Below, in pieces: positions 1 to 64,000 of a stretch of DNA of 64,000 nucleotides. Both the position numbers and the translations under genes were made by a program. Location: the NCBI GenBank assembly GCA_963749495.1, contig CAVVMW010000001.1, positions 128,001-192,000 of the forward strand, in the 5' to 3' direction. Source of the stretch: an uncultured bacterium. Its GTDB lineage: Bacteria; Verrucomicrobiota; Verrucomicrobiia; Limisphaerales; UBA8199. A model generated the notes under the pieces. The model had not been told where the DNA came from, did no database searches, and saw only the letters and a list, made by a program, of their open reading frames with translations. The number at the start of each line of letters is the position of its first letter. Position 1 is the first letter of the stretch.

Positions 1-450
1 GACCTGCGCCGCAGCCCGCGCCTGCTGGTCATCGAGCCCCAGGACCTGTCGGCAGCGGACCTCGAGTTGCTGGCCGGCCAAACCAATGCCCAACGCTGCG
101 CCAGCCTCGAGCAGGCCCTGGCCAGCGTCACGCCCGCCGTGCGCGTCCAGGGACCGGCCGCGCTCCGCGTGTTGCCGCGCGTCAAACCAGGCTCGGCGGC
201 CGTTCATCTCGTGAACTGGGGCTATGAGGCGGCCAGCGATGGGGTGCAACCGCTCAAGAACGTCCGGCTGGAACTCCAGCTCGAGGCGCTCGGCGTCGCC
301 GGGGCGACCGAGGCGACCTTGTTTTCGCCGGGCGCTCCGCCCGTCAGCCTGCCCATCCAGGACCGAGTTGTGACCGTGCCTGAGCTCGGGCTGTGGGGTG
401 TGGTTGAGATTCACGGTCCTCGCGCGCAACCACCGCGTAGCGGTGCCTGA
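1..450 (+). CDS. C-terminal part of a hypothetical protein (5' end outside window)
   Basis: Frame 1 is open from base 1 to TGA at 448-450; the 'AVHLVNW...L..WGVV' ending resembles the C-terminal beta domain of glycoside-hydrolase-like proteins. Confidence 0.6.
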   Translation, partial: DLRRSPRLLVIEPQDLSAADLELLAGQTNAQRCASLEQALASVTPAVRVQGPAALRVLPRVKPGSAAVHLVNWGYEAASDGVQPLKNVRLELQLEALGVAGATEATLFSPGAPPVSLPIQDRVVTVPELGLWGVVEIHGPRAQPPRSGA

Positions 451-625
451 TGGTAGCCGTGGACTTCCAGTCCACGGACCCATGGCCCAAATTCGCCCGC
501 GTCGCGTAGCAACGCCTGAAAACCGCAACGCTGTCAGGCGTCGCTATGCGACGCGCCACCATTTCGCACGTCCCAAACCGTGGACCGAGGTCCACGGCTA
601 CCTTCACTGCGTCGCTACGCGACGC
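432..625. repeat. REP/MITE-like palindromic element, family A
   Basis: GGTAGCCGTGGACTTCCAGTCCACGG...CCGTGGACCGAGGTCCACGGCTACC with inner CGCGTCGCGTAGC...GCTATGCGACGCG; copies at about 23187 and 48655-49012. Confidence 0.85.
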
Positions 626-680
626 AGGGCTCCTCCCACCGAGGCTTGAACTTCGGGTGTTTTAAGGCAAGCTGCGGCGG

Positions 681-2525
681 GTGAACGAACTCCGGCTCAG
701 CCCGTTACTGCGCAACCGTTGCCTGCCGGCGATGGTCGCGGGACTGTTGCTGGCCGCCGCCTTTCCGAACCTGGGTATTGCCGGACTGGCGTGGGTGGCC
801 CCGGGTTTGATGCTGGCGGCCGCCGCGGGCAAACACGGCGGCCAGGCCTTCCGCATCGGCTACGTGGCCGGCCTGACTCATTACCTGATCTTGCTCTATT
901 GGCTGCTTCTCATCCCGTATCGCTGGCACGGAATTCCCTTCGGCCCGGCGGCGGGCTGGCTCGGCTTGAGCGGCTTTGCGGCCCTGTTTCCCGCCACTTG
1001 GGTTTGGATTCTGTCCACAGTCCACAGGCCGCAGTCCACAGGCCGCAGTCCACAGTCCACAGTCCACAGTCCACAGTCCAGAGTCCACAGTCCACAGTCC
1101 AGAGTCCACAGTCCAGAGTCCAGAGTCCACAGTCCACAGTCCACGGAGCACGATCGGAAGTCTGAGATGGGCGCTTGCCGTTCGGCATTCCGCACTCCGC
1201 ATTCCGCATTCCGCACTCGATTTGGCCTTCAGCCTTTAGCCTTTAGCGGCACGTGGCGCGCGCGGACGGGTCTGGCGCTTTGGGGGGCGGCGCTCTGGGT
1301 GGCCCTTGAGATGCTGAGGGCGCGGTTGTTTGGCGGCTTTCCGTGGGACCTGCTGGGCGTCTCGCAATACCGGCTGCTCCCGTTGATCCAATTGGCGTCG
1401 GTGACGGGCGTGTACGGGGTGTCTTTCGTGGTGGTCTGGTGCTCGCTTTCGCTCCTGTGGGCCGGCGTCACGGTGATCCAGCGGCCGGTGCCCCGGTCGC
1501 TGTGGCTGGCCGAAATCTTCCTGCCGATCCTCGTCATCGCCCTGGCCTTCAACGCCGGCATGCGCCACATCCGGCACAGCCCGCCGCCGGCCAGGGCCAT
1601 CAGGCTCACGCTGCTCCAGCCGGGCATCCCGCAGACCGTGATCTGGGACCAGGAGCAAAACAGAAAACAGTTCCAGGAGACGCTCCGGCTGGCCGAAGCG
1701 GCGCTGACCAACCGCCCCGACGTGCTCGTCTGGCCCGAATCCGCCATACCGGAGTTGCTCCGGTATGACGAAGCGACCGCCCTGGCCGTGTTCGGCATGG
1801 CGCGCCGGCACCACGTCTGGATGATCGTCGACGCGGACGATTTCCAGCGGCGTCCCAACGCGGCCAAACCCGAGGAGGGCGACTTCTACAACGGCAGCTT
1901 TCTCATCGACCGCGAGGGCCGGCTCAAGGGGACGTATTGGAAACGGAGTCTGGTTATCTTTGGCGAGTACATTCCCCTGGTCCGGTGGCTTCCGTTCCTC
2001 AAATGGTTCACCCCAATCCAAGGAGGCTTTACCTCAGGCACCCGCCCCGCGCAGTTCCAACTCACGGACCTCAACACGACCGCCTCGGTGCTGATCTGCT
2101 TCGAGGACGTCTTCCCCCAACTGGCCCACGGCGATGTCCGGCCCGGCACCGATTTCCTCGTCAACCTCACCAACGACGGGTGGTTCGGACAAAGCGCCGA
2201 GCAATGGCAACACGCGGCGAGCGCCGTGCTTCGCGCCGTGGAAACCGGCCGGCCGCTGGTCCGGTGCACCAATAACGGCATCACCTGCTGGATCGATGCC
2301 CTGGGACGCATCCGCCAGGTCTTCCGCGACTCGAGCGGGAGCGTTTATGGCAAGGGCCTCCTGACCTTGGAACTCCCGCTGCCCGACCCGGGGGCACGAC
2401 CTTTGCCCACATTCTACGACCTGCACGGCGACTGGTTCGGCTGGAGTTGCGTCACCCTCGCGGCGCTCGTCCTCGGGGGCAAGCTCCTCGCTGCCAGAAG
2501 GCGCCCCGCCCGTCCGCCAGAATAG
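681..2525 (+). CDS. lnt: Apolipoprotein N-acyltransferase with an in-frame repeat insertion
   Basis: TM N-terminus, GGFPW, nitrilase-fold motifs VWPES, K..LVIFGEYIP, ICFED, NLTNDGWFG, RAVETGR..VR.TNNG. Confidence 0.95.
   Translation: MNELRLSPLLRNRCLPAMVAGLLLAAAFPNLGIAGLAWVAPGLMLAAAAGKHGGQAFRIGYVAGLTHYLILLYWLLLIPYRWHGIPFGPAAGWLGLSGFAALFPATWVWILSTVHRPQSTGRSPQSTVHSPQSRVHSPQSRVHSPESRVHSPQSTEHDRKSEMGACRSAFRTPHSAFRTRFGLQPLAFSGTWRARTGLALWGAALWVALEMLRARLFGGFPWDLLGVSQYRLLPLIQLASVTGVYGVSFVVVWCSLSLLWAGVTVIQRPVPRSLWLAEIFLPILVIALAFNAGMRHIRHSPPPARAIRLTLLQPGIPQTVIWDQEQNRKQFQETLRLAEAALTNRPDVLVWPESAIPELLRYDEATALAVFGMARRHHVWMIVDADDFQRRPNAAKPEEGDFYNGSFLIDREGRLKGTYWKRSLVIFGEYIPLVRWLPFLKWFTPIQGGFTSGTRPAQFQLTDLNTTASVLICFEDVFPQLAHGDVRPGTDFLVNLTNDGWFGQSAEQWQHAASAVLRAVETGRPLVRCTNNGITCWIDALGRIRQVFRDSSGSVYGKGLLTLELPLPDPGARPLPTFYDLHGDWFGWSCVTLAALVLGGKLLAARRRPARPPE
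1013..1246 (+). repeat. 7-mer tandem repeats (AGTCCAC/AGTCCAG, CGCATTC/CGCACTC, AGCCTTT) inside lnt
   Basis: Directly visible; encode STVHSPQ-like repeats. Confidence 0.95.
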
Positions 2526-2653
2526 CCGGCCGGCGCGAGCCGGGGGCGCATCTCAACATTTGACATTTGGCAGTACATTTGGCGACGGGCAGCGGGCGCC
2601 GCCTGTGGAAAATGGAGACTCGATCACGGAAGAACGTCTGTGGATGACGCAAA

Positions 2654-2773
2654 TCAGGTGGCCGGGATGTCGGCAAGGTACTTGAGCGGGATTTTCCCAA
2701 GCCCCTCAAAATCGTTTTGGTCAGTAGTCCAGAGTTCACAGACTACCGCGGAGGAGTCCCAATACACGGTCAT
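2654..2773 (-). pseudogene. Internally deleted PIN/VapC toxin remnant (39 aa)
   Basis: MTVYWDSSAVV|CELWTTDQNDFEGLG...: PIN N-terminal WDSS fused to C-terminal LWT.D..DF; ATGA overlap with the upstream antitoxin stop. Confidence 0.7.
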
Positions 2774-3030
2774 CGTTGAGATTCCCTGTCCGCCCTGATG
2801 GCCTTGGTAATGCTCTCACTCGTGATTGTGCCCTCCTTAGGCGCCAGGGTGTCTGGGTCAACGTCTTCGATATCCAGAACCTCGACGGATTCTCGCGCGA
2901 GTTTCTTCCCGCGTATCACGCCATCCTGGAAAGCCCAGTCCACTTGGTCGCCCGGTTCCAGCCCAGCCGCCTCGCACACATCCGCGGGAAGCGTCGTCTG
3001 CCTCTTTTCCCGAACCATCGTTGCACTCAT
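2770..3030 (-). CDS. AbrB/MazE/SpoVT-family antitoxin
   Basis: MSATMVREKRQTTLPADVCEAAGLEPGDQVDW: AbrB fold signature. Confidence 0.8.
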   Translation of the reverse strand: MSATMVREKRQTTLPADVCEAAGLEPGDQVDWAFQDGVIRGKKLARESVEVLDIEDVDPDTLAPKEGTITSESITKAIRADRESQR

Positions 3031-3064
3031 GGCACAATCTTCCCACTCCTCAGTGTCATCTTCA

Positions 3065-3127
3065 AGCCCCGTTTCACCCTTGATTTCATTGGAATTGTGG
3101 CGGGTTCGAGCCCCGCCGCTCCCGCCA
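3065..3127 (+). mobile_element. att-like site containing a tRNA 3' end (T-arm + acceptor strand + GCCA)
   Basis: GCGGG-TTCGAGC-CCCGC-CGCTCCC-G-CCA at 3100-3127; 3065-3123 is repeated (58/59) at 6716-6774. Confidence 0.75.
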
Positions 3128-3296
3128 TTCATTTTCCCCGATTTCCCTAGGAAATTAGGGGTTTTGCCGTTTACGTTTCCGAGTTGGAGGCCAATTCTGG
3201 CAATTTTCTGCCAGCCAGGCAGAGAACCTTCGGGCCACGAAAATTCCTCAGTTCTTCCTTGCCATAAAGACGAAGAAACGTGGCAACCAGTTCCCG

Positions 3297-3779
3297 ATGC
3301 GCGTTCCGCACGGGGGCGTGACCGTTCTGGTGAACCGTATCCGCAAGAAGTCGGGATATGTTTATTACCAGATCCGCTACTACGCGGACGGGGTGAGAAC
3401 GGCGAAGTCCTATTCGGACCTCGCCGAGGCAGAAAAACAGGCCAAGGAGATCGCCGTAAAGCTGCACCAGGGAGAAGGCCGGAAGATCGAGCTGCGCGGC
3501 GGAGAATGCACGGCATATCTTCAGGCCAAGGCAGTTCTCGCCCCCATTCCGGCCTCCCTGGAACTTGCGGCCCGAGAATATCGTCTCGCCCATGACCTCC
3601 TCGCTGGCCGGGCCAGTTTGATCGAGGCGGTCCGATATTTTGCTGAGGCCATGCGCGAAGTCAACGTGGTGGTCGAGGCCGAGCGGATCAGCGCGTGTTT
3701 CCTTTTCCTAAACGGCCAGCCGGGGACGCTCGTCTTTTGCCGGGGCCAGGAGCAATGGCTCCCCGAAGCTGGCGGCTGA
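3297..3779 (+). pseudogene. Truncated N-terminal (arm-binding-like) part of a tyrosine integrase
   Basis: GYVYYQIRYYADGVRTAKSYSDLAEAEKQAKEIA... lies just downstream of the tRNA-like att; no catalytic R-H-R-Y domain follows. Confidence 0.55.
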
Positions 3780-3957
3780 GCTGCCGCACCCGCGTCAGTG
3801 GGCGGCAAGCCCCTGCTGCGCGGCGCAGGCGGGGCCGAAATTCTCGTCATCGTCGAAAAACTCCTCGCAGCGCTCGCGGGTCATCCTGAAGCAGGCGTCG
3901 CCGAACGGGTGGAACTTCGCCGCCCGGACCAGCAACCTGCCGCGCCTCTTGTCATAG

Positions 3958-4149
3958 CTGGCCGAGAAGCGCGGCAACGTGCTGGCACTCAAGAAGAAGG
4001 GCTTGGGGGTGCGGGCCATAGCGCGGGAGCTGAAGATGCCGGTATCATCGGTCGGGAAGGTGCTCAGAATCGCTTCGGATGCTTACGGCGAATCAGGGCA
4101 CCCGGGGTTAAGAGCTGAACGCGAGGCCAATAATGGGGCAGAAGAATAA
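3958..4149 (+). pseudogene. C-terminal HTH fragment of a resolvase/serine recombinase
   Basis: LAEKRGNVLALKKKGLGVRAIARELKMPVSSVGKVL; no start codon, begins right after an in-frame TAG. Confidence 0.5.
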
Positions 4150-4273
4150 AAAGCCCCCGCATCCCAACAGGAAAGCGAAGGCTTTTTGTTAAATTGTGCC
4201 TTTATTAGGCAACGCAAGCATATTGCGTGAATTACAACTTGTCAACATAAAATTTTAACGAAACCACTATTTG

Positions 4274-5626
4274 CTACGTTTCAGCGATGATGGAGGCGAC
4301 CAGTGGTTCTCGCTTCTCTAAGTTGCTGCTAAACAGCACCTTAGACAAGACGATGGATTGCGCCTTCGTCACGGGTCGGACGCTTTTGAGTCGGCCAATC
4401 GCCCCACGCGTGTAGGCTTGCAATAGTCGATCCTCAGTCAGGATATTGGTGTAATTGCTCTTGAAGCTTTTCGGCTGCGAGTCGGGAAGTTCGAAACCTC
4501 TACCCCAAAAAGCGAGTTTCAGGAAGGTTCGGACCTCGCCACTGGTGCAGCCCTTATCAGGATTACTCAGTATCTGCCTCTGCAACTCGTAAGGGGACGC
4601 GGGTGTCCCTGAAGCTCGTAGAGTCTGGTCAACCCGCAAAACAAGGCCAATGATCGAGGTTAACACTCCAGGGTTAACGAGGGCTTGAGTTTGCACCAGG
4701 ATGGCCCTTGCCTCCGTTTCAAGGTTGTCGGGTTGCTGCCAGTTTTCCACCCTTATGGGAATCCCGGACTGGGTTCGAAGTGGGCGAGTGACAACGTCCT
4801 GGGTGGATGAAAGATGGGCATTAAAGCGGTTTCGACAGGCAGGGCAGACAACAATCTTCGTTTCTCCTCGCTGAGGAATCATATCGAAAGTATTCACCGC
4901 AGAGCACGAGGGGCATTTCGCTGTGAACGCGTGTGGTAATGAGGTAATGGGGATTGGCATCGAAGAGCGCTCGGCCAATGCTGAGACTTTTCGTTTTGCT
5001 TCATCACTAATTTTAACCAGTTGCTCCTCAAGGTCCCTCGCATCCGTTGGCGTCCCCGCGTTCTGCAACCGCTCTGTGATCTCGAATGTTTCGACTTCAG
5101 CTTCTTTCCGGATTCGGGTGATCTTGTCGAGGAAATCTTCGTATTGATTGTAGGCGTCCCCTATGACACCAGCAATCCCGCCAACGGCGTTATCTGCAAG
5201 CCCCTGGAATCCGCGCAGGGTCAACTGGATATGTTCGAGGGCTGCTTCTATGTCCTGATTGCCGCCCTCCTCTTCGATGAGCACTGCTCGTTTGGTGCTG
5301 ACCCAATCAGAAAGACTGCTAATCTGACTCTTCAACTCCATGACATTGCGAGCAATTTGGACGCCGTGATCCCTGAGCACCTGGTTGAAGCCCGCCTCTG
5401 CGTAAATTTTAGTGGCCAGATAGGAAATGAAACATGAAGCGGCTGTTAAGATGAATGTGAGGAGCGCATTCTCAAGAGGCGTCAGGGTAGCGTTCTTGGC
5501 CATCACGATCGTGATGATGACTATCATCGCTATGCAAAGGACCGCCAGCGCCCACTGGGGCCACTTGTCTGGGCTCATTTTATCCGAGGTTTTGTTCATA
5601 ACTGAGTTTATCCCGTTAAACAGCAT
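4274..5626 (-). CDS. Hypothetical membrane-anchored coiled-coil protein with Zn ribbon
   Basis: 450-aa ORF with two N-terminal TM helices, a coiled-coil region and CPSC...CPAC; visibly lower GC than flanks; start may be 5599. Confidence 0.75.
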   Translation of the reverse strand: MLFNGINSVMNKTSDKMSPDKWPQWALAVLCIAMIVIITIVMAKNATLTPLENALLTFILTAASCFISYLATKIYAEAGFNQVLRDHGVQIARNVMELKSQISSLSDWVSTKRAVLIEEEGGNQDIEAALEHIQLTLRGFQGLADNAVGGIAGVIGDAYNQYEDFLDKITRIRKEAEVETFEITERLQNAGTPTDARDLEEQLVKISDEAKRKVSALAERSSMPIPITSLPHAFTAKCPSCSAVNTFDMIPQRGETKIVVCPACRNRFNAHLSSTQDVVTRPLRTQSGIPIRVENWQQPDNLETEARAILVQTQALVNPGVLTSIIGLVLRVDQTLRASGTPASPYELQRQILSNPDKGCTSGEVRTFLKLAFWGRGFELPDSQPKSFKSNYTNILTEDRLLQAYTRGAIGRLKSVRPVTKAQSIVLSKVLFSSNLEKREPLVASIIAET

Positions 5627-5816
5627 GAATCAGAAGCAGTGCAGAAAGTCAAGAAAAAAGCGCTGGTGAAATGGGAGCACGTCTGCCAAATTCTGCCAGC
5701 TGTAACCCCTTGCAAACGCTCAGAATCTTTTCTCGCCAAAAAAGGGGATCAGCTCTAAGGTCCGATTTATGAGCATTTGCCGGGGGTTAGCGGGTCGAGT
5801 GGTCGGTGCCGAAGTA

Positions 5817-6053
5817 GGTTCGAGCCCCGCCGCTCCCTCCGCTTCAGGCTTGACCGTCGGCTGGCCTGTGCGACTCTGGCTTGAGCTATGACGGTGCCGC
5901 ACCGAAGGAACTACGAATATCCCGAGAAGACGCGGGGCAGCGAGGCTGCGCGCCGGATTCGGGCCAAAGCGAACAGGCTCACGTCCGCAGAACGGGCCGA
6001 GCTTCACCGCCGGGCCATGCAACTGATCTATGGCGGCACCGGGAACAAGGAAA
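5817..6053 (+). repeat. 237-bp direct repeat, copy 1 (att core + upstream region + antitoxin + PIN start)
   Basis: About 95% identical to 6754-6990 (about 11 mismatches by eye). Confidence 0.9.
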
Positions 6054-6076
6054 GGGCTCGCGAAGAAGAGACTTGA
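5888..6076 (+). CDS. Small putative antitoxin, copy 1
   Basis: Near-identical to 6825-7010, which overlaps a PIN gene. Confidence 0.65.
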   Translation: MTVPHRRNYEYPEKTRGSEAARRIRAKANRLTSAERAELHRRAMQLIYGGTGNKERAREEET

Positions 6077-6107
6077 ATCGGGCCGTCTTTGGTGGGAATT
6101 TCCCCGC

Positions 6108-6365
6108 ATGAAGACATTGACCGTGGACGACCGGCAGCGGATTCGGCTCCCGGAGGCGAAGGCAGGGCAGGTTTTCGCGTACGAACCGAATTCGGACGGG
6201 ACGATAAGACTTGTTCCGGTAGTTGCGAAGCCCGGGCCAAGGCGGGTTGTCGCCAAGCTGGTCAAACGGCGGGGCGGGCTGTTCTTCCAGGTTCCAACCG
6301 GATACACGCTCGATCCCGAGGCCATCGGCAAGGCGGTGGCCGAGGAGCGGGAAAGCCGCTCGTGA
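6108..6365 (+). CDS. AbrB-like antitoxin
   Basis: MKTLTVDDRQRIRLP...; GTGA overlap with the downstream PIN remnant. Confidence 0.65.
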   Translation: MKTLTVDDRQRIRLPEAKAGQVFAYEPNSDGTIRLVPVVAKPGPRRVVAKLVKRRGGLFFQVPTGYTLDPEAIGKAVAEERESRS

Positions 6366-6511
6366 GGACGTATTGGGACACATCGGCGGCGATCAAGCAC
6401 GTGTATGATTATTGGCACGCGTTGGTCTCGCAAAAGGCGAAGTCCGACGAACTCATCACGCGGAACGCCCGCCACTTCCAAGGACTGGCCGCAAATGTCG
6501 CCTGGCCGTGA
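6362..6511 (+). pseudogene. Internally deleted PIN toxin remnant (49 aa)
   Basis: MRTYWDTSAAI|KHVYDYWHALV...LITRNARHFQGL: both PIN ends present, core missing. Confidence 0.7.
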
Positions 6512-6715
6512 GATGGGCCTGCTCAGGCAGGCCGCGCCTGGACCGTCCGCGTCCCGAAGGCGGCAGCCTCCTTTCACAGACCCTCCCTCTGAGTGACCGT
6601 ATTGACAATGGCACTGATGGCATTCTTGAGCGGTTGGCTCAAAGCCGACCAGGAGTTAATGACCCGCCGCAAATCGGCAGGAAGCCCTGGACATTGTGAG
6701 GCTATTTGTGATGGC

Positions 6716-6990
6716 AGCCCCGTTTCACCCTTGATTTCATTGGCATTGTGGCGGGTTCGAGCCCCGCCGCTCCCTGCGCTTCAGGCTTGACCCTCGGCTG
6801 GCCTTTGCGACACTGGTTTCAGCTATGACGGTGCCGCACCGACGGAACTATGAATATCCCGAGAAGACGCGGGGCAGCGAGGCTGCGCGCCGGATTCGGG
6901 CCAAAGCGAACAGGCTCACGTCCGCAGAACGGGCTGAGCTTCACCGCCGGGCTATGCAACTGATCTATGGCGGCGCCGGGAACAAGGAAA
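6716..6990 (+). repeat. att-like site plus direct repeat, copy 2
   Basis: Matches 3065-3123 and 5817-6053. Confidence 0.85.
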
Positions 6991-7010
6991 CGACTCGCGC
7001 TGGACAGTAA
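6825..7010 (+). CDS. Small putative antitoxin, copy 2
   Basis: 61 aa, overlaps the start of the PIN gene. Confidence 0.65.
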   Translation: MTVPHRRNYEYPEKTRGSEAARRIRAKANRLTSAERAELHRRAMQLIYGGAGNKETTRAGQ

Positions 7011-7467
7011 CGTCCTGATTGACCTCGCCGCCGAGGAGGATTACGCCCACACCTTCCGGGAGGAATTTCAACAACACGGCTACAGCCTTTGGCTGCCGCC
7101 GACTGTGGCCCATGAACTCCTTTACGCATCGAAGACCAAGTCCGACCCGGACGCGGCACTTGCGCGCTCGGCTCTTGCCCAATTGCTGGATTGGCAAATC
7201 TTCCCCGTCGGCCTCTCTTCGTTGGACGTGGGAATTGCGGAGGCTTTTTCGAGGAACCTCATCTGCTCAGAGCTTTTGCCCCCCGACGAGTTCAATGATG
7301 GCTTGATCGTGGCGGAGACGAGCCTGGCTGCCATCCCCGTTCTGGTCAGTTCCGACCGCCACCTCCTCGACATCCCGGAGGACATGCTCCTTGTCCGCCT
7401 GAACGACGCTGACCTCCCGGCCGTACCCATCGCCCACCCCAAAGGGCTCATCAAGGCCATCCGTTGA
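6967..7467 (+). CDS. PIN-domain (VapC-like) toxin
   Basis: LALDSNVLID...E...NDGLIVAE...LVSSDRHL acidic catalytic pattern. Confidence 0.85.
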   Translation: MAAPGTRKRLALDSNVLIDLAAEEDYAHTFREEFQQHGYSLWLPPTVAHELLYASKTKSDPDAALARSALAQLLDWQIFPVGLSSLDVGIAEAFSRNLICSELLPPDEFNDGLIVAETSLAAIPVLVSSDRHLLDIPEDMLLVRLNDADLPAVPIAHPKGLIKAIR

Positions 7468-7559
7468 GCGGTGGTCCTCTGGACCGAAGAACGAACGCCG
7501 GCAAGAGCCCGTGCCCGCGCGTTTCTTCAAGAGGTTCATCCCTCGAAGTTGACCCTCCT

Positions 7560-8168
7560 TCAAGGAGCTTCCTCGGAGATGGCGCCGGCGCAGCCGCCAT
7601 CAGACGGCCGGCGACGCCCAGTGAAGTCGTCGAGGAACGGCCCGTTGAACTCCCAGGCCCAGAGTTCCTGGATCGTGGTCTTGGAGTCGGCCAAGGTGCC
7701 GCGCGCGATGCGCATTTTATTCCATCGCTCAATGCGGCACATCTCGGCATAGAAATCGCGCTTAAGAGAATCGGCGATGGGAATGATGGCAACGAAGTGA
7801 CTCCAGCCCAATTGTCGTGACAGCGTCACGACAATCTTCGCATCCGGGAACGCCTCTGCGAATTGGATCATGCGCCGCAGATTCTTTTCCGCGAACCCTC
7901 GTCCGAACTCCTGCTCCAATCGCCGGCCCAGCGCGGCGACGATCCGCTCTCCATAACCCGCGCGCTTCTCTTGCAGAATGTCCTGCCGAATGCGCCGGCC
8001 GATGTGCCAGTAAAGCGCCACCAAGCCGGACTCCACAGCACGAGCTACCCCGGCGCGCGCCTGCCGGATCATCTCCCGCACATCCACCAGCAGCGACCCG
8101 GCGGCGGGCCGCTTCGCCGCTTTCGCGGTGGATCCTCGTGCCACTGCCTCGGAAGACTTCGTCCTCAT
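7560..8168 (-). pseudogene. YhcG/DUF1016 N-terminal domain, truncated and fused to unrelated sequence
   Basis: LYWHIGRRI...AGYGERIV..L...L..EFGRGF...NLRRM.QF...LGWSHF...RDFYAEMCRIERW; the PD-(D/E)XK half is lost after about 7720. Confidence 0.8.
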
Positions 8169-8357
8169 GGTCGGGGAGTCTGGGGTGGGCACGGACGAGG
8201 GGTGTGCCCCGATAGGGACACCTTGCCGGTTGAAAACTGCGCACTCGTGCCGCCCATGACGAAAAATCAGGCAATGATGACGCACTGGGGGCGAAATTGC
8301 ACGCCCATTTTGAGGACGCGAGCTTTAGACAGTGCGCGACTGAGTGCAGTGATCAGC

Positions 8358-9854
8358 TCAGGCCTCGTTGATGAGTTCGATGCCTTTGAAGCGGCAGAGG
8401 CGCTTGAGGTCGGGCACTACGTCGCCGTAGCAGGTGACCCGGTGCAGACCGTGGGACCAGTTCTGCCAGAGCTTCTCGATGCTCCCATCCAGCTTCACGG
8501 TCATCTTGGTGCGGCAACCGCGTTCCGTGTCGGGCGATTCGATGACCTGGCCGGTGAAGTAGAGGAGCTTGTTGGCGCCGACGAGGATGGCCTGGGTGAC
8601 CCTCTGGCCGACGCGCATTTGCACCTGGGGCACGCACCCTTCCTGCCGCTCCATGATCGTGCGCAGTTTGAAGGGTTGCCGGGGGCCCTCGGGTCCGTCC
8701 ATGCGGGTCGAGCCCAGGCAGTGTGCCAGGATGATGGCCTGCTTGGATTCGTCCACCGTCGGGTCGCTGATGAAGCCGGGCCGCCCGGTCAGGCACTGGT
8801 AGATGAGGAAGGTCATGCCGGCGGCCAGGTCCGATTCGCAGATCCCCGCCAGGCCCATGTCGTTGAGCCGCACGAAGCCCAGGCACGGGAAGGCCGGGAG
8901 TTGGCGGTACATAGTGCCGTAGCAGTCCACGGTCAGGGCGGTGGCGTTCTCCTCGGTCATGACTTTCTCGAAGGCCAGTGCCAGCCGGCAGGAGTTAAGG
9001 ACCTCGGAGCGCGGCGGTTCCACGACCTTGGTTGCCTGCCGCACCCAGCGCCGCGTTTCCTCTTCGGCGGCCTTGGCGTCGATCGAATCGTAGGCGGCGA
9101 GCACGCGGCGCAGCTCGATGGTTTTGATCTCGGTCCCGAATCGCTCGGCGACGGCCTGGGTGAACTGTGCGGAGACGGCGCGGGTGGTGAGATTGAGCAG
9201 CCTGGCCTGGCGGAGGTGGTGGATGGCCCGGAAGGGGCGCACTGCGGCAGCCAACTGGTTGAGGTCGCTGGTGAGCATGCACTCGAGGTTCTCGCCGCCG
9301 GGTTGGCTGCGGAGCGCGCCAAGCCCGCTCCACTCATGGCCGGAATATGGGGCGGCAAAGAGGACCGTCGGCTTCTTGACCGCCAGAATCTCGCGCAGCA
9401 TTTCTCCAATGCCCATGGAGATGTGAATGAGCAGAATGCCGTCCGCCTCCTGGAGTTTGCTTCGGACTGCCTTGATGTCCTGCAGGCTTTCTGCAGCCTG
9501 GTTGACGACGAATTCGATGTCGCCAAACTCCTTGCTCATCCCGGCGAACGCCGCTTCGTAGCGTTTTACTTCCGCGTCGAAATCCATGATCGGTGTGGGC
9601 CAATGGGCCTTGGGCACGCCGAGATAGAGCTTGGCCACTTTGACTTTGGAGCGCCGGCACCCGGGGCTGATCAGGGTTGTGGCGCCCGATGGGCCTGCCA
9701 GCGCACAGAGACCGCCGGCCTGGAGACAACAGGCGCAGCCCCCGGCCAGGGCCAATGACTGGCGGAGGAAGGTTCGCCGATCCAGCGGGCGAAATCCCGT
9801 GACAGAGGGTGGATTGGAGGGCCATGAAAACGGAGAGAAGGAGTGAGTTTTCAT
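8358..9854 (-). CDS. Tat-exported L-fucose/arabinose isomerase-like protein
   Basis: DRRTFLR Tat motif; CESDL, LAHC, GCRTK, GLHRVTCYGD motifs. Confidence 0.7.
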   Translation of the reverse strand: MKTHSFSPFSWPSNPPSVTGFRPLDRRTFLRQSLALAGGCACCLQAGGLCALAGPSGATTLISPGCRRSKVKVAKLYLGVPKAHWPTPIMDFDAEVKRYEAAFAGMSKEFGDIEFVVNQAAESLQDIKAVRSKLQEADGILLIHISMGIGEMLREILAVKKPTVLFAAPYSGHEWSGLGALRSQPGGENLECMLTSDLNQLAAAVRPFRAIHHLRQARLLNLTTRAVSAQFTQAVAERFGTEIKTIELRRVLAAYDSIDAKAAEEETRRWVRQATKVVEPPRSEVLNSCRLALAFEKVMTEENATALTVDCYGTMYRQLPAFPCLGFVRLNDMGLAGICESDLAAGMTFLIYQCLTGRPGFISDPTVDESKQAIILAHCLGSTRMDGPEGPRQPFKLRTIMERQEGCVPQVQMRVGQRVTQAILVGANKLLYFTGQVIESPDTERGCRTKMTVKLDGSIEKLWQNWSHGLHRVTCYGDVVPDLKRLCRFKGIELINEA

Positions 9855-10011
9855 GGCGGCATTTAGCGCACAACGCAAGCCGATTGCAAGAGGCAAATAT
9901 TCCGGATCTGCTTGTGGGTCTCAACGCGCAGGATAGCCAGCCAGGCACTCCAGCCGTCCCCTGCCGCCCGGTAGTTTTTGGGATCACAACTCTTTTCGGG
10001 TGAACTCTGGC

Positions 10012-12552
10012 TTAATGCCCGGCGTTCTTCACGTGCGTTTCCAGCCAGGCGTCTTCCTCCCAGAGCAGGTGCAGGATGTTCTCCCTGGCCTGATAACCAT
10101 GGCTTTCGAAGGGCAGCAGCACCAGCCTTGTGTTTCCGCCCAAGCCCTTCACGGCCTGGAACAGACGCTCACTTTGCAGCGTAAAGGTCCCCGGGTTGTT
10201 GTCGGCTTCCCCGTGGATCAGCAGCAACCAGGCCTTGATCTTGTCGGCATAGTTAAAGGGGGACATCCTCAGGTAAACCGGCTGGGCTTCCCAATACGTC
10301 CGTTCCTCGCTCTGGAAACCGAAGGGCGTCAGGCTCCGATTGTAGGCCCCGCTGCGGGCGATGCCGGCCGCGAACAGATCGGAATGCGCCAGCAGGTTGG
10401 CAACCATGAAAGCCCCGTAGGAGTGGCCCATCACCGCGGCCCGTTTAGGATCGACAACCCCCATCTCGTCAACGGCTTTGATCGCGGCGCGAGCGTCGGC
10501 GACCAACTGTTCAATATAGGTGTCGTTTGGCTCCTCCTTGCCCTGGCCGACGATAGGGAACTGGGCGCCCTCCAGCACTGCGTAACCGCGCACCGCCCAG
10601 AACACGGGCGAGCCCCAGTAGAGATACACGAATCGGTGCGGCGAGCTGTTCACCATTCCAGCCGCCTTGGCGTCTTTGAATTCGGTCGGGTAGGCCTCCA
10701 TTAACAGGGGCAACCGTCCGTCACGGCCTGGTTCATAGCCCTTGGGCAGGTAGAGGTCGGCGGAAAGATCCACGCCGTCCTCCCGGCGGTAGTGGATCTT
10801 CCTCTTGGTCACGCCCTCGAAGGATCGGAACGGGTTGGGGAAGGCGGTTATCGGGCGCGGCGCAGCCTGGGTGGTGAGGTCTCGGATGTGGATGTTGGGA
10901 TATTGACTCGGGCCCTGCACAATCGTCAAAAGTCTCTTCTTCTCCGCGTCCAGGACGCGCAAGATGCTCTCGTAGGTCGAAACACCATCCGCTCGCCACA
11001 GACGTGTGGTCTTCCCAGTGGCAAGGTCGAATTCATCAAGAAAGGGCCGGTTACCTTCCGGCGAGTAGCCTTCGCCCGCCAGGAGGAGGCCCCGGTGGTC
11101 TTTGCTGAACAGGAGCGTCTCGCGTCCCCAAGCATTCGGGGCGGTTACAAAGCCGCCCGGAAGGTGGTAGAGATCCTCGGAGGAGTAATCGAACACGGCC
11201 TTCGGAGCATGGGTTTGGGCGTTCGGATCCACTTGGTACATCTTGATGTTGCGGTTCTTCCACCAGAAATCAGACACCATGGCGAGTCCCGCATCGCCCC
11301 AAACAACCCCGGCGAACCGGTTCGTGGTCGCACAAAGCAGACGCGGAGGCGCGGCAAACGGCGCCTCCAACTGATAAACGTGATCGCGGACGGCCGCGTC
11401 TTTGGCAGGGTCACCACCGTCCTGCGCCTCGGCAAAGACGATGGTGGCGGGGACATCTTCCCGCCAACCGAAATCACGGCGTCCAGGTTCCACCGCATCG
11501 TTGTTGATTGGGATCGAGTCAAGCAATGGCTTCTTCACCAACTCGACCGCCATTTTGCCGTTGCGGTCCGTGACATAGGCCCGATAAGGAAAGCGGCTGT
11601 AGGGGAACAGGTAGGAGTACGGCCGGTCAATTTCTTCGACCAACAGCCAATTGCCGTCAGGTGAGAGTCGTATTCCCTTGAGGATGCCCGGCCGCAGCAC
11701 GACTTCAGAGCTGCCATCGAGCCTGAAGCGACGCACCTCAGCGCGGGCAACGTGATCGAACCGGGCTTCATCGGAGCTATTCTTCAACAGGTCCTGATAA
11801 GTGCGGCCAGGCGCCTTTCGGCCGGTGGATTCCTGGACGATTGGACCCGAAGGCAGTTCAGTTGATTCGGGCACGGCACCCAGGTTCACCCGCACCCGGC
11901 AGTAAAGGCTCGTCTTGTCGGGGGCCCAAATATAAGGGAACCCCATCGACGCCGACAGGGTGCCCGGCGTTACCCGGGTGGCCCTGCCCGTGCTCAGCTC
12001 GACCACCCACAGTGCCAGGCCTTCGGACTGTGCCTCGACCAACGCCAGGCACTTGCCTTTGGGTGAAAACTCGACGTACTCGATGTGGATCGGGTCGGGC
12101 AGGCCGGTTACCGCCACCGGGCGCCCGGTGGCAAGGTCCTGGATGGCCAGGCCGAGGCTGTAAAACGGCCGGGCGGAATCATGGTTTTTCGGGTTGATGC
12201 GCAGACCGGCCAGCCGCAGTTCGGTCTGGGCAAGTTCCCCGAGCGACTTGAAGGTCGGTTGCTTGAGCATCACCAGGAACTGGTTGGCCGGATCGACCCT
12301 GGTTTGCGGCGGCAGCTCCACATCTGCCAGCTCGAGGATTTCCTTGGGCGGTTTCTGATAGGCAACCTCCGTAGGCGCTTGCCCGCCGGCTGGCCCCGGT
12401 CCCAGAACTAACACCACCAGCGCAGTCCATCTTGCTGACACCTTGAGTGCGTGCGCCGCAAGACACAATGCCTTGGTTGACGTGAAGTACAATCGCCGGC
12501 AATTCCTGTCGATTTTCATCATTCCGAGGTGAATGTGCGCCAATGCTAACAC
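10012..12552 (-). CDS. S9-family (prolyl oligopeptidase-like) peptidase
   Basis: GHSYG nucleophile, IHGEADNN, ESHGY; start uncertain. Confidence 0.9.
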   Translation of the reverse strand: MLALAHIHLGMMKIDRNCRRLYFTSTKALCLAAHALKVSARWTALVVLVLGPGPAGGQAPTEVAYQKPPKEILELADVELPPQTRVDPANQFLVMLKQPTFKSLGELAQTELRLAGLRINPKNHDSARPFYSLGLAIQDLATGRPVAVTGLPDPIHIEYVEFSPKGKCLALVEAQSEGLALWVVELSTGRATRVTPGTLSASMGFPYIWAPDKTSLYCRVRVNLGAVPESTELPSGPIVQESTGRKAPGRTYQDLLKNSSDEARFDHVARAEVRRFRLDGSSEVVLRPGILKGIRLSPDGNWLLVEEIDRPYSYLFPYSRFPYRAYVTDRNGKMAVELVKKPLLDSIPINNDAVEPGRRDFGWREDVPATIVFAEAQDGGDPAKDAAVRDHVYQLEAPFAAPPRLLCATTNRFAGVVWGDAGLAMVSDFWWKNRNIKMYQVDPNAQTHAPKAVFDYSSEDLYHLPGGFVTAPNAWGRETLLFSKDHRGLLLAGEGYSPEGNRPFLDEFDLATGKTTRLWRADGVSTYESILRVLDAEKKRLLTIVQGPSQYPNIHIRDLTTQAAPRPITAFPNPFRSFEGVTKRKIHYRREDGVDLSADLYLPKGYEPGRDGRLPLLMEAYPTEFKDAKAAGMVNSSPHRFVYLYWGSPVFWAVRGYAVLEGAQFPIVGQGKEEPNDTYIEQLVADARAAIKAVDEMGVVDPKRAAVMGHSYGAFMVANLLAHSDLFAAGIARSGAYNRSLTPFGFQSEERTYWEAQPVYLRMSPFNYADKIKAWLLLIHGEADNNPGTFTLQSERLFQAVKGLGGNTRLVLLPFESHGYQARENILHLLWEEDAWLETHVKNAGH

Positions 12553-12626
12553 AGGAGGATGACAGGGTCAAACGCCGCACATGACCAGGCCTCGACTCAT
12601 CATGGACCGGAAGGGTGTCGCCTGCC

Positions 12627-12924
12627 GCGAAGCGTTTTGGACTGCGCCAGTCCTCTGGCGCTTTTCCGACTCCCGGGTCCAAAAAGCGGCAGAGGACTGC
12701 CGCAGCCCAAAACCTTCGGCCTTGTTGACGGTTCATGGAGAGCCCCCTTTGGCTTCTGCCAATGCATTGGGACCATGAACCGGTCAGGGGCCCCGAGGCT
12801 GCGAAGCGTTTTGGACTGCGGCAGTCCTCTGCCGCTTTCGCGTTCCCAGAACCAGGGACTCAAAAGCGGCAGAGGACTGCCGCAGTCCAAAACCTCGCGG
12901 GCCTCCTCACGGGTTCATGGAGAG
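12627..12924. repeat. Two REP-like palindromes (family B) with GGTTCATGG/CCATGAACC ends
   Basis: GCGAAGCGTTTTGGACTGCG.CAGTCCTCTG.CGCTTT...AAAGCGGCAGAGGACTGCCGCAG.CCAAAAC occurs twice. Confidence 0.85.
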
Positions 12925-13017
12925 CGGTCTGCCCGCCGTGTCGCTCCCGTGTTGACTGAGGCCTCGCCTTGAGCGGTTTTTCCTTGCTCCAGCGAAGTCA
13001 AGTCACTAGGTTGAGCC

Positions 13018-16000
13018 ATGTTTGGCTCCAGAAGCGCGGGTCTGCTCCTTGTGTGTGCGGCGTTACTCCGGCTCGGCCTGACGCCCGGCCAGGCCCGGGC
13101 GGCGCAGAGCCAATCCCTGGCGGGGCATCGTCCGGCGGCGGCGGTCGGGGTCCAGGCGGTGGGCCGGTTGCCAGGACAGTCGCGTCTGAGGCTGGGGATC
13201 GGGCTGCCGCTGCGCAACCAGGCGGAGTTGGCGGACCTGCTGGAGCGGCTTTATGACCCGGCCAGCTCGAGCTACCGGCAATGGCTGAGCGTCGGGCAAT
13301 TCACGGAGCGGTTCGGGCCCGCCGAGGCGGACTGCCGGGCGGTCATGGCGTTTCTGGAGGCGCACGGTCTGAGGATTACCGCCACGCTGCCCAGCCGGAT
13401 GATTATCAATGCGGAGGGGGCGGTGGCGGACATCGAGCGGGCCTTCCAAGTGGGGCTGCGGCTTTACCAGCACCCATCGGAGGGGCGCCTGTTCTACGCG
13501 CCGGACAGCGAACCGACGCTGGAGTTGGCGACGCCCGTGCTGCACATCAGCGGGCTGGACAACTTCATGGTGCCGCGCCCGGCAGGGCTGAGGACGCCGC
13601 GGCCGGAGGGGCCGGGAGGGGCCGTGCCGTGCAGCGGTTCAGGGCCCAGCGGCTCTTACTGGGGCAAGGACTTCCGGGCGGCTTACGCGCCCAACGTCGC
13701 GCTCACCGGGACCGGCCAATTCGTCGCGTTGCTCGAGATGGACGGCTATTACAGCTCGGACATCAGCACTTACGCCACCCGGGCGGGCCTGGGCAAGGCG
13801 CCTCCGCTGGTCAATGTGCTGCTGGATGATTTCTCGGGCGCCCCCGGCGACGGCAACGGTGAAGTGGCGCTGGACATCGAGATGGCCATGTCGATGGCCC
13901 CGGGCCTCTCCGGGATCATCGTCTATGAAGGCAACGCGACCCAAGGCACCGCGGTCGACAACATCTTGGGCCGAATGGCCGGGGACAACCTGGCCAAGCA
14001 ACTCAGCGGGTCCTGGATGTTTGCGGTCGACGCGACGACGTCGCAGATATTCCAGCAGTTCGCGGCGCAAGGCCAATCTTACTTCAATGCCTCGGGCGAT
14101 GGCGGGGCTTATGTCGGCCCCGTCTCGTCCCCGTCGGACAACCCGTACATTACGGTCGTGGGGGGGACGACCCTGTCGACCACCGGGCCGATGGGGAGTT
14201 GGCTCTCCGAGACGGCCTGGAATTGGTTCACGAGCGGACTCGGCACGGCTGCCAGTGCCGGCGGGGTCAGCACGCTCTGGCCCATCCAAAGCTGGCAGAA
14301 GGGCCTCGACATGACCCTCAACCGCGGCTCGACCTCGAAACGCAACCTGCCTGACGTGGCCATGGTGGCTGACAACGTCACAGTGATTTCGGACAATGGC
14401 AAACAGGTCGCTGTCGGCGGCACCAGCATCGCCACGCCGTTATGGGCGGGGTTCATTGCCTTGGTGAACCAGCAGGCCGCCGCCACGCAACAGCCCTCCG
14501 TGGGATTCATCAACCCGGCCATCTATGCCCTGGGCAAAGCCAGTTCATACACCTCGTGTTTCCACGACATCAAGACGGGCAATAATACGAACCTGGACAG
14601 CCCCGATCTCTATTATGCAGTGCCGGGCTATGACTTGGTTACCGGTTGGGGCTCACCGTCCGGCAAGAACCTGATCAACCACCTGGCGCCGCTGCCGCAA
14701 GGGCCGCTCATCGCCCTGGCCGGCTCCTCGCTTGTTTCCGAGAGCTTTGTCCCGGCCAATGGCGCCATCGACCCGGGCGAGACGGTGCTGGTGAACGTCT
14801 CCTTGCAGAGTATCGGGGCGGCCGCCACCACCAACCTGGTGGCTACCCTCATGGCCGACACCAACGTATTGGCCCCCAGCGACCCCCAGGTCTATGGCGC
14901 CCTGGCGGGCGGCGGGACGACCGCCACGCGGGCCTTCACGTTCACCGCCAACGGCCCCTGCGGCGGCTCCATCAGTCCCGTCATTCAACTCCAGGACGGC
15001 CCGGCCGACTTGGGCGCCGTCGTGTTGAGCTTCCGGCTTGGCGCCCCGCTTAACGCCCTGCACGAGAACTTTGATGGCGTTGCGGCTCCAGCCCTGCCGC
15101 AAGGCTGGACCACCGCCGTGTCCGGCGCCGCCTCCAACTGGGTCACTTCCAACGCCCTCCGCGACACCGCCCCGAATGCCGCCTCGGTCCACTCCGCCGT
15201 CTTGCCCGGAATCAGCGAATTGCTCTCGCCGGTCATTCCCATTGCCACCGCCTCAGCCCAGTTGAGCTTTCGCAACTTCTACAATATGGAGAGCGCCACC
15301 GACACAATCCTGGCCTATGACGGCGGTGTGCTGGAGATCAGCCTTGGCGGCGGCCCCTTCGCCGACATCCTCGACGCGGAGGGCAGCTTCGTCGCCGGCG
15401 GCTACACACGCACGATTGACTCCACGGATGACAATCCGCTGGGCGGGCGTCGAGTCTGGAGCGGGGTTTCCGGCACATTCATCACTACCACGGTGAATCT
15501 GCCCGCCGCGGCGGCCGGCCAGAGCATCCAGTTGAAATGGCGCCTGGGGATGGACACCGGCAACTATCTTGGGCAGTCCACCTGGTGCATTGATACCGTG
15601 ACCGTCCAGGACGGCTATGCCTGCTCCGGGCCCGCCTCCCCCGCGAACCTGGCCCTGGCGCAAACCTCGTTCCCCAATCCCGCCACCGTCGGGCAGCCGC
15701 TCCAGTACCTGCTTTCGATCACCAACGCCGGTTCCGTTCCCGCGCTCGATGCCAGCCTCACCGATACCCTTCCCGACGGCGTGACTTTCGTGAGCGCCTC
15801 CCCGGGCTGCACCGTCCAGGGCGGCGCCGTCGTTTGCGGCCTCGGCCTGTTGCCCAGCGGCTCCAATGCCAGCCTCACTATCAGCGTCTTGCCCACCGCC
15901 GCCGGCTCGCTCACAAACACCGTTGTCCTCTCCTCGGGCCCCTCGGACACCAACCTCGTGAGCCAGACCAACCTCCTGGTGGTTTCCGCGCTGGGCCCGC

Positions 16001-16224
16001 CCACCCTCTCCCTGGCTCCATTGGCCTTGGGCTCGGCCAGTGTGCCCATCCTCTTCAACAGCGTCACCGGCCTGACCTACACCCTCGAATACAAGGACTC
16101 TCTCCTGGATGCGCAATGGACCCCCCTGCTCCCCGCAGTGCCCGGCACCGGCGGCCTGCTCCTGCTCCAGGATACCAACGCCCCGCTCCAGCCCTCGCGA
16201 TTCTATCGCGTGAGTTGCCAGTGA
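13018..16224 (+). CDS. Secreted S53 (sedolisin/kumamolisin) peptidase with pro-domain and DUF11-like domain
   Basis: Signal peptide, EVALDIE, ASGDGG, GGTS; C-terminal YTLEY...W...RFYRV tail. Confidence 0.9.
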   Translation: MFGSRSAGLLLVCAALLRLGLTPGQARAAQSQSLAGHRPAAAVGVQAVGRLPGQSRLRLGIGLPLRNQAELADLLERLYDPASSSYRQWLSVGQFTERFGPAEADCRAVMAFLEAHGLRITATLPSRMIINAEGAVADIERAFQVGLRLYQHPSEGRLFYAPDSEPTLELATPVLHISGLDNFMVPRPAGLRTPRPEGPGGAVPCSGSGPSGSYWGKDFRAAYAPNVALTGTGQFVALLEMDGYYSSDISTYATRAGLGKAPPLVNVLLDDFSGAPGDGNGEVALDIEMAMSMAPGLSGIIVYEGNATQGTAVDNILGRMAGDNLAKQLSGSWMFAVDATTSQIFQQFAAQGQSYFNASGDGGAYVGPVSSPSDNPYITVVGGTTLSTTGPMGSWLSETAWNWFTSGLGTAASAGGVSTLWPIQSWQKGLDMTLNRGSTSKRNLPDVAMVADNVTVISDNGKQVAVGGTSIATPLWAGFIALVNQQAAATQQPSVGFINPAIYALGKASSYTSCFHDIKTGNNTNLDSPDLYYAVPGYDLVTGWGSPSGKNLINHLAPLPQGPLIALAGSSLVSESFVPANGAIDPGETVLVNVSLQSIGAAATTNLVATLMADTNVLAPSDPQVYGALAGGGTTATRAFTFTANGPCGGSISPVIQLQDGPADLGAVVLSFRLGAPLNALHENFDGVAAPALPQGWTTAVSGAASNWVTSNALRDTAPNAASVHSAVLPGISELLSPVIPIATASAQLSFRNFYNMESATDTILAYDGGVLEISLGGGPFADILDAEGSFVAGGYTRTIDSTDDNPLGGRRVWSGVSGTFITTTVNLPAAAAGQSIQLKWRLGMDTGNYLGQSTWCIDTVTVQDGYACSGPASPANLALAQTSFPNPATVGQPLQYLLSITNAGSVPALDASLTDTLPDGVTFVSASPGCTVQGGAVVCGLGLLPSGSNASLTISVLPTAAGSLTNTVVLSSGPSDTNLVSQTNLLVVSALGPPTLSLAPLALGSASVPILFNSVTGLTYTLEYKDSLLDAQWTPLLPAVPGTGGLLLLQDTNAPLQPSRFYRVSCQ

Positions 16225-16324
16225 TTGGACCTCGGTTCAATGGCTTGCATCCCGGCGCGGTTTTTGTTTCAATGGTTGTGCGGGGGAAGAGCGCCTGCCT
16301 CTTCCCCGGGCTTTTTATTGCAGA

Positions 16325-18801
16325 ATGAACAACACAGCTTTTTTGGCGGGCCTGGCGAGTTGCCTGGCGAGTGCTGCCCTGGGGCAGACCCAACTCATTG
16401 TCAACGGCGGATTCGAATCGCAGAACGGAGGCGAGTGGGTGATCTCCGGCCTGGGCGCGGGCATTCGCGACAGCACCACCGCGGCACACAGCGGCATGGG
16501 TTACCTGGCCTTCAGCGGGGCGGGGGGCGGGAGCGCCCAGGCCGCCTATCAGACCATCACGGTCCCCACCAACACAGTGGCCGCGGAGCTCAGTTATTAC
16601 TACAACGTTTATTCCCCCACCCTCAACTCAGGGGATTCGTTCATGGCAGCCGTCGTGTACCCCGACACTCAAGCGGTGGCCGCGCAGGTTGATTCAGAGA
16701 CCGGCGCCAACTCCTCGGGGGGCCAGGGCCCCGCTTATTACCTTCTCAAGACCTTCGATCTCACCCCCTGGGCCGGCCAGACTATCGAGATCGGGTTTGC
16801 CGCTACGTTTTCGAGCGGGGGAACCGTCTTCAACATTGATGACGTGAGCGTTTTGGTGGAGACCACGGCCGACATCCCCCCCAATGACTACTTCACCAAC
16901 CGCATCGCGTTGGCCGGCACCTCGACCAACGTCCAGGCCAACAACACCTTCGCCACCAAAGAGCCTGGCGAGCCCAACCACGCCGGCAATCCCGGCGGCC
17001 AGTCGCTCTGGTGGAGCTGGACAGCCACGGCCAACGGCATCCTCCGCCTCAACACCACCGGCACTTCCTTCCCCGACCTCCTGGCCGTCTATACCGGCGA
17101 TTCCGTCACCAACCTCACGCGGGTCGCCTCCAATGCCGCCGACATCCCGAGCGGCACCCTGGCTCAACTCCAGTGCAAGGTCAGTGCCGGCACCCAATAC
17201 CAGATCGCGGTGGATGGCTACACCGGCTACTACGGCATCGTGGAACTGGCCCTCTCTTTCTCGGCGGACACACAGCCGCCCACCGTCTCCATCTCCTACC
17301 CCGCTCCCAACGCCAAACTGACCAACTCGACGGTCGTCGTTCAGGGTACCGCCAGCGACAATATCGCCGTCGCGGCGGTCGAATACCGGCTGGAGAACGC
17401 GGCCGGCACCAATGACTACCAGACCGCCACGGGCACCAATCGTTGGTCCGCTACCATCCCCAATCTGGCGCCCGGCCTGAATACTGTCCGCGTCTTCGCC
17501 ATCGATACCAGCAGCAACCTTTCCGGCACGGTCGCTCGCACATTCACCTATGCCGTCGTCGAGCCCCTTGTCGTGACGGTCCAGGGCAGCGGCACTCTCA
17601 CCCCTAAATACAACGGGGCCGACCTCGTGCTGGGCCAGGCCTATACTATCACTGCCGCACCGGCCAGCGGCTGCATCTTCGTCAACTGGACCGATAACAC
17701 CGGCCGCGTCCTGGCCACCACCCTCAAGCTCTCGTTCACCATGACGACCGGCCTCCAACTGCAGGCCAACTTCATCCCCAATCCCTTCATCCCCCTCAAG
17801 GGGACCTACGCCGGGCTGTTTGCCGACACCAACGGCTTTGCCTCGGCCAACGCCGGCTCGTTCTCCGCCACGCTCACCACCCAGGGCGGCCTCACGGCCC
17901 AACTCCTGCTGGCCGGGGCCACTTACCGGCTCTCCGGCTCGCTCTCGGCCTCCGGCGCCTATTCCAACACCATCGCCGGGCCGGCCCATGCCTCGCTCAA
18001 GGTCCAACTCCAATTGGACCTTCAGGGCGGCGGTCAAGGCCTCACGGGCACCGTCGCCGGCCCCGCCTGGAGTGCGGACCTGGCGGCCTGCCGCGCGCCG
18101 TACTCTCAGGCCAACCCCGCCCCGGAAGCGGGCAGGAAATACACCCTGGTGATGCCGGGGGCGGCCGAGCCTTCAGCCGGGCCGGGCGGCTACGGCTTTG
18201 GGACGCTGAGCGTGACCCCTGTCGGCAATGTCAGCCTGAGCCTCACCTTGGGCGATGGGACCAAGCTGACCCAGAACAGCGTGGTCGTGAATCAGGGCCA
18301 GTCCCCGGACCAATGGCCGCTTTATCTTGCGCCTTACTCGGGCAAGGGGCTGGTCACGGGCTGGCTGAGCTTCGTGACCAACAACCTCGAGCAGGACGTG
18401 GTGGGCCAGTTGCGCTGGGTCAAGCAGCCCGGTGCGGCCGGCAAGCTCTATCCTAATGGCTTTGTGTTCGCCAATGGCGTGGAAATCCTCGAGTCGCTCT
18501 ATGCCTACACCAATGGCAAGCCGGTCCTGAGCTGGAGCCAGGGAGTGCTCGAACTGGCCGGGGGCAATTTGTCCTCGGGCCTGACCAATCCGGTGACGCT
18601 CGGGGCAAACAACAAGCTGAGCGGGACCAACAAACTGAGCCTGACTCTGACGACCGCCACGGGTCTGTTCCAAGGCACCGTGCCTGTGCCGGGGCTCGAG
18701 ACCCTGTTTCGGTCAGCGGCGTGCTGCTCCAGGGCCGCAACGCCGGGTTCGGCCTCTTCCTGGGTCCCACCCAGAGCGGCAGCGTCTGGCTGGGGCCGTA
18801 A
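16325..18801 (+). CDS. Secreted multidomain Ig-like/PPC surface protein (frameshift near 18700)
   Basis: Signal peptide, ATKEPGEPNHAG..SLWWSW and YQIAVDG motifs; the likely C-terminus VSGVLLQG...GSVWLGP* is in another frame. Confidence 0.75.
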
Positions 18802-19026
18802 TCAGTCCACAGTCCAGAGTCCATCCACCCTCCGTAGCAGAGCTACTGCGGAGGACGGGCAGTCCACAGTCAGCCCATCCAGAGCGGCACCGTCTGGCTG
18901 GGGCCGCAATAGGCAAGGCGGCAGGAAACCACGGAATACAGGAATACACGGAAAACATCAGTTCCCCTCTTCGTTTCCTTCGTTTCCTTTGTTTCCTTCT
19001 GTTTCTTTCCGGGCTAGTGTCGCTCG

Positions 19027-21713
19027 ATGGCCAGCGATGCCCAACTGACCCCGATGATGGCGCAGTACCGCCGGATCAAGAGCGAGCTGCCCAAGGACGC
19101 CGTGCTGCTGTTCCGGCTGGGCGATTTCTATGAGATGTTCTTCGAGGACGCCCAGGCGGGGGCGCAGTTGCTCAATGTGGCGTTGACCAAGCGCGGCGTG
19201 GTGCCGATGTGCGGCATCCCGTTTCACGCCGCCAATGCCTACATCGGCCGGCTGCTGCGGGCCGGGCGCAAGGTGGCCATCTGCGACCAGATGGAAGAGG
19301 CGCGCCCCGGCCAACTGGTCAAGCGCGAGGTCACGCAGATCCTCAGTCCCGGCACGCATTTCGACGAGCGGATGCTGGCGGCGGAGCGGAACAATTTCCT
19401 GGCGGCCGTCTGCCCGGCCGGCAACCGCTTCGGCCTGGCCTGCGCGGATCTGACGACGGGCGATTTCCGCGCGACCGAGGTGGAGGGGGAGGCGGCGCTG
19501 CTGGGCGAATTGCAGCGGCTGCGGCCGGCCGAGGTCATCTGCCCCGAGCAAGCCCAGGCCCTGCGCCACCTCCTCCAGGACGGCTTCAGCCCCCAGCCCG
19601 GCGCCGGGGCTGCCCAACCCGGCGGCGCGGCAACGGCACACCCCGCGCAGGCCAGACGCCCGCTCCACAGCGCCGCCGCCGCCGCGTCGTTCGGCTGGAT
19701 TCTCAACACTTACGAGGACTGGGTCTTTGCCCCGGAAACCGCGCTCTTCACCGTGCGCGACCATTTCCAGGTGGCGTCGCTCGACGGGTTCGGGCTCAAG
19801 GACCGCAGCGCGGCCATCGGGGCGGTGGGCGCGCTGCTCCATTACCTGACGCAGCACCTGAGGCGGGATGCGGCCAACCTGCTGCGGATTTCCTTTTATC
19901 AGCGCAGCGATTACGTGGGGCTGGATTTCACAACGTTGCGGCACCTGGAGATTCTGGAGCCGCTGCGCCACGATGCCCCGCGCAATGCCTCGCTCTATGG
20001 GGCGGTCAATCGGACCGTGACGCCGATGGGGGCGAGGCGGTTGCGGGAATGGCTCTCGCAGCCGCTGGCGGCAGTCGAGCCAATCCAGCGGCGGCAGGAG
20101 GCGGTGCAGCGGCTCCTGGACCACCCTGCCGGGCTGGAGGCCCTGCGCGCGCAGTTGGGCCAGGTGCGGGACCTGGAGCGGACCACCGGGCGGCTGAGCG
20201 CCGGGTCGGGCAACGCGCGGGACCTCCTGGCCCTGCGGCTGGCGCTGGAGCAGGTGCCGGGCTCAAGGCCGCGCTGGCGGACCTGGCCACCGCCGGCGCC
20301 GGCGCGCCCGCCCGCCTCGGGGAGGGTCCGCCGCTGCTGGGGGCCGAGGCGGCGCGCCAGGACGCTCCCTGCCTGCTGGCCGAGTTGGCGGGGCAGGCCG
20401 GCGAATTGCCGGACCTGGTCGAGTTGATTGCCCGCGCCATCGTGGATGAACCGCCGCTGGCCCTCAAGGAGGGCGGGCTGATCCGCGACGGTTTTGACGC
20501 CGCCCTGGATGAGTTGCGGGCGGCCATGAGGGGCGGCAAGGACTGGATCGCCCGGCTGCAGCAGGACGAGATTTCCCGCACCGGCATCCAGTCGCTCAAG
20601 GTCCGCTTCAACTCCGTCTTCGGCTACTACATCGAGGTCACCAAGGCGAACCTGGCTCGGGTGCCCCCGCACTATGTCCGCAAGCAGACGATTGCCAACG
20701 GGGAACGGTTCATCACGCCCGAGCTCAAGGAGATGGAGGGCAAGATCCTCGGCGCCGAGGAGCGCAGCGTGAAGCTGGAGTATGAGCTGTTTGGGCGGGT
20801 GCGCGAGGCGGTGCTGGAGCGGCTGGCGGCGTTGCAGCGCTCGGCCTCGGCCCTGGCCCAAGTGGACGTGCTCTGCGCCTTGGCCGAGACGGCGCGGCTC
20901 TTCAACTACTGCCGCCCGCAGTTTGACACACGGCCCATCCTCGTCATCCGCGACGGCCGCCACCCGGTCCTCGAGCAGACCCTCACCGAGGAGCGGTTCG
21001 TGCCCAACGACACGCGCCTGGAAGACGACACCCAGATCGCCCTCATCACCGGGCCGAACATGGCCGGCAAGAGCACCTACATCCGCCAGGTGGCCCTGCT
21101 GGTGTTGCTGGCCCACACCGGCTCGTTCATCCCCGCCGCCCAGGCGCGCCTGGGCCTGGTCGACCGCATCTTCACCCGCATCGGCGCCAGCGACGACCTG
21201 GCGCGCGGCCAATCCACCTTCATGGTCGAGATGTGCGAGACCGCCAACATCCTCAACAACGCCACCCCGCGCAGCCTCATCATCCTGGACGAAATCGGCC
21301 GCGGCACCAGCACCTTCGACGGCCTGAGCCTGGCCTGGAGCATCGTCGAGCACCTTCACAACCAGGTCGGCGCCAAGACCCTCTTCGCCACCCATTACCA
21401 CGAACTGACCGAACTGGCCGCGCGCCTGCCCCGCCTCAAGAATTACAACGTCGCCGTCCGCGAGTGGCGCGACCAGGTCGTCTTCCTGCGCAAGATCGTC
21501 GAGGGCGGCACCGACAAGAGTTACGGCATCCAGGTCGCCCGCCTGGCCGGTGTGCCCCGCCCCATCCTCGACCGCGCCAAGCAAATCCTGCGCAACCTCG
21601 AGGAATCCGAACTGACCCCCGAGGGCAACGTCCGCCAGCCCACCCGCCGCCAGAAGGACCTCGAGAAACTCCAGCAGCTTGCCCCGCCGCCGCAGATGGA
21701 CCTCTTCGGGTAG
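19027..21713 (+). CDS. mutS: DNA mismatch repair protein MutS (frameshift at G-run 20259-20261)
   Basis: TPMMAQY, FRLGDFYEMF, TGPNMAGKST, STFMVEM, DEIGRGT, SYGIQVA, QMDLFG clamp motif. Confidence 0.95.
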
Positions 21714-21751
21714 GCCCGGGGTCCGCAACCTGGGTCAAGGGAGAACTTCCT

Positions 21752-21890
21752 CGCAACCTTCGTCGCAACCTTTGTCGAAGCCTTTGTCGAAACCGTTGTC
21801 GCATTCCCTGACGTTCGGTCCAGGCGCTCACGTCCGCGACAGCACCGCCAAAGGAAGCGCCAAAGGAAGCGACAAAGGTTGCGACAAAGA
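21752..21890. repeat. 12-mer inverted tandem repeat family (CAACCTTTGTCG)
   Basis: Also present at about 35977-36057, 52003-52075 and 59925-59992. Confidence 0.8.
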
Positions 21891-22033
21891 CAAGAAAGTG
21901 ATCCAACGGCCTCTGCTGTGCAGCGCCGCCCTGGGGGAGTCGTGAAGGCGCACCCCCCCGGCGCGCGATTCATCCCGGAGCGAGGAAAGATGGTAGCCGA
22001 ATTCATTCGGACCTGCCAAAATGCACCGGCTAT

Positions 22034-23098
22034 ATGGTCAAAGTCATTGTGTACCTATTCCCGATGGCGGGCCTAATTCTTTTGGCCCCCGGGTGCGCCC
22101 GGGACTTGAGCCAGGACCCGAGGCGGGCAACGCCGGCGCTGGCGCCGGCAAACCCTGCCCAGGCCGCCAACCCGCTCCCGCCCGGCGCGGCCCAATCCAA
22201 AGGGCCGGAGGAAACCGAGTACAAGAAGCTCCTGGACGCCGATGACGAGGCCCAGGCGGAGGCGGACAAGTGGATTCGCGAGAACCAGGATTTCGCCGCC
22301 AAGGGCGGGGGCCTGCCCCAGGCCGAGATGAACCGGCGCATCCGCGAGCGCTTCGAGCCGGTCCGCAAGGGCTACGAGGACTTCATCCAGCGCCACCCGG
22401 AGCACGCGCGCGCCCGCGTGGCCTTTGCCGGATTCCTGGGCGACCTTGGGGAAGACGACGCCGCCAAGGCGCAGTTGGAACGGGCCATGGCGCTCGACCC
22501 CAACAACCCGGCCGTCTATAACAACCTGGCCAATATCTATGGCCACGAAGGCCCCGTGAAAAAGGCCTTCGAGTACTTTGGCAAGGCCCTGGAACTCAAC
22601 CCCCGCGAATCGGTCTATTACCACAACTTCGCCACGACGGTCTATGTGTTCCGCAAGGACGCGATGGAGTATTTCGGCATCGACGAACAGCAGGTCATTG
22701 AAAAGTCCATCAACCTCTATAGCAATGCCTTGAGGCTGGACCCGGACAACTTCCCGGTCGCGTCGGATGTCGCGCAGACCTACTACGCCGTCAAACCGCT
22801 GCGGGCCGACGAGGCGCTCAATGCCTGGACCAACGCCTTGCGCGTGGCGCACGACGAAGTCCAGCGCCAAGGCGTCCTTGTTCACATGGCCCGCATCAAG
22901 ATGGCCGCCGGCCGCTTCGCCGAGGCCCACGCCCACCTGGACAACGTCACCGACCCGGTTTACAACGAACTCAAGAGCCGGCTCGCCCGCAACCTCCAGG
23001 AGCGCGAGCGCAACCCCAGCGGCAACGCCACCAACGCGCCCCCCGCAGCCGTGGTAGGGAGCACCAACGCCCCTCCGGCGGCCATAGAGAAAAAGTAG
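22034..23098 (+). CDS. TPR-repeat protein, probable lipoprotein
   Basis: LLAPGC lipobox-like motif; ALDPNNPAVYNNLA TPR motifs. Confidence 0.8.
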   Translation: MVKVIVYLFPMAGLILLAPGCARDLSQDPRRATPALAPANPAQAANPLPPGAAQSKGPEETEYKKLLDADDEAQAEADKWIRENQDFAAKGGGLPQAEMNRRIRERFEPVRKGYEDFIQRHPEHARARVAFAGFLGDLGEDDAAKAQLERAMALDPNNPAVYNNLANIYGHEGPVKKAFEYFGKALELNPRESVYYHNFATTVYVFRKDAMEYFGIDEQQVIEKSINLYSNALRLDPDNFPVASDVAQTYYAVKPLRADEALNAWTNALRVAHDEVQRQGVLVHMARIKMAAGRFAEAHAHLDNVTDPVYNELKSRLARNLQERERNPSGNATNAPPAAVVGSTNAPPAAIEKK

Positions 23099-23111
23099 CG
23101 CAAAAACCCCG

Positions 23112-23450
23112 TCACCGCGCAGCGGTGCTTGAAGGTAGCCGTGGTCCCATTCGTGCGATTCGTGTAATTCGTGGGACGTTCCGTGTCACCGCGTAGCGGT
23201 GCTCGAAGGTAGCCGTGGACTTCCAGTCCACGGATCCATGGCACAAGACTCCTCGCGTCGCGTAGCAACGCCTGAAACCCAGGAGCCGTTCTGCCAGTGT
23301 GAAGCCATCGAGCGTCGCTACGCGACGCGTGATTTTTCCAGCGCCCCCCACCGTGGACCGAGGTCCACGGCTACCTTCACCACGTCGCGACGCGACGCAC
23401 CCGCTGCGCCCTCTCCCCATCGGATGGGGAGAGGGTTAGGGTGAGGGGTC
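23112..23450. repeat. Family A REP element plus CCCTCTCCCCATCGGATGGGGAGAGGG hairpin (family D)
   Basis: Matches 432-625 and 43069-43220. Confidence 0.8.
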
Positions 23451-23499
23451 TGCCCGGCGCTCCGCCTCCGCCTTCACTGACCGATTTCTGGGGAGCAAA

Positions 23500-23647
23500 G
23501 AATGTTGTTGCCAAAACCGCGAAAACGGAGCACAAACGGCGATGGTTGGAGTTCGGTCGCAGAATCTGATGCACCATGAACTTTCGGGACTTCTTTATCA
23601 CGGACACCGGCCGCGTCCAGAGGCGGCACGGCCATCAGTGCCTCCTC
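23500..23647 (+). pseudogene. Relic copy of the cas3 upstream region and 5' end
   Basis: MNFRDFFITDTGR...HGHQCLL vs Cas3 MNFGEFFEAATGN..YGYQCRL; upstream GAATGTT.TTGCC...CCGCGAAAA...AGCACAA shared with 24879-24914. Confidence 0.65.
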
Positions 23648-23770
23648 ACCTCACTTGATGAGTTCCTGGTACTCATTCGGACCGTAAGCGCTCGCAGGCT
23701 TTCCGCAGTCTCCGGCTTCGAGCATCTTCTTCGATCTGCCGATCCCACTCTTCGCCACGGCGCGCGCGCA

Positions 23771-23794
23771 GGGACCGCTATTTCAAGCGGTCCC
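23771..23794. terminator. Perfect 9-bp hairpin immediately downstream (minus strand) of the mini-array
   Basis: GGGACCGCT-ATTTCA-AGCGGTCCC; no U-tract, so terminator function is uncertain. Confidence 0.4.
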
Positions 23795-23901
23795 GTTCAA
23801 TGGGGCCGCGCCCCGGGGGCGCGGAGAGCTTTCTCAGCTACGCGCGGAACTCTAAAAAACAAAACGCTTCAATGGGGCCTCGGCCACGACAGCCAGTTCT
23901 C
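23794..23901 (-). CRISPR. Single-spacer mini-array with type I-G-like repeats (one near-canonical, one degenerate)
   Basis: Minus strand: GAGAACTGGCTGTCGTGGCCGAGGCCCCATTGAAGC - 37-nt spacer GTTTTGTTTTTTAGAGTTCCGCGCGTAGCTGAGAAAG - CTCTCCGCGCCCCCGGGGCGCGGCCCCATTGAACG; shared GGCCCCATTGAA 3' end. Confidence 0.85.
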
Positions 23902-24412
23902 ATCCCGGGTCGAGGAAGGCTATGTTGTCGGGATTTACATCGGTGAAAAACACACCGTGCTGGGAACGGAAGTCGTCGAGGACGGACTGGACAACCGGCC
24001 AGCGAGGACCGAACTGCTCGCGCTTCTGCTCCAGCCAATCCGCCAGGACATCCTCGGGGAACTCAGGGCCTTTGTCCAAAAAGGCCCCGGCGAAATCAAG
24101 CACGTACGGCTTGACGACGACCGTCATCTCGATTCCGAGCAGATCGTCGTCGAAGCTCAAAAGCTGGGGAACATTGAACCCTTCGATTTTGTCCAGCCCG
24201 TGTTCCTTTAACCGCAAATACACATTGCGCTCCTTTTGGTAAGGCTCCAGGTGCTGAAAGATCTTGATTGCAGACCTGAAAGGTCTCTGTTTACTTTCTG
24301 CTACGAAGACGATACCGTGCATCCCGAGGCCAAGCCGGTCACCGAGCGTGACTGCGTGCCGGCTGGCGTATGCCTCGGCGTTTCGAAGCAAGAGCTTTTC
24401 GTTTAAAATCAT
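23900..24412 (-). CDS. Small kinase-like protein (170 aa), candidate CRISPR-repressed toxin
   Basis: Gly loop LGLGMHGIVF, AIKIF lysine, KERNVY glutamate, VLDFAG and DVNPDNI; stop codon abuts the mini-array; frame stays open up to ATG 24643. Confidence 0.7.
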   Translation of the reverse strand: MILNEKLLLRNAEAYASRHAVTLGDRLGLGMHGIVFVAESKQRPFRSAIKIFQHLEPYQKERNVYLRLKEHGLDKIEGFNVPQLLSFDDDLLGIEMTVVVKPYVLDFAGAFLDKGPEFPEDVLADWLEQKREQFGPRWPVVQSVLDDFRSQHGVFFTDVNPDNIAFLDPG

Positions 24413-24647
24413 GCACAACCAAAACCGCCACTCCGCAGAGGTCCGGATGATGTTGCTGCTCAACGGACAAGCCATCCCCATCGCCCAGATGGGGGCCGAG
24501 TTCCTCATGCTTGACAGCCCCGTCGCGCACGCGCCCTGCGTCGCCGATGTCATGCTGACTGTGGACGGACACGAGCAGCGCTGGTCAGTCCGTCTGCCAG
24601 AAGGCATCCGACCCGACCGGAGGCGCGTGCCAGGTGCAAACATTTAG
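24411..24647 (+). CDS. Small hypothetical beta-rich protein (78 aa), divergent from the kinase-like gene
   Basis: MHNQNRHSAEVRMMLLLNGQAIPIAQMGAEFLMLD...VDGHEQRWSVRLPEGI; its ATG overlaps the kinase ATG in CATG at 24410-24413. Confidence 0.6.
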   Translation: MHNQNRHSAEVRMMLLLNGQAIPIAQMGAEFLMLDSPVAHAPCVADVMLTVDGHEQRWSVRLPEGIRPDRRRVPGANI

Positions 24648-24664
24648 CTTGCATTCCGGCTGCA

Positions 24665-24693
24665 AAAGTACCATCGTTGGTCGTGTATGTCAA
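24665..24693 (-). promoter_or_regulatory. Near-consensus sigma70 promoter toward the kinase-like gene and mini-array
   Basis: TTGACA (24693-24688), 17-bp spacer ending TGG, TACTTT (24670-24665); AT-rich UP-like tract at 24701-24711. Confidence 0.75.
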
Positions 24694-24697
24694 CACC

Positions 24698-24717
24698 TTC
24701 GTTTTATTTTTCAGAGT
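24698..24717 (+). promoter_or_regulatory. PAM plus partial protospacer of the mini-array spacer
   Basis: TTC|GTTTTaTTTTTcAGAGT vs spacer GTTTTgTTTTTtAGAGT. Confidence 0.85.
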
Positions 24718-24961
24718 CAGGCCCGCCCTGCAGGAAATCGCGGCTCGCCCCCCTCGCTGGCTCCCGGACCATCCTGGATCAGGCTACCGACCGGCCGAAA
24801 CACTTCGGGATAACCTTTGCCGGGCAGGCCTTCACCGCTTCCGGGGCCGATCAGGCAGCGCCGGATTTTCCTCATGTGGAATGTTCTTGCCGAGGCCCGC
24901 GAAAAGAAGCACAAGGACCCTACAGCACCATTTGGAAGTCAGGCCCGGAATTTGAGCGAAT

Positions 24962-27878
24962 ATGAACTTCGGGGAATTCTTTGAAGCCGCGACGGGTAAC
25001 CCGCCTTATGGCTACCAGTGCCGGCTTGCCTGCGGCAGCGACGCACGCTCTGACAAACCCGAAACCCTGACGGGAGGTTCCGAATGCCGCTCGCTGCTGA
25101 TGAACGTCCCGACCGGCTTGGGCAAAACCGCCGCAGTCGTTCTGGCATGGCTGTGGAACCGGGCTGCGCATGCCGACCTTGCCCACCGAACGACTTCGCC
25201 GCGCCGCTTGGTCTATTGTCTGCCGATGCGGACGCTGGTCGAACAGACGGAGCGCGAAATCGCAAAGTGGCTGACGAACCTGTGGAACAAGACGGATCAA
25301 CTTGGATTCGGCGCCCATGCGAAGCAACAACTGGGATGGCTCGTGGAGCATTCGCCGATCATCCTCATGGGCGGGGAAAAAGCGGACCGGGATTGGGACG
25401 TTTGGCCTGAACAGCCCGCCATCCTCGTCGGCACCCAGGACATGTTGCTCTCCCGTGCCCTCAATCGCGGTTACGGCATGAGCCGCTACCGCTGGCCGAT
25501 GCATTTCGGACTGCTGAACAACGATTGCCTGTGGGTCATGGACGAGACGCAGCTGATGGGGCCTGGGCTATGGACCTCGGCTCAGCTTGACTGGATGCGC
25601 GACCGGCGTTTCAAGAGCGCTCGACCATCCTTCACTTGGTGGACGAGTGCAACACTGGGGACCCAATTCTTGGAAACCAAGGACCGGAAGGACAGCAAGA
25701 TGGAATTGCCGGAGCCGGTCGTTGTCGGCGACGACCCCAACGCGCAGTCAATCCTGGGCGCTGTTCGTCCTGCCTCATGGTGGGCGCCGCCCAATCAGTC
25801 GGCGCCGGGTTCAAAGACCAGGAGTGCGACGAAGCATTCGGCACAGGAAGGCGAATCGTTCTTTTGCTTGCTCGCGGCGGCGATTGGCGACGAACACCTG
25901 AGCGGCTCTCTGTCCCTGGGCATTTGCAACACCGTGAGAGGGGCGCAACAACTGAAGCAGGCCATTGACGGGCTCCGGGAATCGGGGCGCTGTCCGCACG
26001 ACGTCATTCTGTTGACGTCTCCGGTTCCGCCCCTCTGACCGCAAGGAGTCTATGGACAAGCTCGTTGCCTTCGAGCGTCAACGAAAAGACAGCGAGCGAG
26101 GTTCCGCCGTTCCGCCCGCGGGTTTGATCTGCGTGACCACGCAAGTCATTGAGGCTGGTGTGGATGTTTCCGCGCGCCGAATTTGGATGGCATTGGCCCC
26201 GTGGCCCTCGCTCATCCAACGTCTCGGACGGCTCAATCGAGACGGAAAGCTAAACGGGCAGGCCAAGGCGTACTTCTTCAAGCAGCCCGCCGACGCCAAA
26301 ATCAAACCGAAAGACCGGATCGGGCCTTACCTCGCAACTGACTTACAGTTGGCCGAAAAGTTGGCCGACCACCTGGTCAAGATTTACGACGCACAGCCGG
26401 ACCTTGCAGCCGTGGAGGCCCTTGCACGGCTGACGAAGAACTCAGCAACGAAGGAACTCGCCGGAGACGCTTTGAGCGTGAAACCGGAACCATTCCCCCG
26501 TGCGTTGGTGGTTCATGGGCTGTTCTCGACGGAGCCAGATGTTTTCGGTGGGTTCACGGATGTCGGCCCCTTCATCCGGAACTCTGACCCCGACGCCGAT
26601 GTGACTGTGTTTTGGCGAGAGTGGAAGGGCAAGCAACGAGCGCTCTCTGGTGACGCTTTGGCTGGACCACATTTCACGGCTGACGAAGGCTGCCAAGTTC
26701 CTTTTTGGAGACTCCGAGACTTTCTCGGCGATCAGCGAAGGGCTTGGGTGTGGAGTCCGAAAAACGCAGATGGAGAACCCGCTTGGGAACCCGTCAATCC
26801 ATCATCGGTCTGCCCCGGCATGGTCGTCATGCTGCCGGCGGCCTTTGGAGGCTACAGCCAGTCCGTCGGCTGGACCGGTAATCGAGACCACACGTTGGCC
26901 AACCTTCCGTTACCGGGTCCATTCGAGGAAGGCTACAGCCACGACCAATTCAGCGAAAAGGGATGGTGGGTGGAACTCGGAACGCACCTCGACAACGTCG
27001 AGAACGTAGCGAGACAAATCGCTTCAGTCTTGGAACTGCCAGCCCCACTCGCCGAATCAATCGTCACGGCAGGAGCTTTTCACGACATCGGCAAGGCCCT
27101 CGCGCCGTGGCAATTCGCCTTGCCCCAGCCGCTGAAAGATTGTTTGAAGCTGTGGGCCAAAGCACCATACTGGCTAAAAGTGTCCGGTGCGGCGAAGCAG
27201 GTGAAGGTTCAAACCCTCACCGAGCATCTGCGCACCTTGTGTTCAGGCGTCGGAGAAGTGCAACAAGAAGCGAGCGAGGACGGAATCGTCACTCTGCGCT
27301 GGCTGCTATCACGACCGCTGACCGCAGACGAAAAAGAGCGCCTCACTTCTTTCATCGGCGTCCAGCGGGCTTCGATGGTTCCTTTTCGCCCCAAGCTCCG
27401 CCACGAAGCCGCGTCCGCACTGGCGTTGTGGCACCGTTACTTCCGAGCCAAGACGACGGACTTCCCGGCGCTGGTCATCTACCTCGCCGCTGCCCATCAC
27501 GGCAAGGTCCGCACGGTGCTGGCGTCCCGCGAAGCTGACGGCCAGGATGTCTGCGGGGTGCCCAAGTCAGCGCAAACGCTCCCTTGGCCCGCTAAAGACA
27601 ATCCGATGGCGCTTGATTTCACATGCGCAACGGACGGTGCCGAAGGCAAGTTTTCGGAAGATGGAACAGGGTTTTTCTTTGAATCACCCGGCTGGACTGC
27701 GCTCGTCGCTGACCTGCTTGGCCCTTGTCAGGAAACGGCAGAGACAACTGCATCCTCCGCAGTGCCTGCCGGTGAGCCTTCCAAACTGGGGCCGTTTGCG
27801 CTCGCTTGGCTCGAAGTGCTCGTGCGGGCGGCGGACGAGCGAGCCAGCGCACAACCCTCCCACCGTTTGCCACCTTGA
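24962..27878 (+). CDS. cas3: Type I-G Cas3 (SF2 helicase + C-terminal HD nuclease); +1 frameshift near 26021
   Basis: PTGLGKT, LPMRTLVEQ, DETQ, SAT, TTQVIEAGVD, QRLGRLNR; HL..V, HDIGK, RHE, HHGK; removing one C restores LTSRFRPSDRKESM. Confidence 0.92.
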
Positions 27879-27882
27879 GCCG

Positions 27883-30000
27883 ATGCGAACTTCTGCCGCA
27901 GATTCACGAAGCACGCTATCAGCCGGGAGATGGCCGGTAGTCACACTGCCCGGTGTGTCGCTGGACAGCTTGGGGCTTTACTTGTCTGCCTTGGGGCTCC
28001 TCGCAGTGACCTGCCGCCAGTGGCCGACGGCGCGCGGATGCTGGCGGCAGGGTTCCTTTGTGCTGGTCAATGGCCCGCCAACTCTTGGCGAACTGCTTCG
28101 CTACCTTTCCGAAGTGGGGAGTGAGGGTGCATGGCGGACCTACAAGCCAACGTGGATCGAGAGCAAAAAGAAAGACCGCGGCAAGGAACCCGTCAATACG
28201 CGGCACTGGGCATCATTCGAAGCGGATGAGAGCATTCTGCCCCTGTTCGCCGCCCATCTGGCATGTGGAAATCGGCTCGCTTTCAACCCCCTATTCGGCA
28301 AGGGCGGAACCGAAGGCCGACGTGATTTTGCGAAGGGTTGGCGTGAGGCTGTCGAAGATATCAAGAATCCACCGCGAGGGGTTGACCGAGAACAAGTCAG
28401 CCAGGATTTAGCCGCTCTGCTGTCTGGGGAAGCCTGCCGCCACGTTCTCGGCGACTTCAAAGCCGCGTGTTGGTTCAGCGCCGCCAACGAAATCTACAAT
28501 AGCGGCATGAAGAGCTTCAGCCGCAAAGGGCAGGTCACGCCGTGGGCGGTTGTGCTGGCGTTTGAGGCGTTTCACTTTCTCGCGGGCAGCGCCTCGCGCC
28601 AATTGGGCAACAACCGGCAGGCGAGGGGAGCTTTTCCGTTTGTCACCACGGCGGCAGCGCCGGAAAGAGAAAAAGAGGCCGGGCGCTCGGTAGGTGAGTT
28701 CTGGGCTCCGGTTTGGGAACGCCCGATGACGATTGAGGAAGTCCGCGCCTTGTTTACTCGCGGGCGCGCGGAAGTGGACGGCACAGGCGCCCTGACCCCA
28801 GCGGCGTTCGGTGCTGCCATAGTCCAGCGAGGCGTTAATGCAGGAATCGCCGAGTTCCGTCGGTTCACGCTCTTCCACACGACCAGTGCACAGACTTTCG
28901 AATCCCGGCTGGCGGCGACAATTCCCGTCGCAGGGCAGCCTGTCAGCGCGCTTTCGCAAACCGTTTCGAGAGTCTTGGCGTTGCGTGACCGCCTGCCAGC
29001 GGATCGGAAAAAAGGCCAGAGCTGGATTTATGTTGGCCTTCGCGGTCCGTTGGACGAGGCGTTGGTGAGATTGGCGGCGGAAGCAACACCAGAAGCTGGT
29101 TGCATGCTCACCGACAACTTGCTCACCGCTTTGGAGCGCGTGGATCGCAATCGCGCATTTCGCAAGACCAAGCCGCCCATTCGGTTCAGGTTGTTCCCGG
29201 CTTCTTGGGCAAAGTCACTGTTCCCGGACGCACATCCGCCATGCGAGACGCGGCTGGCGATGGCTATCTGTTCGCTCTGCGGAAACAGCGATGCTCAGAA
29301 GCCCGCTCGCTTCTTGGGCTACCGCTTCGGCATGGAACCGATCAACAAAGCCCAGCGTTTATGGGCTTTCCCCGAAGCGTCGCCCTTCCGCCGTGTGTGG
29401 GCAGGAGCCAACTTGGCGTCGGACCTGGCCGCGGTCCTTCGTCGGCGCCTTGTGGAATCTGAACCAACGGATTCGCCGCCCTTCAGGGCAGCAATGCAGA
29501 CAGGACTGGCCGACGTGCTCGATTGGCTCGATGGCGAAGTCGATGAGGCGGCGCTCGCGGCTTGGATCAACCGCTGCAGTCTCTTCGATTGGTCGGCCTG
29601 CGATCTCCCGCGATTTCCGAACCGCAACGTCGCCGATTCCGCAAATGCGCTACACGCGTTCTACGCATTTTTCCGGCCGCTGTTCGATCCCTCGGCGCTC
29701 CGGGCGATCCGCAATCCGCAGATCGAAGAACCGCCGAAAGCTGGCCCGCTCCGGTCGCTTGCTGCATTGCTCAACCGCGGCGATGTTGCCGGGGCATGGG
29801 GTCTCGCGCGCGGAGCTTATGCCCGCCTCGGCGTCCCAACAGCGGATTTCCCGATTTGGCAGGAGTTCACTCTCCAGCGCCCGCAAAGGCTGCTCGCAGC
29901 ACTCCTTGTCCCCGTCCGTTTCCACCGAATCGCCGCCGCGTTCCGCCGGTGGCAATCACCAAGTCAAATCGACAAACATGAACAAATCCAATCTGCTTGA
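27883..30000 (+). CDS. csx17: Type I-G large subunit Csx17 (Cas8u/Cas8g)
   Basis: YLSALGLL, FNPLFGKGG, PWAVVLAFEA, AFPF, GEFWAPVW, RGVNAGIAEFRRF; follows cas3. Confidence 0.85.
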   Translation: MRTSAADSRSTLSAGRWPVVTLPGVSLDSLGLYLSALGLLAVTCRQWPTARGCWRQGSFVLVNGPPTLGELLRYLSEVGSEGAWRTYKPTWIESKKKDRGKEPVNTRHWASFEADESILPLFAAHLACGNRLAFNPLFGKGGTEGRRDFAKGWREAVEDIKNPPRGVDREQVSQDLAALLSGEACRHVLGDFKAACWFSAANEIYNSGMKSFSRKGQVTPWAVVLAFEAFHFLAGSASRQLGNNRQARGAFPFVTTAAAPEREKEAGRSVGEFWAPVWERPMTIEEVRALFTRGRAEVDGTGALTPAAFGAAIVQRGVNAGIAEFRRFTLFHTTSAQTFESRLAATIPVAGQPVSALSQTVSRVLALRDRLPADRKKGQSWIYVGLRGPLDEALVRLAAEATPEAGCMLTDNLLTALERVDRNRAFRKTKPPIRFRLFPASWAKSLFPDAHPPCETRLAMAICSLCGNSDAQKPARFLGYRFGMEPINKAQRLWAFPEASPFRRVWAGANLASDLAAVLRRRLVESEPTDSPPFRAAMQTGLADVLDWLDGEVDEAALAAWINRCSLFDWSACDLPRFPNRNVADSANALHAFYAFFRPLFDPSALRAIRNPQIEEPPKAGPLRSLAALLNRGDVAGAWGLARGAYARLGVPTADFPIWQEFTLQRPQRLLAALLVPVRFHRIAAAFRRWQSPSQIDKHEQIQSA

Positions 30001-31237
30001 TCCCGCCACGCTGCTCGGCAGCGGCGAACACCGTCTCACCCTCCAGGCAACCCTCCAGCCGGTGGCCGGCCTCGATCGCTTCCAGCCCGCTGGCTTTCCG
30101 GAAATCGGTCATGTGATCTACGACTCACCACGGCGCGATGGCCGGCCCGATAAGATCTGCATCGTCGATAGCGCCGCGAGCATGGCCAACCATCTCGAAG
30201 CCGTCTGTCTCGCAGGCCCCTTCGGCGCGACAGTCGCCCCTGAGTTGGCTGGTCTGCCTTACGTGGAATGTGTCACCGACGAGTATCAATTGGACGCGAC
30301 CGGATTCGCTTCGGTCACCAAATCAGGACCGCACACAACGGTGATGAACACCTTCACGGAAGGGCATCGGCTGGCGTCTTCGTACTTTTGTCTGGGAAAA
30401 GAAAAGACGAAGGGCGTCGAGAAAGGTGAAGGGGAGGCTGCGGCTGACTCAACGAAGAAAAAAAGGAAGACGAAGGCTTTGCTCGTTGTTGATGGGAAGA
30501 CGTCCGATCGAGGATTCTACGAAGCTCTGCGTGACGAATTCAACGTCGTGAATTTAGGAACCAATTCGCATCCCTTGCCACAGGACTGGTGGCGGGTTTT
30601 CAAAGTTATCTTCAAGTACGACCCGAACTCGCTCGTTCACGGCATTCTCTTTCCCGCGCTGGGAATCAAAATCCCGCGCGTTCTCACAGGGCATCTTGAA
30701 GCATTTGGCGCGGCGCGAGTCGGGAGTGCGGGCGTGAAATTCGACAAGCTGCTGATGACTACGTCCGGCCAGCCCATCTTTGCCGTGGATGAAGAAACTG
30801 CGCGCGAGATTCGCGCGACCTTCATCATCGATCTTGCGTTGCTCCGCTCGTTTGGCCGCACTGAAAAGAAAGACGGCAACGTGAACGTCCAAGGCTTGAG
30901 CGAAGCGCAAAAGCGGCTGCTGCTTGCGCTCGCGCTGTGGAAGATTGGCAGGTTGCTGGCCAAGCCATTCCGCTATCGCTCACGCTGCGATCTCGAAATT
31001 GCGAGTTTGCGGCGTACCGATGCCGCCGCCGCTGGTGACCTGAAAATCGAGGATCTGGAGGTTGATATCGCAGACGCGATCCGCAGTGCAGGTTTCCCGA
31101 AGAACCCTGTAACGCAGGTCTATTGGCCTGCAGGCGAGATTTTCAAAAAGGCGAAGGAGAAAGCGGACACCTCGGACGAGAATCAACCGGCTGGAGAGGA
31201 AGACGAAGAACAGGCTGGCGGAACCAACGAGGAGTGA
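29978..31237 (+). CDS. csb1: Type I-G backbone subunit Csb1 (Cas7u)
   Basis: RFQPAGFP, VDSAASMANHLE, EGHRLAS, DPNSLVHG, RYRSRCDL. Confidence 0.88.
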   Translation: MNKSNLLDPATLLGSGEHRLTLQATLQPVAGLDRFQPAGFPEIGHVIYDSPRRDGRPDKICIVDSAASMANHLEAVCLAGPFGATVAPELAGLPYVECVTDEYQLDATGFASVTKSGPHTTVMNTFTEGHRLASSYFCLGKEKTKGVEKGEGEAAADSTKKKRKTKALLVVDGKTSDRGFYEALRDEFNVVNLGTNSHPLPQDWWRVFKVIFKYDPNSLVHGILFPALGIKIPRVLTGHLEAFGAARVGSAGVKFDKLLMTTSGQPIFAVDEETAREIRATFIIDLALLRSFGRTEKKDGNVNVQGLSEAQKRLLLALALWKIGRLLAKPFRYRSRCDLEIASLRRTDAAAAGDLKIEDLEVDIADAIRSAGFPKNPVTQVYWPAGEIFKKAKEKADTSDENQPAGEEDEEQAGGTNEE

Positions 31238-31243
31238 ACGGCA

Positions 31244-32776
31244 ATGGTGAGGGTCATCCTTCAGCAGCGTTTTCCCCTGGGGCGCTTTCACGCGAACCCC
31301 TGGAAGGCCTTTCCGTTCGACGATCCCTATGGCGAATGGCCGCCGAGTCCGTGGCGATTGCTGCGCGCGCTTGTTGCTCGCAGCCATCAACTCGCGCGTG
31401 AGGAGCCCACCGTGGGCGAAATCGAGCGTGCCGCTCTGGTGCGCGCATTTTGCACCAGCTCGGTCCGGTGGCATCTGCCTGAGCAGTCGTGGCGCGGACC
31501 CGGTTTGCGGCAGTATCAGCCAGCGGAGTTCAGCCGCGTTCCCAAATCGGCGAAAGAACCTGGTCGCATGGCGCACAGCACCACAAAGAACCAGGACAAC
31601 TGCTGGCTCACCGCCGGGCCGGAAGACCCGGTTTGGTGGTTCATCGAAGGCGAGCACTGGAATGATGAGGTCGTGGGGGTTCTCGATGCGTGTCTGGCCC
31701 GGATGACCTATTTTGGTCGTGCCGAATCCATCACTCTGATGCAACGTGCTGACAGCAAAGTGCAGCATCCCGAACCAAATTGCTTTGCGATACCGCAACG
31801 CACCTCCCGTAGTGTGCTTGTTTTGTTTCCCACCCCCGACGCCACGCTGACCGATGTCGAACGCGGCACCGACGATCCGGCGATCGCCCAATCAACTGTG
31901 CCGCCAGGTGCCGTTTGGCGGTTCGCGGAACGTCCACGCCAGCCCCCGCTGCAGGCAATCCCAAGACGGCCCAAACGAGTATCGTCGGAAGTTCGCTTCC
32001 TCCAATTTGCAATCGGCTCACGCGTCTCGCCGACCAGGGATTCAGCGGCCATCCTGACGAATCGTTTTAGGGGTCGAGCCATCAGAATCTTGAGCGGCGG
32101 GTCGTGGAGTAAAGCTCCTGCCGAGCTCAAAGCGGACCTCGCTTTCTTCACGGGCAAGGACGCCGATGGAAAGCCCCTCGAAGGGCATCAGCACGCATTC
32201 TTCGCCCTGTGGTTTGATCGCGCGACTCGCAAAGCTGCACGCATGTTGGTCTGGCGTAAGACTCCGTTTTCCCACGAAGAACAACAGGCATTGCTCGCAG
32301 CCGCGCAAGAGCCGCTGAGCCTCGGTTACAACGACAAAGGCAAAGACCCGTGGCGCAGCAAAGACCCGTGGCGCATTCACCTCGTCCCGCTCGATACGAC
32401 GGTCCAGCCACCGAGTGGATTCGATCCATCGCAGCAATTCGTAACTTGGGAGGCGATGTCGCTCTTTGTGCCACCCCAACACATTTACGACCGCCACGGA
32501 AAGGAGAAACCGGGCAAATCACTGGCATCTCAGGTTCTGCGCGAACTGCAAAGTCATGGATTTGCGGCGACCAACGCTTCGATTGAAGTGTTGGGCAGCG
32601 GGTGGGTGAAAGTGCATCAACCTCGCGTCGAAAGTGGCGAGAAGACCAATTCGACAAAGCGCGGCTTTCGAATACGCCTGACATTTCCCATTCCAATCAG
32701 CGGCCCCATCGCCCTCGGCCACTCCGCCCACTTCGGCCTTGGCCTGTTCGTGCCGGCGGCTGGCGGCGGCCTTTGA
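31244..32776 (+). CDS. csb2: Type I-G Csb2 (Cas5/Cas6 fusion)
   Basis: GRFHA, EWPPSPWRLLRAL, YFGRAES; C-terminal GPIALGHSAHFGLGLFVP Gly loop. Confidence 0.92.
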   Translation: MVRVILQQRFPLGRFHANPWKAFPFDDPYGEWPPSPWRLLRALVARSHQLAREEPTVGEIERAALVRAFCTSSVRWHLPEQSWRGPGLRQYQPAEFSRVPKSAKEPGRMAHSTTKNQDNCWLTAGPEDPVWWFIEGEHWNDEVVGVLDACLARMTYFGRAESITLMQRADSKVQHPEPNCFAIPQRTSRSVLVLFPTPDATLTDVERGTDDPAIAQSTVPPGAVWRFAERPRQPPLQAIPRRPKRVSSEVRFLQFAIGSRVSPTRDSAAILTNRFRGRAIRILSGGSWSKAPAELKADLAFFTGKDADGKPLEGHQHAFFALWFDRATRKAARMLVWRKTPFSHEEQQALLAAAQEPLSLGYNDKGKDPWRSKDPWRIHLVPLDTTVQPPSGFDPSQQFVTWEAMSLFVPPQHIYDRHGKEKPGKSLASQVLRELQSHGFAATNASIEVLGSGWVKVHQPRVESGEKTNSTKRGFRIRLTFPIPISGPIALGHSAHFGLGLFVPAAGGGL

Positions 32777-32795
32777 TTCGTGATAAAGGAAAGCC

Positions 32796-33044
32796 ATGAA
32801 AACAGTGACGCTCTCGGCCACGTTTGACGGCCAACAGATTCGTCTGGAAGAGGACTATCCGCTGCCCAAGAACGCGCGGCTGCTGGTGACGGTGCTGCCC
32901 GCGGCAGCCGACAGCGAAGAGGAGTTCCGTCGAAGTTGGTACGGGCTCGCCGCCGACGCCCTGGCGGGCGCCTATGGCCCGGAAGAACCGGAATATACCT
33001 TGGACATGCTCAAGGAACCCAATCCCCACTATGAAGGCCGGTGA
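32796..33044 (+). CDS. Putative antitoxin
   Basis: MKTVTLSATFDGQQIRLEEDYPLP...LAGAYGPEEPEY; overlaps the PemK-like gene. Confidence 0.7.
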   Translation: MKTVTLSATFDGQQIRLEEDYPLPKNARLLVTVLPAAADSEEEFRRSWYGLAADALAGAYGPEEPEYTLDMLKEPNPHYEGR

Positions 33045-33378
33045 CATCGTCCTGGCACTGCTGCCGCAAGCGGACGAAGCCGCGAAATGGCGGCCCGCGC
33101 TCATCCTGTGTCAAATGCCGCCTTACGGCGACGCGCTCCTGTGCGGCATCAGCTCTCAGCTTGAACGGGCAGTGCAGGACTTCGATGAAGTGATTGGATC
33201 GAACGCCCCTGATTTTCGCGCCTCGGGGTTGCGGGTCGCTTCGGTCGTCAGACTTGGCTTTCTTGGCACGCGTCCGCTCGCTCAAGTGGGTGGCCTGTTG
33301 GGGCGCATTGATCCGCAGCGTCTGGTCCGTTTGCGGCATAACTTGGCCGTTCACTTGCAGAGGTCGCCCGATGCATGA
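33031..33378 (+). CDS. PemK/MazF-family toxin
   Basis: MKAGDIVLALLPQAD...KWRPALIL...CGISS...SGLRVASVVR...LGRI. Confidence 0.85.
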   Translation: MKAGDIVLALLPQADEAAKWRPALILCQMPPYGDALLCGISSQLERAVQDFDEVIGSNAPDFRASGLRVASVVRLGFLGTRPLAQVGGLLGRIDPQRLVRLRHNLAVHLQRSPDA

Positions 33379-33397
33379 TCCCGGCTGCCCTGCTGAA

Positions 33398-33432
33398 TCC
33401 GCCCATTTCGGCCTCGGCCTGTTCGTGCCGGC
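33398..33432 (+). repeat. Duplicate of the csb2 3' end
   Basis: 33/35 identity to 32723-32757 (SAHFGLGLFVPA). Confidence 0.85.
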
Positions 33433-33504
33433 TGAGTCGCCGGTTATTGGCCGATAGACCCGTACCAGCCGCACGGGAGGCAGCCCATGATGATCAAACT
33501 GGAG

Positions 33505-34050
33505 TGATCCTGGAAACGGCAGTTGAATAGCCGCCAAAAGGCGCAAAAAACGCAAAAAGAAGCACTTGCACTCGCCACGATCCTCACCCAAGCGGAGACA
33601 GACCCGCTGCACGCAAATCCTTCATGCTTTGCACTGTAATAGCCCAATTTGCTCGCAGGCTGCGGAGATTTCTCACAGACAGAATGAACCGCTGAATACG
33701 CGGAATACGCGGAATTCTGAAGCGAACCGGTTGACCTTCCGCGTGTTCCGCGTATTCCGCGGTTATCGCTTCTCCGCTTGCGGCTGTCCCGCGCTGCGAC
33801 TTTTGCGCCTTTTCGTGGCTGAACTGCTCTTTTTGGAGTGATTACGTCGAAGCTGAATGGAAGGCCGGTCTGGAACCGCTCGTCAGCCTGCCCGGTTGCG
33901 AAGCGACGGCGAGGAAGTGTCGTGTCATGAAATCTCCCCCTCGGCCCCACCCCCGTCAGGCCCGGGTCGGCATTAGAAAAGAACAGGAGGAAACAGAGGA
34001 AACGGAGGTCTTCGTGTGCGTGCCTCTGTTTTTTCTGTTCCCTCCTGTTC
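33505..34050. repeat. Nested 9-mer inverted-repeat elements
   Basis: GCAGTTGAATAGCCGCCAAAAGGCGCAAAA...TTTTGCGCCTTTTCGTGGCTGAACTGC encloses GAATACGCG x2 / CGCGT.TTC x2; GAGGAAAC.-type repeats near 33985. Confidence 0.7.
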
Positions 34051-34210
34051 AAATGCCCCGGCTTCATGGCCGAGTGGTGGCCCAGTTCGGCCAAGCTGGC
34101 GGTGAGCCGGGATTACCTTCCCGATCACCACGCGCCCCACTGGGCGGACGTAGCCGCCGTGTCGCAGCCGCACCTGGCCGCTCCGTTGGTTTCGCCAACC
34201 GAGCGTCCCC

Positions 34211-35584
34211 TCAACGTGGGCCCCATTTTGAACTTGGGATCTCGTTTCCCCCGCTGTTCCCTCGCAGGGCCTTATCGAGGGCCTCCTTGACCGCGTCCAG
34301 GCGGGCCGGCAACTCGATGGGTTGGTTGGCGTGCCGGCAGGGGAAGCCCAGTTCACGCTGGTGGTACTTGACCTTCATCTCGACGAACTTGAGGCCGTGG
34401 GCGGTCGAGATGACAACCACGCGTTCGGCCTTGTCGATCTTGCCCGCCTTGAGCAGCTTGACCAGCGCGGCCAGGGCCACGCCCGTGTGCGGGCAGTTGA
34501 ACATCCCGGTGCGGTCGCCCAGGGCGGCGGTGTCGGCCAGTTCCTCCTCGGTGGCCTGCTCGACGATGCCGTTGAACTGCTTGAGGGTGCGCACGGCCTT
34601 TTGGAAACTGACCGGGTTGCCGATTTGGATGGCGCTGGCCAGGGTCTTTTGGGCATGGATGGGCTCGAGGGAATCGAAATTGCGCAGATAAGCGCGGTAG
34701 AGGGGATTGGCCCGCTCGGCCTGGGCGACGACAATGCGGGGGAGCCGGGCGATCAGGGCCAGGTCGCGCATCATGAGCAGCCCTTTGCCCAGCGCGGAGA
34801 CATTGCCCAGGTTGCCGCCGGGAATGATGATGACGTCGGGCGCCTCCCAGTCGAACTGCTGGACGATCTCGATGCCGACGGTCTTCTGGCCCTCGACGCG
34901 CAGCGAGTTCATCGAGTTGGCCAGGTAAAGCGTCGGGTCGTGGGTGATTTCCTGCACCAGTCTCATGCAGCCGTCGAAATCGGTGTCCAGGCAGAGGACC
35001 AGCGCGCCGTTGGAAATGGGCTGGACCAATTGGGCGAGGGAGATCTTGCCCCGGGGCAACAGGACAATGGAGGGGATGCCGGCGGCCGCGCAATAGGTCG
35101 CCAGCGCGGCCGAGGTGTCGCCGGTCGAGGCGCAGGCGACCGCCTTGATCGGGGCGCCTTGGGCAATCATCTGCTTGACTTGCGAGACCAGGACGGTCAT
35201 GCCCAGATCTTTGAACGAGCCGCTGTGTGTATTGCCGCACAGCTTGATCCAGAGGTCCTTGACCCCGATGACCTTGCCGAACCGTTCGGCCCAGAAGAGA
35301 TTGGTGCCCCCTTCATAAAGGGAAACCACGTTTTCGTTGGCGAGCTCCGGCAGAATCCACTCTTTCTTGCCCCAGACCCCGGAGCCGTAGGGCCATTCGT
35401 TGGTCTTGTAGCGGTCGTCGAAGAGCTTCATCCAGGCCGCGGCCCCGCGGCGGGCCAACGCGGCCATATCATGCCGCACCTCCAGCAGGGAGTGGCATCG
35501 CTCGCACTGATAGACAATCGAGTCGAGCGGATACTCCGCCCCGCACTCCGGGTTGATGCACTGAAACCACGCTCTGTAGGTCAT
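34211..35584 (-). CDS. thrC: Threonine synthase
   Basis: [12 protein letters not shown] lysine, [24 protein letters not shown]. Confidence 0.95.
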
Positions 35585-35618
35585 GGCGAAAAAGTCAATT
35601 TCTCGAACAGAGTTCTGC

Positions 35619-35879
35619 TCAGCGTTCCTTCTCATGGCCCGAAGACCGACTGCGGGAACCCCGCGCCCGGGCCCGGTCAACCTTGTCCAGCAGCGCCAGG
35701 CCGCGCGCGGCGTTGCCGCGTGCGCCCCGCGCCAGAAAGCGCGTTTCCGCGTCAAATTGTGCCAGGGCTATGCTGGCCCACTCCTCGACCAGTTTGTTCA
35801 AACTCACGCCATTGCGTTCTGCCACGCGCCGCAGGCGCTCGTGCTTTGCGTCAGGAAGACGGATCGTCATCGTTGCCAT
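35619..35879 (-). CDS. RHH/HicB-like antitoxin
   Basis: [33 protein letters not shown]. Confidence 0.8.
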
Positions 35880-35917
35880 GTTGTTTTCTCCATTGTGTCC
35901 ATCACGATAGCGCCCAT
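35867..35917 (-). pseudogene. Collapsed PIN toxin remnant (16 aa)
   Basis: [19 protein letters not shown]-like start fused to a tail overlapping the antitoxin ATG. Confidence 0.5.
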
Positions 35918-36063
35918 GCTATCATGGGGGCAAGATGTTTCTTGGAGCCTGTCCCCAAAACCCCGCGAGTGGGGGACCTTTGTCGCAGCCTTTGTCGAAA
36001 CCTTTGTCGGAGTGGCCATTTCTCGGCAAAGGTGCCGACAAAGGCTGCGACAAAGGTCCGGAA

Positions 36064-37438
36064 TCAGAGCTTTTGGGACGGGCCCTGTCTCAGCTCGATC
36101 GGGTTTGCGTAAACCCACGGCACCCATTGGCCGGCCACGTGGAGTTCGGCCTCCACCCGGTACTTGCCCGGGCCCGGCGGCGTCCACAGCAAAATACGGC
36201 CCTGCTGCGTGTGAACCGGCGCCCCGTCCCTCAGGATGGTGAAACGGCAGCCTTGGGGAGAGACTGCCTGCAAACGCGTGCCGGCGGAGAGCGCCCCCGC
36301 CTCGCCCATGACCGGGCGGCTTGTGGCGTTGGTGGCGAACCACCGGAACCCCGTGCTGTCGGCCACCATGTCGAAGCCGACGAAAACACGGCCGGCCCGC
36401 AACGAGTCGAGAATCGCCCGCTCGCTCAAGTCCTGCGCCAGCACGTGCGTGTTCACGAAGCGCGCCATCCGGTCGTAGGGATCCAGTTGCACGTGGAAGA
36501 CCTGGCGTCCCGGCTTGAGCGGGCCAAGAATGAGCCGGGCCAGCGGGCGCGTGAGGGCGTTGAGCTTGACCTCGGCGACCTTTCGAGGGCTGGTATCTTC
36601 GATGTGGAGCGTATTGGTGGCGGTGACGATGACGCGGTATCCAGTGTTCTGATGGCAATCATTGCCGGCAACGCCGGTGATGTGGCGCGTCCGGTTCAGA
36701 GCGTCCCATCGCCCCAGGAATTCAGTGGGCCGGCGGAAGAGCAGCCAGGCGACCTGATCGGGGTAGCGGCGCTGGTTGAGCAGGATTTGGGGCAGCAGGT
36801 TGAATAAGGGGTGGCGCAGGGCCTTGAAGTCGGAGTGGATATTGTAGATCTCCATCCCGGCCAACTCGGGCCGGTCCCAGGCGCGCGGCTCCTCGGGGTG
36901 AGCGTAGAAGAGCAGGCCGCCGTTGGCGGGGATCTGCCGCGCCAGCACCGCCGAATCGGTCGCGTTGCTCAACACGACCTTGGACGCCACGCCGAAAGGC
37001 ATGATGCCCTCTTTCATCTCGAAGCCCGGAATGAAGAGCTTGCCCTCGTGTATCCCGCGCCATTGCGCGCTGAAATCGGCGCGGCCGTCGGTGCAATGGT
37101 CGCTCAGGCAGATGAAATCCAGCCGGGCGGTCTTGAGCGCGCGGAGGATTTCCTCGAAGGGCACTTCGCAGTCATGGGAGAGCCTGGAATGGCTGTGCAG
37201 TATCCCACGATATTCCCTCCAGCCGGGCATCCTCGGCCAACGCGTGGCGCTGGGCGCGAAGGGCGGCCCAGGCCGCAGCCTCGCGCGGAAAGCGGACAAA
37301 ATGGTCATACAGCGCGACCCGCAGCCAGAAGAGCAAACACGCTCCGGCCAGCACCAATACCAGCCCAATCGCCCAAAATGCGCGCCGCACTCTCCTTCGC
37401 CATTTCCCGGTTCGGATCTCTGCCGTGATGGGCTTCAT
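36064..37438 (-). CDS. PHP-domain protein with N-terminal TM helix (frameshift near 37225)
   Basis: ILHSHSRLSHD, LSDH, GFE, YAHPE, EIYN, GNDCH. Confidence 0.8.
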
Positions 37439-37779
37439 CGATTTCGAGGTTTTGACCTGGCCCGCGTTCAGCGCGGTGCCATTCTCATACCAGATCGCCC
37501 GCGCAGTTGCAGCTTTTTATTCCGAGTCGGCGCGTGTTGATGGGGATGCCGCTCGCGGTCCCTGCGGCTCAGGAGGCGGGAAGTTGCTCCGGAATGGTGA
37601 AAGAGCGGGTAGCGGCTGTCTCCGGCAGGGCAATCCCATTCAACCTGGCGCACAAAAAGGAACAAAAAAGGATGAGATGGTAATACAATGGTAACATTGG
37701 CCTGGCAGGGTTTCCGTCGAAAACAAAGCTGTGAAGACAGTGAAGACAACGATAAAATCCTGGAACAGAGGAAACCTCT

Positions 37780-39852
37780 ATGAAAAAGCTCAGACAGTTC
37801 ATGTCGGCGGCAGTCATCATCGGCTCGGTTTTGACGACCGCCACGGCAGCGGAATCGTTCTCCGTCCTTCTGCAAAAGGGAATCTTCGCCGAAGAAACGG
37901 AAAGGAACCTCGACGCCGCCATCAAGATCTATCAGCAAATCACCGCGGAAGCGGCCACCAATCGCCCGGTCGTGGCCCAGGCGCAATACCGGCTCGGCGT
38001 CTGCTACCAGAAGAAGGGCAGCAAAGAGCAGGCGATCAGCACGCTCAATGAGCTGCTGAGGCAATTCCCGGCCGAGGCGGCGCTGGGTCAGAAGGCCCGG
38101 GGACTGCTGGCCGAGTTGGGCCAGACACCGCCGAGCAACATCACCATTCGCCAACTTCCACTGACGGCGGACCAGGTCTATGCGGTTTCGACGGACGGGC
38201 GGTTGGTCGCCTACAAGCCCAAGGAGAACTCCAACGTCGCCATTTATGAGACTGCCACCGGCAAAACCTGGACGGCCGTCAAGGGAAACGCCGACCAAGG
38301 CGTCTGGAATGCGCTCATTTCGCCAGATGGCCGCTCGATCGCATACCAGCTTTCAAACTCCAATTTCCTTTACGTCGCCCGGATCAACGGGTCTGAAACG
38401 AAGCAAGTCTGTCAATTTGGCAAATGGTCGGAACCGTGGATCAACGACTGGTCACCGGATAGCGGGCAAGTAATCGTTGACTCTTCGGACGAGAAAGACT
38501 CCAGCGTCACCGCTTTGGACGTCAAAACCGGAACCATGAAAGAAATCAAACGCTGGACGCCCCCCTCACTTTTTTGGAACGTGTGCCTCTCGTCGAACGG
38601 GCGCTACCTGGCCTGTCGGATGGGCCTGGGAAGCGAGAATTGACGGAAAATCACCGTCATCGACTTGCAAACGGCCACCGAAACCACAGTGATCGAAAAG
38701 GGAGTCGGAGACTTGGTGGGCTGGTCTCCTGGAGATGCCAGGCTTGTCTTTTCGAGCGGTCGCACGGGCACTGCGGGATTGTGGGCGATCAGGCTTCGGG
38801 AGGGCAAGCCATCGGGCGAGCCCGAGTTGGTCAAAGCGAATGTGGGGGAGATTTCCACATACGGCATCACTCGCGACGGGAGCATTTATTACACGGAAGC
38901 AAAGTCCTCCGTGTATGTCTATCTGGGGACGGCGAATTTTCAGACGGGAGAGATTTTGGGCCAGCCTCGCCGCGTGACCGACCGATTTCCAGGATTGCAG
39001 AGCAAACCGGCTTGGTCCAGGAACGGACAGAAGTTGATGATATTGGTCCAGGGCGAACGGAAGCGATTTATCGCCGTGTCGCTGGCGTCTGGAGAGCAGA
39101 AGGAGTTTCCGGTTTCGGATACTTTCACGATGCCGCTCCAAGGATATGCCTGGTCGCCAGACGAGGCCTTCCTGTTGGTCCAATCCGGCCACATCCATCG
39201 GTACGAACTGGCTTCTGGAACCACGGAGAGGCTCATTACTCAAGTTGAGGGCGCCTGGAGATGCCACCCCCGGCTCTCGCCGGACGGAAGCGCGCTTTAC
39301 TACGCGCGGCGCAAATTCTCCAAAGACGCTGACAATCGCGATGATTGGAAAGATTCTGTCGTCCGCCGGGATTTGCACTCGGGCAGGGAGGAGATCGTTT
39401 ATGAATCACCGGAAAAGCTTCAAATTTGGTCGCCTTTCGAGCTGTCACCGGACGGAGAGCGCCTGGCCATCGTCACGTCAGACCAGTGGTTTGTAAAGGA
39501 TTTTGTCGCCGCGATCAAGGTGCGAGGGGTGAGCGGCGGCCCCGAGACCAAGGAAGTCGTGCGCATGGCCCCGCGGGAAAATGTAACTTCCCTCGCCTGG
39601 ACTCCGGACGGAAAACAGCTCGTGTACACGAAAGAGCGGGCGAGCAAAGTCGAGGTTTGGGCCACCGCGGTGGATTCGGGTCAATCGGTGGAATTAAAGT
39701 TTTCCCTGCCGCGCATTGGAAACATCAGCATTAACCCTGACGGCCGCCAAATTGCGTTCCTTGCGGGATTATCGGGTGGCCAGGACTTGTGGGTGATGGA
39801 AGGCCTGATGCCCAAAGCGGTCGCGCAAGCGCCCCGCGAAAAGAAAAACTAG
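37780..39852 (+). pseudogene. Secreted TPR + TolB/WD40-like propeller protein with in-frame TGA at 38641
   Basis: Signal peptide, TPR, many SPDG repeats; both ORF pieces are in the same frame. Confidence 0.75.
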
Positions 39853-40072
39853 ATGGGCTCACGCGATGGACGCGCACTGATTGAAGCAACTGCGCCGGTG
39901 GAAACGCTGAGAGGCGCTTGCAGAATTAACCGCAGAGAACGCAAAGAACGCAAAGAGAAGAGAAAAATGAGGCGTTTCTTTGTGATCTCTGCGTTCTTTG
40001 AGGTTCCTTTTGCCAGTGGCTCCAAGGCTTGAACCTTGAACGTCCATCGTCCAACGTTGGACGGCGAACCAC

Positions 40073-40275
40073 AGGGCCCTTGACAAAGTCGCTCGGCGCG
40101 CCTGGGCGCCAGGGGCGCCAGCGTAGCGCAGGTTTTCAAACCTGCTGTATCACGGGTTTCCAAACCCGCAGGCCGTCCGCAAACCGGGGGCGCTCGACAT
40201 GCCGACGCCCAGCCGATTGGAAATCGGCGACACAGCAGGTTTGGAAACCTGCGCTACGATTTTGTCAACGGCCCT
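40073..40275. mobile_element. MITE-like element: 15-bp terminal inverted repeats enclosing a family C REP
   Basis: AGGGCCCTTGACAAA / TTTGTCAACGGCCCT (14/15); inner GTAGCGCAG...CTGCGCTAC at 40123-40257. Confidence 0.6.
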
Positions 40276-40369
40276 CAGGCGAACGAAAAGCGGCTGCGCA
40301 AGTGTATTGAGTTGGGAGTTTCGATATGCCATTTTCGACCTCGGACGCTCGTTTCGTCCATAACCAGAA

Positions 40370-42330
40370 TTGAAAAGGCCGTTCAAAGACTTCAGCACCG
40401 GGGATCATAGCACGGCCTCCACGTTTGCCGCGCTGGTGCTGGTCGCGTTGGTGTCAGCGGCCTGTGTCTTGTGGTTCATGACCGTGGCGATGCGCAACGA
40501 ACGGCTGGCGGTGCAGGGACGGCTCACGGACGTCTATCTCACCCACGTGGCCTCGCTCCAGCGCCAACTGACAGCGTTTTGGAAAGGCCGGCAAGACGCT
40601 CTGGAATCGGCCGGGAAGGGTCCGCCCGCGGAGAGGTTCGCTGCCGTCGTTCGCTCCAACCTGGCCGACAGCGTGGTGGTCTATGATCGCTTGGGGAAGG
40701 TGATTTATCCCTCGTCGGCGGGCCTCGAGACGCCAACGGAAGAGACGGGCGACTGGGCGCCGGCGCGAGAACTGGAGTTTCAGCAGACCAATTACCTGGC
40801 CGCAGCCACAGCCTACGGGCGCATCGCCCAAGCGAGCCAGGACATTCACGCCAAAGCCAGGGCCCGGCAGTCGCAAGCGGGCTGTCTCTTGAAGGCGGGG
40901 CGGAAAGAGGAAGCGCTTGCATGCCTGGCGGCATTGGCCGGCGATTCGGGCCTGCGGCAAGCCATCAGCGCGCAGGGCGCGCTGATCGTGCCCAACGCGC
41001 AGTTGCTAATCCTGAAATTATCGGTTCCTGCCGCTGAGGGGTCGAGTTCACGGTCCACTGGGTTGGGTGCGCTGCGGCGGCAGACGCTTGACGATTTGGT
41101 GCAACGACTCAATGACTATGGTGACGCCGGCCTTTCTTCGAGCCAGCGTCGTTTCCTGATGGAAGAACTGAAGGGGTTGGCGCCCAATGCCGCCGCTTTC
41201 CCTACGCTGGCGGCCGAGGAACTGGCGGCCGAGTATTCGGAGCATAACGCCGCGCTTCCGACGGAGCCAAACTGCAACGGGCGCCGCTGGCCAAGGTGTG
41301 GCGGCTGATCACAGTTGACCGTTCCTTGGTGGCGCTGTTTCGCGAAGGGCGCCTGAAAGCGGAACTGGCGGCATTGGCCGATTCCCTCGCGCTGCCCGAC
41401 CTCCGCGTGACCGTGCTGCCGCCGGGCGAGACCTTCGCCGCGAGCAGACCCGTGGCGCCACAAGAAGCCAGCGAGTTCTTGCCGGGTTGGCGTTTGGGGC
41501 TCAGTTTCAAGGAGAGCGATCCGTTTGCGACCCTGTCCGCGCGCCAAACGCGGTTTTACCTCTGGACCGGCTTTCTGGTGGTGCTGATCATCGCGATGGT
41601 GGCCTTGCTGGTGGCCCGGTACGTGGCCGCGCAAATGCGCCTCGCACGGCTAAAAAACGAGCTGGTCTCCGCCGTATCGCACGAGTTGAGAACACCGCTC
41701 GCCTCCATCCGCGCGCTGGTGGACACGTTGTCGGCCCGGCGGTATCGCGACGAGCAGCAGCTCCACGACTATCTGCGCCTCATCTCGAAGGAAAACCAGC
41801 GGCTCAGTCATCTGATCGAGAATTTCCTGGCGTTCTCCCGCCTCGAGCGTGGCAACCATCGGTTCCGTTTCGAGGAATTGGCGCCCGAGGCCATTGTCCG
41901 CGACGCCGTGGAGAGCCTAAAGGACAGGCTCGAATCGCCCCAGTGCCACTTTGAAACCCAGGTCGGACCCAACCTGCCCCACATCCGCGGCGACGCCGAT
42001 GCGCTCTCGACAGTCTTGATCAACCTTCTGGACAATGCCTGCAAATACACGGACGATGAGAAGCACATTTGCGTGCGCGCCTACGCCGAGCGGCGGCACG
42101 TTTGCTTCGAAGTGCAAGACAACGGCATCGGTCTGAGCCGGAACGAGGCGAACCGCGTGTTCGATCGCTTCTATCAGGTCGATCAGACTCTGAGCCGCCA
42201 GCGGGGCGGCTGCGGCTTGGGCCTGAGCATCGTGCAATCCATCGTTCGTGTTCATGGCGGCCAAATCGCGGTCCAAAGCGAGCCTGGCAAAGGCAGCGTG
42301 TTTCGGGTGAAAATACCTTGTGCCGGCTGA
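40370..42330 (+). CDS. Sensor histidine kinase (frameshift near 41267)
   Basis: TM helices, VSHELRTPL, NLLDNACKY, DNGIG, FYQV, GLGLSI; start uncertain. Confidence 0.88.
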
Positions 42331-42334
42331 CACC

Positions 42335-43015
42335 ATGAAAGGCGAGAAGATCCTCATCATCGAAGATGACCCGACGCTCCAGCGCGTTCTGCGCGATAAC
42401 TTTGAATTCATGGGGTGCCTGGTGAGTGTGGCCGGCGATGGGAAAACGGGCTGGCAATCCGTGCAAACCTGCCAGCCCGGCCTGGTGATCCTGGATGTGA
42501 TGCTGCCCGGGATCAATGGCTTCGACCTCTGCCGCCGTCTGCGCGCCGAGGGCTTCGCCAAGCCGATCATCATGCTCACCGCCAAAGGACAGGAATCCAA
42601 CATCGTCCTGGGTTTAAACGTGGGCGCCGACAATTACGTCACCAAGCCGTTCAGCATTGACGTGCTGTTGGCCCGGGCCAAGGCCTGCCTGCGCCGCCGC
42701 GCAAATCAAGGGCCGGTGGTGGCGGAATTCGGCGATTGCAGGCTGGACCGGACTTCGCACAAGCTCTATCGCAAAGCGCGGGAGGTCGAGCTTGCTCCCA
42801 AGGAGTTTCGCCTGCTGGATTACTTCCTCAAAAACGCCGGCCGCGCCCTCACTCGCCGGAAAATCCTGGACGATGTGTGGGGACAAGACTTCATCGTCAC
42901 GGAGCGCAGCGTGGATCGCTGCATCAATACGCTGCGGAACAAGGTCGAACCCGATCCACAGCACCCGGCCTTCATCCAAACCATCCGCGACGTCGGCTAC
43001 CGCTTCGAGGCCTAG
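42335..43015 (+). CDS. OmpR/PhoB-family response regulator
   Basis: IIEDD, LDVMLP, MLTAK, KPF; winged helix ..TIRDVGYRF. Confidence 0.92.
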   Translation: MKGEKILIIEDDPTLQRVLRDNFEFMGCLVSVAGDGKTGWQSVQTCQPGLVILDVMLPGINGFDLCRRLRAEGFAKPIIMLTAKGQESNIVLGLNVGADNYVTKPFSIDVLLARAKACLRRRANQGPVVAEFGDCRLDRTSHKLYRKAREVELAPKEFRLLDYFLKNAGRALTRRKILDDVWGQDFIVTERSVDRCINTLRNKVEPDPQHPAFIQTIRDVGYRFEA

Positions 43016-43068
43016 CCTGCGGCCCCTCTGGTGATCGGTCAGTGAAGGCGGAGGCGGAGTCCCCGGCG

Positions 43069-43220
43069 GACCCCTCACCCCAACCCTCTCCCCATCGGAT
43101 GGGGAGAGGGGGAGTTCTTGGTGGCGCTTAGAGGAAGCGGAGACGCCTGGGAGCTCCCGAGACTGCCGACGCTCCCCCCTCCCCCCTTCGGAAGGGGAGA
43201 GGGCCGGGGTGAGGGGTCTG
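43069..43220. repeat. Family D REP inverted pair
   Basis: GACCCCTCACCCCAACCCTCTCCCC...GGGGAGAGGGCCGGGGTGAGGGGTC. Confidence 0.8.
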
Positions 43221-43306
43221 CCCCCGCGACACTCCCGGGCCGATTTGCATTCCGCCAATCCAGTGGCATAGATAAGAGGTGGCCATAGGCAAATAAAGGA
43301 GTTGTT

Positions 43307-44008
43307 ATGCCGGAAAGCTGTGCGTCTTTTTGTTGCAGCCCCCAGCACACCTGGCGCCCGAGCCGGCGGGAGTTCGTGTTTGTGGGACTGGTTGGCAGCG
43401 TCGGGTTGACGCTGGGGCAGTTGTTCAAGCTGCAAGCGGCGGCGGCGCCCGCCAAGGCCCGGGCGCAGTCGGTCATCAATATCTTCCTGCCGGGGGGGAT
43501 GGCGGCGCAGGAGTCATTCGACCCGAAGCTGCTGGCCCCGATCGAGTATCGCGGGCCGCTGGGGGCGGTGAAGACGAAGCTGGAGGGGGTCTATTTCTCG
43601 GAGGTGCTGCGGCAGACGGCCGGGGTGGCGGACAAGCTGTGCGTGGTGCGTTCCATGACGCACGGTGAGGCGGACCACGACCGGGGCACGCACAACATGT
43701 TCACGGGCTGGCGGCCCAGCCCGGCCGTGCTCTACCCGAGCATCGGCAGTATCGTGTCGCACGAGTTGGGGCCGCGCAACGACCTGCCGCCTTACGTCTG
43801 CATCCCGAGCCAGCCGACCGCCTTTGCCGGGACCGGTTTCCTGGGTTCGGCCTGCGGGCCGTTCAGTCTCGGGGCCGACCCGGCCGTGGGCAACTTCAGG
43901 GTCCGGGACTTGAGCCTGCCCGGCGGGGTGGACGAGAAGCGGTTTGCGCGGCGCCGCGAGATGCGCGCGGCCGTGGATGCCCACTTCACCTGCAGGACCC
44001 GTTCCTGA
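43307..44008 (+). pseudogene. DUF1501 protein, C-terminally truncated
   Basis: SRREF Tat motif, IFLPGG..QESFDPK, VVRSM.H...H, YPSIGS, LPPYV; breaks near 43990. Confidence 0.8.
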
Positions 44009-46443
44009 GCGTGGCCGCGCCCCGGGACGGCCGCTACATCCTCCAACTGCGCGAGGCCATCTTTGGAGGCGGGGCCGATTGCCACTACCGCCTCCATATC
44101 GGGACGTTCCCGCGTCCGGCGGCGGTCTTTCCATTGGGGGGCAAGGCGGGCGAAAGGCTCGATGTGGCCTGCCTGGGCCAAGCCACGGGTTGCTTTACGC
44201 AATCGGTGAAGCTCCCCCAGACGCCGCAAGACAAATTCGGTTTCTTCGCGGAGCTGGAGGGGCGGCCGGCGCCCTCGCCAAACTGGCTGCGCGTTTGCCC
44301 ATTTCCCAATGTGGTGGAGGCCCCGCCCAACCAGGACCGGGGGCACGCAACGGCGACCGCCTTGCAGCCGCCGCTGGCGCTCAACGGGATCATTTCCCGC
44401 CCTGGCGAGGAGGACTGGTTCCGGTTTCCCGCAACCCAGGGCGCGGCCCTCGAGGTGAGCGTCTTCGCGCGGCGCCTGCGCTCGCCGCTCGATTCGGTGC
44501 TCGACGTGTTCGACGCCAGGGGCCAGTGGATTGCCGGCAACGACGATGCGGCCGGGACCGACAGCGTGCTGCGGTTCACGCCGGCCGAGACGACCAACTA
44601 TTTCGTGCGGGTCCGGGACACGCTGGGCCAGGGCGGGAACGAGTTTGTCTATCGCGTCGAGATTGGCCCGGTGCAGCCGGGGATCGGGGTCAAGATCCCG
44701 GAGGTGGCGCGCAACGACACACAGTCGCGGCAGTGCATTGTCGTGCCGCGCGGCAATCGTTTTGCCACGCTCATTGCCGCCCGGCGCGCGGACTTTGCCG
44801 GCGAATTGGTCTTCGAGGTCGAGGGCCTGCCCCCGGGCGTGCGGCTGCTGGCTGGGCCCATGGCGGCCAACATCGACGCGATGCCGCTGGTCTTCGAGGC
44901 CGCCCCGGACGCGCCCATCGGGGCCAGGCTGCTGGACCTGACGGCAACCTGGACCAACGGCTCAGACCGCGTCCTGGGCAAGTTCGGGCAGGAGGTGGAG
45001 CTGGTCGAGGGGCCGAACAATTCGACCTACTACAGCACGAGCGTGGACAGGTTGTGCGTCGCGGTGACGCGCGAGGCCCCGTTCAAACTGCGGCTCGTCG
45101 AGCCCAAGGTGCCGCTGGTCCAGGCCGGTTCGATGCAGATCGAGGTTGTCGCCGAGCGCGCGCCCGGATTCGACGAACCGATCGAGGTCCAGATGGTCTG
45201 GAACCCGCCGGGGGTCAGTTCGCAGTCCGAGGCCACCATCCCCAAGGGCGCCACCAACGTCTTCTATCGCCTCGATGCCGCCGGGGGCGCGCAGACGCGG
45301 TCCTGGAAGCTCGTCGCGCTGGGCCACGCCACGGTCCAAGGCGGTCCGCTCTATGTTTCGTCGCAGCCGGCGGCGCTCGAAGTGGCCGGGCCGTTCCTGA
45401 CCGGCAAGATCGAAACCTTGTGGCTGAACCCGGGCAAGACCGGCAAACTCGCCGTGAATCTCCAGCAGGCCAATATAGCCAGGCTCAGCCAGGCCACGCT
45501 CTGGCCGGTGGCCGACGGGAAGACCGAATTGCGGGTCGAGTTCGAGGGCCGCGCGGTGACGGTCCCCCTCACGGTCTCGAACGCGTCCCTCCGGCCGCCG
45601 ATCAGCTTCAGGCTGGACGTGATGCCCGTGTTCACCAAGGCCGGTTGCAATGCCGGCTCCTGCCATGGCACGTCGCGGGGCAAAGACGGTTTTCATCTCT
45701 CGCTCTTCGGGTTCGACCCGGACGGGGATTACTACCGGCTCACGCGCGAGCAGGTGGGCCGGCGCCTCAACCTGGCCCTCCCGGAGGAGAGCCTGATCGT
45801 GCAGAAGGGCCTGGGCGCGGTGCAGCACACCGGCGGCGTGCGTTTCGGCACCAACAGTGCCCTCTGCCAGAGCCTGGTGGAGTGGCTGGCGGCCGGCGCC
45901 CCGGCAGACCCGCCCGCGCTCGCCGGCCTTGCGGGCATCGAGATCTTCCCCAAAGACGCCGTCCTGGAAGGCTCCAATTCCATCCAGCGGTTCATCGTGC
46001 GCGCCCGCTACTCGGACGGGACCGAGCGCGACGCGACGCCGCTGGCCGTGTTCCTGAGCAACAACGACGTGACGGCGCGCGTGGCTGAGGACGGCACCGT
46101 GATGGCCGGGCAGCGGGGCGAGGCCTTCATCCAGGCGCGCTTCGGCGAGTTCAATGTCGGCGCGCAGGTAATCGTCATTCCGAAAGACCTTCCTTATCAT
46201 TGGCCCAATCCGCCCGCCCGCAATTACGTTGATGAGGCGGTTTATGCCAAGCTCAAGAAGCTCCGGCTGACGCCATCGGAGGAGTGCGGAATGCGGAGGA
46301 CCGAGGGCGGAGGACGGAGGACCGAGGGCGGTCGCAGTCAATGCGGCGCTCGTCCTGCGGTCCCTTTTGTCCCATTTGTCCCTTCACACCGCCGTTCCCA
46401 GGATCGAGCGCGCCCTGAAACCGATACGAGATTCCGTTCTTAA
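43990..46443 (+). pseudogene. Fusion of a PPC-domain protein fragment and an Ig/DUF1549-type fragment
   Basis: LRSPLDSVL, NDDAAG (PPC); junction near 45470; SFRLDVMPVF.KAGCNAGSCHG, NYVDE.V..KL..L...PS; truncated at a 7-mer repeat near 46285. Confidence 0.7.
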
Positions 46444-46566
46444 CGCTCCGTTCTAAGGGAAGAGTTTCGAGCAGGCTTGCAATAACTCCACCACGCGCTT
46501 ACAGTGCCCCCGACTCGACTCGACTCGGCCGGCTGCAGAACAACCCAGCGCCCGAGCCTCCGTGCA

Positions 46567-48631
46567 ATGACCTGGAACAACCAAGCAGCAACGGAGAGCC
46601 AACCCGCTCCTGAGGCGGGCTTGGGCCGGCAGTCTCAACATCCAGAGACATCCCCATCTGCCCCCCCGGGTGGAGCTGGCGCCGGCCGGAAGGCGGAGCT
46701 GGCTATCCGCCGGAGGTCCGTGCTCACCCAGGTCGGTGACAAGGAGGCGGAGACCCAGGTGTTCACCGTGACGCTCGGGGACGAGACGATTCGAGTTGCT
46801 GCCCTTCAGGAACTGGGGCCAATTGGATGTTTATAAGTGGGGGATGCGGGGAAAGCTGCCTGGGACACCGGCCGGGCTGGACATTTCCCCCGACCATGTG
46901 AAGCTGCTGGGCGAAACCGTCTCGACCAACGACCCCGAGGGGTGCGCGAAACTGGAGAAGGTTTTCACGGAGTGGCTCGTCCTGGAACGAGAGAACCTCG
47001 AGCTGGCCCGGAAGAAGGCCCATGTCAAGCCGGCGGCGGCGGCAGCCCAAGCCGCGCGCCCGGCTGAGCCGCAGGTGCTGCACTTCCATGTGGAACAGGA
47101 CAAGGCCGGACAGGTTCACGTCCTGTGTCTCCAGGGCAAGGAACAGGTCGCAGCCATCGGCCTGAATCTGCCCGGCTTCAACGGCCTGTTCAGCTCGGGA
47201 TTGATGCGCAAGCCTCGAGCCATGCAGGTGGGCGTGATGCACGATTGGGTCGAACTGGACGGCGTGCTCTTTAGTTTCGAGCGGGGCAACAATGACTCGA
47301 GCAAGCTCGAGAAGGCGCTCAACGAGAAATACCTCCCGGAGAGCGCCCTGGGCCGGGGCAAGGACATCGTGGTCTTTGCCAACGCGGCCTCCTCGACGGG
47401 GTTTGACATCCAGTTCCCGATTACGCAGGCCGGCGCGTTGGAGAATCGGAAGCGGCCGTTGAACGAGGAGACGCTGGTGCTGTTGCAGGACTCGAACGCG
47501 TGCGGCCTGTTGCACAAGCAGATCGTGATCAAACTCTCGCGCCCGTGCCTGGTGTTCAAGCAAAAGACCCCCGACGGCGGCGAACGCTACCTCGAGCGCT
47601 GCCCGGAGAACACGGTGAGCCTCAAGAGCGAAGATGGCCGGGAGAAAGTCATCGACCTGAGCCAGCCGGTGAATTACCTGCGGCTGGGTCCGCTCGAGCT
47701 GACGGCGGTCTTCAATCACCCTTCGATAAACCAGCACAGCAAGGCCGCCCCAGTCCCGGCAGCCGGGACGGGCGAGGGCCTCGCGCAGCCTGCGCCGGCG
47801 GCCGAACCGGACGGCGCCAGCCAGGAAAAGGGCGTTGCGCTCCAAGCCCAAGGGGGCGTCCTGGCGCCCGCGCCGGAGCCGGCACAGGCCCCGCCCACAC
47901 CCCCACTTGAGGAGGAGGCCAGTCCGCCTGAGCCGGACCCGGTCCCGGTCGAGGCCTCGGCCTCGTCTGGAGAGCCGGGACTCGTTGCGCCGGCCCCGGC
48001 CGCGGAGCCGCCCGCTGAGGTCCAAAGGCCCGCTGCCCCGCCCGAGCCGGAAGCCCAGGCCAAACCTCTGCCCAATGCCTGGCTTGGAGAGGTCCTGGCC
48101 CGGCAACCCATCAGGCATGATTGGTTCGTCTGCCTGGTCTATGGCGTGATTGCCGAGAGATACGGCAACTCCAATGAAGGCAGGTTCGGGCTGAGCGCCT
48201 GCTGGTACGCTGCCATGGGCGACATCCAGGACATAGACGATCCGCTGTTCCTCGGGTTCTTTCTCACGGAAAAGCGCGGGCTGGGCTATCTCAATCAAGG
48301 CCGTCTGGCGCGCTTTTCCAACGGGGTCGCCATTCTCGGCACACAGGAGACGGCCATCGAGGCCATCGGCGTGAACCTCGTTGGAGTGGGCCTGGATGTC
48401 CGGCAGCGCGTTATCTTCGTCGTGACCGACAATTATCGCGGCAAATTCGGCCTCCCGGAACAGGCCGTCTCACTGGAGTTGGCCAAGTTGAGAGAGTATG
48501 GCGCCGTCATCCTGGGCATCAAAGAACTCCTGCAAAGCCCCGAGCCGATCGAGGTCCTCTGGACCGTCCCGGCACAACAGGAGAACCCGGCAGACCCTCA
48601 GGTCCTCGAGAGCACGCCGCCGGGGGCGTGA
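46567..48631 (+). CDS. Hypothetical protein with Pro/Ala/Glu-rich linker (probable frameshift near 46790)
   Basis: Two overlapping ORFs that join as ETI-ELLPFRNW. Confidence 0.6.
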
Positions 48632-48654
48632 GAGCGTCTGGGGCGCGGGAAGTG

Positions 48655-49012
48655 TCGCGCGTCGCGTAGAGACCGCTGACGGCCTCGCCCTTTTCAGGCG
48701 TCGCTACGCAACGCGGTCGAGCTTGGGCCATTGGTCCGTGGACTGGAAGTCCACGGCTACCATCGGGCGCGGCTACGCGGTGAGCCGGACGCAGCGCGCG
48801 CGTCGCGGAGCAACGCAGTGAAGGTAGCCGTGGACCTCGGTCCACGGGTTGGGGGGTGGGAAGGGTCGCGCGTCGCGTAGCGACGCCCGACAGCTTCGCA
48901 CTGCGCCATAGATTCCAGCTTTCAGGCGTCGCTACGCGACGCGGTCGAGCTTGGGGCATGGGTCCGTGGACTGGAAGTCCACGGCTACCATCGGGCACCG
49001 CTACGCGGTGAC
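48655..49012. repeat. Tandem family A REP elements, inverted orientation
   Basis: CCGTGGACTGGAAGTCCACGGCTACCATCGGGC occurs twice. Confidence 0.85.
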
Positions 49013-49032
49013 CAGCGATAATCTTCAACCCG

Positions 49033-49863
49033 ATGAACAGCGAACTGGCAGGCAAGGTCGTGGTCATCACCGGCGCCTCCGGCGGCATCGGCTCGGCCAT
49101 GGCAAGGAAATTCGCCGGTGAAGGCGCCCGGCTCGTGCTCCATTACCACCGCAACCGGGCGGGGGCGGCGGCGTTGCGCCGCGAGTTGGAGGGCGTCGAG
49201 TCCCTGGCCGTGGGGGCGGACCTGGCGAAGGAGGCTGGCGCCCGGGGCCTTTTGGCCAGGGCGGTGGAGCGGTTTGGCCGCGTTGACACGCTGGTGGCCA
49301 ACGCCGGGGCGTGGGAGACGCGCAACGTTGCGCTGGCCCGGATGTCGTTGCGCCAGTGGCGGCGCACACAGGAGGGCGTCCTGACCACGGCCTTTCTGAG
49401 CTTGCGCGAGTTCCTGCGGCTGGCCGCCCGCCAGGGGCGCGGCAACGCCGTGCTCATCGGCTCGACCGCCGCCCTCTTCGGCGAGGCGGGCCACGCCGAT
49501 TATGCCGCCGCCAAGGCCGCCCTGGCCTACGGCTTGACCCGCTCGCTCAAAAACGAATTCGCCCGCCTGGCCCCGCACACGCGCGATTACTGCGGCGGAC
49601 GCATCAATTGCATTTGCCCCGGCTGGACCGTTGTTCCGCGCCTGGCCGCCAAACTCGGCGACGCCCGCGTGATCCGCAAGACCCTCGCCACCATGGCCTT
49701 GCCCCAACTGGCCCGGCCCGAGGACATCGCCAACGCCGCCGTCTTCCTCTCCTCCGACGCCCTGGCCCGGCATATCACCGGGCAGGTGCTCGTCATCGCC
49801 GGCGGCATGGAAGGCCGCTGGCTCTGGCAACCGGACGAAATCGACCCCGCCGCGGCGGGATAG
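49033..49863 (+). CDS. SDR-family oxidoreductase
   Basis: TGASGGIG, NAG, YAAAK. Confidence 0.92.
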   Translation: MNSELAGKVVVITGASGGIGSAMARKFAGEGARLVLHYHRNRAGAAALRRELEGVESLAVGADLAKEAGARGLLARAVERFGRVDTLVANAGAWETRNVALARMSLRQWRRTQEGVLTTAFLSLREFLRLAARQGRGNAVLIGSTAALFGEAGHADYAAAKAALAYGLTRSLKNEFARLAPHTRDYCGGRINCICPGWTVVPRLAAKLGDARVIRKTLATMALPQLARPEDIANAAVFLSSDALARHITGQVLVIAGGMEGRWLWQPDEIDPAAAG

Positions 49864-49899
49864 AGCAGCTCAGCAAGGGCGCAACCACGCACCGCTCCC

Positions 49900-50010
49900 G
49901 GAGTGCGCCCGTCCTCGGGCGCAGCGACGTCCGCAGCCAGGGCAACGGTCAAGTACTCCGGCGCGGCTGCCCGCTCCGTCGCTGCTGCGCCCGGGGACGG
50001 GCGCACTCCA
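49900..50010. repeat. REP-like inverted repeat
   Basis: GAGTGCGCCCGTCCTCGGGCGCAGC...GCTGCGCCCGGGGACGGGCGCACTC. Confidence 0.75.
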
Positions 50011-50098
50011 GGGGGCAGCGAGTGGATGCGCGCCATCGGAAAAAGAGCCGAGAACCGCGCTTGCCAAATTGGCGAGTTTTCTTCATCATGAGAGCGAT

Positions 50099-50914
50099 AT
50101 GAAAAATCGAATTGGCCTAATCATCTTGGTCTTGATTTGCCTTGGCATGGGAATCGGGCTGATCGCCATTAAGAAGCAAGCCATCGAACAACAGCGCAGG
50201 GATGCCGAGACGATCAATTCGCTTTCCAATCAATGGAACTTCACCAAAGCCAAGTTGAGCGAGGAGTCCCAGCACATCGCCAGCATTTCCCAGAACCTCG
50301 ACACCGAGAAAAAGGCCCACGCCGAGCTGGCCAGCACCTTCACCCAGGTCTCCAACAACCTGACCCAGACCAGCGCGGACCTGGCCAAGACCGAGGAGAC
50401 GCTCAAGGCCCGGGAGGAGGAGATCAAGAAGCGCGATGCTACGATCACGGCCCTGGAGGGCAAGAACCAGGACCTCGACAAACAGGCCCTCAACCTGAGG
50501 ACCTCGATCACCAATCTCACCGGTCAGATCGAGGAGACCCGGAGAAAACTCGCCGCCTCGGAAGGCGACAAGGCCATCCTGGAGACCAACCTCAAGCGCC
50601 TCCTGGCCGAGAAGGCCGAATTGGAACGGCAATTCAACGACCTGACCATCCTCCGTGCCCAGGTGGTCAAGCTCAAAGAGGAGATGACCATCGCCCGGCG
50701 GCTGGAGTGGATTCGCATGGGCCTCTTTGCCGGCGAGCAACGGGGCGCCCAGCGCGTGATGCAAGGCATCTTCCCCTCTCAGGCCCTGGCCAGAGCGCCC
50801 AAACCCAGCTACGACCTCAACGTCGAGGTCACCTCCGACGGCAGCGTCAAGGTCATTCCACCCTCTCCCGCCACGAATCGGCCTGCCGGCACCAATGCCA
50901 ACATCAAGTGGTGA
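50099..50914 (+). CDS. Membrane-anchored coiled-coil protein
   Basis: N-terminal TM helix and a long heptad region. Confidence 0.75.
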   Translation: MKNRIGLIILVLICLGMGIGLIAIKKQAIEQQRRDAETINSLSNQWNFTKAKLSEESQHIASISQNLDTEKKAHAELASTFTQVSNNLTQTSADLAKTEETLKAREEEIKKRDATITALEGKNQDLDKQALNLRTSITNLTGQIEETRRKLAASEGDKAILETNLKRLLAEKAELERQFNDLTILRAQVVKLKEEMTIARRLEWIRMGLFAGEQRGAQRVMQGIFPSQALARAPKPSYDLNVEVTSDGSVKVIPPSPATNRPAGTNANIKW

Positions 50915-51968
50915 ACCGGCCCGCCAGCTCATCGATGCGCAGGGACGGGTCCTGCGCGACCTCCGGGTGAGCCTGACGGATCGCTGCAATTTCCGCTGCC
51001 TCTATTGCCTGCCTGAATCCGAGGCCGCCCTGAACTTTTATCGCGGCCACTGGGCGCAAATGCCCAACCCGGCCCCGCTCTTTCCCCAGTGGCTCCCCAA
51101 GGCCCACCTGCTGACCTTCGAGGAAATCGAGCGCCTGGTGCGCCTGGCCGTCCACTGGGGCATCCGCAAGGTCCGCCTCACCGGCGGCGAACCGCTCCTG
51201 CGCCACGAGGTCGAAAACCTCGTCTCGCGCCTGAGCGCCATCCCGGACATCGCCGACCTGGCCATGACCTCCAACGGCTCGCTCTTCCCCCAGAAGGCCG
51301 CCAGCCTGCGCGCCGCCGGCCTGCGCCGCATCAGCTTCAGCCTTGATTCCCTCGACCAGGCCAACTTCAGGAAGATCACCGGCCGCGACGGCCTCCAGGG
51401 CGTCCTCCACAGCATCCGCCTGGCCCAGGACCTGGCCTTTGACCCGGTCAAGATCAACGCCGTCATCATCCGCGGCCTCAACGACCACGAACTGGAGTCC
51501 CTGGCCCAGTTCGCCCGCGACCAAAATCTCTGCCTCCGATTCATCGAGTTCATGCCCCTGGATTCGGCCCGCGCCTGGCTCAAGGAATTGGTCGTCCCCG
51601 CCCGCGAGATCCTCGCCCGTCTCCAGGCCCGCTTCGACCTGCGGCCCGTCCCCCAGGAAAACGCCTCCGCCACGTCCAAACGCTGGGCCTTTGCCGACGG
51701 GCGCGGCGAACTGGGCGTCATCGCTCCAGTCACCGAACCGTTCTGCGGCCACTGCAACCGCCTCCGCCTCACCGCCGACGGCCACCTCCGCACCTGCCTC
51801 TTCAGCGTCACCGAGCACGACCTCCGCTCCCTGCTCCGGGGCGGCGCCTCCGACACCCAGCTCGGCCAATGGCTCCAGCAGGTGGTCTGGCACAAGGAAC
51901 CCCGCCACCATATCGGCGAGCCGGACTTCGTCCCGCCCCCCCGCACCATGAGCTGCATCGGGGGCTGA
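50895..51968 (+). CDS. moaA: GTP 3',8-cyclase
   Basis: LRVSLTDRCNFRCLYC, LTGGEP, FCGHCNRLRLTADG..RTCLF, C-terminal IGG. Confidence 0.95.
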   Translation: MPTSSGEPARQLIDAQGRVLRDLRVSLTDRCNFRCLYCLPESEAALNFYRGHWAQMPNPAPLFPQWLPKAHLLTFEEIERLVRLAVHWGIRKVRLTGGEPLLRHEVENLVSRLSAIPDIADLAMTSNGSLFPQKAASLRAAGLRRISFSLDSLDQANFRKITGRDGLQGVLHSIRLAQDLAFDPVKINAVIIRGLNDHELESLAQFARDQNLCLRFIEFMPLDSARAWLKELVVPAREILARLQARFDLRPVPQENASATSKRWAFADGRGELGVIAPVTEPFCGHCNRLRLTADGHLRTCLFSVTEHDLRSLLRGGASDTQLGQWLQQVVWHKEPRHHIGEPDFVPPPRTMSCIGG

Positions 51969-52170
51969 GACCTATTGCAGCGGACTCTGGATGACTTTGG
52001 TGTCTTTGTCGCAACCTTTGTCGAAAACCGGAGCAATTCGACAAAGGTCGCGACAAAGGTTGCGATAAAGGTCGCCAGAGTCACTCATAATCCGGCGCAA
52101 TGGGGTTGAGCCCCAGGCTCATTGGCTTGCTTGACCCCGGCGCGCCCCCGGTCTATTAAGAAGGCAGGCG

Positions 52171-52491
52171 ATGCCGACATACGAGTACATTTGTGAGAAA
52201 TGCGGTCACACGTTCGAGAAGTTCCAACCGATCTCCGCTCAGGCTCTGATTGTCTGCCCGAAAGAGGCCTGTTCCCAAGAGCCTTGGGGCAAGGGCAAGG
52301 TCAAGCGGCTCATCAGCGGCGGCGCGGGCCTCCTCTTCAAAGGCAGCGGTTTTTATATCACCGATTATCGGAGTGAACAGTACAAAGCGGCCGCCAAGAA
52401 AGACTCCGCCCCGGCCCCCTCGTCCGGCGCCGAGAGCAAGCCCAGCCCCCCGGCAAAGCCCCCGGCCAAGGCGGAAGGCAAACCGGGTTAG
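52171..52491 (+). CDS. FmdB-family zinc-ribbon protein
   Basis: MPTYEYICEKCGH...FKGSGFYITDY. Confidence 0.9.
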   Translation: MPTYEYICEKCGHTFEKFQPISAQALIVCPKEACSQEPWGKGKVKRLISGGAGLLFKGSGFYITDYRSEQYKAAAKKDSAPAPSSGAESKPSPPAKPPAKAEGKPG

Positions 52492-52677
52492 AGTGTGGGT
52501 GGACAATGTCCGTCGTCGTTTCACCAGTACCCGAGGGTCGAGGGTCGAGGGGCGAGAGAACACAGCCCGGCCGCCCGTCGCCTCTTTGACGTGCCAGCAG
52601 TTATGAACCAACGCCTAAGTGGTCATGAACATAGATACGAAGACGTATCCTGGATGCGCGGCAGGGCCGCCGCCGGC

Positions 52678-52815
52678 GTAGCGCAGACCTCCGAGTCTGC
52701 TGTCTCGCAGGTTTCCAAACCTGCGGGCCAACCGACGTGCGGACGCGCATGCCTTCACGGACGCGCAGCCGACTTGGAAGTCGGCGATACAGCAGACTCG
52801 GAGGTCTGCGCTACG
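52678..52815. repeat. Family C REP element
   Basis: GTAGCGCAGACCTCCGAGTCTGCTG...CAGCAGACTCGGAGGTCTGCGCTAC. Confidence 0.8.
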
Positions 52816-52879
52816 TCACCGTATTTGCGTCCAGCAGTGCTAAGTTTGCTCCGATACAGTCTGCGTCCTGTCGGGCGCC

Positions 52880-54206
52880 GATGCCTCCTGCTGTGCTGCA
52901 TTTTGGCCCTCGGCCGGCAGGCGCCCAGCTCGCGGCCTCGTCTCCGGCGATGTCCGCCAACAGTTCCTCCGGCCAGTTTTTCATCCATGCCACCGCCCCG
53001 ACCCAACCGGATGGTCCGCTGGCGACCAACCGGGCCCTGCTTCATCTGGAGCCGAGCCTGGTGGCCGTTTCGGCCGAACGGATCAAGCAGAACGTGTGGC
53101 GCGAACTGGAAACCAGCCAGCCCTGGCGCAGCACGATCGTCGTCACGCTGGTTCCCCCCAGGACCGCCGACGGCGGGGTGGTGATCAGTTCGGACCGGTT
53201 CCCGGACGGCTGGCGCTACCTCGTTTTGATGCCAAGGGTGATCGAGCGCGAGCGGTATGTGCAGGCCCTCACCCATGTGGTGCTGCTCGAACTGGCCAAT
53301 CGCTCGGGCGGGCCCAACTCCGCCGAGACCCCGGCCTGGCTCGTCGAGGGCCTCGCCCGCCAGCTCCTGGCTTCCAAAGAGGCCGAGATTATCCTCACGC
53401 TTCCCAGCGAGGGCCGCGGCGGCGTCCCATTCACGCCGACTGTCCTGAACAAACGCTGGGACGACCCGCTCAAAGGCGCCCACGACCAGTTGACCCGCTA
53501 CACCCCGCTCACCTTCCAGGAGTTGAGTTGGCCGGCGCCGGAGGAGTTGACGGGCGAGCCGGGCGAAGTCTATCGCAGCAGCGCCCAGTTGTTCGTCGTC
53601 CGCCTGCTGCGCCTGGATCAGGGGCGCGCCTGCATGCGCGCCTTCCTCGCCGAATTGACCAGGCACTATAACTGGCAATTTGCCTTCTTGCGCGCCTTCC
53701 ATGCCCGTTTTGAGCGCCCCGTCGAAGTCGAGAAGTGGTGGGCGCTACAGGTCGCCGAATTCACGGGGCGCGACCCGGCGCAGGCCTGGCCCACCGAGCA
53801 GAGTTGGCAGAAACTGGAGGAGGCCGTCTCCTTGCCGGTCCAGGTCCGCACCGGCACCAACGAACTGCCCTTCCATGCCCAGGCCACCCTCCAGAACATC
53901 ATTCGCGATTGGAACCGCGTCTCTCAAACGGTCACGCTCCTGAGCAAGCTGCAGGAATTGGAATTGGCCCGTCACCGCGTCTCCAAAGACCTGGTCCCTC
54001 TGGTTGACGGTTATTATCGGGTCATCGCCACCTACCTGCAGCAGCGCGACAAGACCACCCCGGTCTTCCATTTGCGCAGCAAGGCTGCCCAGCGTTACGC
54101 CGCCGCCGTCGCCGTGGCGCAGTTGGACGGCCTGGATTCCCAGCGCCAGGTCCTGCACCCGCCCCGGCAGCCAACCACCGCCGCCGTCCGGGCGAACTCC
54201 AGGTGA
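52880..54206 (+). CDS. Hypothetical protein (peptidase-MA-like PAWLVEGLA motif); start uncertain
   Basis: Long ORF; a signal-like segment appears in a different frame near 52880-52920. Confidence 0.6.
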
Positions 54207-54242
54207 GTGGAACCCGGTGCCTGTTCAACAATTGAAACGAAC

Positions 54243-55244
54243 ATGAAGCGAATACTGGCGTTGCTGGCGGCGGGGGGCCTGGCGGCGCTGGCCGGCTGCA
54301 ATCAATCCCCGGATGCCCGCACCTCGGCCGGCGCCAGGAAACTCACCATCGCCCTGTTGCCCAAGTCCAAGGGCAACGCCTACTTCGTCTCGTGCAAGAA
54401 GGGCGCCGTCATGGCCGCCAGGGAACTGGGCGTGGACTTGATCTTCGACGGCCCGACCGACCCCGACCCGGCCAAACAGAATGAGATTGTCGAGAACTGG
54501 ATTACGCTGGGCGTGGACGCCATCGCGGCTGCCTGCGAGAACAAGGAGGGCATCTCCACCGCCTTGCGCAAAGCCCGCGCCAAAGGCATCAAGGTCATCA
54601 CCTACGACGCCGACGCCCTGCCGGATGCGCGGGCGTTTTTCGTCAATCAGGCCACGGCCCAGGGCATCGGCTGGGCGTGCATGGACGAAGCGGCGCGGCT
54701 GTGCGGCCAGACCGGCGAATTCGCTGTCATTGTCGGTTCGCTCACCGCCGCCAACCAGGTCGAGTGGCGCAACTACATCCAGCAACGCTGCGCCGCCCGC
54801 TATCCCAACATGAAGATGGTGGCCTGGCGCCCGTGCGACGATTTCAAAGACAAGGCCCAGAGCGAGGCCACGACGCTCCTGAGCGCCTACCCCAACCTCA
54901 GGCTGTTGCTGAGCATCACCTCCCTGGGCGTGCCCGGCGCCGCCGAGGCCGTCAAGCAGGCCGGCAAAACCGGCCAGGTCAAAGTTATCGGCCTGGGGCT
55001 GCCCAACGAAAATCAACGCTACGTCAAGGAAGGCGTCACCCAGAGCGTCATCCTCTGGAAGACCGAAGACCTCGGTTACCTCACCCTCTGTGCCGCCGAG
55101 GCCCTGGCGCGCGGCGCTCTCAAGCCCGGCGATACCTCCTTCAAGGCCGGCCGCCTCGGCCAATTCGCCATCCAGGGCGACAACATCATCCTGGGCCAGC
55201 CGTTCATCTTCAACAAAGACAACATCGACCAGTTTGACTTCTAG
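54243..55244 (+). CDS. Sugar ABC transporter substrate-binding lipoprotein (RhaS/LsrB-like)
   Basis: LAGC lipobox, PKSKGNAYF, ILW...LGY, FNKDNIDQFDF. Confidence 0.88.
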   Translation: MKRILALLAAGGLAALAGCNQSPDARTSAGARKLTIALLPKSKGNAYFVSCKKGAVMAARELGVDLIFDGPTDPDPAKQNEIVENWITLGVDAIAAACENKEGISTALRKARAKGIKVITYDADALPDARAFFVNQATAQGIGWACMDEAARLCGQTGEFAVIVGSLTAANQVEWRNYIQQRCAARYPNMKMVAWRPCDDFKDKAQSEATTLLSAYPNLRLLLSITSLGVPGAAEAVKQAGKTGQVKVIGLGLPNENQRYVKEGVTQSVILWKTEDLGYLTLCAAEALARGALKPGDTSFKAGRLGQFAIQGDNIILGQPFIFNKDNIDQFDF

Positions 55245-55246
55245 GT

Positions 55247-55888
55247 TCACTGAGACGAATTCTCCTGCGGCAGCGGGATGAAGATCTTCATGCCCGGGGT
55301 AAGGCGGTCCGGTTTCAGGCGCGGATTGGCCTTGAGGATTTGCCCCTCCGTGACCATGATATGCTTCTCGTGGCAGGCGATGATGATGGCCGAGAGGGTG
55401 TCGCCCTGGGCAACCGGGTAATAAAAGCCGCGTTGCGAGCCAGCGTTGTCGGGGTTGTCAGCGGGCGGGTTGTCCGGTGGCGGAGGGCCGTTTTTTTTTG
55501 AGCTGGAGGCAGAGCCGGAGCCAGGGGCCTTCTTGGGAGACGTTGCCGTCGCGGCCTCGACGGCCTTCATCAGCTTGAGCAGGTCGGCGTGGATCTGCTT
55601 GTTGTCCTCGATGCGTTTGCGGTCAACCTGCTCGATGGCATTGGCCAGGCGCGTCAAATTCTCCTGGCTGGCGTAGGCGGGGGCGGGCCGGTTCTGCTGT
55701 TCGCGCAAGCTCGCCAGTTCGTTGGCCAGGGCCTCGACGCGCCGGCGCAGCGCCTCCTGGCCCTCGATCAAATTCTCGATCTTGCCGCTCAACTGTCTGA
55801 GCCGCTCTTCGGTGGCCGCGTCCTGGGCGCGCCCGCGCGGCGCGCCCCACAGCGCCAGCGCCATCATACAAACCGCAAATCGTTTCAT
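55247..55888 (-). CDS. LysM-domain secreted protein
   Basis: Signal peptide, coiled coil, YPVAQGDTLSAI...ILKANP...L.PGMKIFIP. Confidence 0.85.
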   Translation of the reverse strand: MKRFAVCMMALALWGAPRGRAQDAATEERLRQLSGKIENLIEGQEALRRRVEALANELASLREQQNRPAPAYASQENLTRLANAIEQVDRKRIEDNKQIHADLLKLMKAVEAATATSPKKAPGSGSASSSKKNGPPPPDNPPADNPDNAGSQRGFYYPVAQGDTLSAIIIACHEKHIMVTEGQILKANPRLKPDRLTPGMKIFIPLPQENSSQ

Positions 55889-56187
55889 GGGCCGACATTA
55901 GGAGCGGCGCAGCCCGAATTCAAGGGCCAAAAGCGGCGGTGCCTGACCCTTCCGTCCCGGGCGTAGGAAAAGAATCTCCACAAAATGGGTTTCGCTAGGC
56001 TTTCGTCACAAAGAGTACCTAGGGGGGCGCCATAAAAGATCCCGGCCTTACAGGCCGGGGTTTTTCGAGGGGCGCGGCCTTACCCGGGCCTCCGCTCCGC
56101 TCCAGCCCGGGCTATCACATGGCGGGCCTTCGGCCCTGGGGCGCATGCCGACTCTCACGCGGAGCCCCGACGCTCCGCCCGCGGGCC

Positions 56188-56571
56188 CTATTGGACGATC
56201 TCGGCGTTTGCGATCATCTTCATCCCGTTCCGCTCGACGACTTTGCCCTTGAGGGTGACGGTCTGGGCCGCCTTGGGCGCGAGTTGGTCGTTCATCGGTG
56301 CATGATCGCCCACCACCAGGTAGAGATCGTCGCCGCTGAGCAGGCCCACTGGCCCGCCGCCCTTGATGCACCTCGTAGCGCAGCCCTTGTGCCCCTCCCC
56401 CTTGGCGCCATGATCCAGGTAGCACATCAAGTCCACGATCTCGCCTTTGATTGTCTTGACCTGCGCCGCCGGCGCCTTGCTGTCCGCCGCGAACAAAAGC
56501 GACGAGACCGCCAGGCCGGCCCCGAGGGCCAACGCAATCACCGAAGTTCTTAACACCGCTTTGCTGTTCAT
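56188..56571 (-). CDS. Secreted hypothetical protein (OB-fold-like, Cys/His motif)
   Basis: Signal peptide; KGEIVDLMCYL..H...H..CA..CI. Confidence 0.7.
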   Translation of the reverse strand: MNSKAVLRTSVIALALGAGLAVSSLLFAADSKAPAAQVKTIKGEIVDLMCYLDHGAKGEGHKGCATRCIKGGGPVGLLSGDDLYLVVGDHAPMNDQLAPKAAQTVTLKGKVVERNGMKMIANAEIVQ

Positions 56572-56624
56572 ATAGTAGTTGTTGTTGATCCTTTATGGTT
56601 GCTGCAACACGTCAGTGTAGCGCA

Positions 56625-56837
56625 TTACTTGCGAAAAATCCACAAGAGGAACGTGAGCAGGAGACTGAGCAGCAGGCAGGTCACGATCGGAAAGTAAAAA
56701 CCGAAGTTGCCCTTGGTGTAGTGAATGTCACCCGGCAGGCGGCCGAGCCAGCCCCTGCCGAGGCCCGACATCAGCACGGCGCCGATGGCGGCGAGGAGCA
56801 GGCCGACCACGACGAGGAATCTGCCGAGTTCATTCAT
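56625..56837 (-). CDS. DUF2905 small membrane protein
   Basis: LGRLPGDI...FYFPIVTCLLLS. Confidence 0.85.
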   Translation of the reverse strand: MNELGRFLVVVGLLLAAIGAVLMSGLGRGWLGRLPGDIHYTKGNFGFYFPIVTCLLLSLLLTFLLWIFRK

Positions 56838-57003
56838 CCGGCGCCGAATATAAGCTGTTCTCGCCGGTTTGGAAAGCCGGCCTCGAGGCCGGGGCGAGGC
56901 TGCGCCCGTCCCGTGCGAGAAGGGACAAAAGGGACAAAAGGGACGTAAGGGATGAGCGGGCCAATGTCATCAACAGTTCCGCTGACGTTTCACGTTTCAC
57001 GTT

Positions 57004-60000
57004 TCACCTCACCTTCACTGTCAAGCTGGCAGGGGCCAGTTGGTCCGCCTCGGCTTTGAGTGTGATCGCGCGGGCCTGGCAGGCGGGGCGCAGGATGGCC
57101 AGGCACCGGCCCTGGAAGGTGGAGTGCTCGGGCTTTCGGAAACTGGACGGGTCGCACGGGTTACCGCTGCCGAGGGCGGCCAACTCGCCGGCGCCGCTGA
57201 CGCTAAAGCGCACGGGCACCGCCGCGGCCGGCACCCGCTCCCCGGCGGCGTCCACCACCTCGACCGTGACGTAACACAAATCGTTCCGGTCGGCGCGGAT
57301 CACCGGGCGGTCGGGCGTGAGGCGCAGTTTTTTGGATTTGCCGGCGGAGCGCAGGGTGGTGCTGGCGACTTCCCTGCCGCTGATGAGGCCAATCGCGCGC
57401 AAGGTGCCGGGGGCATAAGGGACCTCGAACCTGGCTGTGAGCTTGCCGCCGGCGGAGACCGGTTTCTCGCCGAGCTTTTTGCCGTTGAGCTCGAGCCGGA
57501 CCTTGTCGCAGGTGGAGTACACCGCCACCTGCATCGGCCTGCCCGCCTCGACGGGCCAGGACCAACTCTGGAGTTCGTCGGGCCAGCCCCAGCCGCTGAC
57601 CTTCTCGGAGCGGCCCGGCGGCAGGGGGACGTGCACGGCCAGTTCGAGCGGGCTGCGGCCCCAGACGACGTCGCGATAGAACGACTGCGGTTTCTTGAAT
57701 CCGCACAGGTCGAGGTTGCCGCACCAGGCATCGAACCAGGGCCAGGGCATGAGCTGGGGGTTCTTTTCGTTGTCCAGCACCGTGTGGCCGAGGCCGGCCT
57801 CGCCCAGGTAATCGAGGGCGGTCCAGACGAAATCTCCGATGACATAAGGGTGTTTCTCGACCATGCCCCAGCAGTTGAAAGCATCGGCCGAGAACGATTC
57901 GGTGCAGACGATGACCCGGTTTGGATTGCGCGCATGGTCCGGCTCGTATTTGTGGGGCAGGTAATTGTAGCCGGCGACGTCGAGGTGCTCGAAGGCCGGA
58001 TCGGAGACCTGGTCCCAATTGCGGCCGGGCCAATCCCAGGTGTCGCAAATCGCGGCGGTCACCGGGCGTGTCGGGTCCTCACGCAGCACGGCATCGCGGA
58101 GGCGCTTGGCGAGGTCGGGCCGGTCGAACCGCTCGTGGACCTCGTTGCCGATGGACCAGAAAAGGACCGAGGGATGATTGCGGTCGCGCCGGACCATGTC
58201 GGCGATGTCCCGCTCGCACCATTCCTTGAAGAAGCGGTGATAGTCCTGGGGATTCTTGGCCTGTTCCCACTGGTCGAAGGCCTCATCGATGACCAGCATG
58301 CCGAGGCGGTCGCAGGCCTCCAGGAAGGCGGGCGAGGGCGGGTTATGGCTGGTGCGGATGGCGTTGAAGCCGTTGGCCTTGAGCAACTCGACGCGCCGCT
58401 CCTCGGCCCGGTCCAGGGCCGCCGCGCCGAGCGGGCCGTTGTCGTGGTGGACGCAGCCGCCTTTGAGTTTGAAGGGCTGGCCGTTGAGGCGCAGCCCGTG
58501 CTGGGCGTCCACCTCGACCTTGCGGATGCCGAAAGTGGTCTCCGAGCGGTCCTTGACCTCTGCGCCGGCCACGATCTCCACCTCAGCGCGATAAAGGCCG
58601 GGCGACTGCGGCGACCACAAGTGAGGCGAGGCAATCTCGAAGACCTGTTCCGAGTGCGAGGCCGTGGTGGCGTTCACTCGCGCGGGCGCTTGGGCGGATT
58701 TGACCACCTTGCCGTTTGGCCCGACAATCCGGGTCTGTACCAGCACGTCCTGGCCGCCGCCGCCCTCGACCGGGTCCAGCGTCGTCGCCACTTTGACCGT
58801 GGCCGTCTGCCCGGAGACCCGCGGCGTGGTGACATAGACGCCCCAGAGCGCGACGTGAACGGGGTCGGTGACGGTGAGCCACACGTGGCGGTAGATGCCG
58901 GAGCCGGAGTACCAGCGGCTGTTCTTCCCTTCGTTGCGCACCCGCACCGCCAGGACATTCTCCTGGCCCGCCGCTTTGAGGTGGGGCGTTAGATCCTGAG
59001 CAAAGCTGGTGTAGCCGTAAGGATGATTGCCCAGGGACTGGCCGTTGAGCCACACGTCGGCGTCCATATAGACGCCGTCGAAACGGACCGAGACGCGCTT
59101 GCCCTTATCGGCGGGGTCGAGCCTGAAGTGCTTGCGATACCACCCGGTCCCGCCCAGGACGTGGCCGGTCGAGGCCCCGCCGGGGCTGGCGCCCGGGTCG
59201 AAGGGCCCCATCCGGCCCACGGGCGAACCGGCCTCGTAGATGCCTCCGTTGCCGGTGGCGTCGAAAACGCGGACCGCCACGAGGTCGGTGCCGTTGCCTC
59301 TCACCACGTGGGCCGGCACGCGGTAGCGCCGTTCCTGGTCCCAGGCCGTCTGGAAATTCGGCGGAAACGACCCCATCCCCCCGATGCGCACCCCGTTGAG
59401 GTAGGTCTCGTCCACGTCGTCGATCTTGCCCAGCAGCAGCTCGATCTCCTTGCCCTCGACCAAAGCCGGCAACTGGATGCGGCGGCGGAACCAGCCGTAC
59501 ACGTTGTCGTTGGTGTAGCCCGAGTGATGTTCCCAATAATCCGGCAGCAGCACTTCCTCCCAATCCGAGTCGTTCACCATCGGGTTCTTCCAGCTCGCGT
59601 CGTCGCCCTTGTGAAAACGCCACTTCCCCTCGACCACCCCGAAGGCCGGGATGGTCCGGTCCGACGGCGGCAGGTCCTCGATGCTCCAATCATGCGGCAC
59701 GTCGAGCATCCGCCAATTCGTGTCGTCAAATTCCGGCCGCTCCGCTCCCGGGGCGTCTGCCCGCAGGAACATCCAGTCCGCATCGAAGCTGCGGTCCCGC
59801 GCCCCGGCGCCGAGCAGCCCGGCGCTCAAAAGCAGGGCCAGGCCCGCAAACAGGACCGCATTTGGCTTCCGCGTACTAAATCGGAGCAACCCGCATGTGC
59901 GCACCAATGCGGGTTTTGGACCTTGGTCGCAACCTTTGTCGAAGGCCCGATTTCTCGACAAAGGATCCGACAAAGGCTGCGACGAAGGTTGTGCCAATGG

Positions 60001-60309
60001 AGTGCGGTTAAAACTGTCGGTCAGCCCACGGGGCCTTTTTGCCCCGAAGGGGCTGCCGACAATAGCCCGGCGTTTCAACGCCGGGTGGGCGGACCCAAGG
60101 AGCAGGTCCGTCCCGAAGGGACGGCTGAAGGCAAGGAATGTTCTCAGTCGTCCCTTCGGGACGCGTGCCCCTTTTGTGGCCTCCCCGGCGTTGAAACGCC
60201 GGGCTATTGTCAGATGTCCCTCCGGGACAAAACTCCCGAGGCGCATGCCCGACGCTTCTAATCGCACCCGTGCCGATGTTGCGTGTTTGGAATTAGCAAT
60301 CGATCTCAT
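57004..60309 (-). CDS. GH2 beta-galactosidase-like glycosidase; N-terminal ~150 codons are repeat-derived, start uncertain
   Basis: VPHDWSIE, FDGVY, RWYSGSGIYR, KGGCVHHD, IRTSHNP, WSIGNE, DFVWT..DYLGE. Confidence 0.9.
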   Translation of the reverse strand: MRSIANSKHATSARVRLEASGMRLGSFVPEGHLTIARRFNAGEATKGARVPKGRLRTFLAFSRPFGTDLLLGSAHPALKRRAIVGSPFGAKRPRGLTDSFNRTPLAQPSSQPLSDPLSRNRAFDKGCDQGPKPALVRTCGLLRFSTRKPNAVLFAGLALLLSAGLLGAGARDRSFDADWMFLRADAPGAERPEFDDTNWRMLDVPHDWSIEDLPPSDRTIPAFGVVEGKWRFHKGDDASWKNPMVNDSDWEEVLLPDYWEHHSGYTNDNVYGWFRRRIQLPALVEGKEIELLLGKIDDVDETYLNGVRIGGMGSFPPNFQTAWDQERRYRVPAHVVRGNGTDLVAVRVFDATGNGGIYEAGSPVGRMGPFDPGASPGGASTGHVLGGTGWYRKHFRLDPADKGKRVSVRFDGVYMDADVWLNGQSLGNHPYGYTSFAQDLTPHLKAAGQENVLAVRVRNEGKNSRWYSGSGIYRHVWLTVTDPVHVALWGVYVTTPRVSGQTATVKVATTLDPVEGGGGQDVLVQTRIVGPNGKVVKSAQAPARVNATTASHSEQVFEIASPHLWSPQSPGLYRAEVEIVAGAEVKDRSETTFGIRKVEVDAQHGLRLNGQPFKLKGGCVHHDNGPLGAAALDRAEERRVELLKANGFNAIRTSHNPPSPAFLEACDRLGMLVIDEAFDQWEQAKNPQDYHRFFKEWCERDIADMVRRDRNHPSVLFWSIGNEVHERFDRPDLAKRLRDAVLREDPTRPVTAAICDTWDWPGRNWDQVSDPAFEHLDVAGYNYLPHKYEPDHARNPNRVIVCTESFSADAFNCWGMVEKHPYVIGDFVWTALDYLGEAGLGHTVLDNEKNPQLMPWPWFDAWCGNLDLCGFKKPQSFYRDVVWGRSPLELAVHVPLPPGRSEKVSGWGWPDELQSWSWPVEAGRPMQVAVYSTCDKVRLELNGKKLGEKPVSAGGKLTARFEVPYAPGTLRAIGLISGREVASTTLRSAGKSKKLRLTPDRPVIRADRNDLCYVTVEVVDAAGERVPAAAVPVRFSVSGAGELAALGSGNPCDPSSFRKPEHSTFQGRCLAILRPACQARAITLKAEADQLAPASLTVKVR
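59925..60269. repeat. 12-mer repeat plus REP element (CCGGCGTTTCAACGCCGGG / GTCCCGAAGGGAC)
   Basis: Inverted structure with imperfect ends GAGTGCGGTTAAAA / TTCTAATCGCACCC. Confidence 0.75.
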
Positions 60310-60349
60310 GTATTTCAGCCTTTAGCCTTTAGCCTTCAGCCTTCAGCCT

Positions 60350-61870
60350 TCAACGCGTCTGTCCATCCACGCCCGGCGGCGGTTGCTCGTAAGCGTACTG
60401 GTCGTCATCCTTGACCTCCTTCTTCAGACGGTAGAGTTCGGCCTTGAGCCGGGCGGCCAGTTCTTTGTGCGCCGGGTCATCATAGAGGTTATGGAGTTCA
60501 TCGGGGTCCTTGACGAGGTCATAGAGCTCCCACTGGTCTTTCTTCCAGAAGCAGATGAGCTTGTGGGTCATCGTGCGCACGCCGTAATGCGCGCGGGTGT
60601 TGTGGTCGCCGGGGTCGTGGTAATAGCGGTAGTAGTAGCTGGTTCGCCAATCGGCGGGAGGTTCCCCTTTGAGCAGCGGCGCCAGGCTGCGGCCCTGCAT
60701 GTCGTCCGGGGTCTTGAGCCCCGCAAGGTCGAGGAACGTCGGCGCAAAATCGGTATTGATGGCCATGGCGTCCTGCACCAGGCCCGGCCTGGCCACGCCC
60801 GGCCAGCGGACAATGAAGGGCATGCGCACCGAGGCCTCGTACATGAACCGTTTGTCGTAGAGGCCGTGGTCGCCCAGGAAGAAGCCCTGGTCGCTGGTGT
60901 AAATGACCACGGTGTTCGAGGCCAGGCCATTGCGGTCCAGCCAATCGAGCAGGCGGCCGACGTTGTCATCGATGGACTGCACGCAGGCCAGGTAATCCTG
61001 GAGGTAACGCTGGTATTTCCAGGCGTTGAGGGCGTCGCCCGTGAGGGTCCGGGTGCGGCCGTCGAGCTGGATTTGGACTTCGGTGGGTTTGACGTTAAGC
61101 CACTGGTTGCGTGCCTGGCCGCTCAAATCAGGCGGGGGCTCCAGCTTGAGGTCGCGCCGGGTGAGGTCCTCGAAGACCTTCTGACGGCACTCGCGGATGG
61201 CATCGGTGCGCGTGGCGTAATCGTCGCGCAAGGTCGGCGGTTCCGGGATCGAAGTGCCGACGAACAGAGCGCGGTGAGGCGGGTCCGGGTCCCAGGGCCG
61301 GTGCGGGGCCTTGTGGTGGCACATGAGAAAGAACGGCTTGTCCGCGGGCCGGTTCTTGAGGAAATCGATGGCCAGGTCGGTGATGATGTCCGTGACATAG
61401 CCGGGGATGACGCGGCGGCCATTGGGCGTGAGGAAGGCCGGGTCAAAATAGACGCCCTGGCCCGGGAGAATGATCCAATGGTCGAACCCGGTCGGTTCGC
61501 TGCCCAGGTGCCATTTGCCGATCATCCCGGTGTAATAGCCCGCCGTTTGCAGGTACTTGGCGGCGGTGGGCTGGGAGCCGTCGAACCGGTTGAAGGTCGG
61601 CACGCCGTTGAGGTGGCTGTATTTGCCGGTGAGGATCGTGGCCCGGCTGGGCGAGCAGATCGAATTGACGCAAAAACAGTTGGCGAAACGGACCCCATCA
61701 TGGGCCAGGCGATCGAGGTTGGGCGTCCGGTTGACCCGGCTGCCGTAGGCGCTGATGGCGTGCGCCGCGTGATCGTCGCTCATGATGAAAAGTATGTTCG
61801 GCCGGCCCTGCGCTCCCGCCGCGGCCAAGGTTCCCATCACGACTGCCGCCCCAATCCATGGAGTTCTCAC
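60350..61870 (-). CDS. Sulfatase (S1); start uncertain
   Basis: RPNILFIMSDDH, CSPSRATILTG, GKWHL, SDQG, DKR, ELYDL..DP.EL. Confidence 0.92.
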   Translation of the reverse strand: MRTPWIGAAVVMGTLAAAGAQGRPNILFIMSDDHAAHAISAYGSRVNRTPNLDRLAHDGVRFANCFCVNSICSPSRATILTGKYSHLNGVPTFNRFDGSQPTAAKYLQTAGYYTGMIGKWHLGSEPTGFDHWIILPGQGVYFDPAFLTPNGRRVIPGYVTDIITDLAIDFLKNRPADKPFFLMCHHKAPHRPWDPDPPHRALFVGTSIPEPPTLRDDYATRTDAIRECRQKVFEDLTRRDLKLEPPPDLSGQARNQWLNVKPTEVQIQLDGRTRTLTGDALNAWKYQRYLQDYLACVQSIDDNVGRLLDWLDRNGLASNTVVIYTSDQGFFLGDHGLYDKRFMYEASVRMPFIVRWPGVARPGLVQDAMAINTDFAPTFLDLAGLKTPDDMQGRSLAPLLKGEPPADWRTSYYYRYYHDPGDHNTRAHYGVRTMTHKLICFWKKDQWELYDLVKDPDELHNLYDDPAHKELAARLKAELYRLKKEVKDDDQYAYEQPPPGVDGQTR

Positions 61871-62015
61871 GCCGGCAATTCTGCGCAAAATCCCCAGCGG
61901 GGCAAAGCCGAAATGAGCCCCGGAGGAGGCAGAATCATTGGTGGCAAAATCATGAGAAGAGACTTGATTCCACGGGTCCCTATCCGGCAGCCTTGGCGCG
62001 AACATCGAACTTTCT

Positions 62016-63370
62016 ATGAATAGCTGGACACGACGAGATTTCACCAAGAGCGTGATTTTGGCCGGGGCGACAACCGCGCTTGGGGCGGTGCGGGCGGCGG
62101 GGGCGAACGAGCGAGTGCGGCTGGGGTGTATCGGTTTGGGCAATCGCGGGGACCAAGTCCTGGATGCCTTCCTCAAGCACCCGGATGCCGAGGTGGTGGC
62201 GGTGAGCGACCTCTCGCAGGCCTACATGGACTTTGCCGCCAAAAAGGCGGGGACTTCGCCCCGGCAATTCAAGGATTACCGGGAGTTGCTCGAGGTGAAG
62301 GCGATGGACGCGGTGGTGATAGCGACGCCGGACCACTGGCACGCGCTCCAGACCATCCAGGCCTGCCAGGCGGGCAAGGACGTGTATGTCGAGAAGCCCC
62401 TTTCGTTGTGCGTGGCCGAAGGACGGCGGATGGTCGAGGCAGTGCGCGCTCATGGCCGGGTCTGCCAGGTGGGCATCCATCGGCGCTCGGTGCCGGTCTG
62501 CCAAGAGGCCACAGAGTTTGTGCGCCAGGGCGGGTTGGGCAAAATCACGGCGGCGCGCGCGTTTCATATCCACAACGAATGGCCGGCCGGCATCGGCAAT
62601 CCACCGGACCAGGAGCCGCCGGCAGACCTGGACTGGGATGCCTGGCTGGGCCCGGCGCCCAAGACGCGCTACAACAAGAACCGCACCTTCTACCGCTTCC
62701 GTTGGTTCTACGACTATAGCGGCGGCCAGGTGACCAACTTCGGCGTACACTATATCGATTTCATCCAATGGGCGCTGGGGGCCGAGGCGCCGCTCTCGGT
62801 CACCGCCCTGGGCGGCAAGCCCGCCGGGATGAAGGACAACCGCCAGATCCCCGACACCCTCGAGGCCATCTGGCAATATCCGGGCGGCACCCTGGTCACC
62901 TTCTCCCAGTTCAATGCCACCGCAGCCCAGTGGAGCCTGCCGGGCTGCGAACTCGAACTGCGCGGCACCCTCGGCACCCTTTACCTCGTCGGCGACGGCT
63001 ACGAGGTCAGGCCCGACCCGATCTCAGAGGATGAATTCCCGGCGAACTCCCCGCTGACCCGGCAGAGCGACTCGCGCTACCGCAGAGACGCCAAACCGCG
63101 GATCGAGCCAGGAAAATCCACGTCTCCTCCACCGCCGACACCGCCCCTCATGCGCGGAATTTCCTGGATTGCGTCAAGAGCCGGGCCCGCTGCAACTGCG
63201 ACATCGAGATTGGCCATCGGAGCACCAGCGCCACGTTGCTGGCCAATATCGCCCTCAAGACGCGCAACGTCCTGGATTGGGACTCGCAGGCCGAGCAGTT
63301 CCCCAACTGTGCCGAGGCCAACAAACTCCTCAAATACGACTACCGCCCCCCGTACCGCTTTCCGGAGTAG
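62016..63370 (+). CDS. Tat-exported Gfo/Idh/MocA oxidoreductase (frameshift near 63120)
   Basis: TRRDF, IGLGNRG, ATPDHWH, YVEKP, WLGPAP; C-terminus [12 protein letters not shown]...YRPPYRFPE is in a shifted frame. Confidence 0.88.
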
Positions 63371-63452
63371 AACCTGCACAACGCGCTGCGGAAATGCCTT
63401 TTGGGCATGGCGTCTGACGCGTCAGACAAGTGCCAGCGTGGCCGTCGTCGCG

Positions 63453-63656
63453 GCCCGACGGGCCGCCAGAGCCTAGCCCAGGGCTGAGGCCGTCAGGCCG
63501 ATGCCCTGGGTTTCGTTGCAGAGGCGGACCCGGCGCCCTGAAGGGGCGCGAGAGTCTTGCGCCCTTTCAGGGCGCGATTGATTTCCGCGGCCCTGTACCC
63601 AGGGCATCGGCCTGACGGCCTCAGCCCTGGGCTGGGCTCTGACGGCCCCTTGGGCC
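63453..63656. repeat. REP-like inverted repeat
   Basis: GCCCAGGGCTGAGGCCGTCAGGCCGATGCCCTGGG...CCCAGGGCATCGGCCTGACGGCCTCAGCCCTGGGC. Confidence 0.85.
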
Positions 63657-63676
63657 TGCACTTCAGCCTTTAGCCT

Positions 63677-64000
63677 TCAGCCTTTCCCTCTCTGCGCCGC
63701 CTGGCGGACATGGGGCGGCCAGGGTGTCCCAGCCAGAGCGTCGTAGAGGGCCTGAGCCTCGGTCGGGCGGCCGGCATTGAGCAGGCGCTCGGCGCAGGTC
63801 AGGGCGGCATCGGCTGCCGCGGCCCGAAGGGGTTCGGGCGCCTTCGGGCAGAACTCGACCAGGGCCGCGCCCGCCTCGACTGAGCCGATATTGCCAAGGG
63901 CGGCGGCGGCGGCGCCGGCGATGGCCGGGTCCGAATCCTTGAGGAGCGGTATCAACGCGCCGGCGCTTTGCGCATCAGGGCGATTGCCCAGCGAGTTGAT
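63677..64000 (-). CDS. HEAT-repeat protein, C-terminal part
   Basis: LIPLLKDSDPAIAGAAAAALGNIG; frame runs off the window end. Confidence 0.7.
   Translation of the reverse strand: MNSLGNRPDAQSAGALIPLLKDSDPAIAGAAAAALGNIGSVEAGAALVEFCPKAPEPLRAAAADAALTCAERLLNAGRPTEAQALYDALAGTPWPPHVRQAAQRGKG

What the first reader, a model, noticed from the sequence alone, without database searches (positions are those of the whole stretch)
23794..24717. Self-targeting mini-array aimed at the promoter of a kinase-like gene: candidate type I-G CRISPR-repressed toxin/feedback circuit
Seen: the single spacer (minus strand, GTTTTGTTTTTTAGAGTT...) matches 24701-24717 (GTTTTATTTTTCAGAGT) at positions 1-5, 7-11 and 13-17. 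It mismatches at 6 and 12, and pairing ends at 18. The site follows TTC (24698-24700). The PAM lies 4 bp from the -35 box of a minus-strand TTGACA-17-TACTTT promoter that points at a 170-aa kinase-like gene, whose stop codon abuts the mini-array. Established: type I Cascade flips out every sixth crRNA base; type I-G uses TTN PAMs; partial pairing allows binding without Cas3 cleavage; CreTA (haloarchaeal type I-B) and related cas-regulating mini-arrays use this logic. Inference: Csb2-processed RNA directs Cascade to repress one transcript encoding both the kinase-like protein and the guide. Loss or anti-CRISPR inhibition of Cascade would then de-repress a possible toxin. I do not know of this I-G plus kinase-like combination being described.
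Basis: partly seen in the sequence, partly recalled or inferred. Interest (0 to 1): 0.93.

Follow-up and report, generated by a model that had tools for sequence, protein, structure and literature searches.

The report
Self-targeting type I-G regulatory mini-array
A one-spacer CRISPR-like element beside a type I-G cas operon appears built to park the CRISPR effector on a promoter in its own locus, next to a small kinase-like gene and its partner; the same design recurs, with matching sequence changes, in many related bacteria, so it is probably a self-regulating guard circuit.

Summary
The mini-array (23795-23901, minus strand) has a spacer that matches 24701-24717 at 15 of 17 positions. The mismatches fall at positions 6 and 12, and a TTC PAM sits at 24698-24700. 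Among 21 such mini-arrays next to homologues of the kinase-like gene, 13 have an in-locus partial target with at most 3 mismatches in nt 1-18 (12 of 1050 shuffled spacers do). Of their 30 mismatches, 24 lie at positions 6, 12 or 18. Twelve of the 13 PAMs are TTN, and the spacer/target pairs co-vary across unrelated sequences. In 9 of 17 targets a sigma-70-like promoter starts within 8 nt of the PAM and fires away from it (1.3% at random positions). In the window this is TTGACA-17-TACTTT, which points at the kinase-like gene. The kinase-like protein is a conserved 165-170 aa RIO/Bud32-like mini-kinase. Most such gene pairs lie outside CRISPR loci. A second type I-G system in the same genome has its own self-targeting mini-array without a kinase. 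Verdict: a CreR/CreA-class regulatory guide of type I-G. That the kinase acts as a toxin is plausible but not shown.

The parts
23771..23794 (-). 9-bp hairpin directly after psiR2 (GGGACCGCT..AGCGGTCCC). The same motif follows the mini-arrays of the genome's second type I-G system and of L055.
23795..23829 (-). psiR2: repeat-like sequence with an intact GC stem and the tail CCCCATTGAAC. It would give the 3' hairpin of the crRNA-like RNA.
23830..23865 (-). 36-nt spacer-like sequence. Its nt 1-17 pair with 24701-24717, except at positions 6 and 12.
23866..23901 (-). psiR1: degenerate repeat. Only the last 14 nt (GGCCCCATTGAAGC) are kept; they would give the 8-nt 5' handle ATTGAAGC.
   Evidence: Csb2 cleavage rule from passages of PMC9638904
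23900..24412 (-). Gene for a 170-aa kinase-like protein (RIO/Bud32-like N-lobe plus catalytic loop). Invariant residues are G28, G30, G33, K50, E61, D106, D113, D158 and N163.
24290..24318 (+). Predicted promoter of the 78-aa gene, lying inside the kinase coding sequence (TTTACT-17-TACCGT). Promoter-like sites at this position met the scan's threshold in 29 of 78 loci; the window's own copy is weaker and was read by eye.
   Evidence: consensus match only
24411..24647 (+). Gene for a 78-aa PilZ-like beta-barrel protein. It lies head-to-head with the kinase gene (the start codons overlap in CATG) and runs in the same direction as cas3.
24649..24677 (+). Weak candidate cas-direction promoter (TTGCAT-17-CATCGT), beginning 2 nt after the stop of the 78-aa gene. 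Strong equivalents occupy the same place in L006 and L034.
   Evidence: read by eye in the window; it did not pass the scan
24665..24693 (-). Promoter-like site TTGACA-17-TACTTT, firing toward the 78-aa gene (antisense), the kinase gene and the mini-array. Its -35 box is 4 nt from the PAM.
24698..24717 (+). TTC PAM (24698-24700) followed by the 17-nt partial protospacer.
24962..27878 (+). cas3g, read as two ORFs (24962-26038 and 26052-27878) because of one extra base near 26021.
27547..30000 (+). ORF holding csx17/cas8g. The true start is probably later than 27547.
29291..31237 (+). ORF holding csb1/cas7g. The true start is probably near 30000.
31244..32776 (+). csb2 (the Cas5-Cas6 fusion, the repeat-processing enzyme).
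23440..23770 (.). Two relics beyond the mini-array. One is the truncated 3' half of a small antitoxin-like gene (about 23690-23770, minus strand). The other is a diverged (mean column identity 74% over the aligned stretch) copy of the cas3 leader and first codons (about 23500-23610, + strand).

Best explanation
This is a crRNA-like regulatory mini-array of the CreR/CreA class that belongs to a type I-G system.

Proposed mechanism, all steps inferred:
1. A minus-strand transcript carries psiR1-spacer-psiR2.
2. Csb2 cuts it into a guide with the 5' handle AUUGAAGC.
3. Cascade (Csx17, Csb1, Csb2) carrying this guide recognises TTC at 24698-24700 and forms a short R-loop over 24701-24717.
4. Pairing stops at nt 17, so the site is held rather than degraded.

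The bound complex would sit 4 bp from the -35 box of the minus-strand promoter TTGACA-17-TACTTT. It would also sit about 15-50 bp downstream of a weak plus-strand promoter that reads toward cas3. It should therefore turn down both arms:
(a) the transcript that makes the guide itself and, in this arrangement, the kinase-like mRNA upstream of it;
(b) probably the cas3-csx17-csb1-csb2 operon, as negative feedback.

The kinase-like protein and the 78-aa PilZ-like protein form an autonomous two-gene cassette. The two proteins are predicted to bind each other, and their genes are read from interlocked antisense promoters. Several type I-G loci have captured this cassette inside the guide's transcription unit. 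If Cascade is lost or blocked, the promoter would open. Kinase mRNA would rise, and the same transcript, being antisense to the partner gene, would lower the partner. That would give a guard or addiction effect.

Shown here: the anatomy, its conservation, the covariation and the predicted folds. Inferred: RNA processing, Cascade binding, repression, co-transcription and toxicity.
For: GUIDE AND TARGET
- Window pair: 15 of 17 positions match, with a TTC PAM.
- Of 21 mini-arrays next to the cassette (window plus 20 loci), 13 have an in-locus site with <=3 mismatches in nt 1-18. Shuffled spacers did so in 12 of 1050 trials.
- 24 of the 30 mismatches lie at positions 6, 12 or 18. PAMs are TTN in 12 of 13.
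- The pairs belong to at least 8 unrelated sequence classes, so spacer and target change together.
- TTN PAM, an 8-nt handle and a flipped sixth base are reported for type I-G (passages of PMC9638904).

PROMOTER GEOMETRY
- At 9 of 17 targets a -35/-10 pair starts 0-8 nt beyond the PAM and fires away from it, against 68 of 5100 random positions.
- By my reading of the sequences printed, the pentamer TTGAC itself lies within 5 nt of the PAM in 10 of 17.
- In 14 loci this promoter lies directly upstream of the mini-array.
- In the window and in 3 of the 6 related loci of this arrangement (L006, L008, L055) the mini-array starts 0-17 nt after the kinase stop.

CAS LINK
- The operon is type I-G.
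- 22 of 80 cassette loci have cas3g within 6 kb. Of these, 16 have an adjacent mini-array, always on the kinase strand.
- In L060 the cassette lies between cas3 and csx17.
- The genome's second type I-G system has its own mini-array, with 16 of 18 positions matching (mismatches at 6 and 12) and a TTT PAM, 11-28 nt before the csb1 start.

CASSETTE
- 256 homologues, those listed mostly 160-180 aa.
- Fold pLDDT 95, best matched by RIO and Bud32/PRPK kinases.
- The partner gene is present in 79 of 80 loci.
- Predicted complex: score 0.89 against a best control of 0.05. That mark was reached by 116 of 157 solved complexes and 2 of 215 mismatched pairs. Runs agree in >=95% of contacts, and partner pLDDT is >=88. 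The interface covers the G-loop, the hinge and the catalytic loop. The model supports binding; it does not show it.
Against: - There is no expression, processing or binding data of any kind.
- The -10 box (TACTTT) matches 3 of 6, and the tool's promoter scan found nothing in 23300-25100.
- The proposed kinase mRNA would need a 246-nt leader antisense to a whole gene.
- Cassettes outside CRISPR loci mostly lack a sigma-70-like promoter beyond the partner gene (13 of 77 have one, against about 7% of control windows). The kinase therefore normally has some other promoter.
- 58 of 80 cassettes show no cas3g in their flanks.
- The second type I-G system's mini-array works without any kinase, so the guide does not need the cassette.
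- 5 of 21 spacers had no detectable target.
- A cas-direction promoter reading through the target passed the scan in only 5 of 17 loci, and not in the window.
- cas3 in the window is frameshifted, and no cas1, cas2 or cas4 gene or array adjoins the operon. The system may be decaying.
- The kinase lacks a DFG motif after its catalytic loop, so activity is uncertain.
Confidence: 0.6

Rival explanations
1. Pure CreR. The mini-array only autoregulates the cas operon and its own gene. The kinase/PilZ-like cassette is an unrelated mobile toxin-antitoxin-like or defence cassette that tends to land beside type I-G leaders, without any functional coupling.
For: - The second type I-G system in the genome has a self-targeting mini-array at the csb1 start and no kinase.
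- creA-like elements that adjoin cas promoters were reported for I-U (now I-G) and other subtypes (section 8 of 10.1101/2023.03.10.532045).
- The target lies upstream of the first cas gene in every type I-G-linked locus examined.
- Most cassettes (58 of 80) are not next to type I-G.
- Ordinary toxin-antitoxin-type genes (ParE-like, HicB-like, HTH, UPF0175) also follow these mini-arrays. This may only reflect clustering of such genes.
- A relic copy of the cas3 leader flanks the block, as expected after insertion by recombination.
Against: - In 16 of 22 type I-G-linked cassettes a mini-array lies directly adjacent and on the kinase strand.
- The kinase stop abuts or overlaps psiR1 in the window and in 3 of the 6 related loci of this arrangement (L006, L008, L055).
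- The best-conserved promoter next to the PAM points toward the kinase and mini-array, not toward cas (9 of 17 against 5 of 17).
- In L060 the cassette sits inside the cas operon.
Confidence: 0.3
2. The kinase-like and PilZ-like proteins are regulators of the CRISPR system (for example, phosphorylation of Cas proteins or signal input), not a toxin/antidote pair. The mini-array ties their level to Cascade activity.
For: - A PADLOC model built from CRISPR-adjacent kinases matches over its full length (E 1e-50).
- The partner gene runs in the same direction as cas3 and lies directly before its promoter.
- The catalytic residues are invariant.
Against: - Most family members have no cas genes nearby, and their neighbours are unrelated housekeeping or regulatory genes.
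- The predicted partner covers the nucleotide cleft, as an inhibitor would.
Confidence: 0.07
3. The mini-array is a decayed remnant of an array, and the match to 24701-24717 is chance or a relic of duplication. There is no function.
For: - psiR1 is degenerate, cas3 is frameshifted, and no adaptation genes adjoin the operon.
- The spacer is T-rich, and 1 of 50 shuffles reached the same match level in the window's 13 kb.
Against: - The same design recurs in 13 of 21 loci, with spacer and target changing together.
- Mismatches concentrate at positions 6, 12 and 18, and PAMs are TTN in 12 of 13.
- The promoter sits at a fixed distance from the PAM.
- The flanks of the target do not resemble the repeats.
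Confidence: 0.03

Closest known systems
CreR (Cas-regulating RNA) mini-arrays of type I-B, I-E and V-A (Liu et al., 10.1101/2023.03.10.532045; abstract and section 8 read)
   Same: - Two repeat-like sequences flank one spacer-like sequence.
- psiR1 keeps the 5'-handle part, and psiR2 keeps the 3' hairpin.
- PAM-proximal partial complementarity (15 consecutive nt in the Salmonella case) targets a PAM-flanked site beside a promoter in the element's own cas locus.
- The expected outcome is autorepression.
- That paper also mentions creA-like elements for I-U (the old name of I-G) in its Figure S7, which I could not see.
   Different: - Here the best-conserved target-adjacent promoter drives the guide itself (and the kinase gene) rather than the cas genes.
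- The window's cas-direction promoter is weak.
- A two-protein cassette is embedded in the unit.
- Nothing has been tested experimentally for type I-G.
CrePA (CRISPR-repressed protein toxin plus CreA) of Acinetobacter type I-F (Shu et al., 10.1101/2024.01.05.574328; abstract and section 5 read)
   Same: - A protein-coding gene inside or beside a cas operon has a promoter matched by a crRNA-like guide. There the first 19 nt match except the 12th, with the cognate PAM.
- Its proposed role is to arrest cells when Cascade is inhibited.
   Different: - CreP is a 103-aa KilAC-domain protein with no protein antidote, and its genes are confined to the cas3-csy1 gap.
- Here the candidate is a kinase-like protein with a predicted protein partner, and 58 of 80 family members lie outside CRISPR loci.
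- The subtype is I-G, and the gene and the guide appear to share one transcript.
CreTA (RNA toxin plus CreA) of haloarchaeal type I-B and Pseudomonas type I-F (PMC9458426 abstract; passages of 10.1101/2024.10.29.618823)
   Same: The logic is the same: a Cascade-bound degenerate guide represses a harmful neighbour, making the cas genes addictive.
   Different: CreT is a small RNA. No such RNA was looked for or seen here.
PADLOC model PDLC01137 'ST_Kinase' (CRISPR-adjacent kinase of Rhodopirellula)
   Same: It is the same protein family: E 1.1e-50 over positions 5-162 of a 162-position model.
   Different: That entry is only a label ('present with a putative adaptation module operon next to I-C systems'). 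It gives no mini-array, partner protein or mechanism. I found no paper about it.
RIO and Bud32/PRPK atypical protein kinases
   Same: The fold of the N-lobe, hinge and catalytic loop is shared (Foldseek E 4e-5 to 7e-4). The glycine loop, Lys, Glu and the D-x4-N catalytic loop are conserved.
   Different: - TM-score is only about 0.45.
- The chain ends a few residues after the catalytic loop and has no DFG-type metal loop there.
- An invariant LDFAGA motif sits before the long helix instead.
- No Pfam hit.

Membership tests
CreR/CreA-class crRNA-like regulatory mini-array | Two CRISPR-repeat-like sequences flank a single spacer-like sequence, outside a normal array | tested here: met
   The repeat resembles the genome's 38+-copy type I-G array repeat.
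CreR/CreA-class crRNA-like regulatory mini-array | psiR1 keeps the 5'-handle nucleotides and psiR2 keeps the 3' hairpin | tested here: met
   psiR1 keeps only GGCCCCATTGAAGC, while psiR2 has the full GC stem. The criterion is taken from section 8 of 10.1101/2023.03.10.532045.
CreR/CreA-class crRNA-like regulatory mini-array | PAM-proximal partial complementarity to a site in its own cas locus, with the cognate PAM | tested here: met
   15 of 17 positions match, with a TTC PAM. 13 of 21 related loci show the same, and 12 of 13 PAMs are TTN. The TTN PAM for type I-G comes from PMC9638904.
CreR/CreA-class crRNA-like regulatory mini-array | The target adjoins or overlaps a promoter | tested here: met
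   Consensus matches only: 9 of 17 targets against 68 of 5100 random positions. The tool's stricter scan found none in the window.
CreR/CreA-class crRNA-like regulatory mini-array | Cas-dependent processing of the RNA and Cascade-dependent repression | not testable with these tools
   No RNA run holds the stretch.
CrePA | The repressed gene encodes a KilAC-domain toxin with no protein antidote | tested here: not met
   The ORF is kinase-like and has no Pfam hit. It has a predicted protein partner.
CreTA | The repressed gene is a small toxic RNA | not tested
   No small RNA gene was sought. The promoter faces protein-coding genes.
Type I-G CRISPR-Cas | cas3g, csx17/cas8g, csb1/cas7g and csb2 are present | tested here: met
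   NCBIfam TIGR02621, TIGR04113, TIGR02570 and TIGR02165 match. cas3g lies in two frames.
Type I-G CRISPR-Cas | Adjacent adaptation genes (cas4-cas1, cas2) and a CRISPR array | tested here: not met
   The ORFs after csb2 have no family hit, and the window has no array. cas1 and a long array lie about 260-270 kb away with a second type I-G system.
Protein kinase-like fold (RIO/Bud32-like) | Glycine loop, ATP-binding Lys, helix-C Glu and a catalytic D-x4-N loop | tested here: met
   G28, G30, G33, K50, E61, D158 and N163 are invariant in 36 sequences. The fold matches. The motif names are recalled from general knowledge.
Protein kinase-like fold (RIO/Bud32-like) | A metal-binding DFG-type loop after the catalytic loop, and a C-lobe | tested here: not met
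   The chain ends 7 residues after N163, and LDFAGA lies at 105-110 instead.
Type II toxin-antitoxin pair | The two proteins bind each other | tested here: inconclusive
   Prediction only: score 0.89 against a best control of 0.05. That mark was reached by 116 of 157 solved complexes and 2 of 215 mismatched pairs.
Type II toxin-antitoxin pair | Both genes are co-transcribed in one operon | tested here: not met
   The genes are divergent, with overlapping or abutting start codons, in the 77 loci examined.
PilZ domain | PilZ beta-barrel fold | tested here: inconclusive
   The best Foldseek hits are PilZ domains, but at E 0.03-0.3 and TM about 0.5. The nearest named Atlas cluster is PilZ at 0.83, which is a lead only. 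No Pfam hit.
PilZ domain | The c-di-GMP motifs RxxxR and D/NxSxxG (recalled from memory) | tested here: not met
   Neither motif is visible in the consensus of 34 sequences. This rests on inspection only.

The most novel reading that the evidence does not exclude
A lineage of type I-G CRISPR-Cas loci in Planctomycetota and Verrucomicrobiota has captured a mobile two-gene switch and wired it into the transcription unit of a crRNA-like guide. The switch is a minimal RIO-like kinase and a PilZ-like inhibitor, encoded head-to-head and read from interlocked antisense promoters. Cascade, guided to a site whose PAM touches the promoter's -35 box, keeps guide and kinase low. If Cascade is lost or blocked by an anti-CRISPR, the promoter opens. 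Kinase mRNA rises while the same RNA silences the inhibitor gene by antisense, and the cell arrests. This would be the first kinase-type CRISPR-repressed toxin and the first guard circuit described for type I-G. It would also be a case where one de-repressed promoter raises a toxin and lowers its antidote at once.
Probability: 0.35. Interest if true: 0.85.

Novelty: new variant of a known kind. Interest (0 to 1): 0.72.

Why it matters
Regulatory crRNA-like guides (CreR, CreA) are known for types I-B, I-E, I-F and V-A. For type I-G the papers I could read offer only a supplementary-figure mention.

This locus family gives type I-G a clear, comparatively validated case. Spacer and target co-vary across many loci. 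The mismatch pattern shows the 5+1 periodicity of Cascade binding directly from natural sequence variation. The geometry is fixed, with the PAM against a -35 box.

The family also links such a guide to a so far uncharacterised and widespread two-protein cassette (mini-kinase plus PilZ-like partner) with an unusual head-to-head, mutually antisense layout. If the guard reading holds, it widens the repertoire of CRISPR-repressed toxins to a kinase. It would also supply a compact, testable circuit of about 1 kb for sensing Cascade inhibition. If it does not hold, the site is still a clean natural example for defining the type I-G seed, the PAM and the binding-without-cleavage rules.

Tried and rejected
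EXPRESSION AND READ DATA
- RNA evidence: no RNA holder is listed for 23600-25100.
- Laying the one DNA run gave three short contig pieces (23409-23450, 24401-24560, 24662-24837) and nothing over the cas3 frameshift. It says nothing about expression, and it cannot tell whether the frameshift is an assembly error.

SPACER AS AN IMMUNE SPACER
- No exact match of the 36-mer in viral contigs.
- No blastn match of the mini-array in phage records.
- Only two chance-level plasmid hits, at E 0.9.

FAMILY AND FOLD SEARCHES
- Pfam gave nothing for the kinase or the partner. NCBIfam gave only a sub-threshold PrkT hit for the kinase (E 0.002).
- The fold of the mini-array RNA as a whole did not reproduce the repeat hairpins cleanly and was not used.

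IDEAS REJECTED
- I considered that the 247-aa extended ORF (to 24643) is the real gene. I rejected this because the listed homologues are mostly 160-180 aa and the opposite strand holds a conserved protein gene.
- I considered that the 34-nt direct repeats at 23111-23218 are a second mini-array. I rejected this because they belong to palindromic intergenic repeats of a different sequence.

PHYLOGENY
- Only a quick, poorly supported tree of the kinases was finished (12 of 74 inner branches starred). Type I-G-linked rows are scattered: 8 label changes against a shuffled mean of 10.8. No order of events can be drawn from it.

ERRORS CORRECTED
- Frame error (corrected).
- Parameter error (corrected).
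- Term format error (corrected).
Full report
1. WHAT IS IN THE WINDOW

The region was read directly. On the minus strand, a 170-aa ORF runs from 24412 to 23900. A mini-array follows it at once:
- a degenerate repeat (psiR1, 23901-23866) that keeps only its last 14 nt, ending ATTGAAGC;
- a 36-nt spacer (23865-23830);
- a well-kept repeat (psiR2, 23829-23795) with a GC stem and the tail CCCCATTGAAC;
- a 9-bp hairpin (23794-23771).

The ORF's stop codon overlaps psiR1 by 2 nt. On the plus strand, TTC (24698-24700) precedes GTTTTATTTTTCAGAGT (24701-24717). This equals spacer nt 1-17 except at positions 6 and 12, and pairing ends at nt 18. TTGACA (24693-24688) and TACTTT (24670-24665) lie on the minus strand 17 nt apart, with the -35 box 4 nt from the PAM.

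Downstream on the plus strand lies a type I-G operon: cas3g (24962-27878), csx17 (ending at 30000), csb1 (ending at 31237) and csb2 (31244-32776). No array and no cas1, cas2 or cas4 gene adjoin it.

The plus strand holds a 78-aa ORF (24411-24647). Its start codon overlaps the kinase start in the palindrome CATG.
- tblastn finds it in 79 of 80 loci that carry a homologue of the kinase-like gene. It is always divergent and start-to-start. The one locus without it has only 179 nt of flank on that side.
- In 77 loci where the ORF could be delimited, the gap between the two starts is mostly -22 to +20 nt.
- It folds confidently (pLDDT 92) into a small beta-barrel. Its best but weak structural matches are PilZ domains (E 0.03-0.3). 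The nearest named Atlas cluster is PilZ at 0.83, which is a lead only. Pfam finds nothing.

3. THE KINASE-LIKE PROTEIN

- It has 256 homologues at E<=0.001; those listed are mostly 160-180 aa long. The short length is therefore native, not a truncation by the mini-array.
- G28, G30, G33, K50, E61, D158 and N163 are invariant in 36 sequences. An LDFAGA motif at 105-110 and D113 are also invariant.
- The model (pLDDT 95) is most like RIO1, RIO2 and Bud32/PRPK kinases (E 4e-5 to 7e-4, TM about 0.45).
- The chain ends 7 residues after the catalytic Asn, so there is no DFG loop in the usual place.
- PADLOC model PDLC01137 ('ST_Kinase ... next to I-C systems in Rhodopirellula') matches at E 1.1e-50. 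An annotation resource has thus already flagged the family as CRISPR-adjacent. I found no paper on it.
- A complex prediction of the kinase with the 78-aa protein scored 0.89, against a best control of 0.05. That mark was reached by 116 of 157 solved complexes and 2 of 215 mismatched pairs. Runs agree in at least 95% of contacts, and partner pLDDT is at least 88. The counts hold only roughly, because my own alignments were used.
- The predicted interface covers kinase residues 25-31 (glycine loop), 95-101 (hinge), 162 and 165. The model supports binding; it does not show it.

4. COMPARATIVE TEST OF THE GUIDE/TARGET PAIR

A scan of one genome per species returned 79 loci; the genome search added one more.
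- cas3g lies within the flanks of 22 of the 80 loci. NCBIfam confirmed cas3g, csb1, csb2 or csx17 as the next genes in these loci.
- Repeat-tail motifs in pairs 70-90 nt apart define 20 further mini-arrays, all on the kinase strand.
- In six loci, as in the window, the mini-array follows the kinase gene. In fourteen it lies beyond the stop of the 78-aa gene, that is, upstream of the kinase.
- Of the 22 loci with cas3g, 16 have such a mini-array. Four mini-arrays lie in loci where no cas3g was seen, and two of those have less than 1.1 kb of flank on that side.

I then ran a search that assumes no periodicity: the best ungapped match of spacer nt 1-18 anywhere in each locus, on both strands.
- It found a site with at most 3 mismatches for 13 of the 21 spacers. 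Three more have sites with 4 mismatches and a TTN PAM.
- Shuffled spacers reached 3 mismatches or fewer in 12 of 1050 trials.
- In the 13 pairs, 24 of 30 mismatches lie at position 6 (10), position 12 (5) or position 18 (9). Only 6 fall on the other 15 positions.
- The PAMs are TTC (7), TTA (3), TTT (1), TTG (1) and CTA (1).
- The paired sequences fall into at least eight unrelated classes. Examples of how they begin: GTTTT.TTTTT.AGAGT in the window, ATGGTCTTTCG in L030, GAAGC.CGCAATGCGGA in L082, and AGTGC.GTTGGTATG in L066. Spacer and target have thus changed together.
- A TTN PAM, Csb2 cleavage that leaves an 8-nt handle, and a flipped sixth base are reported for type I-G (passages of PMC9638904).
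- Five spacers (L028, L047, L052, L017, L083) had no hit at 4 mismatches or fewer. L028 has only a 9-nt seed match with a TTC PAM.

5. WHAT THE TARGET SITS ON

I tested 17 targets: the 13 above, the three with 4 mismatches, and L028.
- At 9 of 17, a -35/-10 pair begins 0-8 nt beyond the PAM, on the strand opposite the protospacer, and fires away from the R-loop. At random positions this occurs 68 times in 5100.
- By my reading of the sequences printed, the pentamer TTGAC lies within 5 nt of the PAM in 10 of 17.
- In 14 loci this promoter lies just upstream of the mini-array (for example TTGACT-17-TACAAT in L028 and L030). It is therefore the guide's own promoter.
- In the window it is TTGACA-17-TACTTT. 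Between it and the mini-array lie the 78-aa gene (antisense) and the kinase gene.
- In L066 and L082 the geometry is mirrored, and the PAM-adjacent promoter faces cas3.
- A promoter on the protospacer strand that reads through the target toward the cas genes passed the same scan in 5 of 17 loci, against 2.6% at random. It is strong in L006 and L034 (TTGACT-18-TATACT and TTGACT-18-TATAGT, starting 1 nt after the stop of the 78-aa gene). In the window it is only a weak eye-read match (TTGCAT-17-CATCGT, 24649-24677).
- In L028 a TTGACA-16-TATGAT promoter lies on the PAM-distal side.
- The tool's own scan found no promoter in 23300-25100.

All promoter statements here are consensus matches, not evidence of function.

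6. THE CASSETTE OUTSIDE CRISPR LOCI

- 58 of 80 cassettes have no cas3g in their flanks. Their neighbours are unrelated genes such as sigma factors, luciferase-family enzymes, IMP dehydrogenase and response regulators.
- These loci mostly lack a sigma-70-like promoter beyond the 78-aa gene: 13 of 77 have one, and several of these are CRISPR-linked; about 7% of control windows do.
- Inside the kinase gene, 80-110 nt from the start of the 78-aa gene, a promoter-like site on the opposite strand recurs in 29 of 78 loci (typically TTGGCT-17-TACCAT). The window has TTTACT-17-TACCGT at 24290-24318.
- Each gene thus seems to be read from inside or beyond the other, so the two mRNAs overlap in antisense. 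This last point is an inference.

7. A SECOND TYPE I-G SYSTEM IN THE SAME GENOME

About 260-270 kb away on the same contig lie csb1, csb2, cas3, a cas4-cas1-type gene and an array of at least 38 repeats.
- Just before its csb1 there is another mini-array, on the opposite strand. Its spacer begins TGGTTGTGGGTATTTTGC and matches TGGTTCTGGGTCTTTTGC, with mismatches at 6 and 12 and a TTT PAM, 11-28 nt upstream of the csb1 start codon.
- There is no kinase cassette there; the kinase gene is single-copy in this genome.
- That mini-array is followed by the same hairpin motif and by a small gene plus a ParE-like gene. The window keeps a truncated relic of that small gene at about 23690-23770.
- Genes of toxin-antitoxin type (HicB-like, HTH_3, UPF0175, ParE-like) also follow the mini-arrays of L006, L008, L034, L038, L051, L054 and L055.

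8. READING

The guide/target pair is functional with high probability (about 0.85). It belongs to the CreR/CreA class, as defined in 10.1101/2023.03.10.532045 (abstract and section 8). The features most conserved next to the target are the guide's own promoter and, less regularly, a cas promoter. The element is therefore best described as a negative-feedback guide for its own synthesis and probably for cas expression.

The kinase/PilZ-like cassette is an autonomous module that several type I-G loci carry inside this unit. Three observations argue for functional coupling:
- the constant co-orientation of mini-array and kinase;
- the abutting stop codon and psiR1;
- the position of the cassette inside the cas operon in L060.

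The mechanism I favour is de-repression that raises kinase mRNA and, through antisense, lowers the partner. Every step of it is inferred. I put the combined statement at 0.6 and the full guard reading at about 0.35.

9. COMPARISON WITH WHAT IS KNOWN

- CreR shares the architecture and the logic.
- CrePA shares the idea of a Cascade-repressed protein gene, but its toxin is a KilAC-domain protein confined to type I-F cas3-csy1 gaps (section 5 of 10.1101/2024.01.05.574328).
- CreTA toxins are small RNAs (abstract of PMC9458426).
- For type I-G I found three things: a table row in Shmakov et al. (235 loci, mini-array fraction 0.04; passage of PMC10120712), the sentence on I-U in Liu et al., and nothing in a 2025 review (passages of PMC12737573).
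- Searches for type I-G together with CreA, toxin or kinase gave no description of this combination.
- Supplementary figures and tables of these papers were not seen and may bear on priority.

10. LIMITS

- There is no RNA or protein data.
- Loci were sampled through the kinase gene, so the frequency of mini-arrays in type I-G loci at large is unknown.
- The promoter calls assume sigma-70-like consensus in phyla where this is not established.
- cas3 in the window carries one extra base near 26021. This may be real decay or an assembly error.

Noticed in passing
window 26013-26052: cas3g is split into two ORFs by a single extra base near 26021. The first frame reads ...DVILLTS, and the expected RFRP continues in the next frame (compared with the intact L055 Cas3g). 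This may be a real pseudogene or an assembly error. A regulatory Cascade would not need Cas3.
   Followed up: partly
own genome, contig C1:410129-410350 (locus L092:1630-1850): A second, complete type I-G system (csb1, csb2, cas3, cas4-cas1, array of 38+ repeats) has its own one-spacer mini-array. Its spacer matches a TTT-flanked site 11-28 nt before the csb1 start at 16 of 18 positions, with mismatches at 6 and 12. No kinase cassette is present there.
   Followed up: yes
L006, L008, L034, L038, L051, L054, L055, L092 (just downstream of each mini-array): Genes of toxin-antitoxin type follow the mini-arrays on the same strand. They are HicB-like, HTH_3/Xre-like and UPF0175 genes, and a small gene paired with a ParE-like toxin. 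This may be a wider link between type I-G guides and toxin-antitoxin modules, or only defence-island clustering.
   Followed up: partly
window 23500-23610 versus 24879-24990; also L026:6560-6600: A diverged copy of the cas3 leader and first codons (mean column identity 74% over the aligned stretch) lies beyond the mini-array. The whole block (target, cassette, mini-array) is therefore bracketed by direct repeats of the cas3 5' region. L026 shows a similar relic cas3 start facing the kinase 3' end. This suggests insertion by recombination at the leader.
   Followed up: partly
window 24290-24318 and the same place in 29 of 78 loci: A promoter-like site for the 78-aa gene lies inside the kinase coding sequence, opposite the conserved ...AES(Q/K)... 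and HGIV codons. In the window and in the commonest form of the hexamer (TTGGCT) the -35 hexamer is the antisense of AGY-Ser plus Gln/Lys codons. This hints at selection on both strands.
   Followed up: partly
targets listed: By my reading of the targets printed, position 6 (a base Cascade does not pair) is A in 8 of the 13 best pairs and in 10 of the 16 pairs counted there, across unrelated sequences. This is unexplained.
   Followed up: no
window 23111-23218 and 23215-23400; also 12624-12895: Palindromic intergenic repeats (for example two 34-nt copies 74 nt apart, and CCGTGGAC..GTCCACGG units) superficially look like a mini-array. They have a different sequence and are scattered in the window.
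   Followed up: partly
L079:5274-5470 and 5953-6474: This locus carries two copies of the kinase-like gene. The mini-array follows the first copy and precedes the second cassette.
   Followed up: no
window 1013-1303 and 60314-60352: Arrays of 7-nt tandem repeats (for example GTCCACA x19) lie inside or beside long ORFs. They are unrelated to the finding.
   Followed up: no

Follow-up and report, generated by a model that had tools for sequence, protein, structure and literature searches.

Can a protein that ends seven residues after a kinase-like catalytic loop, and carries a DFG-like sequence ahead of that loop, be a kinase, and does it act together with the CRISPR-cas genes beside which it is encoded? 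This question is raised by a short gene in the stretch of bacterial DNA analysed here, which comprises 64,000 nucleotides and is called the window. An earlier note on this DNA had read the encoded protein as a compact, permuted kinase fold with a rearranged order of catalytic motifs, and possibly as the effector of a CRISPR-controlled circuit. The gene and its motifs are as follows:

23900..24412, minus strand: mini protein-kinase-like gene of a cas-linked 'ST_Kinase' family (translation, PADLOC PDLC01137, AF2 model, relatives)
24308..24334, minus strand: Gly-rich loop L27-V35 (LGLGMHGIV), with G28, G30 and G33 conserved; the G33 codon, 24314-24316, is GGT
24263..24265, minus strand: codon of K50, the AIK lysine (K in 291 of 293 relatives), which aligns to the AIK lysine of solved kinases
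24083..24100, minus strand: L105-A110 (LDFAGA), candidate transposed Mg-binding (DFG-like) loop (conservation, DSSP of the model)
23924..23941, minus strand: catalytic loop D158-N163 (DVNPDN) (conservation, alignment to HADLKPENI of HIPK2/3)

Translation of 23900-24412 on the minus strand gave 170 amino acids plus a stop codon. All motifs listed in the earlier note were present in the order in which it had given them: LGLGMHGIVF (residues 27-36), AIK (48-50), the helix-C glutamate E61, VLDFAG (104-109) and DVNPDNI (158-164). The last of these is followed by AFLDPG and the stop codon, which lies seven residues past the catalytic-loop asparagine N163, and no DFG is found downstream. The rearranged motif order therefore holds at the level of the sequence. 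The longest open reading frame over the gene, 23900-24643, encodes 247 amino acids and includes an in-frame upstream stretch; it was discarded as the gene because residues 1-77 are the antisense of a partner gene on the plus strand. The conserved start is at 24412, the one chosen in the earlier note, although the longest frame extends to 24643. Codon-position entropy of the kinase frame was coding-like (0.89/0.74/1.51), and the open reading frame is an intact, real gene and not a chance reading frame.

Of 316 candidate relatives, 256 were retained at E<=1e-3, with lengths of about 160-178 amino acids. An exhaustive profile search yielded 1351, 961 and 299 clusters (defined at 50% identity) at E<=1e-3, 1e-10 and 1e-30, respectively, and the relatives of ~165 amino acids in the 1351 clusters share the C-terminal end point of the window kinase. 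Among 1053 candidates of 299-2000 amino acids no longer or fused relative was found, which is weak evidence. In an alignment of 293 relatives the glycines of the Gly-rich loop were conserved in 290 (G28), 289 (G30) and 289 (G33) sequences, and the active-site residues K50, E61, D158 and N163 in 291, 291, 287 and 288. Y65 was present in all 293, and D106 and F107 in 292 each, an invariance equal to that of the catalytic residues.

The PADLOC profile PDLC01137 ('ST_Kinase') matched the kinase end to end (E 1.1e-50, 169.8 bits, protein residues 8-166 on profile positions 5-162 of 162). Sequence matches to known kinases were weak: Pfam FTA2 gave 0.13, Pkinase was found in 9 of 48 members with a best value of 0.042, and PrkT reached 0.002 with 17 bits, where the cut-off is 280. 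A PDB search with the single kinase sequence returned a chance match alone (E 1.6). In PHROGs the kinase had no match and the partner one of 0.061, and tblastn of the kinase found nothing among 50,697 records of phages and 72,556 of plasmids. Two of 49 pattern matches in IMG/VR passed tblastn and were rejected as relatives; these open reading frames of about 500 amino acids, which by eye are presumably portal-like, are unrelated outside KPYVLDFAGA and had been picked by the search pattern itself. The family is already among the cas-linked profiles of PADLOC, and a search of full main texts found no publication on it.

The AF2 model of the kinase had a pLDDT of 94.8 and a pTM of 0.88. Foldseek against the PDB gave 81 matches at E<=1e-3 and, among the matches listed, all were kinase-like, including RIO1 (3.6e-5), RIO2, BRAF, PsiK, PRPK (4e-4), CK2 and Src. 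With VIA, 22 of 1000 chains reached a Z of at least 8 and the best reached 9.8; Z values of 8-10 exceed the background stated for this tool by a modest margin. The alignment to A. fulgidus Rio1 (Z 8.0, 132 residues, rmsd 4.4) placed model residues 1-168 on chain residues 28-206, which implies that the N-terminal helix through the catalytic loop follow each other in normal order and that the chain then ends. The Gly-rich loop, the beta3 lysine and the helix-C glutamate of the kinase superfamily are present and align to the motifs of solved kinases, as does the D-x4-N catalytic loop after helix E, in which D158 and N163 align to HADLKPENI of HIPK2/3. Similarity to the bilobal ePK/ELK fold is present, and it is partial (TM 0.35-0.47, normalised on the query). 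The model covers the N-lobe, helix E and the catalytic loop and stops short of the usual position of DFG. Past the catalytic loop, neither the protein nor its relatives have a Mg-binding DFG or an Asp equivalent to it, and the model lacks the activation segment and C-lobe helices F-I, as no element follows the strand at 164-165. According to the model, the protein is a half-size, compact, kinase-like fold. In this respect the earlier note was borne out by the model and by the Foldseek and VIA matches; the two outcomes that it had named against itself, a structure unlike a kinase and poor conservation of the motif residues, were both looked for and neither was found.

The kinase gene has a neighbour with which it shares its start region:

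24411..24647, plus strand: partner gene, encoding a 78-aa all-beta protein, a small PilZ-like barrel (loci, codon entropy, AF2 model, predicted complex)
24410..24413, both strands: CATG holding both start codons, ATG of the partner (plus) and CAT = ATG of the kinase (minus)
24313..24318, plus strand: TACCGT, tentative -10-like hexamer 93 nt upstream of the partner ATG, inside kinase codons 32-34

The partner gene adjoins the kinase gene in divergent orientation in 77 of 80 loci, and each of the three others has at most 362 nt of flank. Its codon-position entropy (1.19/0.82/1.65) indicated coding in the divergent frame, and its AF2 model (pLDDT 88.5) shows a small barrel of six strands. Foldseek ranked the PilZ domains of Alg44, PA4608, MrkH and YcgR highest, with probabilities of 0.95-0.99. 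This likeness is weak, as the best E was 0.027 with none at E<=1e-3, and the Z values, about 5 and at most 5.4, were level with those of phage tail and Hcp barrels. No Pfam family matched the partner, and no HTH family was found for it in Pfam or NCBIfam. Its residue Ser8 is nearly invariant.

A complex of the two proteins was predicted with an ipSAE of 0.92 in three runs, compared to 0.01 for the best control, and with 89-96 contacts and a partner pLDDT of 91. In the calibration of the tool, 116 of 157 solved complexes and 2 of 215 mismatched pairs attained its ipSAE mark; the score is a model confidence, and our runs, which included custom alignments and ligands, lie outside this calibration. 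Memory of a solved complex is an unlikely source of the score because the kinase has no solved relative by sequence. The predicted interface on the kinase comprises residues 25-30, 37-38, 40-47, 74-75, 80, 82-83, 85, 95, 97-101 and 162. In the model the partner thus contacts the base of the Gly-loop, the beta2-beta3 loop, the hinge and the edge of the catalytic loop, that is, the mouth of the nucleotide cleft; residues 103-113 lie outside the interface. The kinase and the 78-aa protein are predicted to form an obligate pair.

The two genes are divergent in all 77 loci that have both and do not form a co-directional operon. Both protein anchors could be placed in 62 loci, and in 50 of these CATG was in frame with both genes; another 15 loci, in which the anchor patterns failed, were left out of this count. 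The G33 codon was GGT in 68 of 70 sequences, and the entropy of its third base was 0.19 bits, compared to 1.19-1.99 at 21 other conserved four-fold sites. A TANNNT hexamer was found 84-95 nt upstream of the partner start in all 50 CATG loci. This -10-like hexamer depends on the synonymous T that is fixed in the G33 codon and that gives TANNNT on the opposite strand too, so that either strand may be meant. A sigma-70 consensus scan of 23400-25100 returned 0 promoter-like sites. Head-to-head genes on one CATG together with a frozen synonymous site represent an unusual architecture for gene expression.

The question of catalysis turns on LDFAGA. DSSP of the AF2 model assigned strands 103-104 and 110-112 around the five-residue LDFAG loop and strands 154-156 and 164-165 around the catalytic loop. 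Canonical kinases (PKA topology) have four such short strands with the same loop length, in beta8-DFG-beta9 and in beta6/beta7. The strand-loop-strand of LDFAGA is inserted after the hinge, a separate helix follows at 120-134, and the stretch from the hinge Glu to the catalytic Asp exceeds that of the PrkT profile by about 18 residues (residues 19-164 on profile positions 21-148). Y65, four residues past E61, is at the place of the regulatory-spine residue against which the DFG Phe packs in kinases. Because the invariance of LDFAGA equals that of the catalytic residues and its strand-loop-strand mirrors the strands at 154-156 and 164-165, we read it as a transposed DFG, and it appears rather probable from the model that a Mg-binding loop has been placed ahead of the catalytic loop. 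Direct-coupling analysis of 293 sequences (Neff 257) between residues 100-114 and 150-168 was uninformative, as the top couplings were gap or terminus artefacts and the best relevant pairs, 114-151 and 100-168, had ranks 33 and 40.

The same data might also be explained by a truncated kinase fold of ordinary order that has no Mg loop, in which LDFAGA replaces helix D and the protein is a pseudokinase, nucleotide sensor or scaffold that binds the partner or a Cas component. This simplest non-transposed reading is in agreement with the profile-to-PDB alignment by hmmsearch, which sets the segment PfvLDfagaylD opposite the helix-D region of the canonical kinase 3hko, with the sequential structure alignments, none of which departs from the normal order or extends past the catalytic loop, and with the weak sequence similarity to active kinases. 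It does not account for the finding that D106 and F107 are as invariant as K50, E61, D158 and N163, and pseudokinases seldom retain the full catalytic set. Moreover, the model has a strand-loop-strand and not a helix at LDFAGA, with the helix separate at 120-134, and the position of residues 103-113 outside the predicted interface argues that partner binding is not the reason for their invariance. We consider this alternative unlikely, but worth keeping in mind. The permuted fold of the earlier note fares less clearly than its motif order: that LDFAGA is the spatial equivalent of DFG is suggested by the invariance and the strands of the model, and the profile puts the segment at helix D.

The second part of the question concerns the genes on both sides of the pair:

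24962..32776, plus strand: type I-G interference genes (NCBIfam TIGR02621, TIGR04113, TIGR02570, TIGR02165)
24962-26038 and 26052-27878, plus strand: cas3g in two open reading frames, followed by csx17/cas8g1, csb1/cas7g and csb2
23794..23901, minus strand: two-repeat mini-CRISPR (degenerate repeat 23866-23901, spacer 23830-23865, full repeat 23794-23829)
24698..24736, plus strand: site partly matched by the spacer of the mini-array, with 5' TTC, in the gap from partner stop to cas3g

In the window, the type I-G genes cas3g, csx17, csb1 and csb2 begin 550 nt away from the kinase gene. Of 80 related loci, 19 had type I-G cas genes, as did 18 of the 58 that have at least 5 kb on the partner side. 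In 40 of these 58 well-flanked loci, about two thirds, no cas genes were found within 8 kb. The immediate neighbours in 23 non-cas loci were mutually unrelated and comprised housekeeping genes, sigma factors and a few recombinase, HTH or helicase-nuclease genes. The family occurred in 2 of 301 sampled genomes of the phylum. These data show that the two genes are an autonomous, patchily distributed cassette, and about a third of the well-flanked cassettes have been captured by type I-G loci, where they lie between adaptation and interference genes.

The degenerate repeat of the mini-CRISPR overlaps the kinase stop codon, the spacer has 36 nt, the full repeat carries a hairpin, and an additional hairpin lies nearby at 23771-23794. 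A mini-array is located 0-19 nt past the kinase stop in four loci (the window, L002, L004 and L047), and in a fifth, L030, downstream of a truncated kinase open reading frame. In 14 of the 19 cas-linked loci no mini-array was seen after the kinase, and several of them have cas2 immediately after it. Where present, the mini-array is probably co-transcribed with the kinase gene. The best non-self match of the spacer in the 64-kb window, with 14 of 16, 15 of the first 20 and 23 of 36 bases identical, lies 54 nt past the partner stop, 261 nt before cas3 and 290 nt from the kinase start. Equivalent targets were found in the 4 other loci, and the spacers of these loci have a common GTTTT.TTTT.AGAG core. 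The type I-G PAM is given as GAA/TTC in passages of PMC10504553.

This arrangement could mean that the kinase is a toxin repressed by Cascade with the mini-array RNA, a CreTA-like guard against loss or inhibition of CRISPR-Cas, with the partner as antitoxin or co-factor. Apart from the mini-array directly past the kinase stop in four loci and behind the truncated kinase in another, such a guard would fit the conserved spacer core and the best non-self matches 70-110 nt past the partner stop. The overlapping starts place the kinase promoter inside or beyond the partner gene, and the AT-rich target could host it. CRISPR-repressed protein toxins are reported in 10.1101/2024.01.05.574328, and the cassette is patchy and autonomous like toxin-antitoxin modules. 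However, the target in the window is separated from the kinase start by 290 nt that include the partner gene, and it directly precedes cas3g, a position that fits the CreR-type autorepression of cas operons described in passages of 10.1101/2023.03.10.532045. No mini-array was seen after the kinase in 14 of 19 cas-linked loci, and the 40 of 58 well-flanked loci without cas genes indicate a family independent of CRISPR control. We judge the guard to be rather improbable. The proposal of the earlier note that the kinase is the effector of a CRISPR-controlled circuit was not upheld, since the spacer matches a cas-proximal site and not the kinase start, and within 8 kb of about two thirds of the well-flanked members there are no cas genes.

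We consider it very unlikely that the protein is a kinase of small molecules or nucleotides, akin to aminoglycoside and choline kinases, for which the barrel partner presents or senses a ligand. APH(2''), methylthioribose kinase and PsiK were among the fold matches (APH(2'')-IVa with a Z of 8.1), the protein has no activation segment or peptide-binding C-lobe, and PilZ-like barrels elsewhere bind nucleotides. Such enzymes need large C-terminal helical substrate domains, however, which are absent here, and Pfam APH was found in 1 of 48 members (0.064). The resemblance of the partner to PilZ is weak (Z at most 5.4), and its consensus has by eye no obvious c-di-GMP-type motif. That the gene is a decayed 5' fragment of an ordinary Ser/Thr kinase gene, as the end of the protein directly past the catalytic loop could suggest, is refuted by the identical end point and length in hundreds of diverged relatives within 1351 clusters, by the purifying selection seen in codon-position entropy, and by the finding that no downstream frame continues the kinase and no longer relatives were found.

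The explanation that we favour, with a probability of roughly 55% for the whole, is a minimal kinase with a transposed Mg loop and an obligate gating partner, encoded by a cassette that was captured by type I-G loci. The kinase-like enzyme of about 165-170 amino acids would begin with its N-terminal helix, the whole N-lobe with Gly-loop, K50 and E61, and the hinge, followed by the inserted strand-LDFAGA-strand, two helices (D'/E) and the catalytic loop D158-x4-N163, after which it ends. In its transposed position the LDFAGA insert would contribute D106 as the Mg-binding Asp and F107 as the spine Phe. With these two residues supplied, the active site would be complete, and ATP could be bound and its phosphate transferred or hydrolysed. 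The 78-aa beta-barrel is predicted to pair obligately with this enzyme and to dock at the mouth of the nucleotide cleft, and from there it would most likely gate or complete the active site, be it as an inhibitor or antitoxin-like lid, as a regulatory subunit or as a substrate; the function of the pair may be toxin-antitoxin-like or regulatory. The head-to-head genes with overlapping starts speak against the former, as classical type II toxin-antitoxin operons are built differently. The cassette itself would be autonomous, captured in part by type I-G loci, with the mini-array 3' of the kinase gene.

A more far-reaching version, which we offer tentatively and consider unlikely, makes the protein the smallest natural kinase core (~165 aa), with the DFG hairpin between hinge and helix E and the barrel replacing the front of the C-lobe. 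Each gene would have its promoter within the 5' coding region of the other, with the frozen GGT of G33 marking one of the two promoters, and this would make the kinase and partner mRNAs mutually antisense. The kinase mRNA would also carry a CreR guide, and kinase expression and CRISPR autorepression would thereby be wired together in a guard or toxin-antitoxin circuit.

If true, the lower size limit of the kinase fold would move to a conserved catalytic core of ~165 residues, a Mg loop supplied from elsewhere in the chain with all catalytic residues kept would be a natural motif transposition, and the kinase would be a very small scaffold for engineering. For type I-G systems, the cassette is a recurrent accessory module with a predicted partner, a position between adaptation and interference genes and, in several loci, a CreR-like guide.

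Among known systems, the closest is the CRISPR-linked PADLOC family PDLC01137 of about 162 amino acids, which is the same family. Its profile note describes a serine/threonine kinase that accompanies a putative adaptation module operon beside I-C systems of Rhodopirellula species. In contrast, the window and 18 related loci adjoin type I-G genes, and most copies of the family are not beside cas genes; the profile note is silent on the missing C-lobe, the LDFAGA loop, the partner gene and the mini-array.

The best structural matches were the RIO kinases and Bud32/PRPK (RIO1 E 3.6e-5 and Z 8-9.8, PRPK E 4e-4). Like the kinase described here, they have an N-terminal helix ahead of the N-lobe and a short C-lobe and lack an activation loop, and Bud32 works only with bound partners. 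RIO and Bud32 differ in having 210-290 amino acids, a metal-binding Asp after the catalytic loop, further helices and unrelated partners, and Rio1 aligned only up to residue 206 of 258. Pfam RIO1 gave no match at E<=10 for the kinase or at E<=1 for 48 members, so the likeness is one of fold. A search with language-model features pointed to clusters of OspG/NleH and YrbL-type mini-kinases at 0.92-0.93, which are leads with 135-149 of 256 features in common and not alignments. OspG is a kinase core of roughly 200 amino acids that is activated by a bound partner protein. These families have the ordinary motif order, and the kinase described here is shorter.

The analogy to HipA drawn in the earlier note holds as a concept and fails at the level of family. 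HipA-HipB is likewise a kinase with a small co-encoded protein, in an autonomous and patchy two-gene cassette, and neutralisation would be the shared concept; family searches of the kinase and 48 members gave no HipA N- or C-domain family. Here, by comparison, the partner is a beta barrel without an HTH match, and the genes are head-to-head with overlapping starts instead of an operon. PilZ-domain adaptors resemble the partner in fold alone.

The CreR/CreA mini-CRISPRs likewise have two repeats, one spacer and a partial PAM-proximal match at the head of a cas operon, and creA-like elements in I-U (now I-G) loci are described in passages of 10.1101/2023.03.10.532045. The term kinase occurs 0 times in the main text of that source and of PMC10120712. 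Unlike in CreR/CreA, the mini-array here abuts the 3' end of a protein gene, and guide and target are separated by the kinase/partner pair.

The kinase-like open reading frame at 23900-24412 (-) encodes 170 residues followed by a stop codon. Its translation has the layout MILNEK...LGLGMHGIVF...SAIK...E61...VLDFAGAFLD...FFTDVNPDNIAFLDPG*, and the motifs that an earlier note had read as those of a permuted mini-kinase are present exactly as described, in the same order. The longest ORF in this frame (247 aa, 23900-24643) was rejected as the gene, as its additional N-terminal residues are read antisense to a real plus-strand gene, termed partner below. No continuation of the kinase was found in any frame downstream of its stop codon. 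Of 316 candidates from a word-indexed search, 256 were relatives at E ≤ 1e-3; nearly all measure 160-178 aa and come from Verrucomicrobiota and Planctomycetota metagenomes, and none of them carries a Pfam domain. When 1.84 billion cluster representatives were searched exhaustively with a profile, 1351 family clusters scored E ≤ 1e-3; of these, 961 reached 1e-10 and 299 reached 1e-30, and in almost all of the top 150 relatives the match extended to their own C-terminus. Relatives of at least 299 aa were not found, which is weak evidence. Across 80 loci (79 related loci plus the window) the codon-position entropies were 0.89/0.74/1.51, a typical coding pattern. Because of the relatives, their common C-terminal end, the absence of longer forms and the codon entropies, a decayed fragment was ruled out. 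The ORF is a real, complete gene, and the family genuinely ends a few residues past the catalytic loop.

General domain collections hardly recognized the protein: Pfam gave FTA2 alone (E 0.13), Pkinase was matched by 9 of 48 family members (best E 0.042), and the NCBIfam Ser/Thr kinase PrkT scored far below its cut-off (E 0.002; residues 19-164 on profile positions 21-148 of 322). The decisive match was to the PADLOC profile PDLC01137, "ST_Kinase" (E 1.1e-50), spanning profile positions 5-162 of 162. PADLOC annotates this profile as a Ser/Thr kinase that accompanies a putative adaptation module operon beside I-C systems of Rhodopirellula species; the family is thus already among the cas-linked profiles. 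Full-text literature searches revealed no paper describing it, and the literature searched on mini-CRISPR arrays does not mention a kinase. The family is known by profile name only; in the literature searched, its truncated architecture, its partner, their common CATG start and the link to a mini-array appear not to have been described.

An AlphaFold2 model based on a 48-sequence alignment (pLDDT 94.8, pTM 0.88) showed the following elements.

Secondary structure of the AlphaFold2 model of the kinase (residues)
5-18: helix
21-29, 33-40, 46-52: strands
55-70: helix
84-88, 93-97: strands
103-104, 110-112: short strands
120-152: long kinked helix
154-156, 164-165: short strands

Foldseek against the PDB returned 81 matches at E ≤ 1e-3, and those listed were all kinase-like (RIO1 at 3.6e-5, RIO2, BRAF, PsiK, POMK, PRPK, CK2 and Src), with query-normalised TM values of 0.35-0.47. 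VIA-align gave Z ≥ 8 for 22 of Foldseek's top 1000 chains, led by 6zxe_z (Z 9.8, 129 residues aligned, rmsd 4.3) and including YabT (Z 8.2, 24% identity), APH(2'')-IVa (Z 8.1) and A. fulgidus Rio1 (1zp9_B; Z 8.0, 132 aligned, rmsd 4.4, model residues 1-168 onto chain residues 28-206); these Z values are just moderately above the tool's stated background. In a profile search of PDB sequences, LGxGxHGxV-...-AIK lay opposite the Gly-loop and beta3 Lys, "iem" opposite the end of beta5, and "aileeygifllDvspsniaf" opposite "LKSLGLIHADLKPENIML" of HIPK2/3, which identifies D158 as the catalytic Asp and N163 as the catalytic-loop Asn. As the matches are uniform and motif-level alignments exist, the predicted kinase-like fold, also proposed in the earlier note, is a safe assignment despite the moderate Z values. 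By these alignments, the protein comprises an N-lobe, helix E and the catalytic loop, and no further parts.

ORF clustering of the 80 loci identified two conserved genes only, the kinase gene and, abutting its start on the other strand, a small ORF. This partner ORF was found in 77/80 loci, and in the three others the flank is at most 362 nt long. Its codon-position entropies in its own frame (1.19/0.82/1.65) show coding periodicity, by which ORF clusters antisense to either gene were dismissed as artefacts.

Partner gene, start region and downstream cas genes (window coordinates)
24313-24318, + strand: TANNNT hexamer, in kinase codons 32-34
24410-24413: common CATG of the kinase (-) and partner (+) starts
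24411-24647, + strand: partner gene, 78 aa
24962-26038 and 26052-27878, + strand: cas3g, two ORFs in different frames
after cas3g, + strand: csx17/cas8g1, csb1/cas7g and csb2, type I-G interference genes

Searches with the partner identified 590 relatives, about 78-92 aa in length, and no Pfam family. Its AlphaFold2 model is a six-stranded barrel (pLDDT 88.5) without Foldseek matches at E ≤ 1e-3; the closest folds are PilZ domains (Foldseek E 0.027, VIA Z ≤ 6.0), a weak likeness equal to that with phage tail and Hcp barrels.

Kinase and partner alignments were folded together with ATP and two Mg in three runs. Each run gave an ipSAE of 0.92, with 89-96 contacts, at least 89% of them common between runs, and a partner pLDDT of 91; the best of three controls reached 0.01. 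In the tool's calibration, the mark was reached by 116/157 solved complexes and 2/215 mismatched pairs, counts that apply only approximately to these runs, because they used our own alignments and carried the ligands along. The predicted interface comprises kinase residues 25-30 (base of the Gly-loop), 37-38, 40-47, 74-75, 80, 82-83, 85, 95, 97-101 (hinge) and 162 (edge of the catalytic loop), and partner residues 4-9 (conserved GGHSA tail), 11-13, 23-33, 47-54 (with the invariant D52), 60-61 and 71-77. These models support kinase-partner binding. The predicted site, at the mouth of the nucleotide cleft, is where ordinary kinases have helix D and the C-lobe front, which suggests that the partner is a substrate, a lid or a subunit that completes the kinase.

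We consider it probable (about 0.6) that LDFAGA is a transposed Mg loop. Among the 293 relatives in the alignment, 292 retain D106 and 292 retain F107, compared to 291 for K50, 291 for E61, 287 for D158 and 288 for N163, confirming that the motif residues singled out in the earlier note are conserved across homologues. Y65, four residues past the helix-C Glu, is retained in 293/293 and occupies what we take to be the regulatory-spine site that packs on the DFG Phe. In the model, LDFAG forms a five-residue loop between the short strands 103-104 and 110-112, and the catalytic loop likewise lies between two short strands, whose lengths match. Canonical kinases such as PKA have a beta8-DFG-beta9 unit plus a beta6/beta7 strand set; the short strands plausibly mirror both, with the first pair shifted ahead of helix E. 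Relative to the PrkT profile, about 18 extra residues separate the hinge Glu (E95) and the catalytic Asp, as expected with an inserted hairpin. Alternatively, LDFAGA could be a segment of the helix-D region rather than a transposed DFG, and hmmsearch indeed placed the helix-D region of 3hko opposite "PfvLDfagaylD". The coupling analysis was uninformative on the placement. Residues 103-113 lie outside the predicted partner interface, and their invariance is therefore not explained by partner binding. Of the rearranged fold, the motif order stands, and the permutation by a transposed Mg loop is plausible, though unproven.

Both protein anchors matched in 62 loci (15 loci with failed anchor patterns were left out), and 50 of these have one CATG in register with both reading frames, so that the start codons overlap by 2 nt and intergenic DNA is absent. 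By eye, the kinase ATG often has an SD-like run of purines ahead of it in the CATG-region sequences, and none was seen ahead of the partner ATG. Third-base entropy was 1.19-1.99 bits at 21 of 22 conserved four-fold-degenerate kinase codons; the exception was the G33 codon (0.19 bits, GGT in 68/70 sequences), and no comparable outlier occurs in the partner gene. The frozen T of this codon creates a TANNNT hexamer on both strands, and on the partner strand TACC(G/A)T lies 84-95 nt upstream of the partner ATG in all 50 CATG loci. We tentatively regard the hexamer at 24313-24318 as the -10 box of the partner gene inside the kinase gene, in which case the two mRNAs would be mutually antisense over their 5' parts.

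In the window, type I-G interference genes directly follow the partner gene. The two cas3g ORFs cover profile positions 1-310 and 328-585 onward; the interruption may stem from a frameshift or an error in sequencing, or the gene may truly be divided in two. Just past csb2 lies a PemK/MazF-like toxin ORF (32974-33378, +; PF02452, E 1.8e-5, 25.4 bits versus a cut-off of 23.1). Neither cas1, cas2 or cas4 adjoining the cas operon nor a CRISPR array (TRF) was found in the window. I-G cas genes are present in 19/80 loci (18/58 of those with at least 5 kb on the partner side), and in every case the interference genes follow the partner gene and run in its direction. Eight loci also contain cas4/1 and/or cas2, in six of them just past the kinase 3' end, so that there the cassette lies between adaptation and interference modules. 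The neighbours in the remaining loci are unrelated; in 23 non-cas loci the two genes beside the cassette encode housekeeping enzymes or sigma factors, and in a few cases a recombinase, an HTH-peptidase or a helicase-nuclease. The family is sparse, with 186 matches in ~185,000 species genomes, 2/301 sampled genomes of the phylum and one copy in its own genome, and was absent from phage and plasmid collections. Two IMG/VR viral ORFs of ~500 aa (L084 1826-3301, L085 736-2265), presumably portal-like as judged by eye, were picked up because their exact KPYVLDFAGA was the search pattern; they are otherwise unrelated to the kinase and were rejected as relatives. The distribution of the family is that of an autonomous, mobile two-gene cassette, drawn strongly, not exclusively, to I-G loci.

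Directly 3' of the kinase gene and on its strand lies a two-repeat mini-array (23794-23901).

Mini-array, hairpin and tandem arrays (window coordinates)
23866-23901, - strand: degenerate repeat keeping ...GGCCCCATTGAAGC, overlapping the kinase stop
23830-23865, - strand: spacer, 36 nt
23794-23829, - strand: full repeat with GC hairpin
23771-23794, - strand: further 8-bp hairpin
21751-21803, 21849-21889, 35976-36057, 52039-52075, 59956-59988: arrays of 12-nt units

The best non-self match of the spacer in the whole window is 24701-24736 (+), with 14/16, 15 of the first 20 and 23/36 bases matching, 54 nt past the partner stop and 261 nt ahead of cas3g; two matches occurred in 0/100 shuffled controls. 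The target is preceded by TTC (24698-24736 with TTC), and PMC10504553 uses a GAA/TTC PAM for type I-G. The arrangement recurs in four other loci (L002 8521-8626, L004 8502-8608, L047 about 8505-8623, L030 2284-2395), starting 0-19 nt past the kinase stop in the first three and downstream of a truncated kinase ORF in L030. The spacers have a GTTTT.TTTT.AGAG core in common; their best non-self matches in the respective loci (15-18 of the first 20 bases) are all located 70-110 nt past the partner stop. The mini-array looks like a CreR/CreA-type guide for I-G; 10.1101/2023.03.10.532045 mentions creA-like elements in I-U loci. Since the kinase stop and the first repeat leave no space for a promoter between them, the kinase transcript is the probable source of the guide. 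The earlier suggestion that the kinase is the effector of a CRISPR-controlled circuit found no support as stated: the spacer matches at the head of the cas operon, and cas autorepression rather than kinase control is therefore the simplest reading, although the kinase itself may be controlled from the same AT-rich site. No array with the mini-array repeat was found in the source assembly (88% complete).

Other repeats were also observed. A second two-repeat element with 72-nt spacing, on contig 10 (G000:C10, about 635.84-635.95 kb; L083 1483-1587), overlaps the 3' end of a 506-aa ORF without Pfam match. At 23111-23400, 34-nt direct repeats lie 74 nt apart (GTCACCGCG.AGCGGTGCT.GAAGGTAGCCGTGG), with inverted partial copies at 23305-23379, as a palindromic cluster between a TPR gene and the mini-array. 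The 12-nt units (TCGCAACCTTTG and the complement-like CAAAGGAAGCGA) form short tandem arrays in intergenic facing pairs.

Taken together, the kinase is a minimal kinase-like protein, intact and conserved, with its catalytic residues complete; the partner is always adjacent and is predicted to bind across its cleft, and the cassette is recurrently embedded in I-G loci beside a CreR-like guide. With D106 and F107 as a transposed Mg loop, the kinase would bind and use ATP. The partner would gate or complete its site, and the cassette would behave as a self-contained switch. This switch could be toxin-antitoxin-like or, with slightly lower probability, a regulator of Cas function, each at less than even odds. 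The protein most likely works like a kinase. With its short chain and its DF loop elsewhere, it departs from canonical kinases in motif order and C-lobe; compared to RIO/Bud32 and OspG-type mini-kinases, it is shorter, is devoid of all parts after beta7 and carries the DF loop at a different place in the chain.
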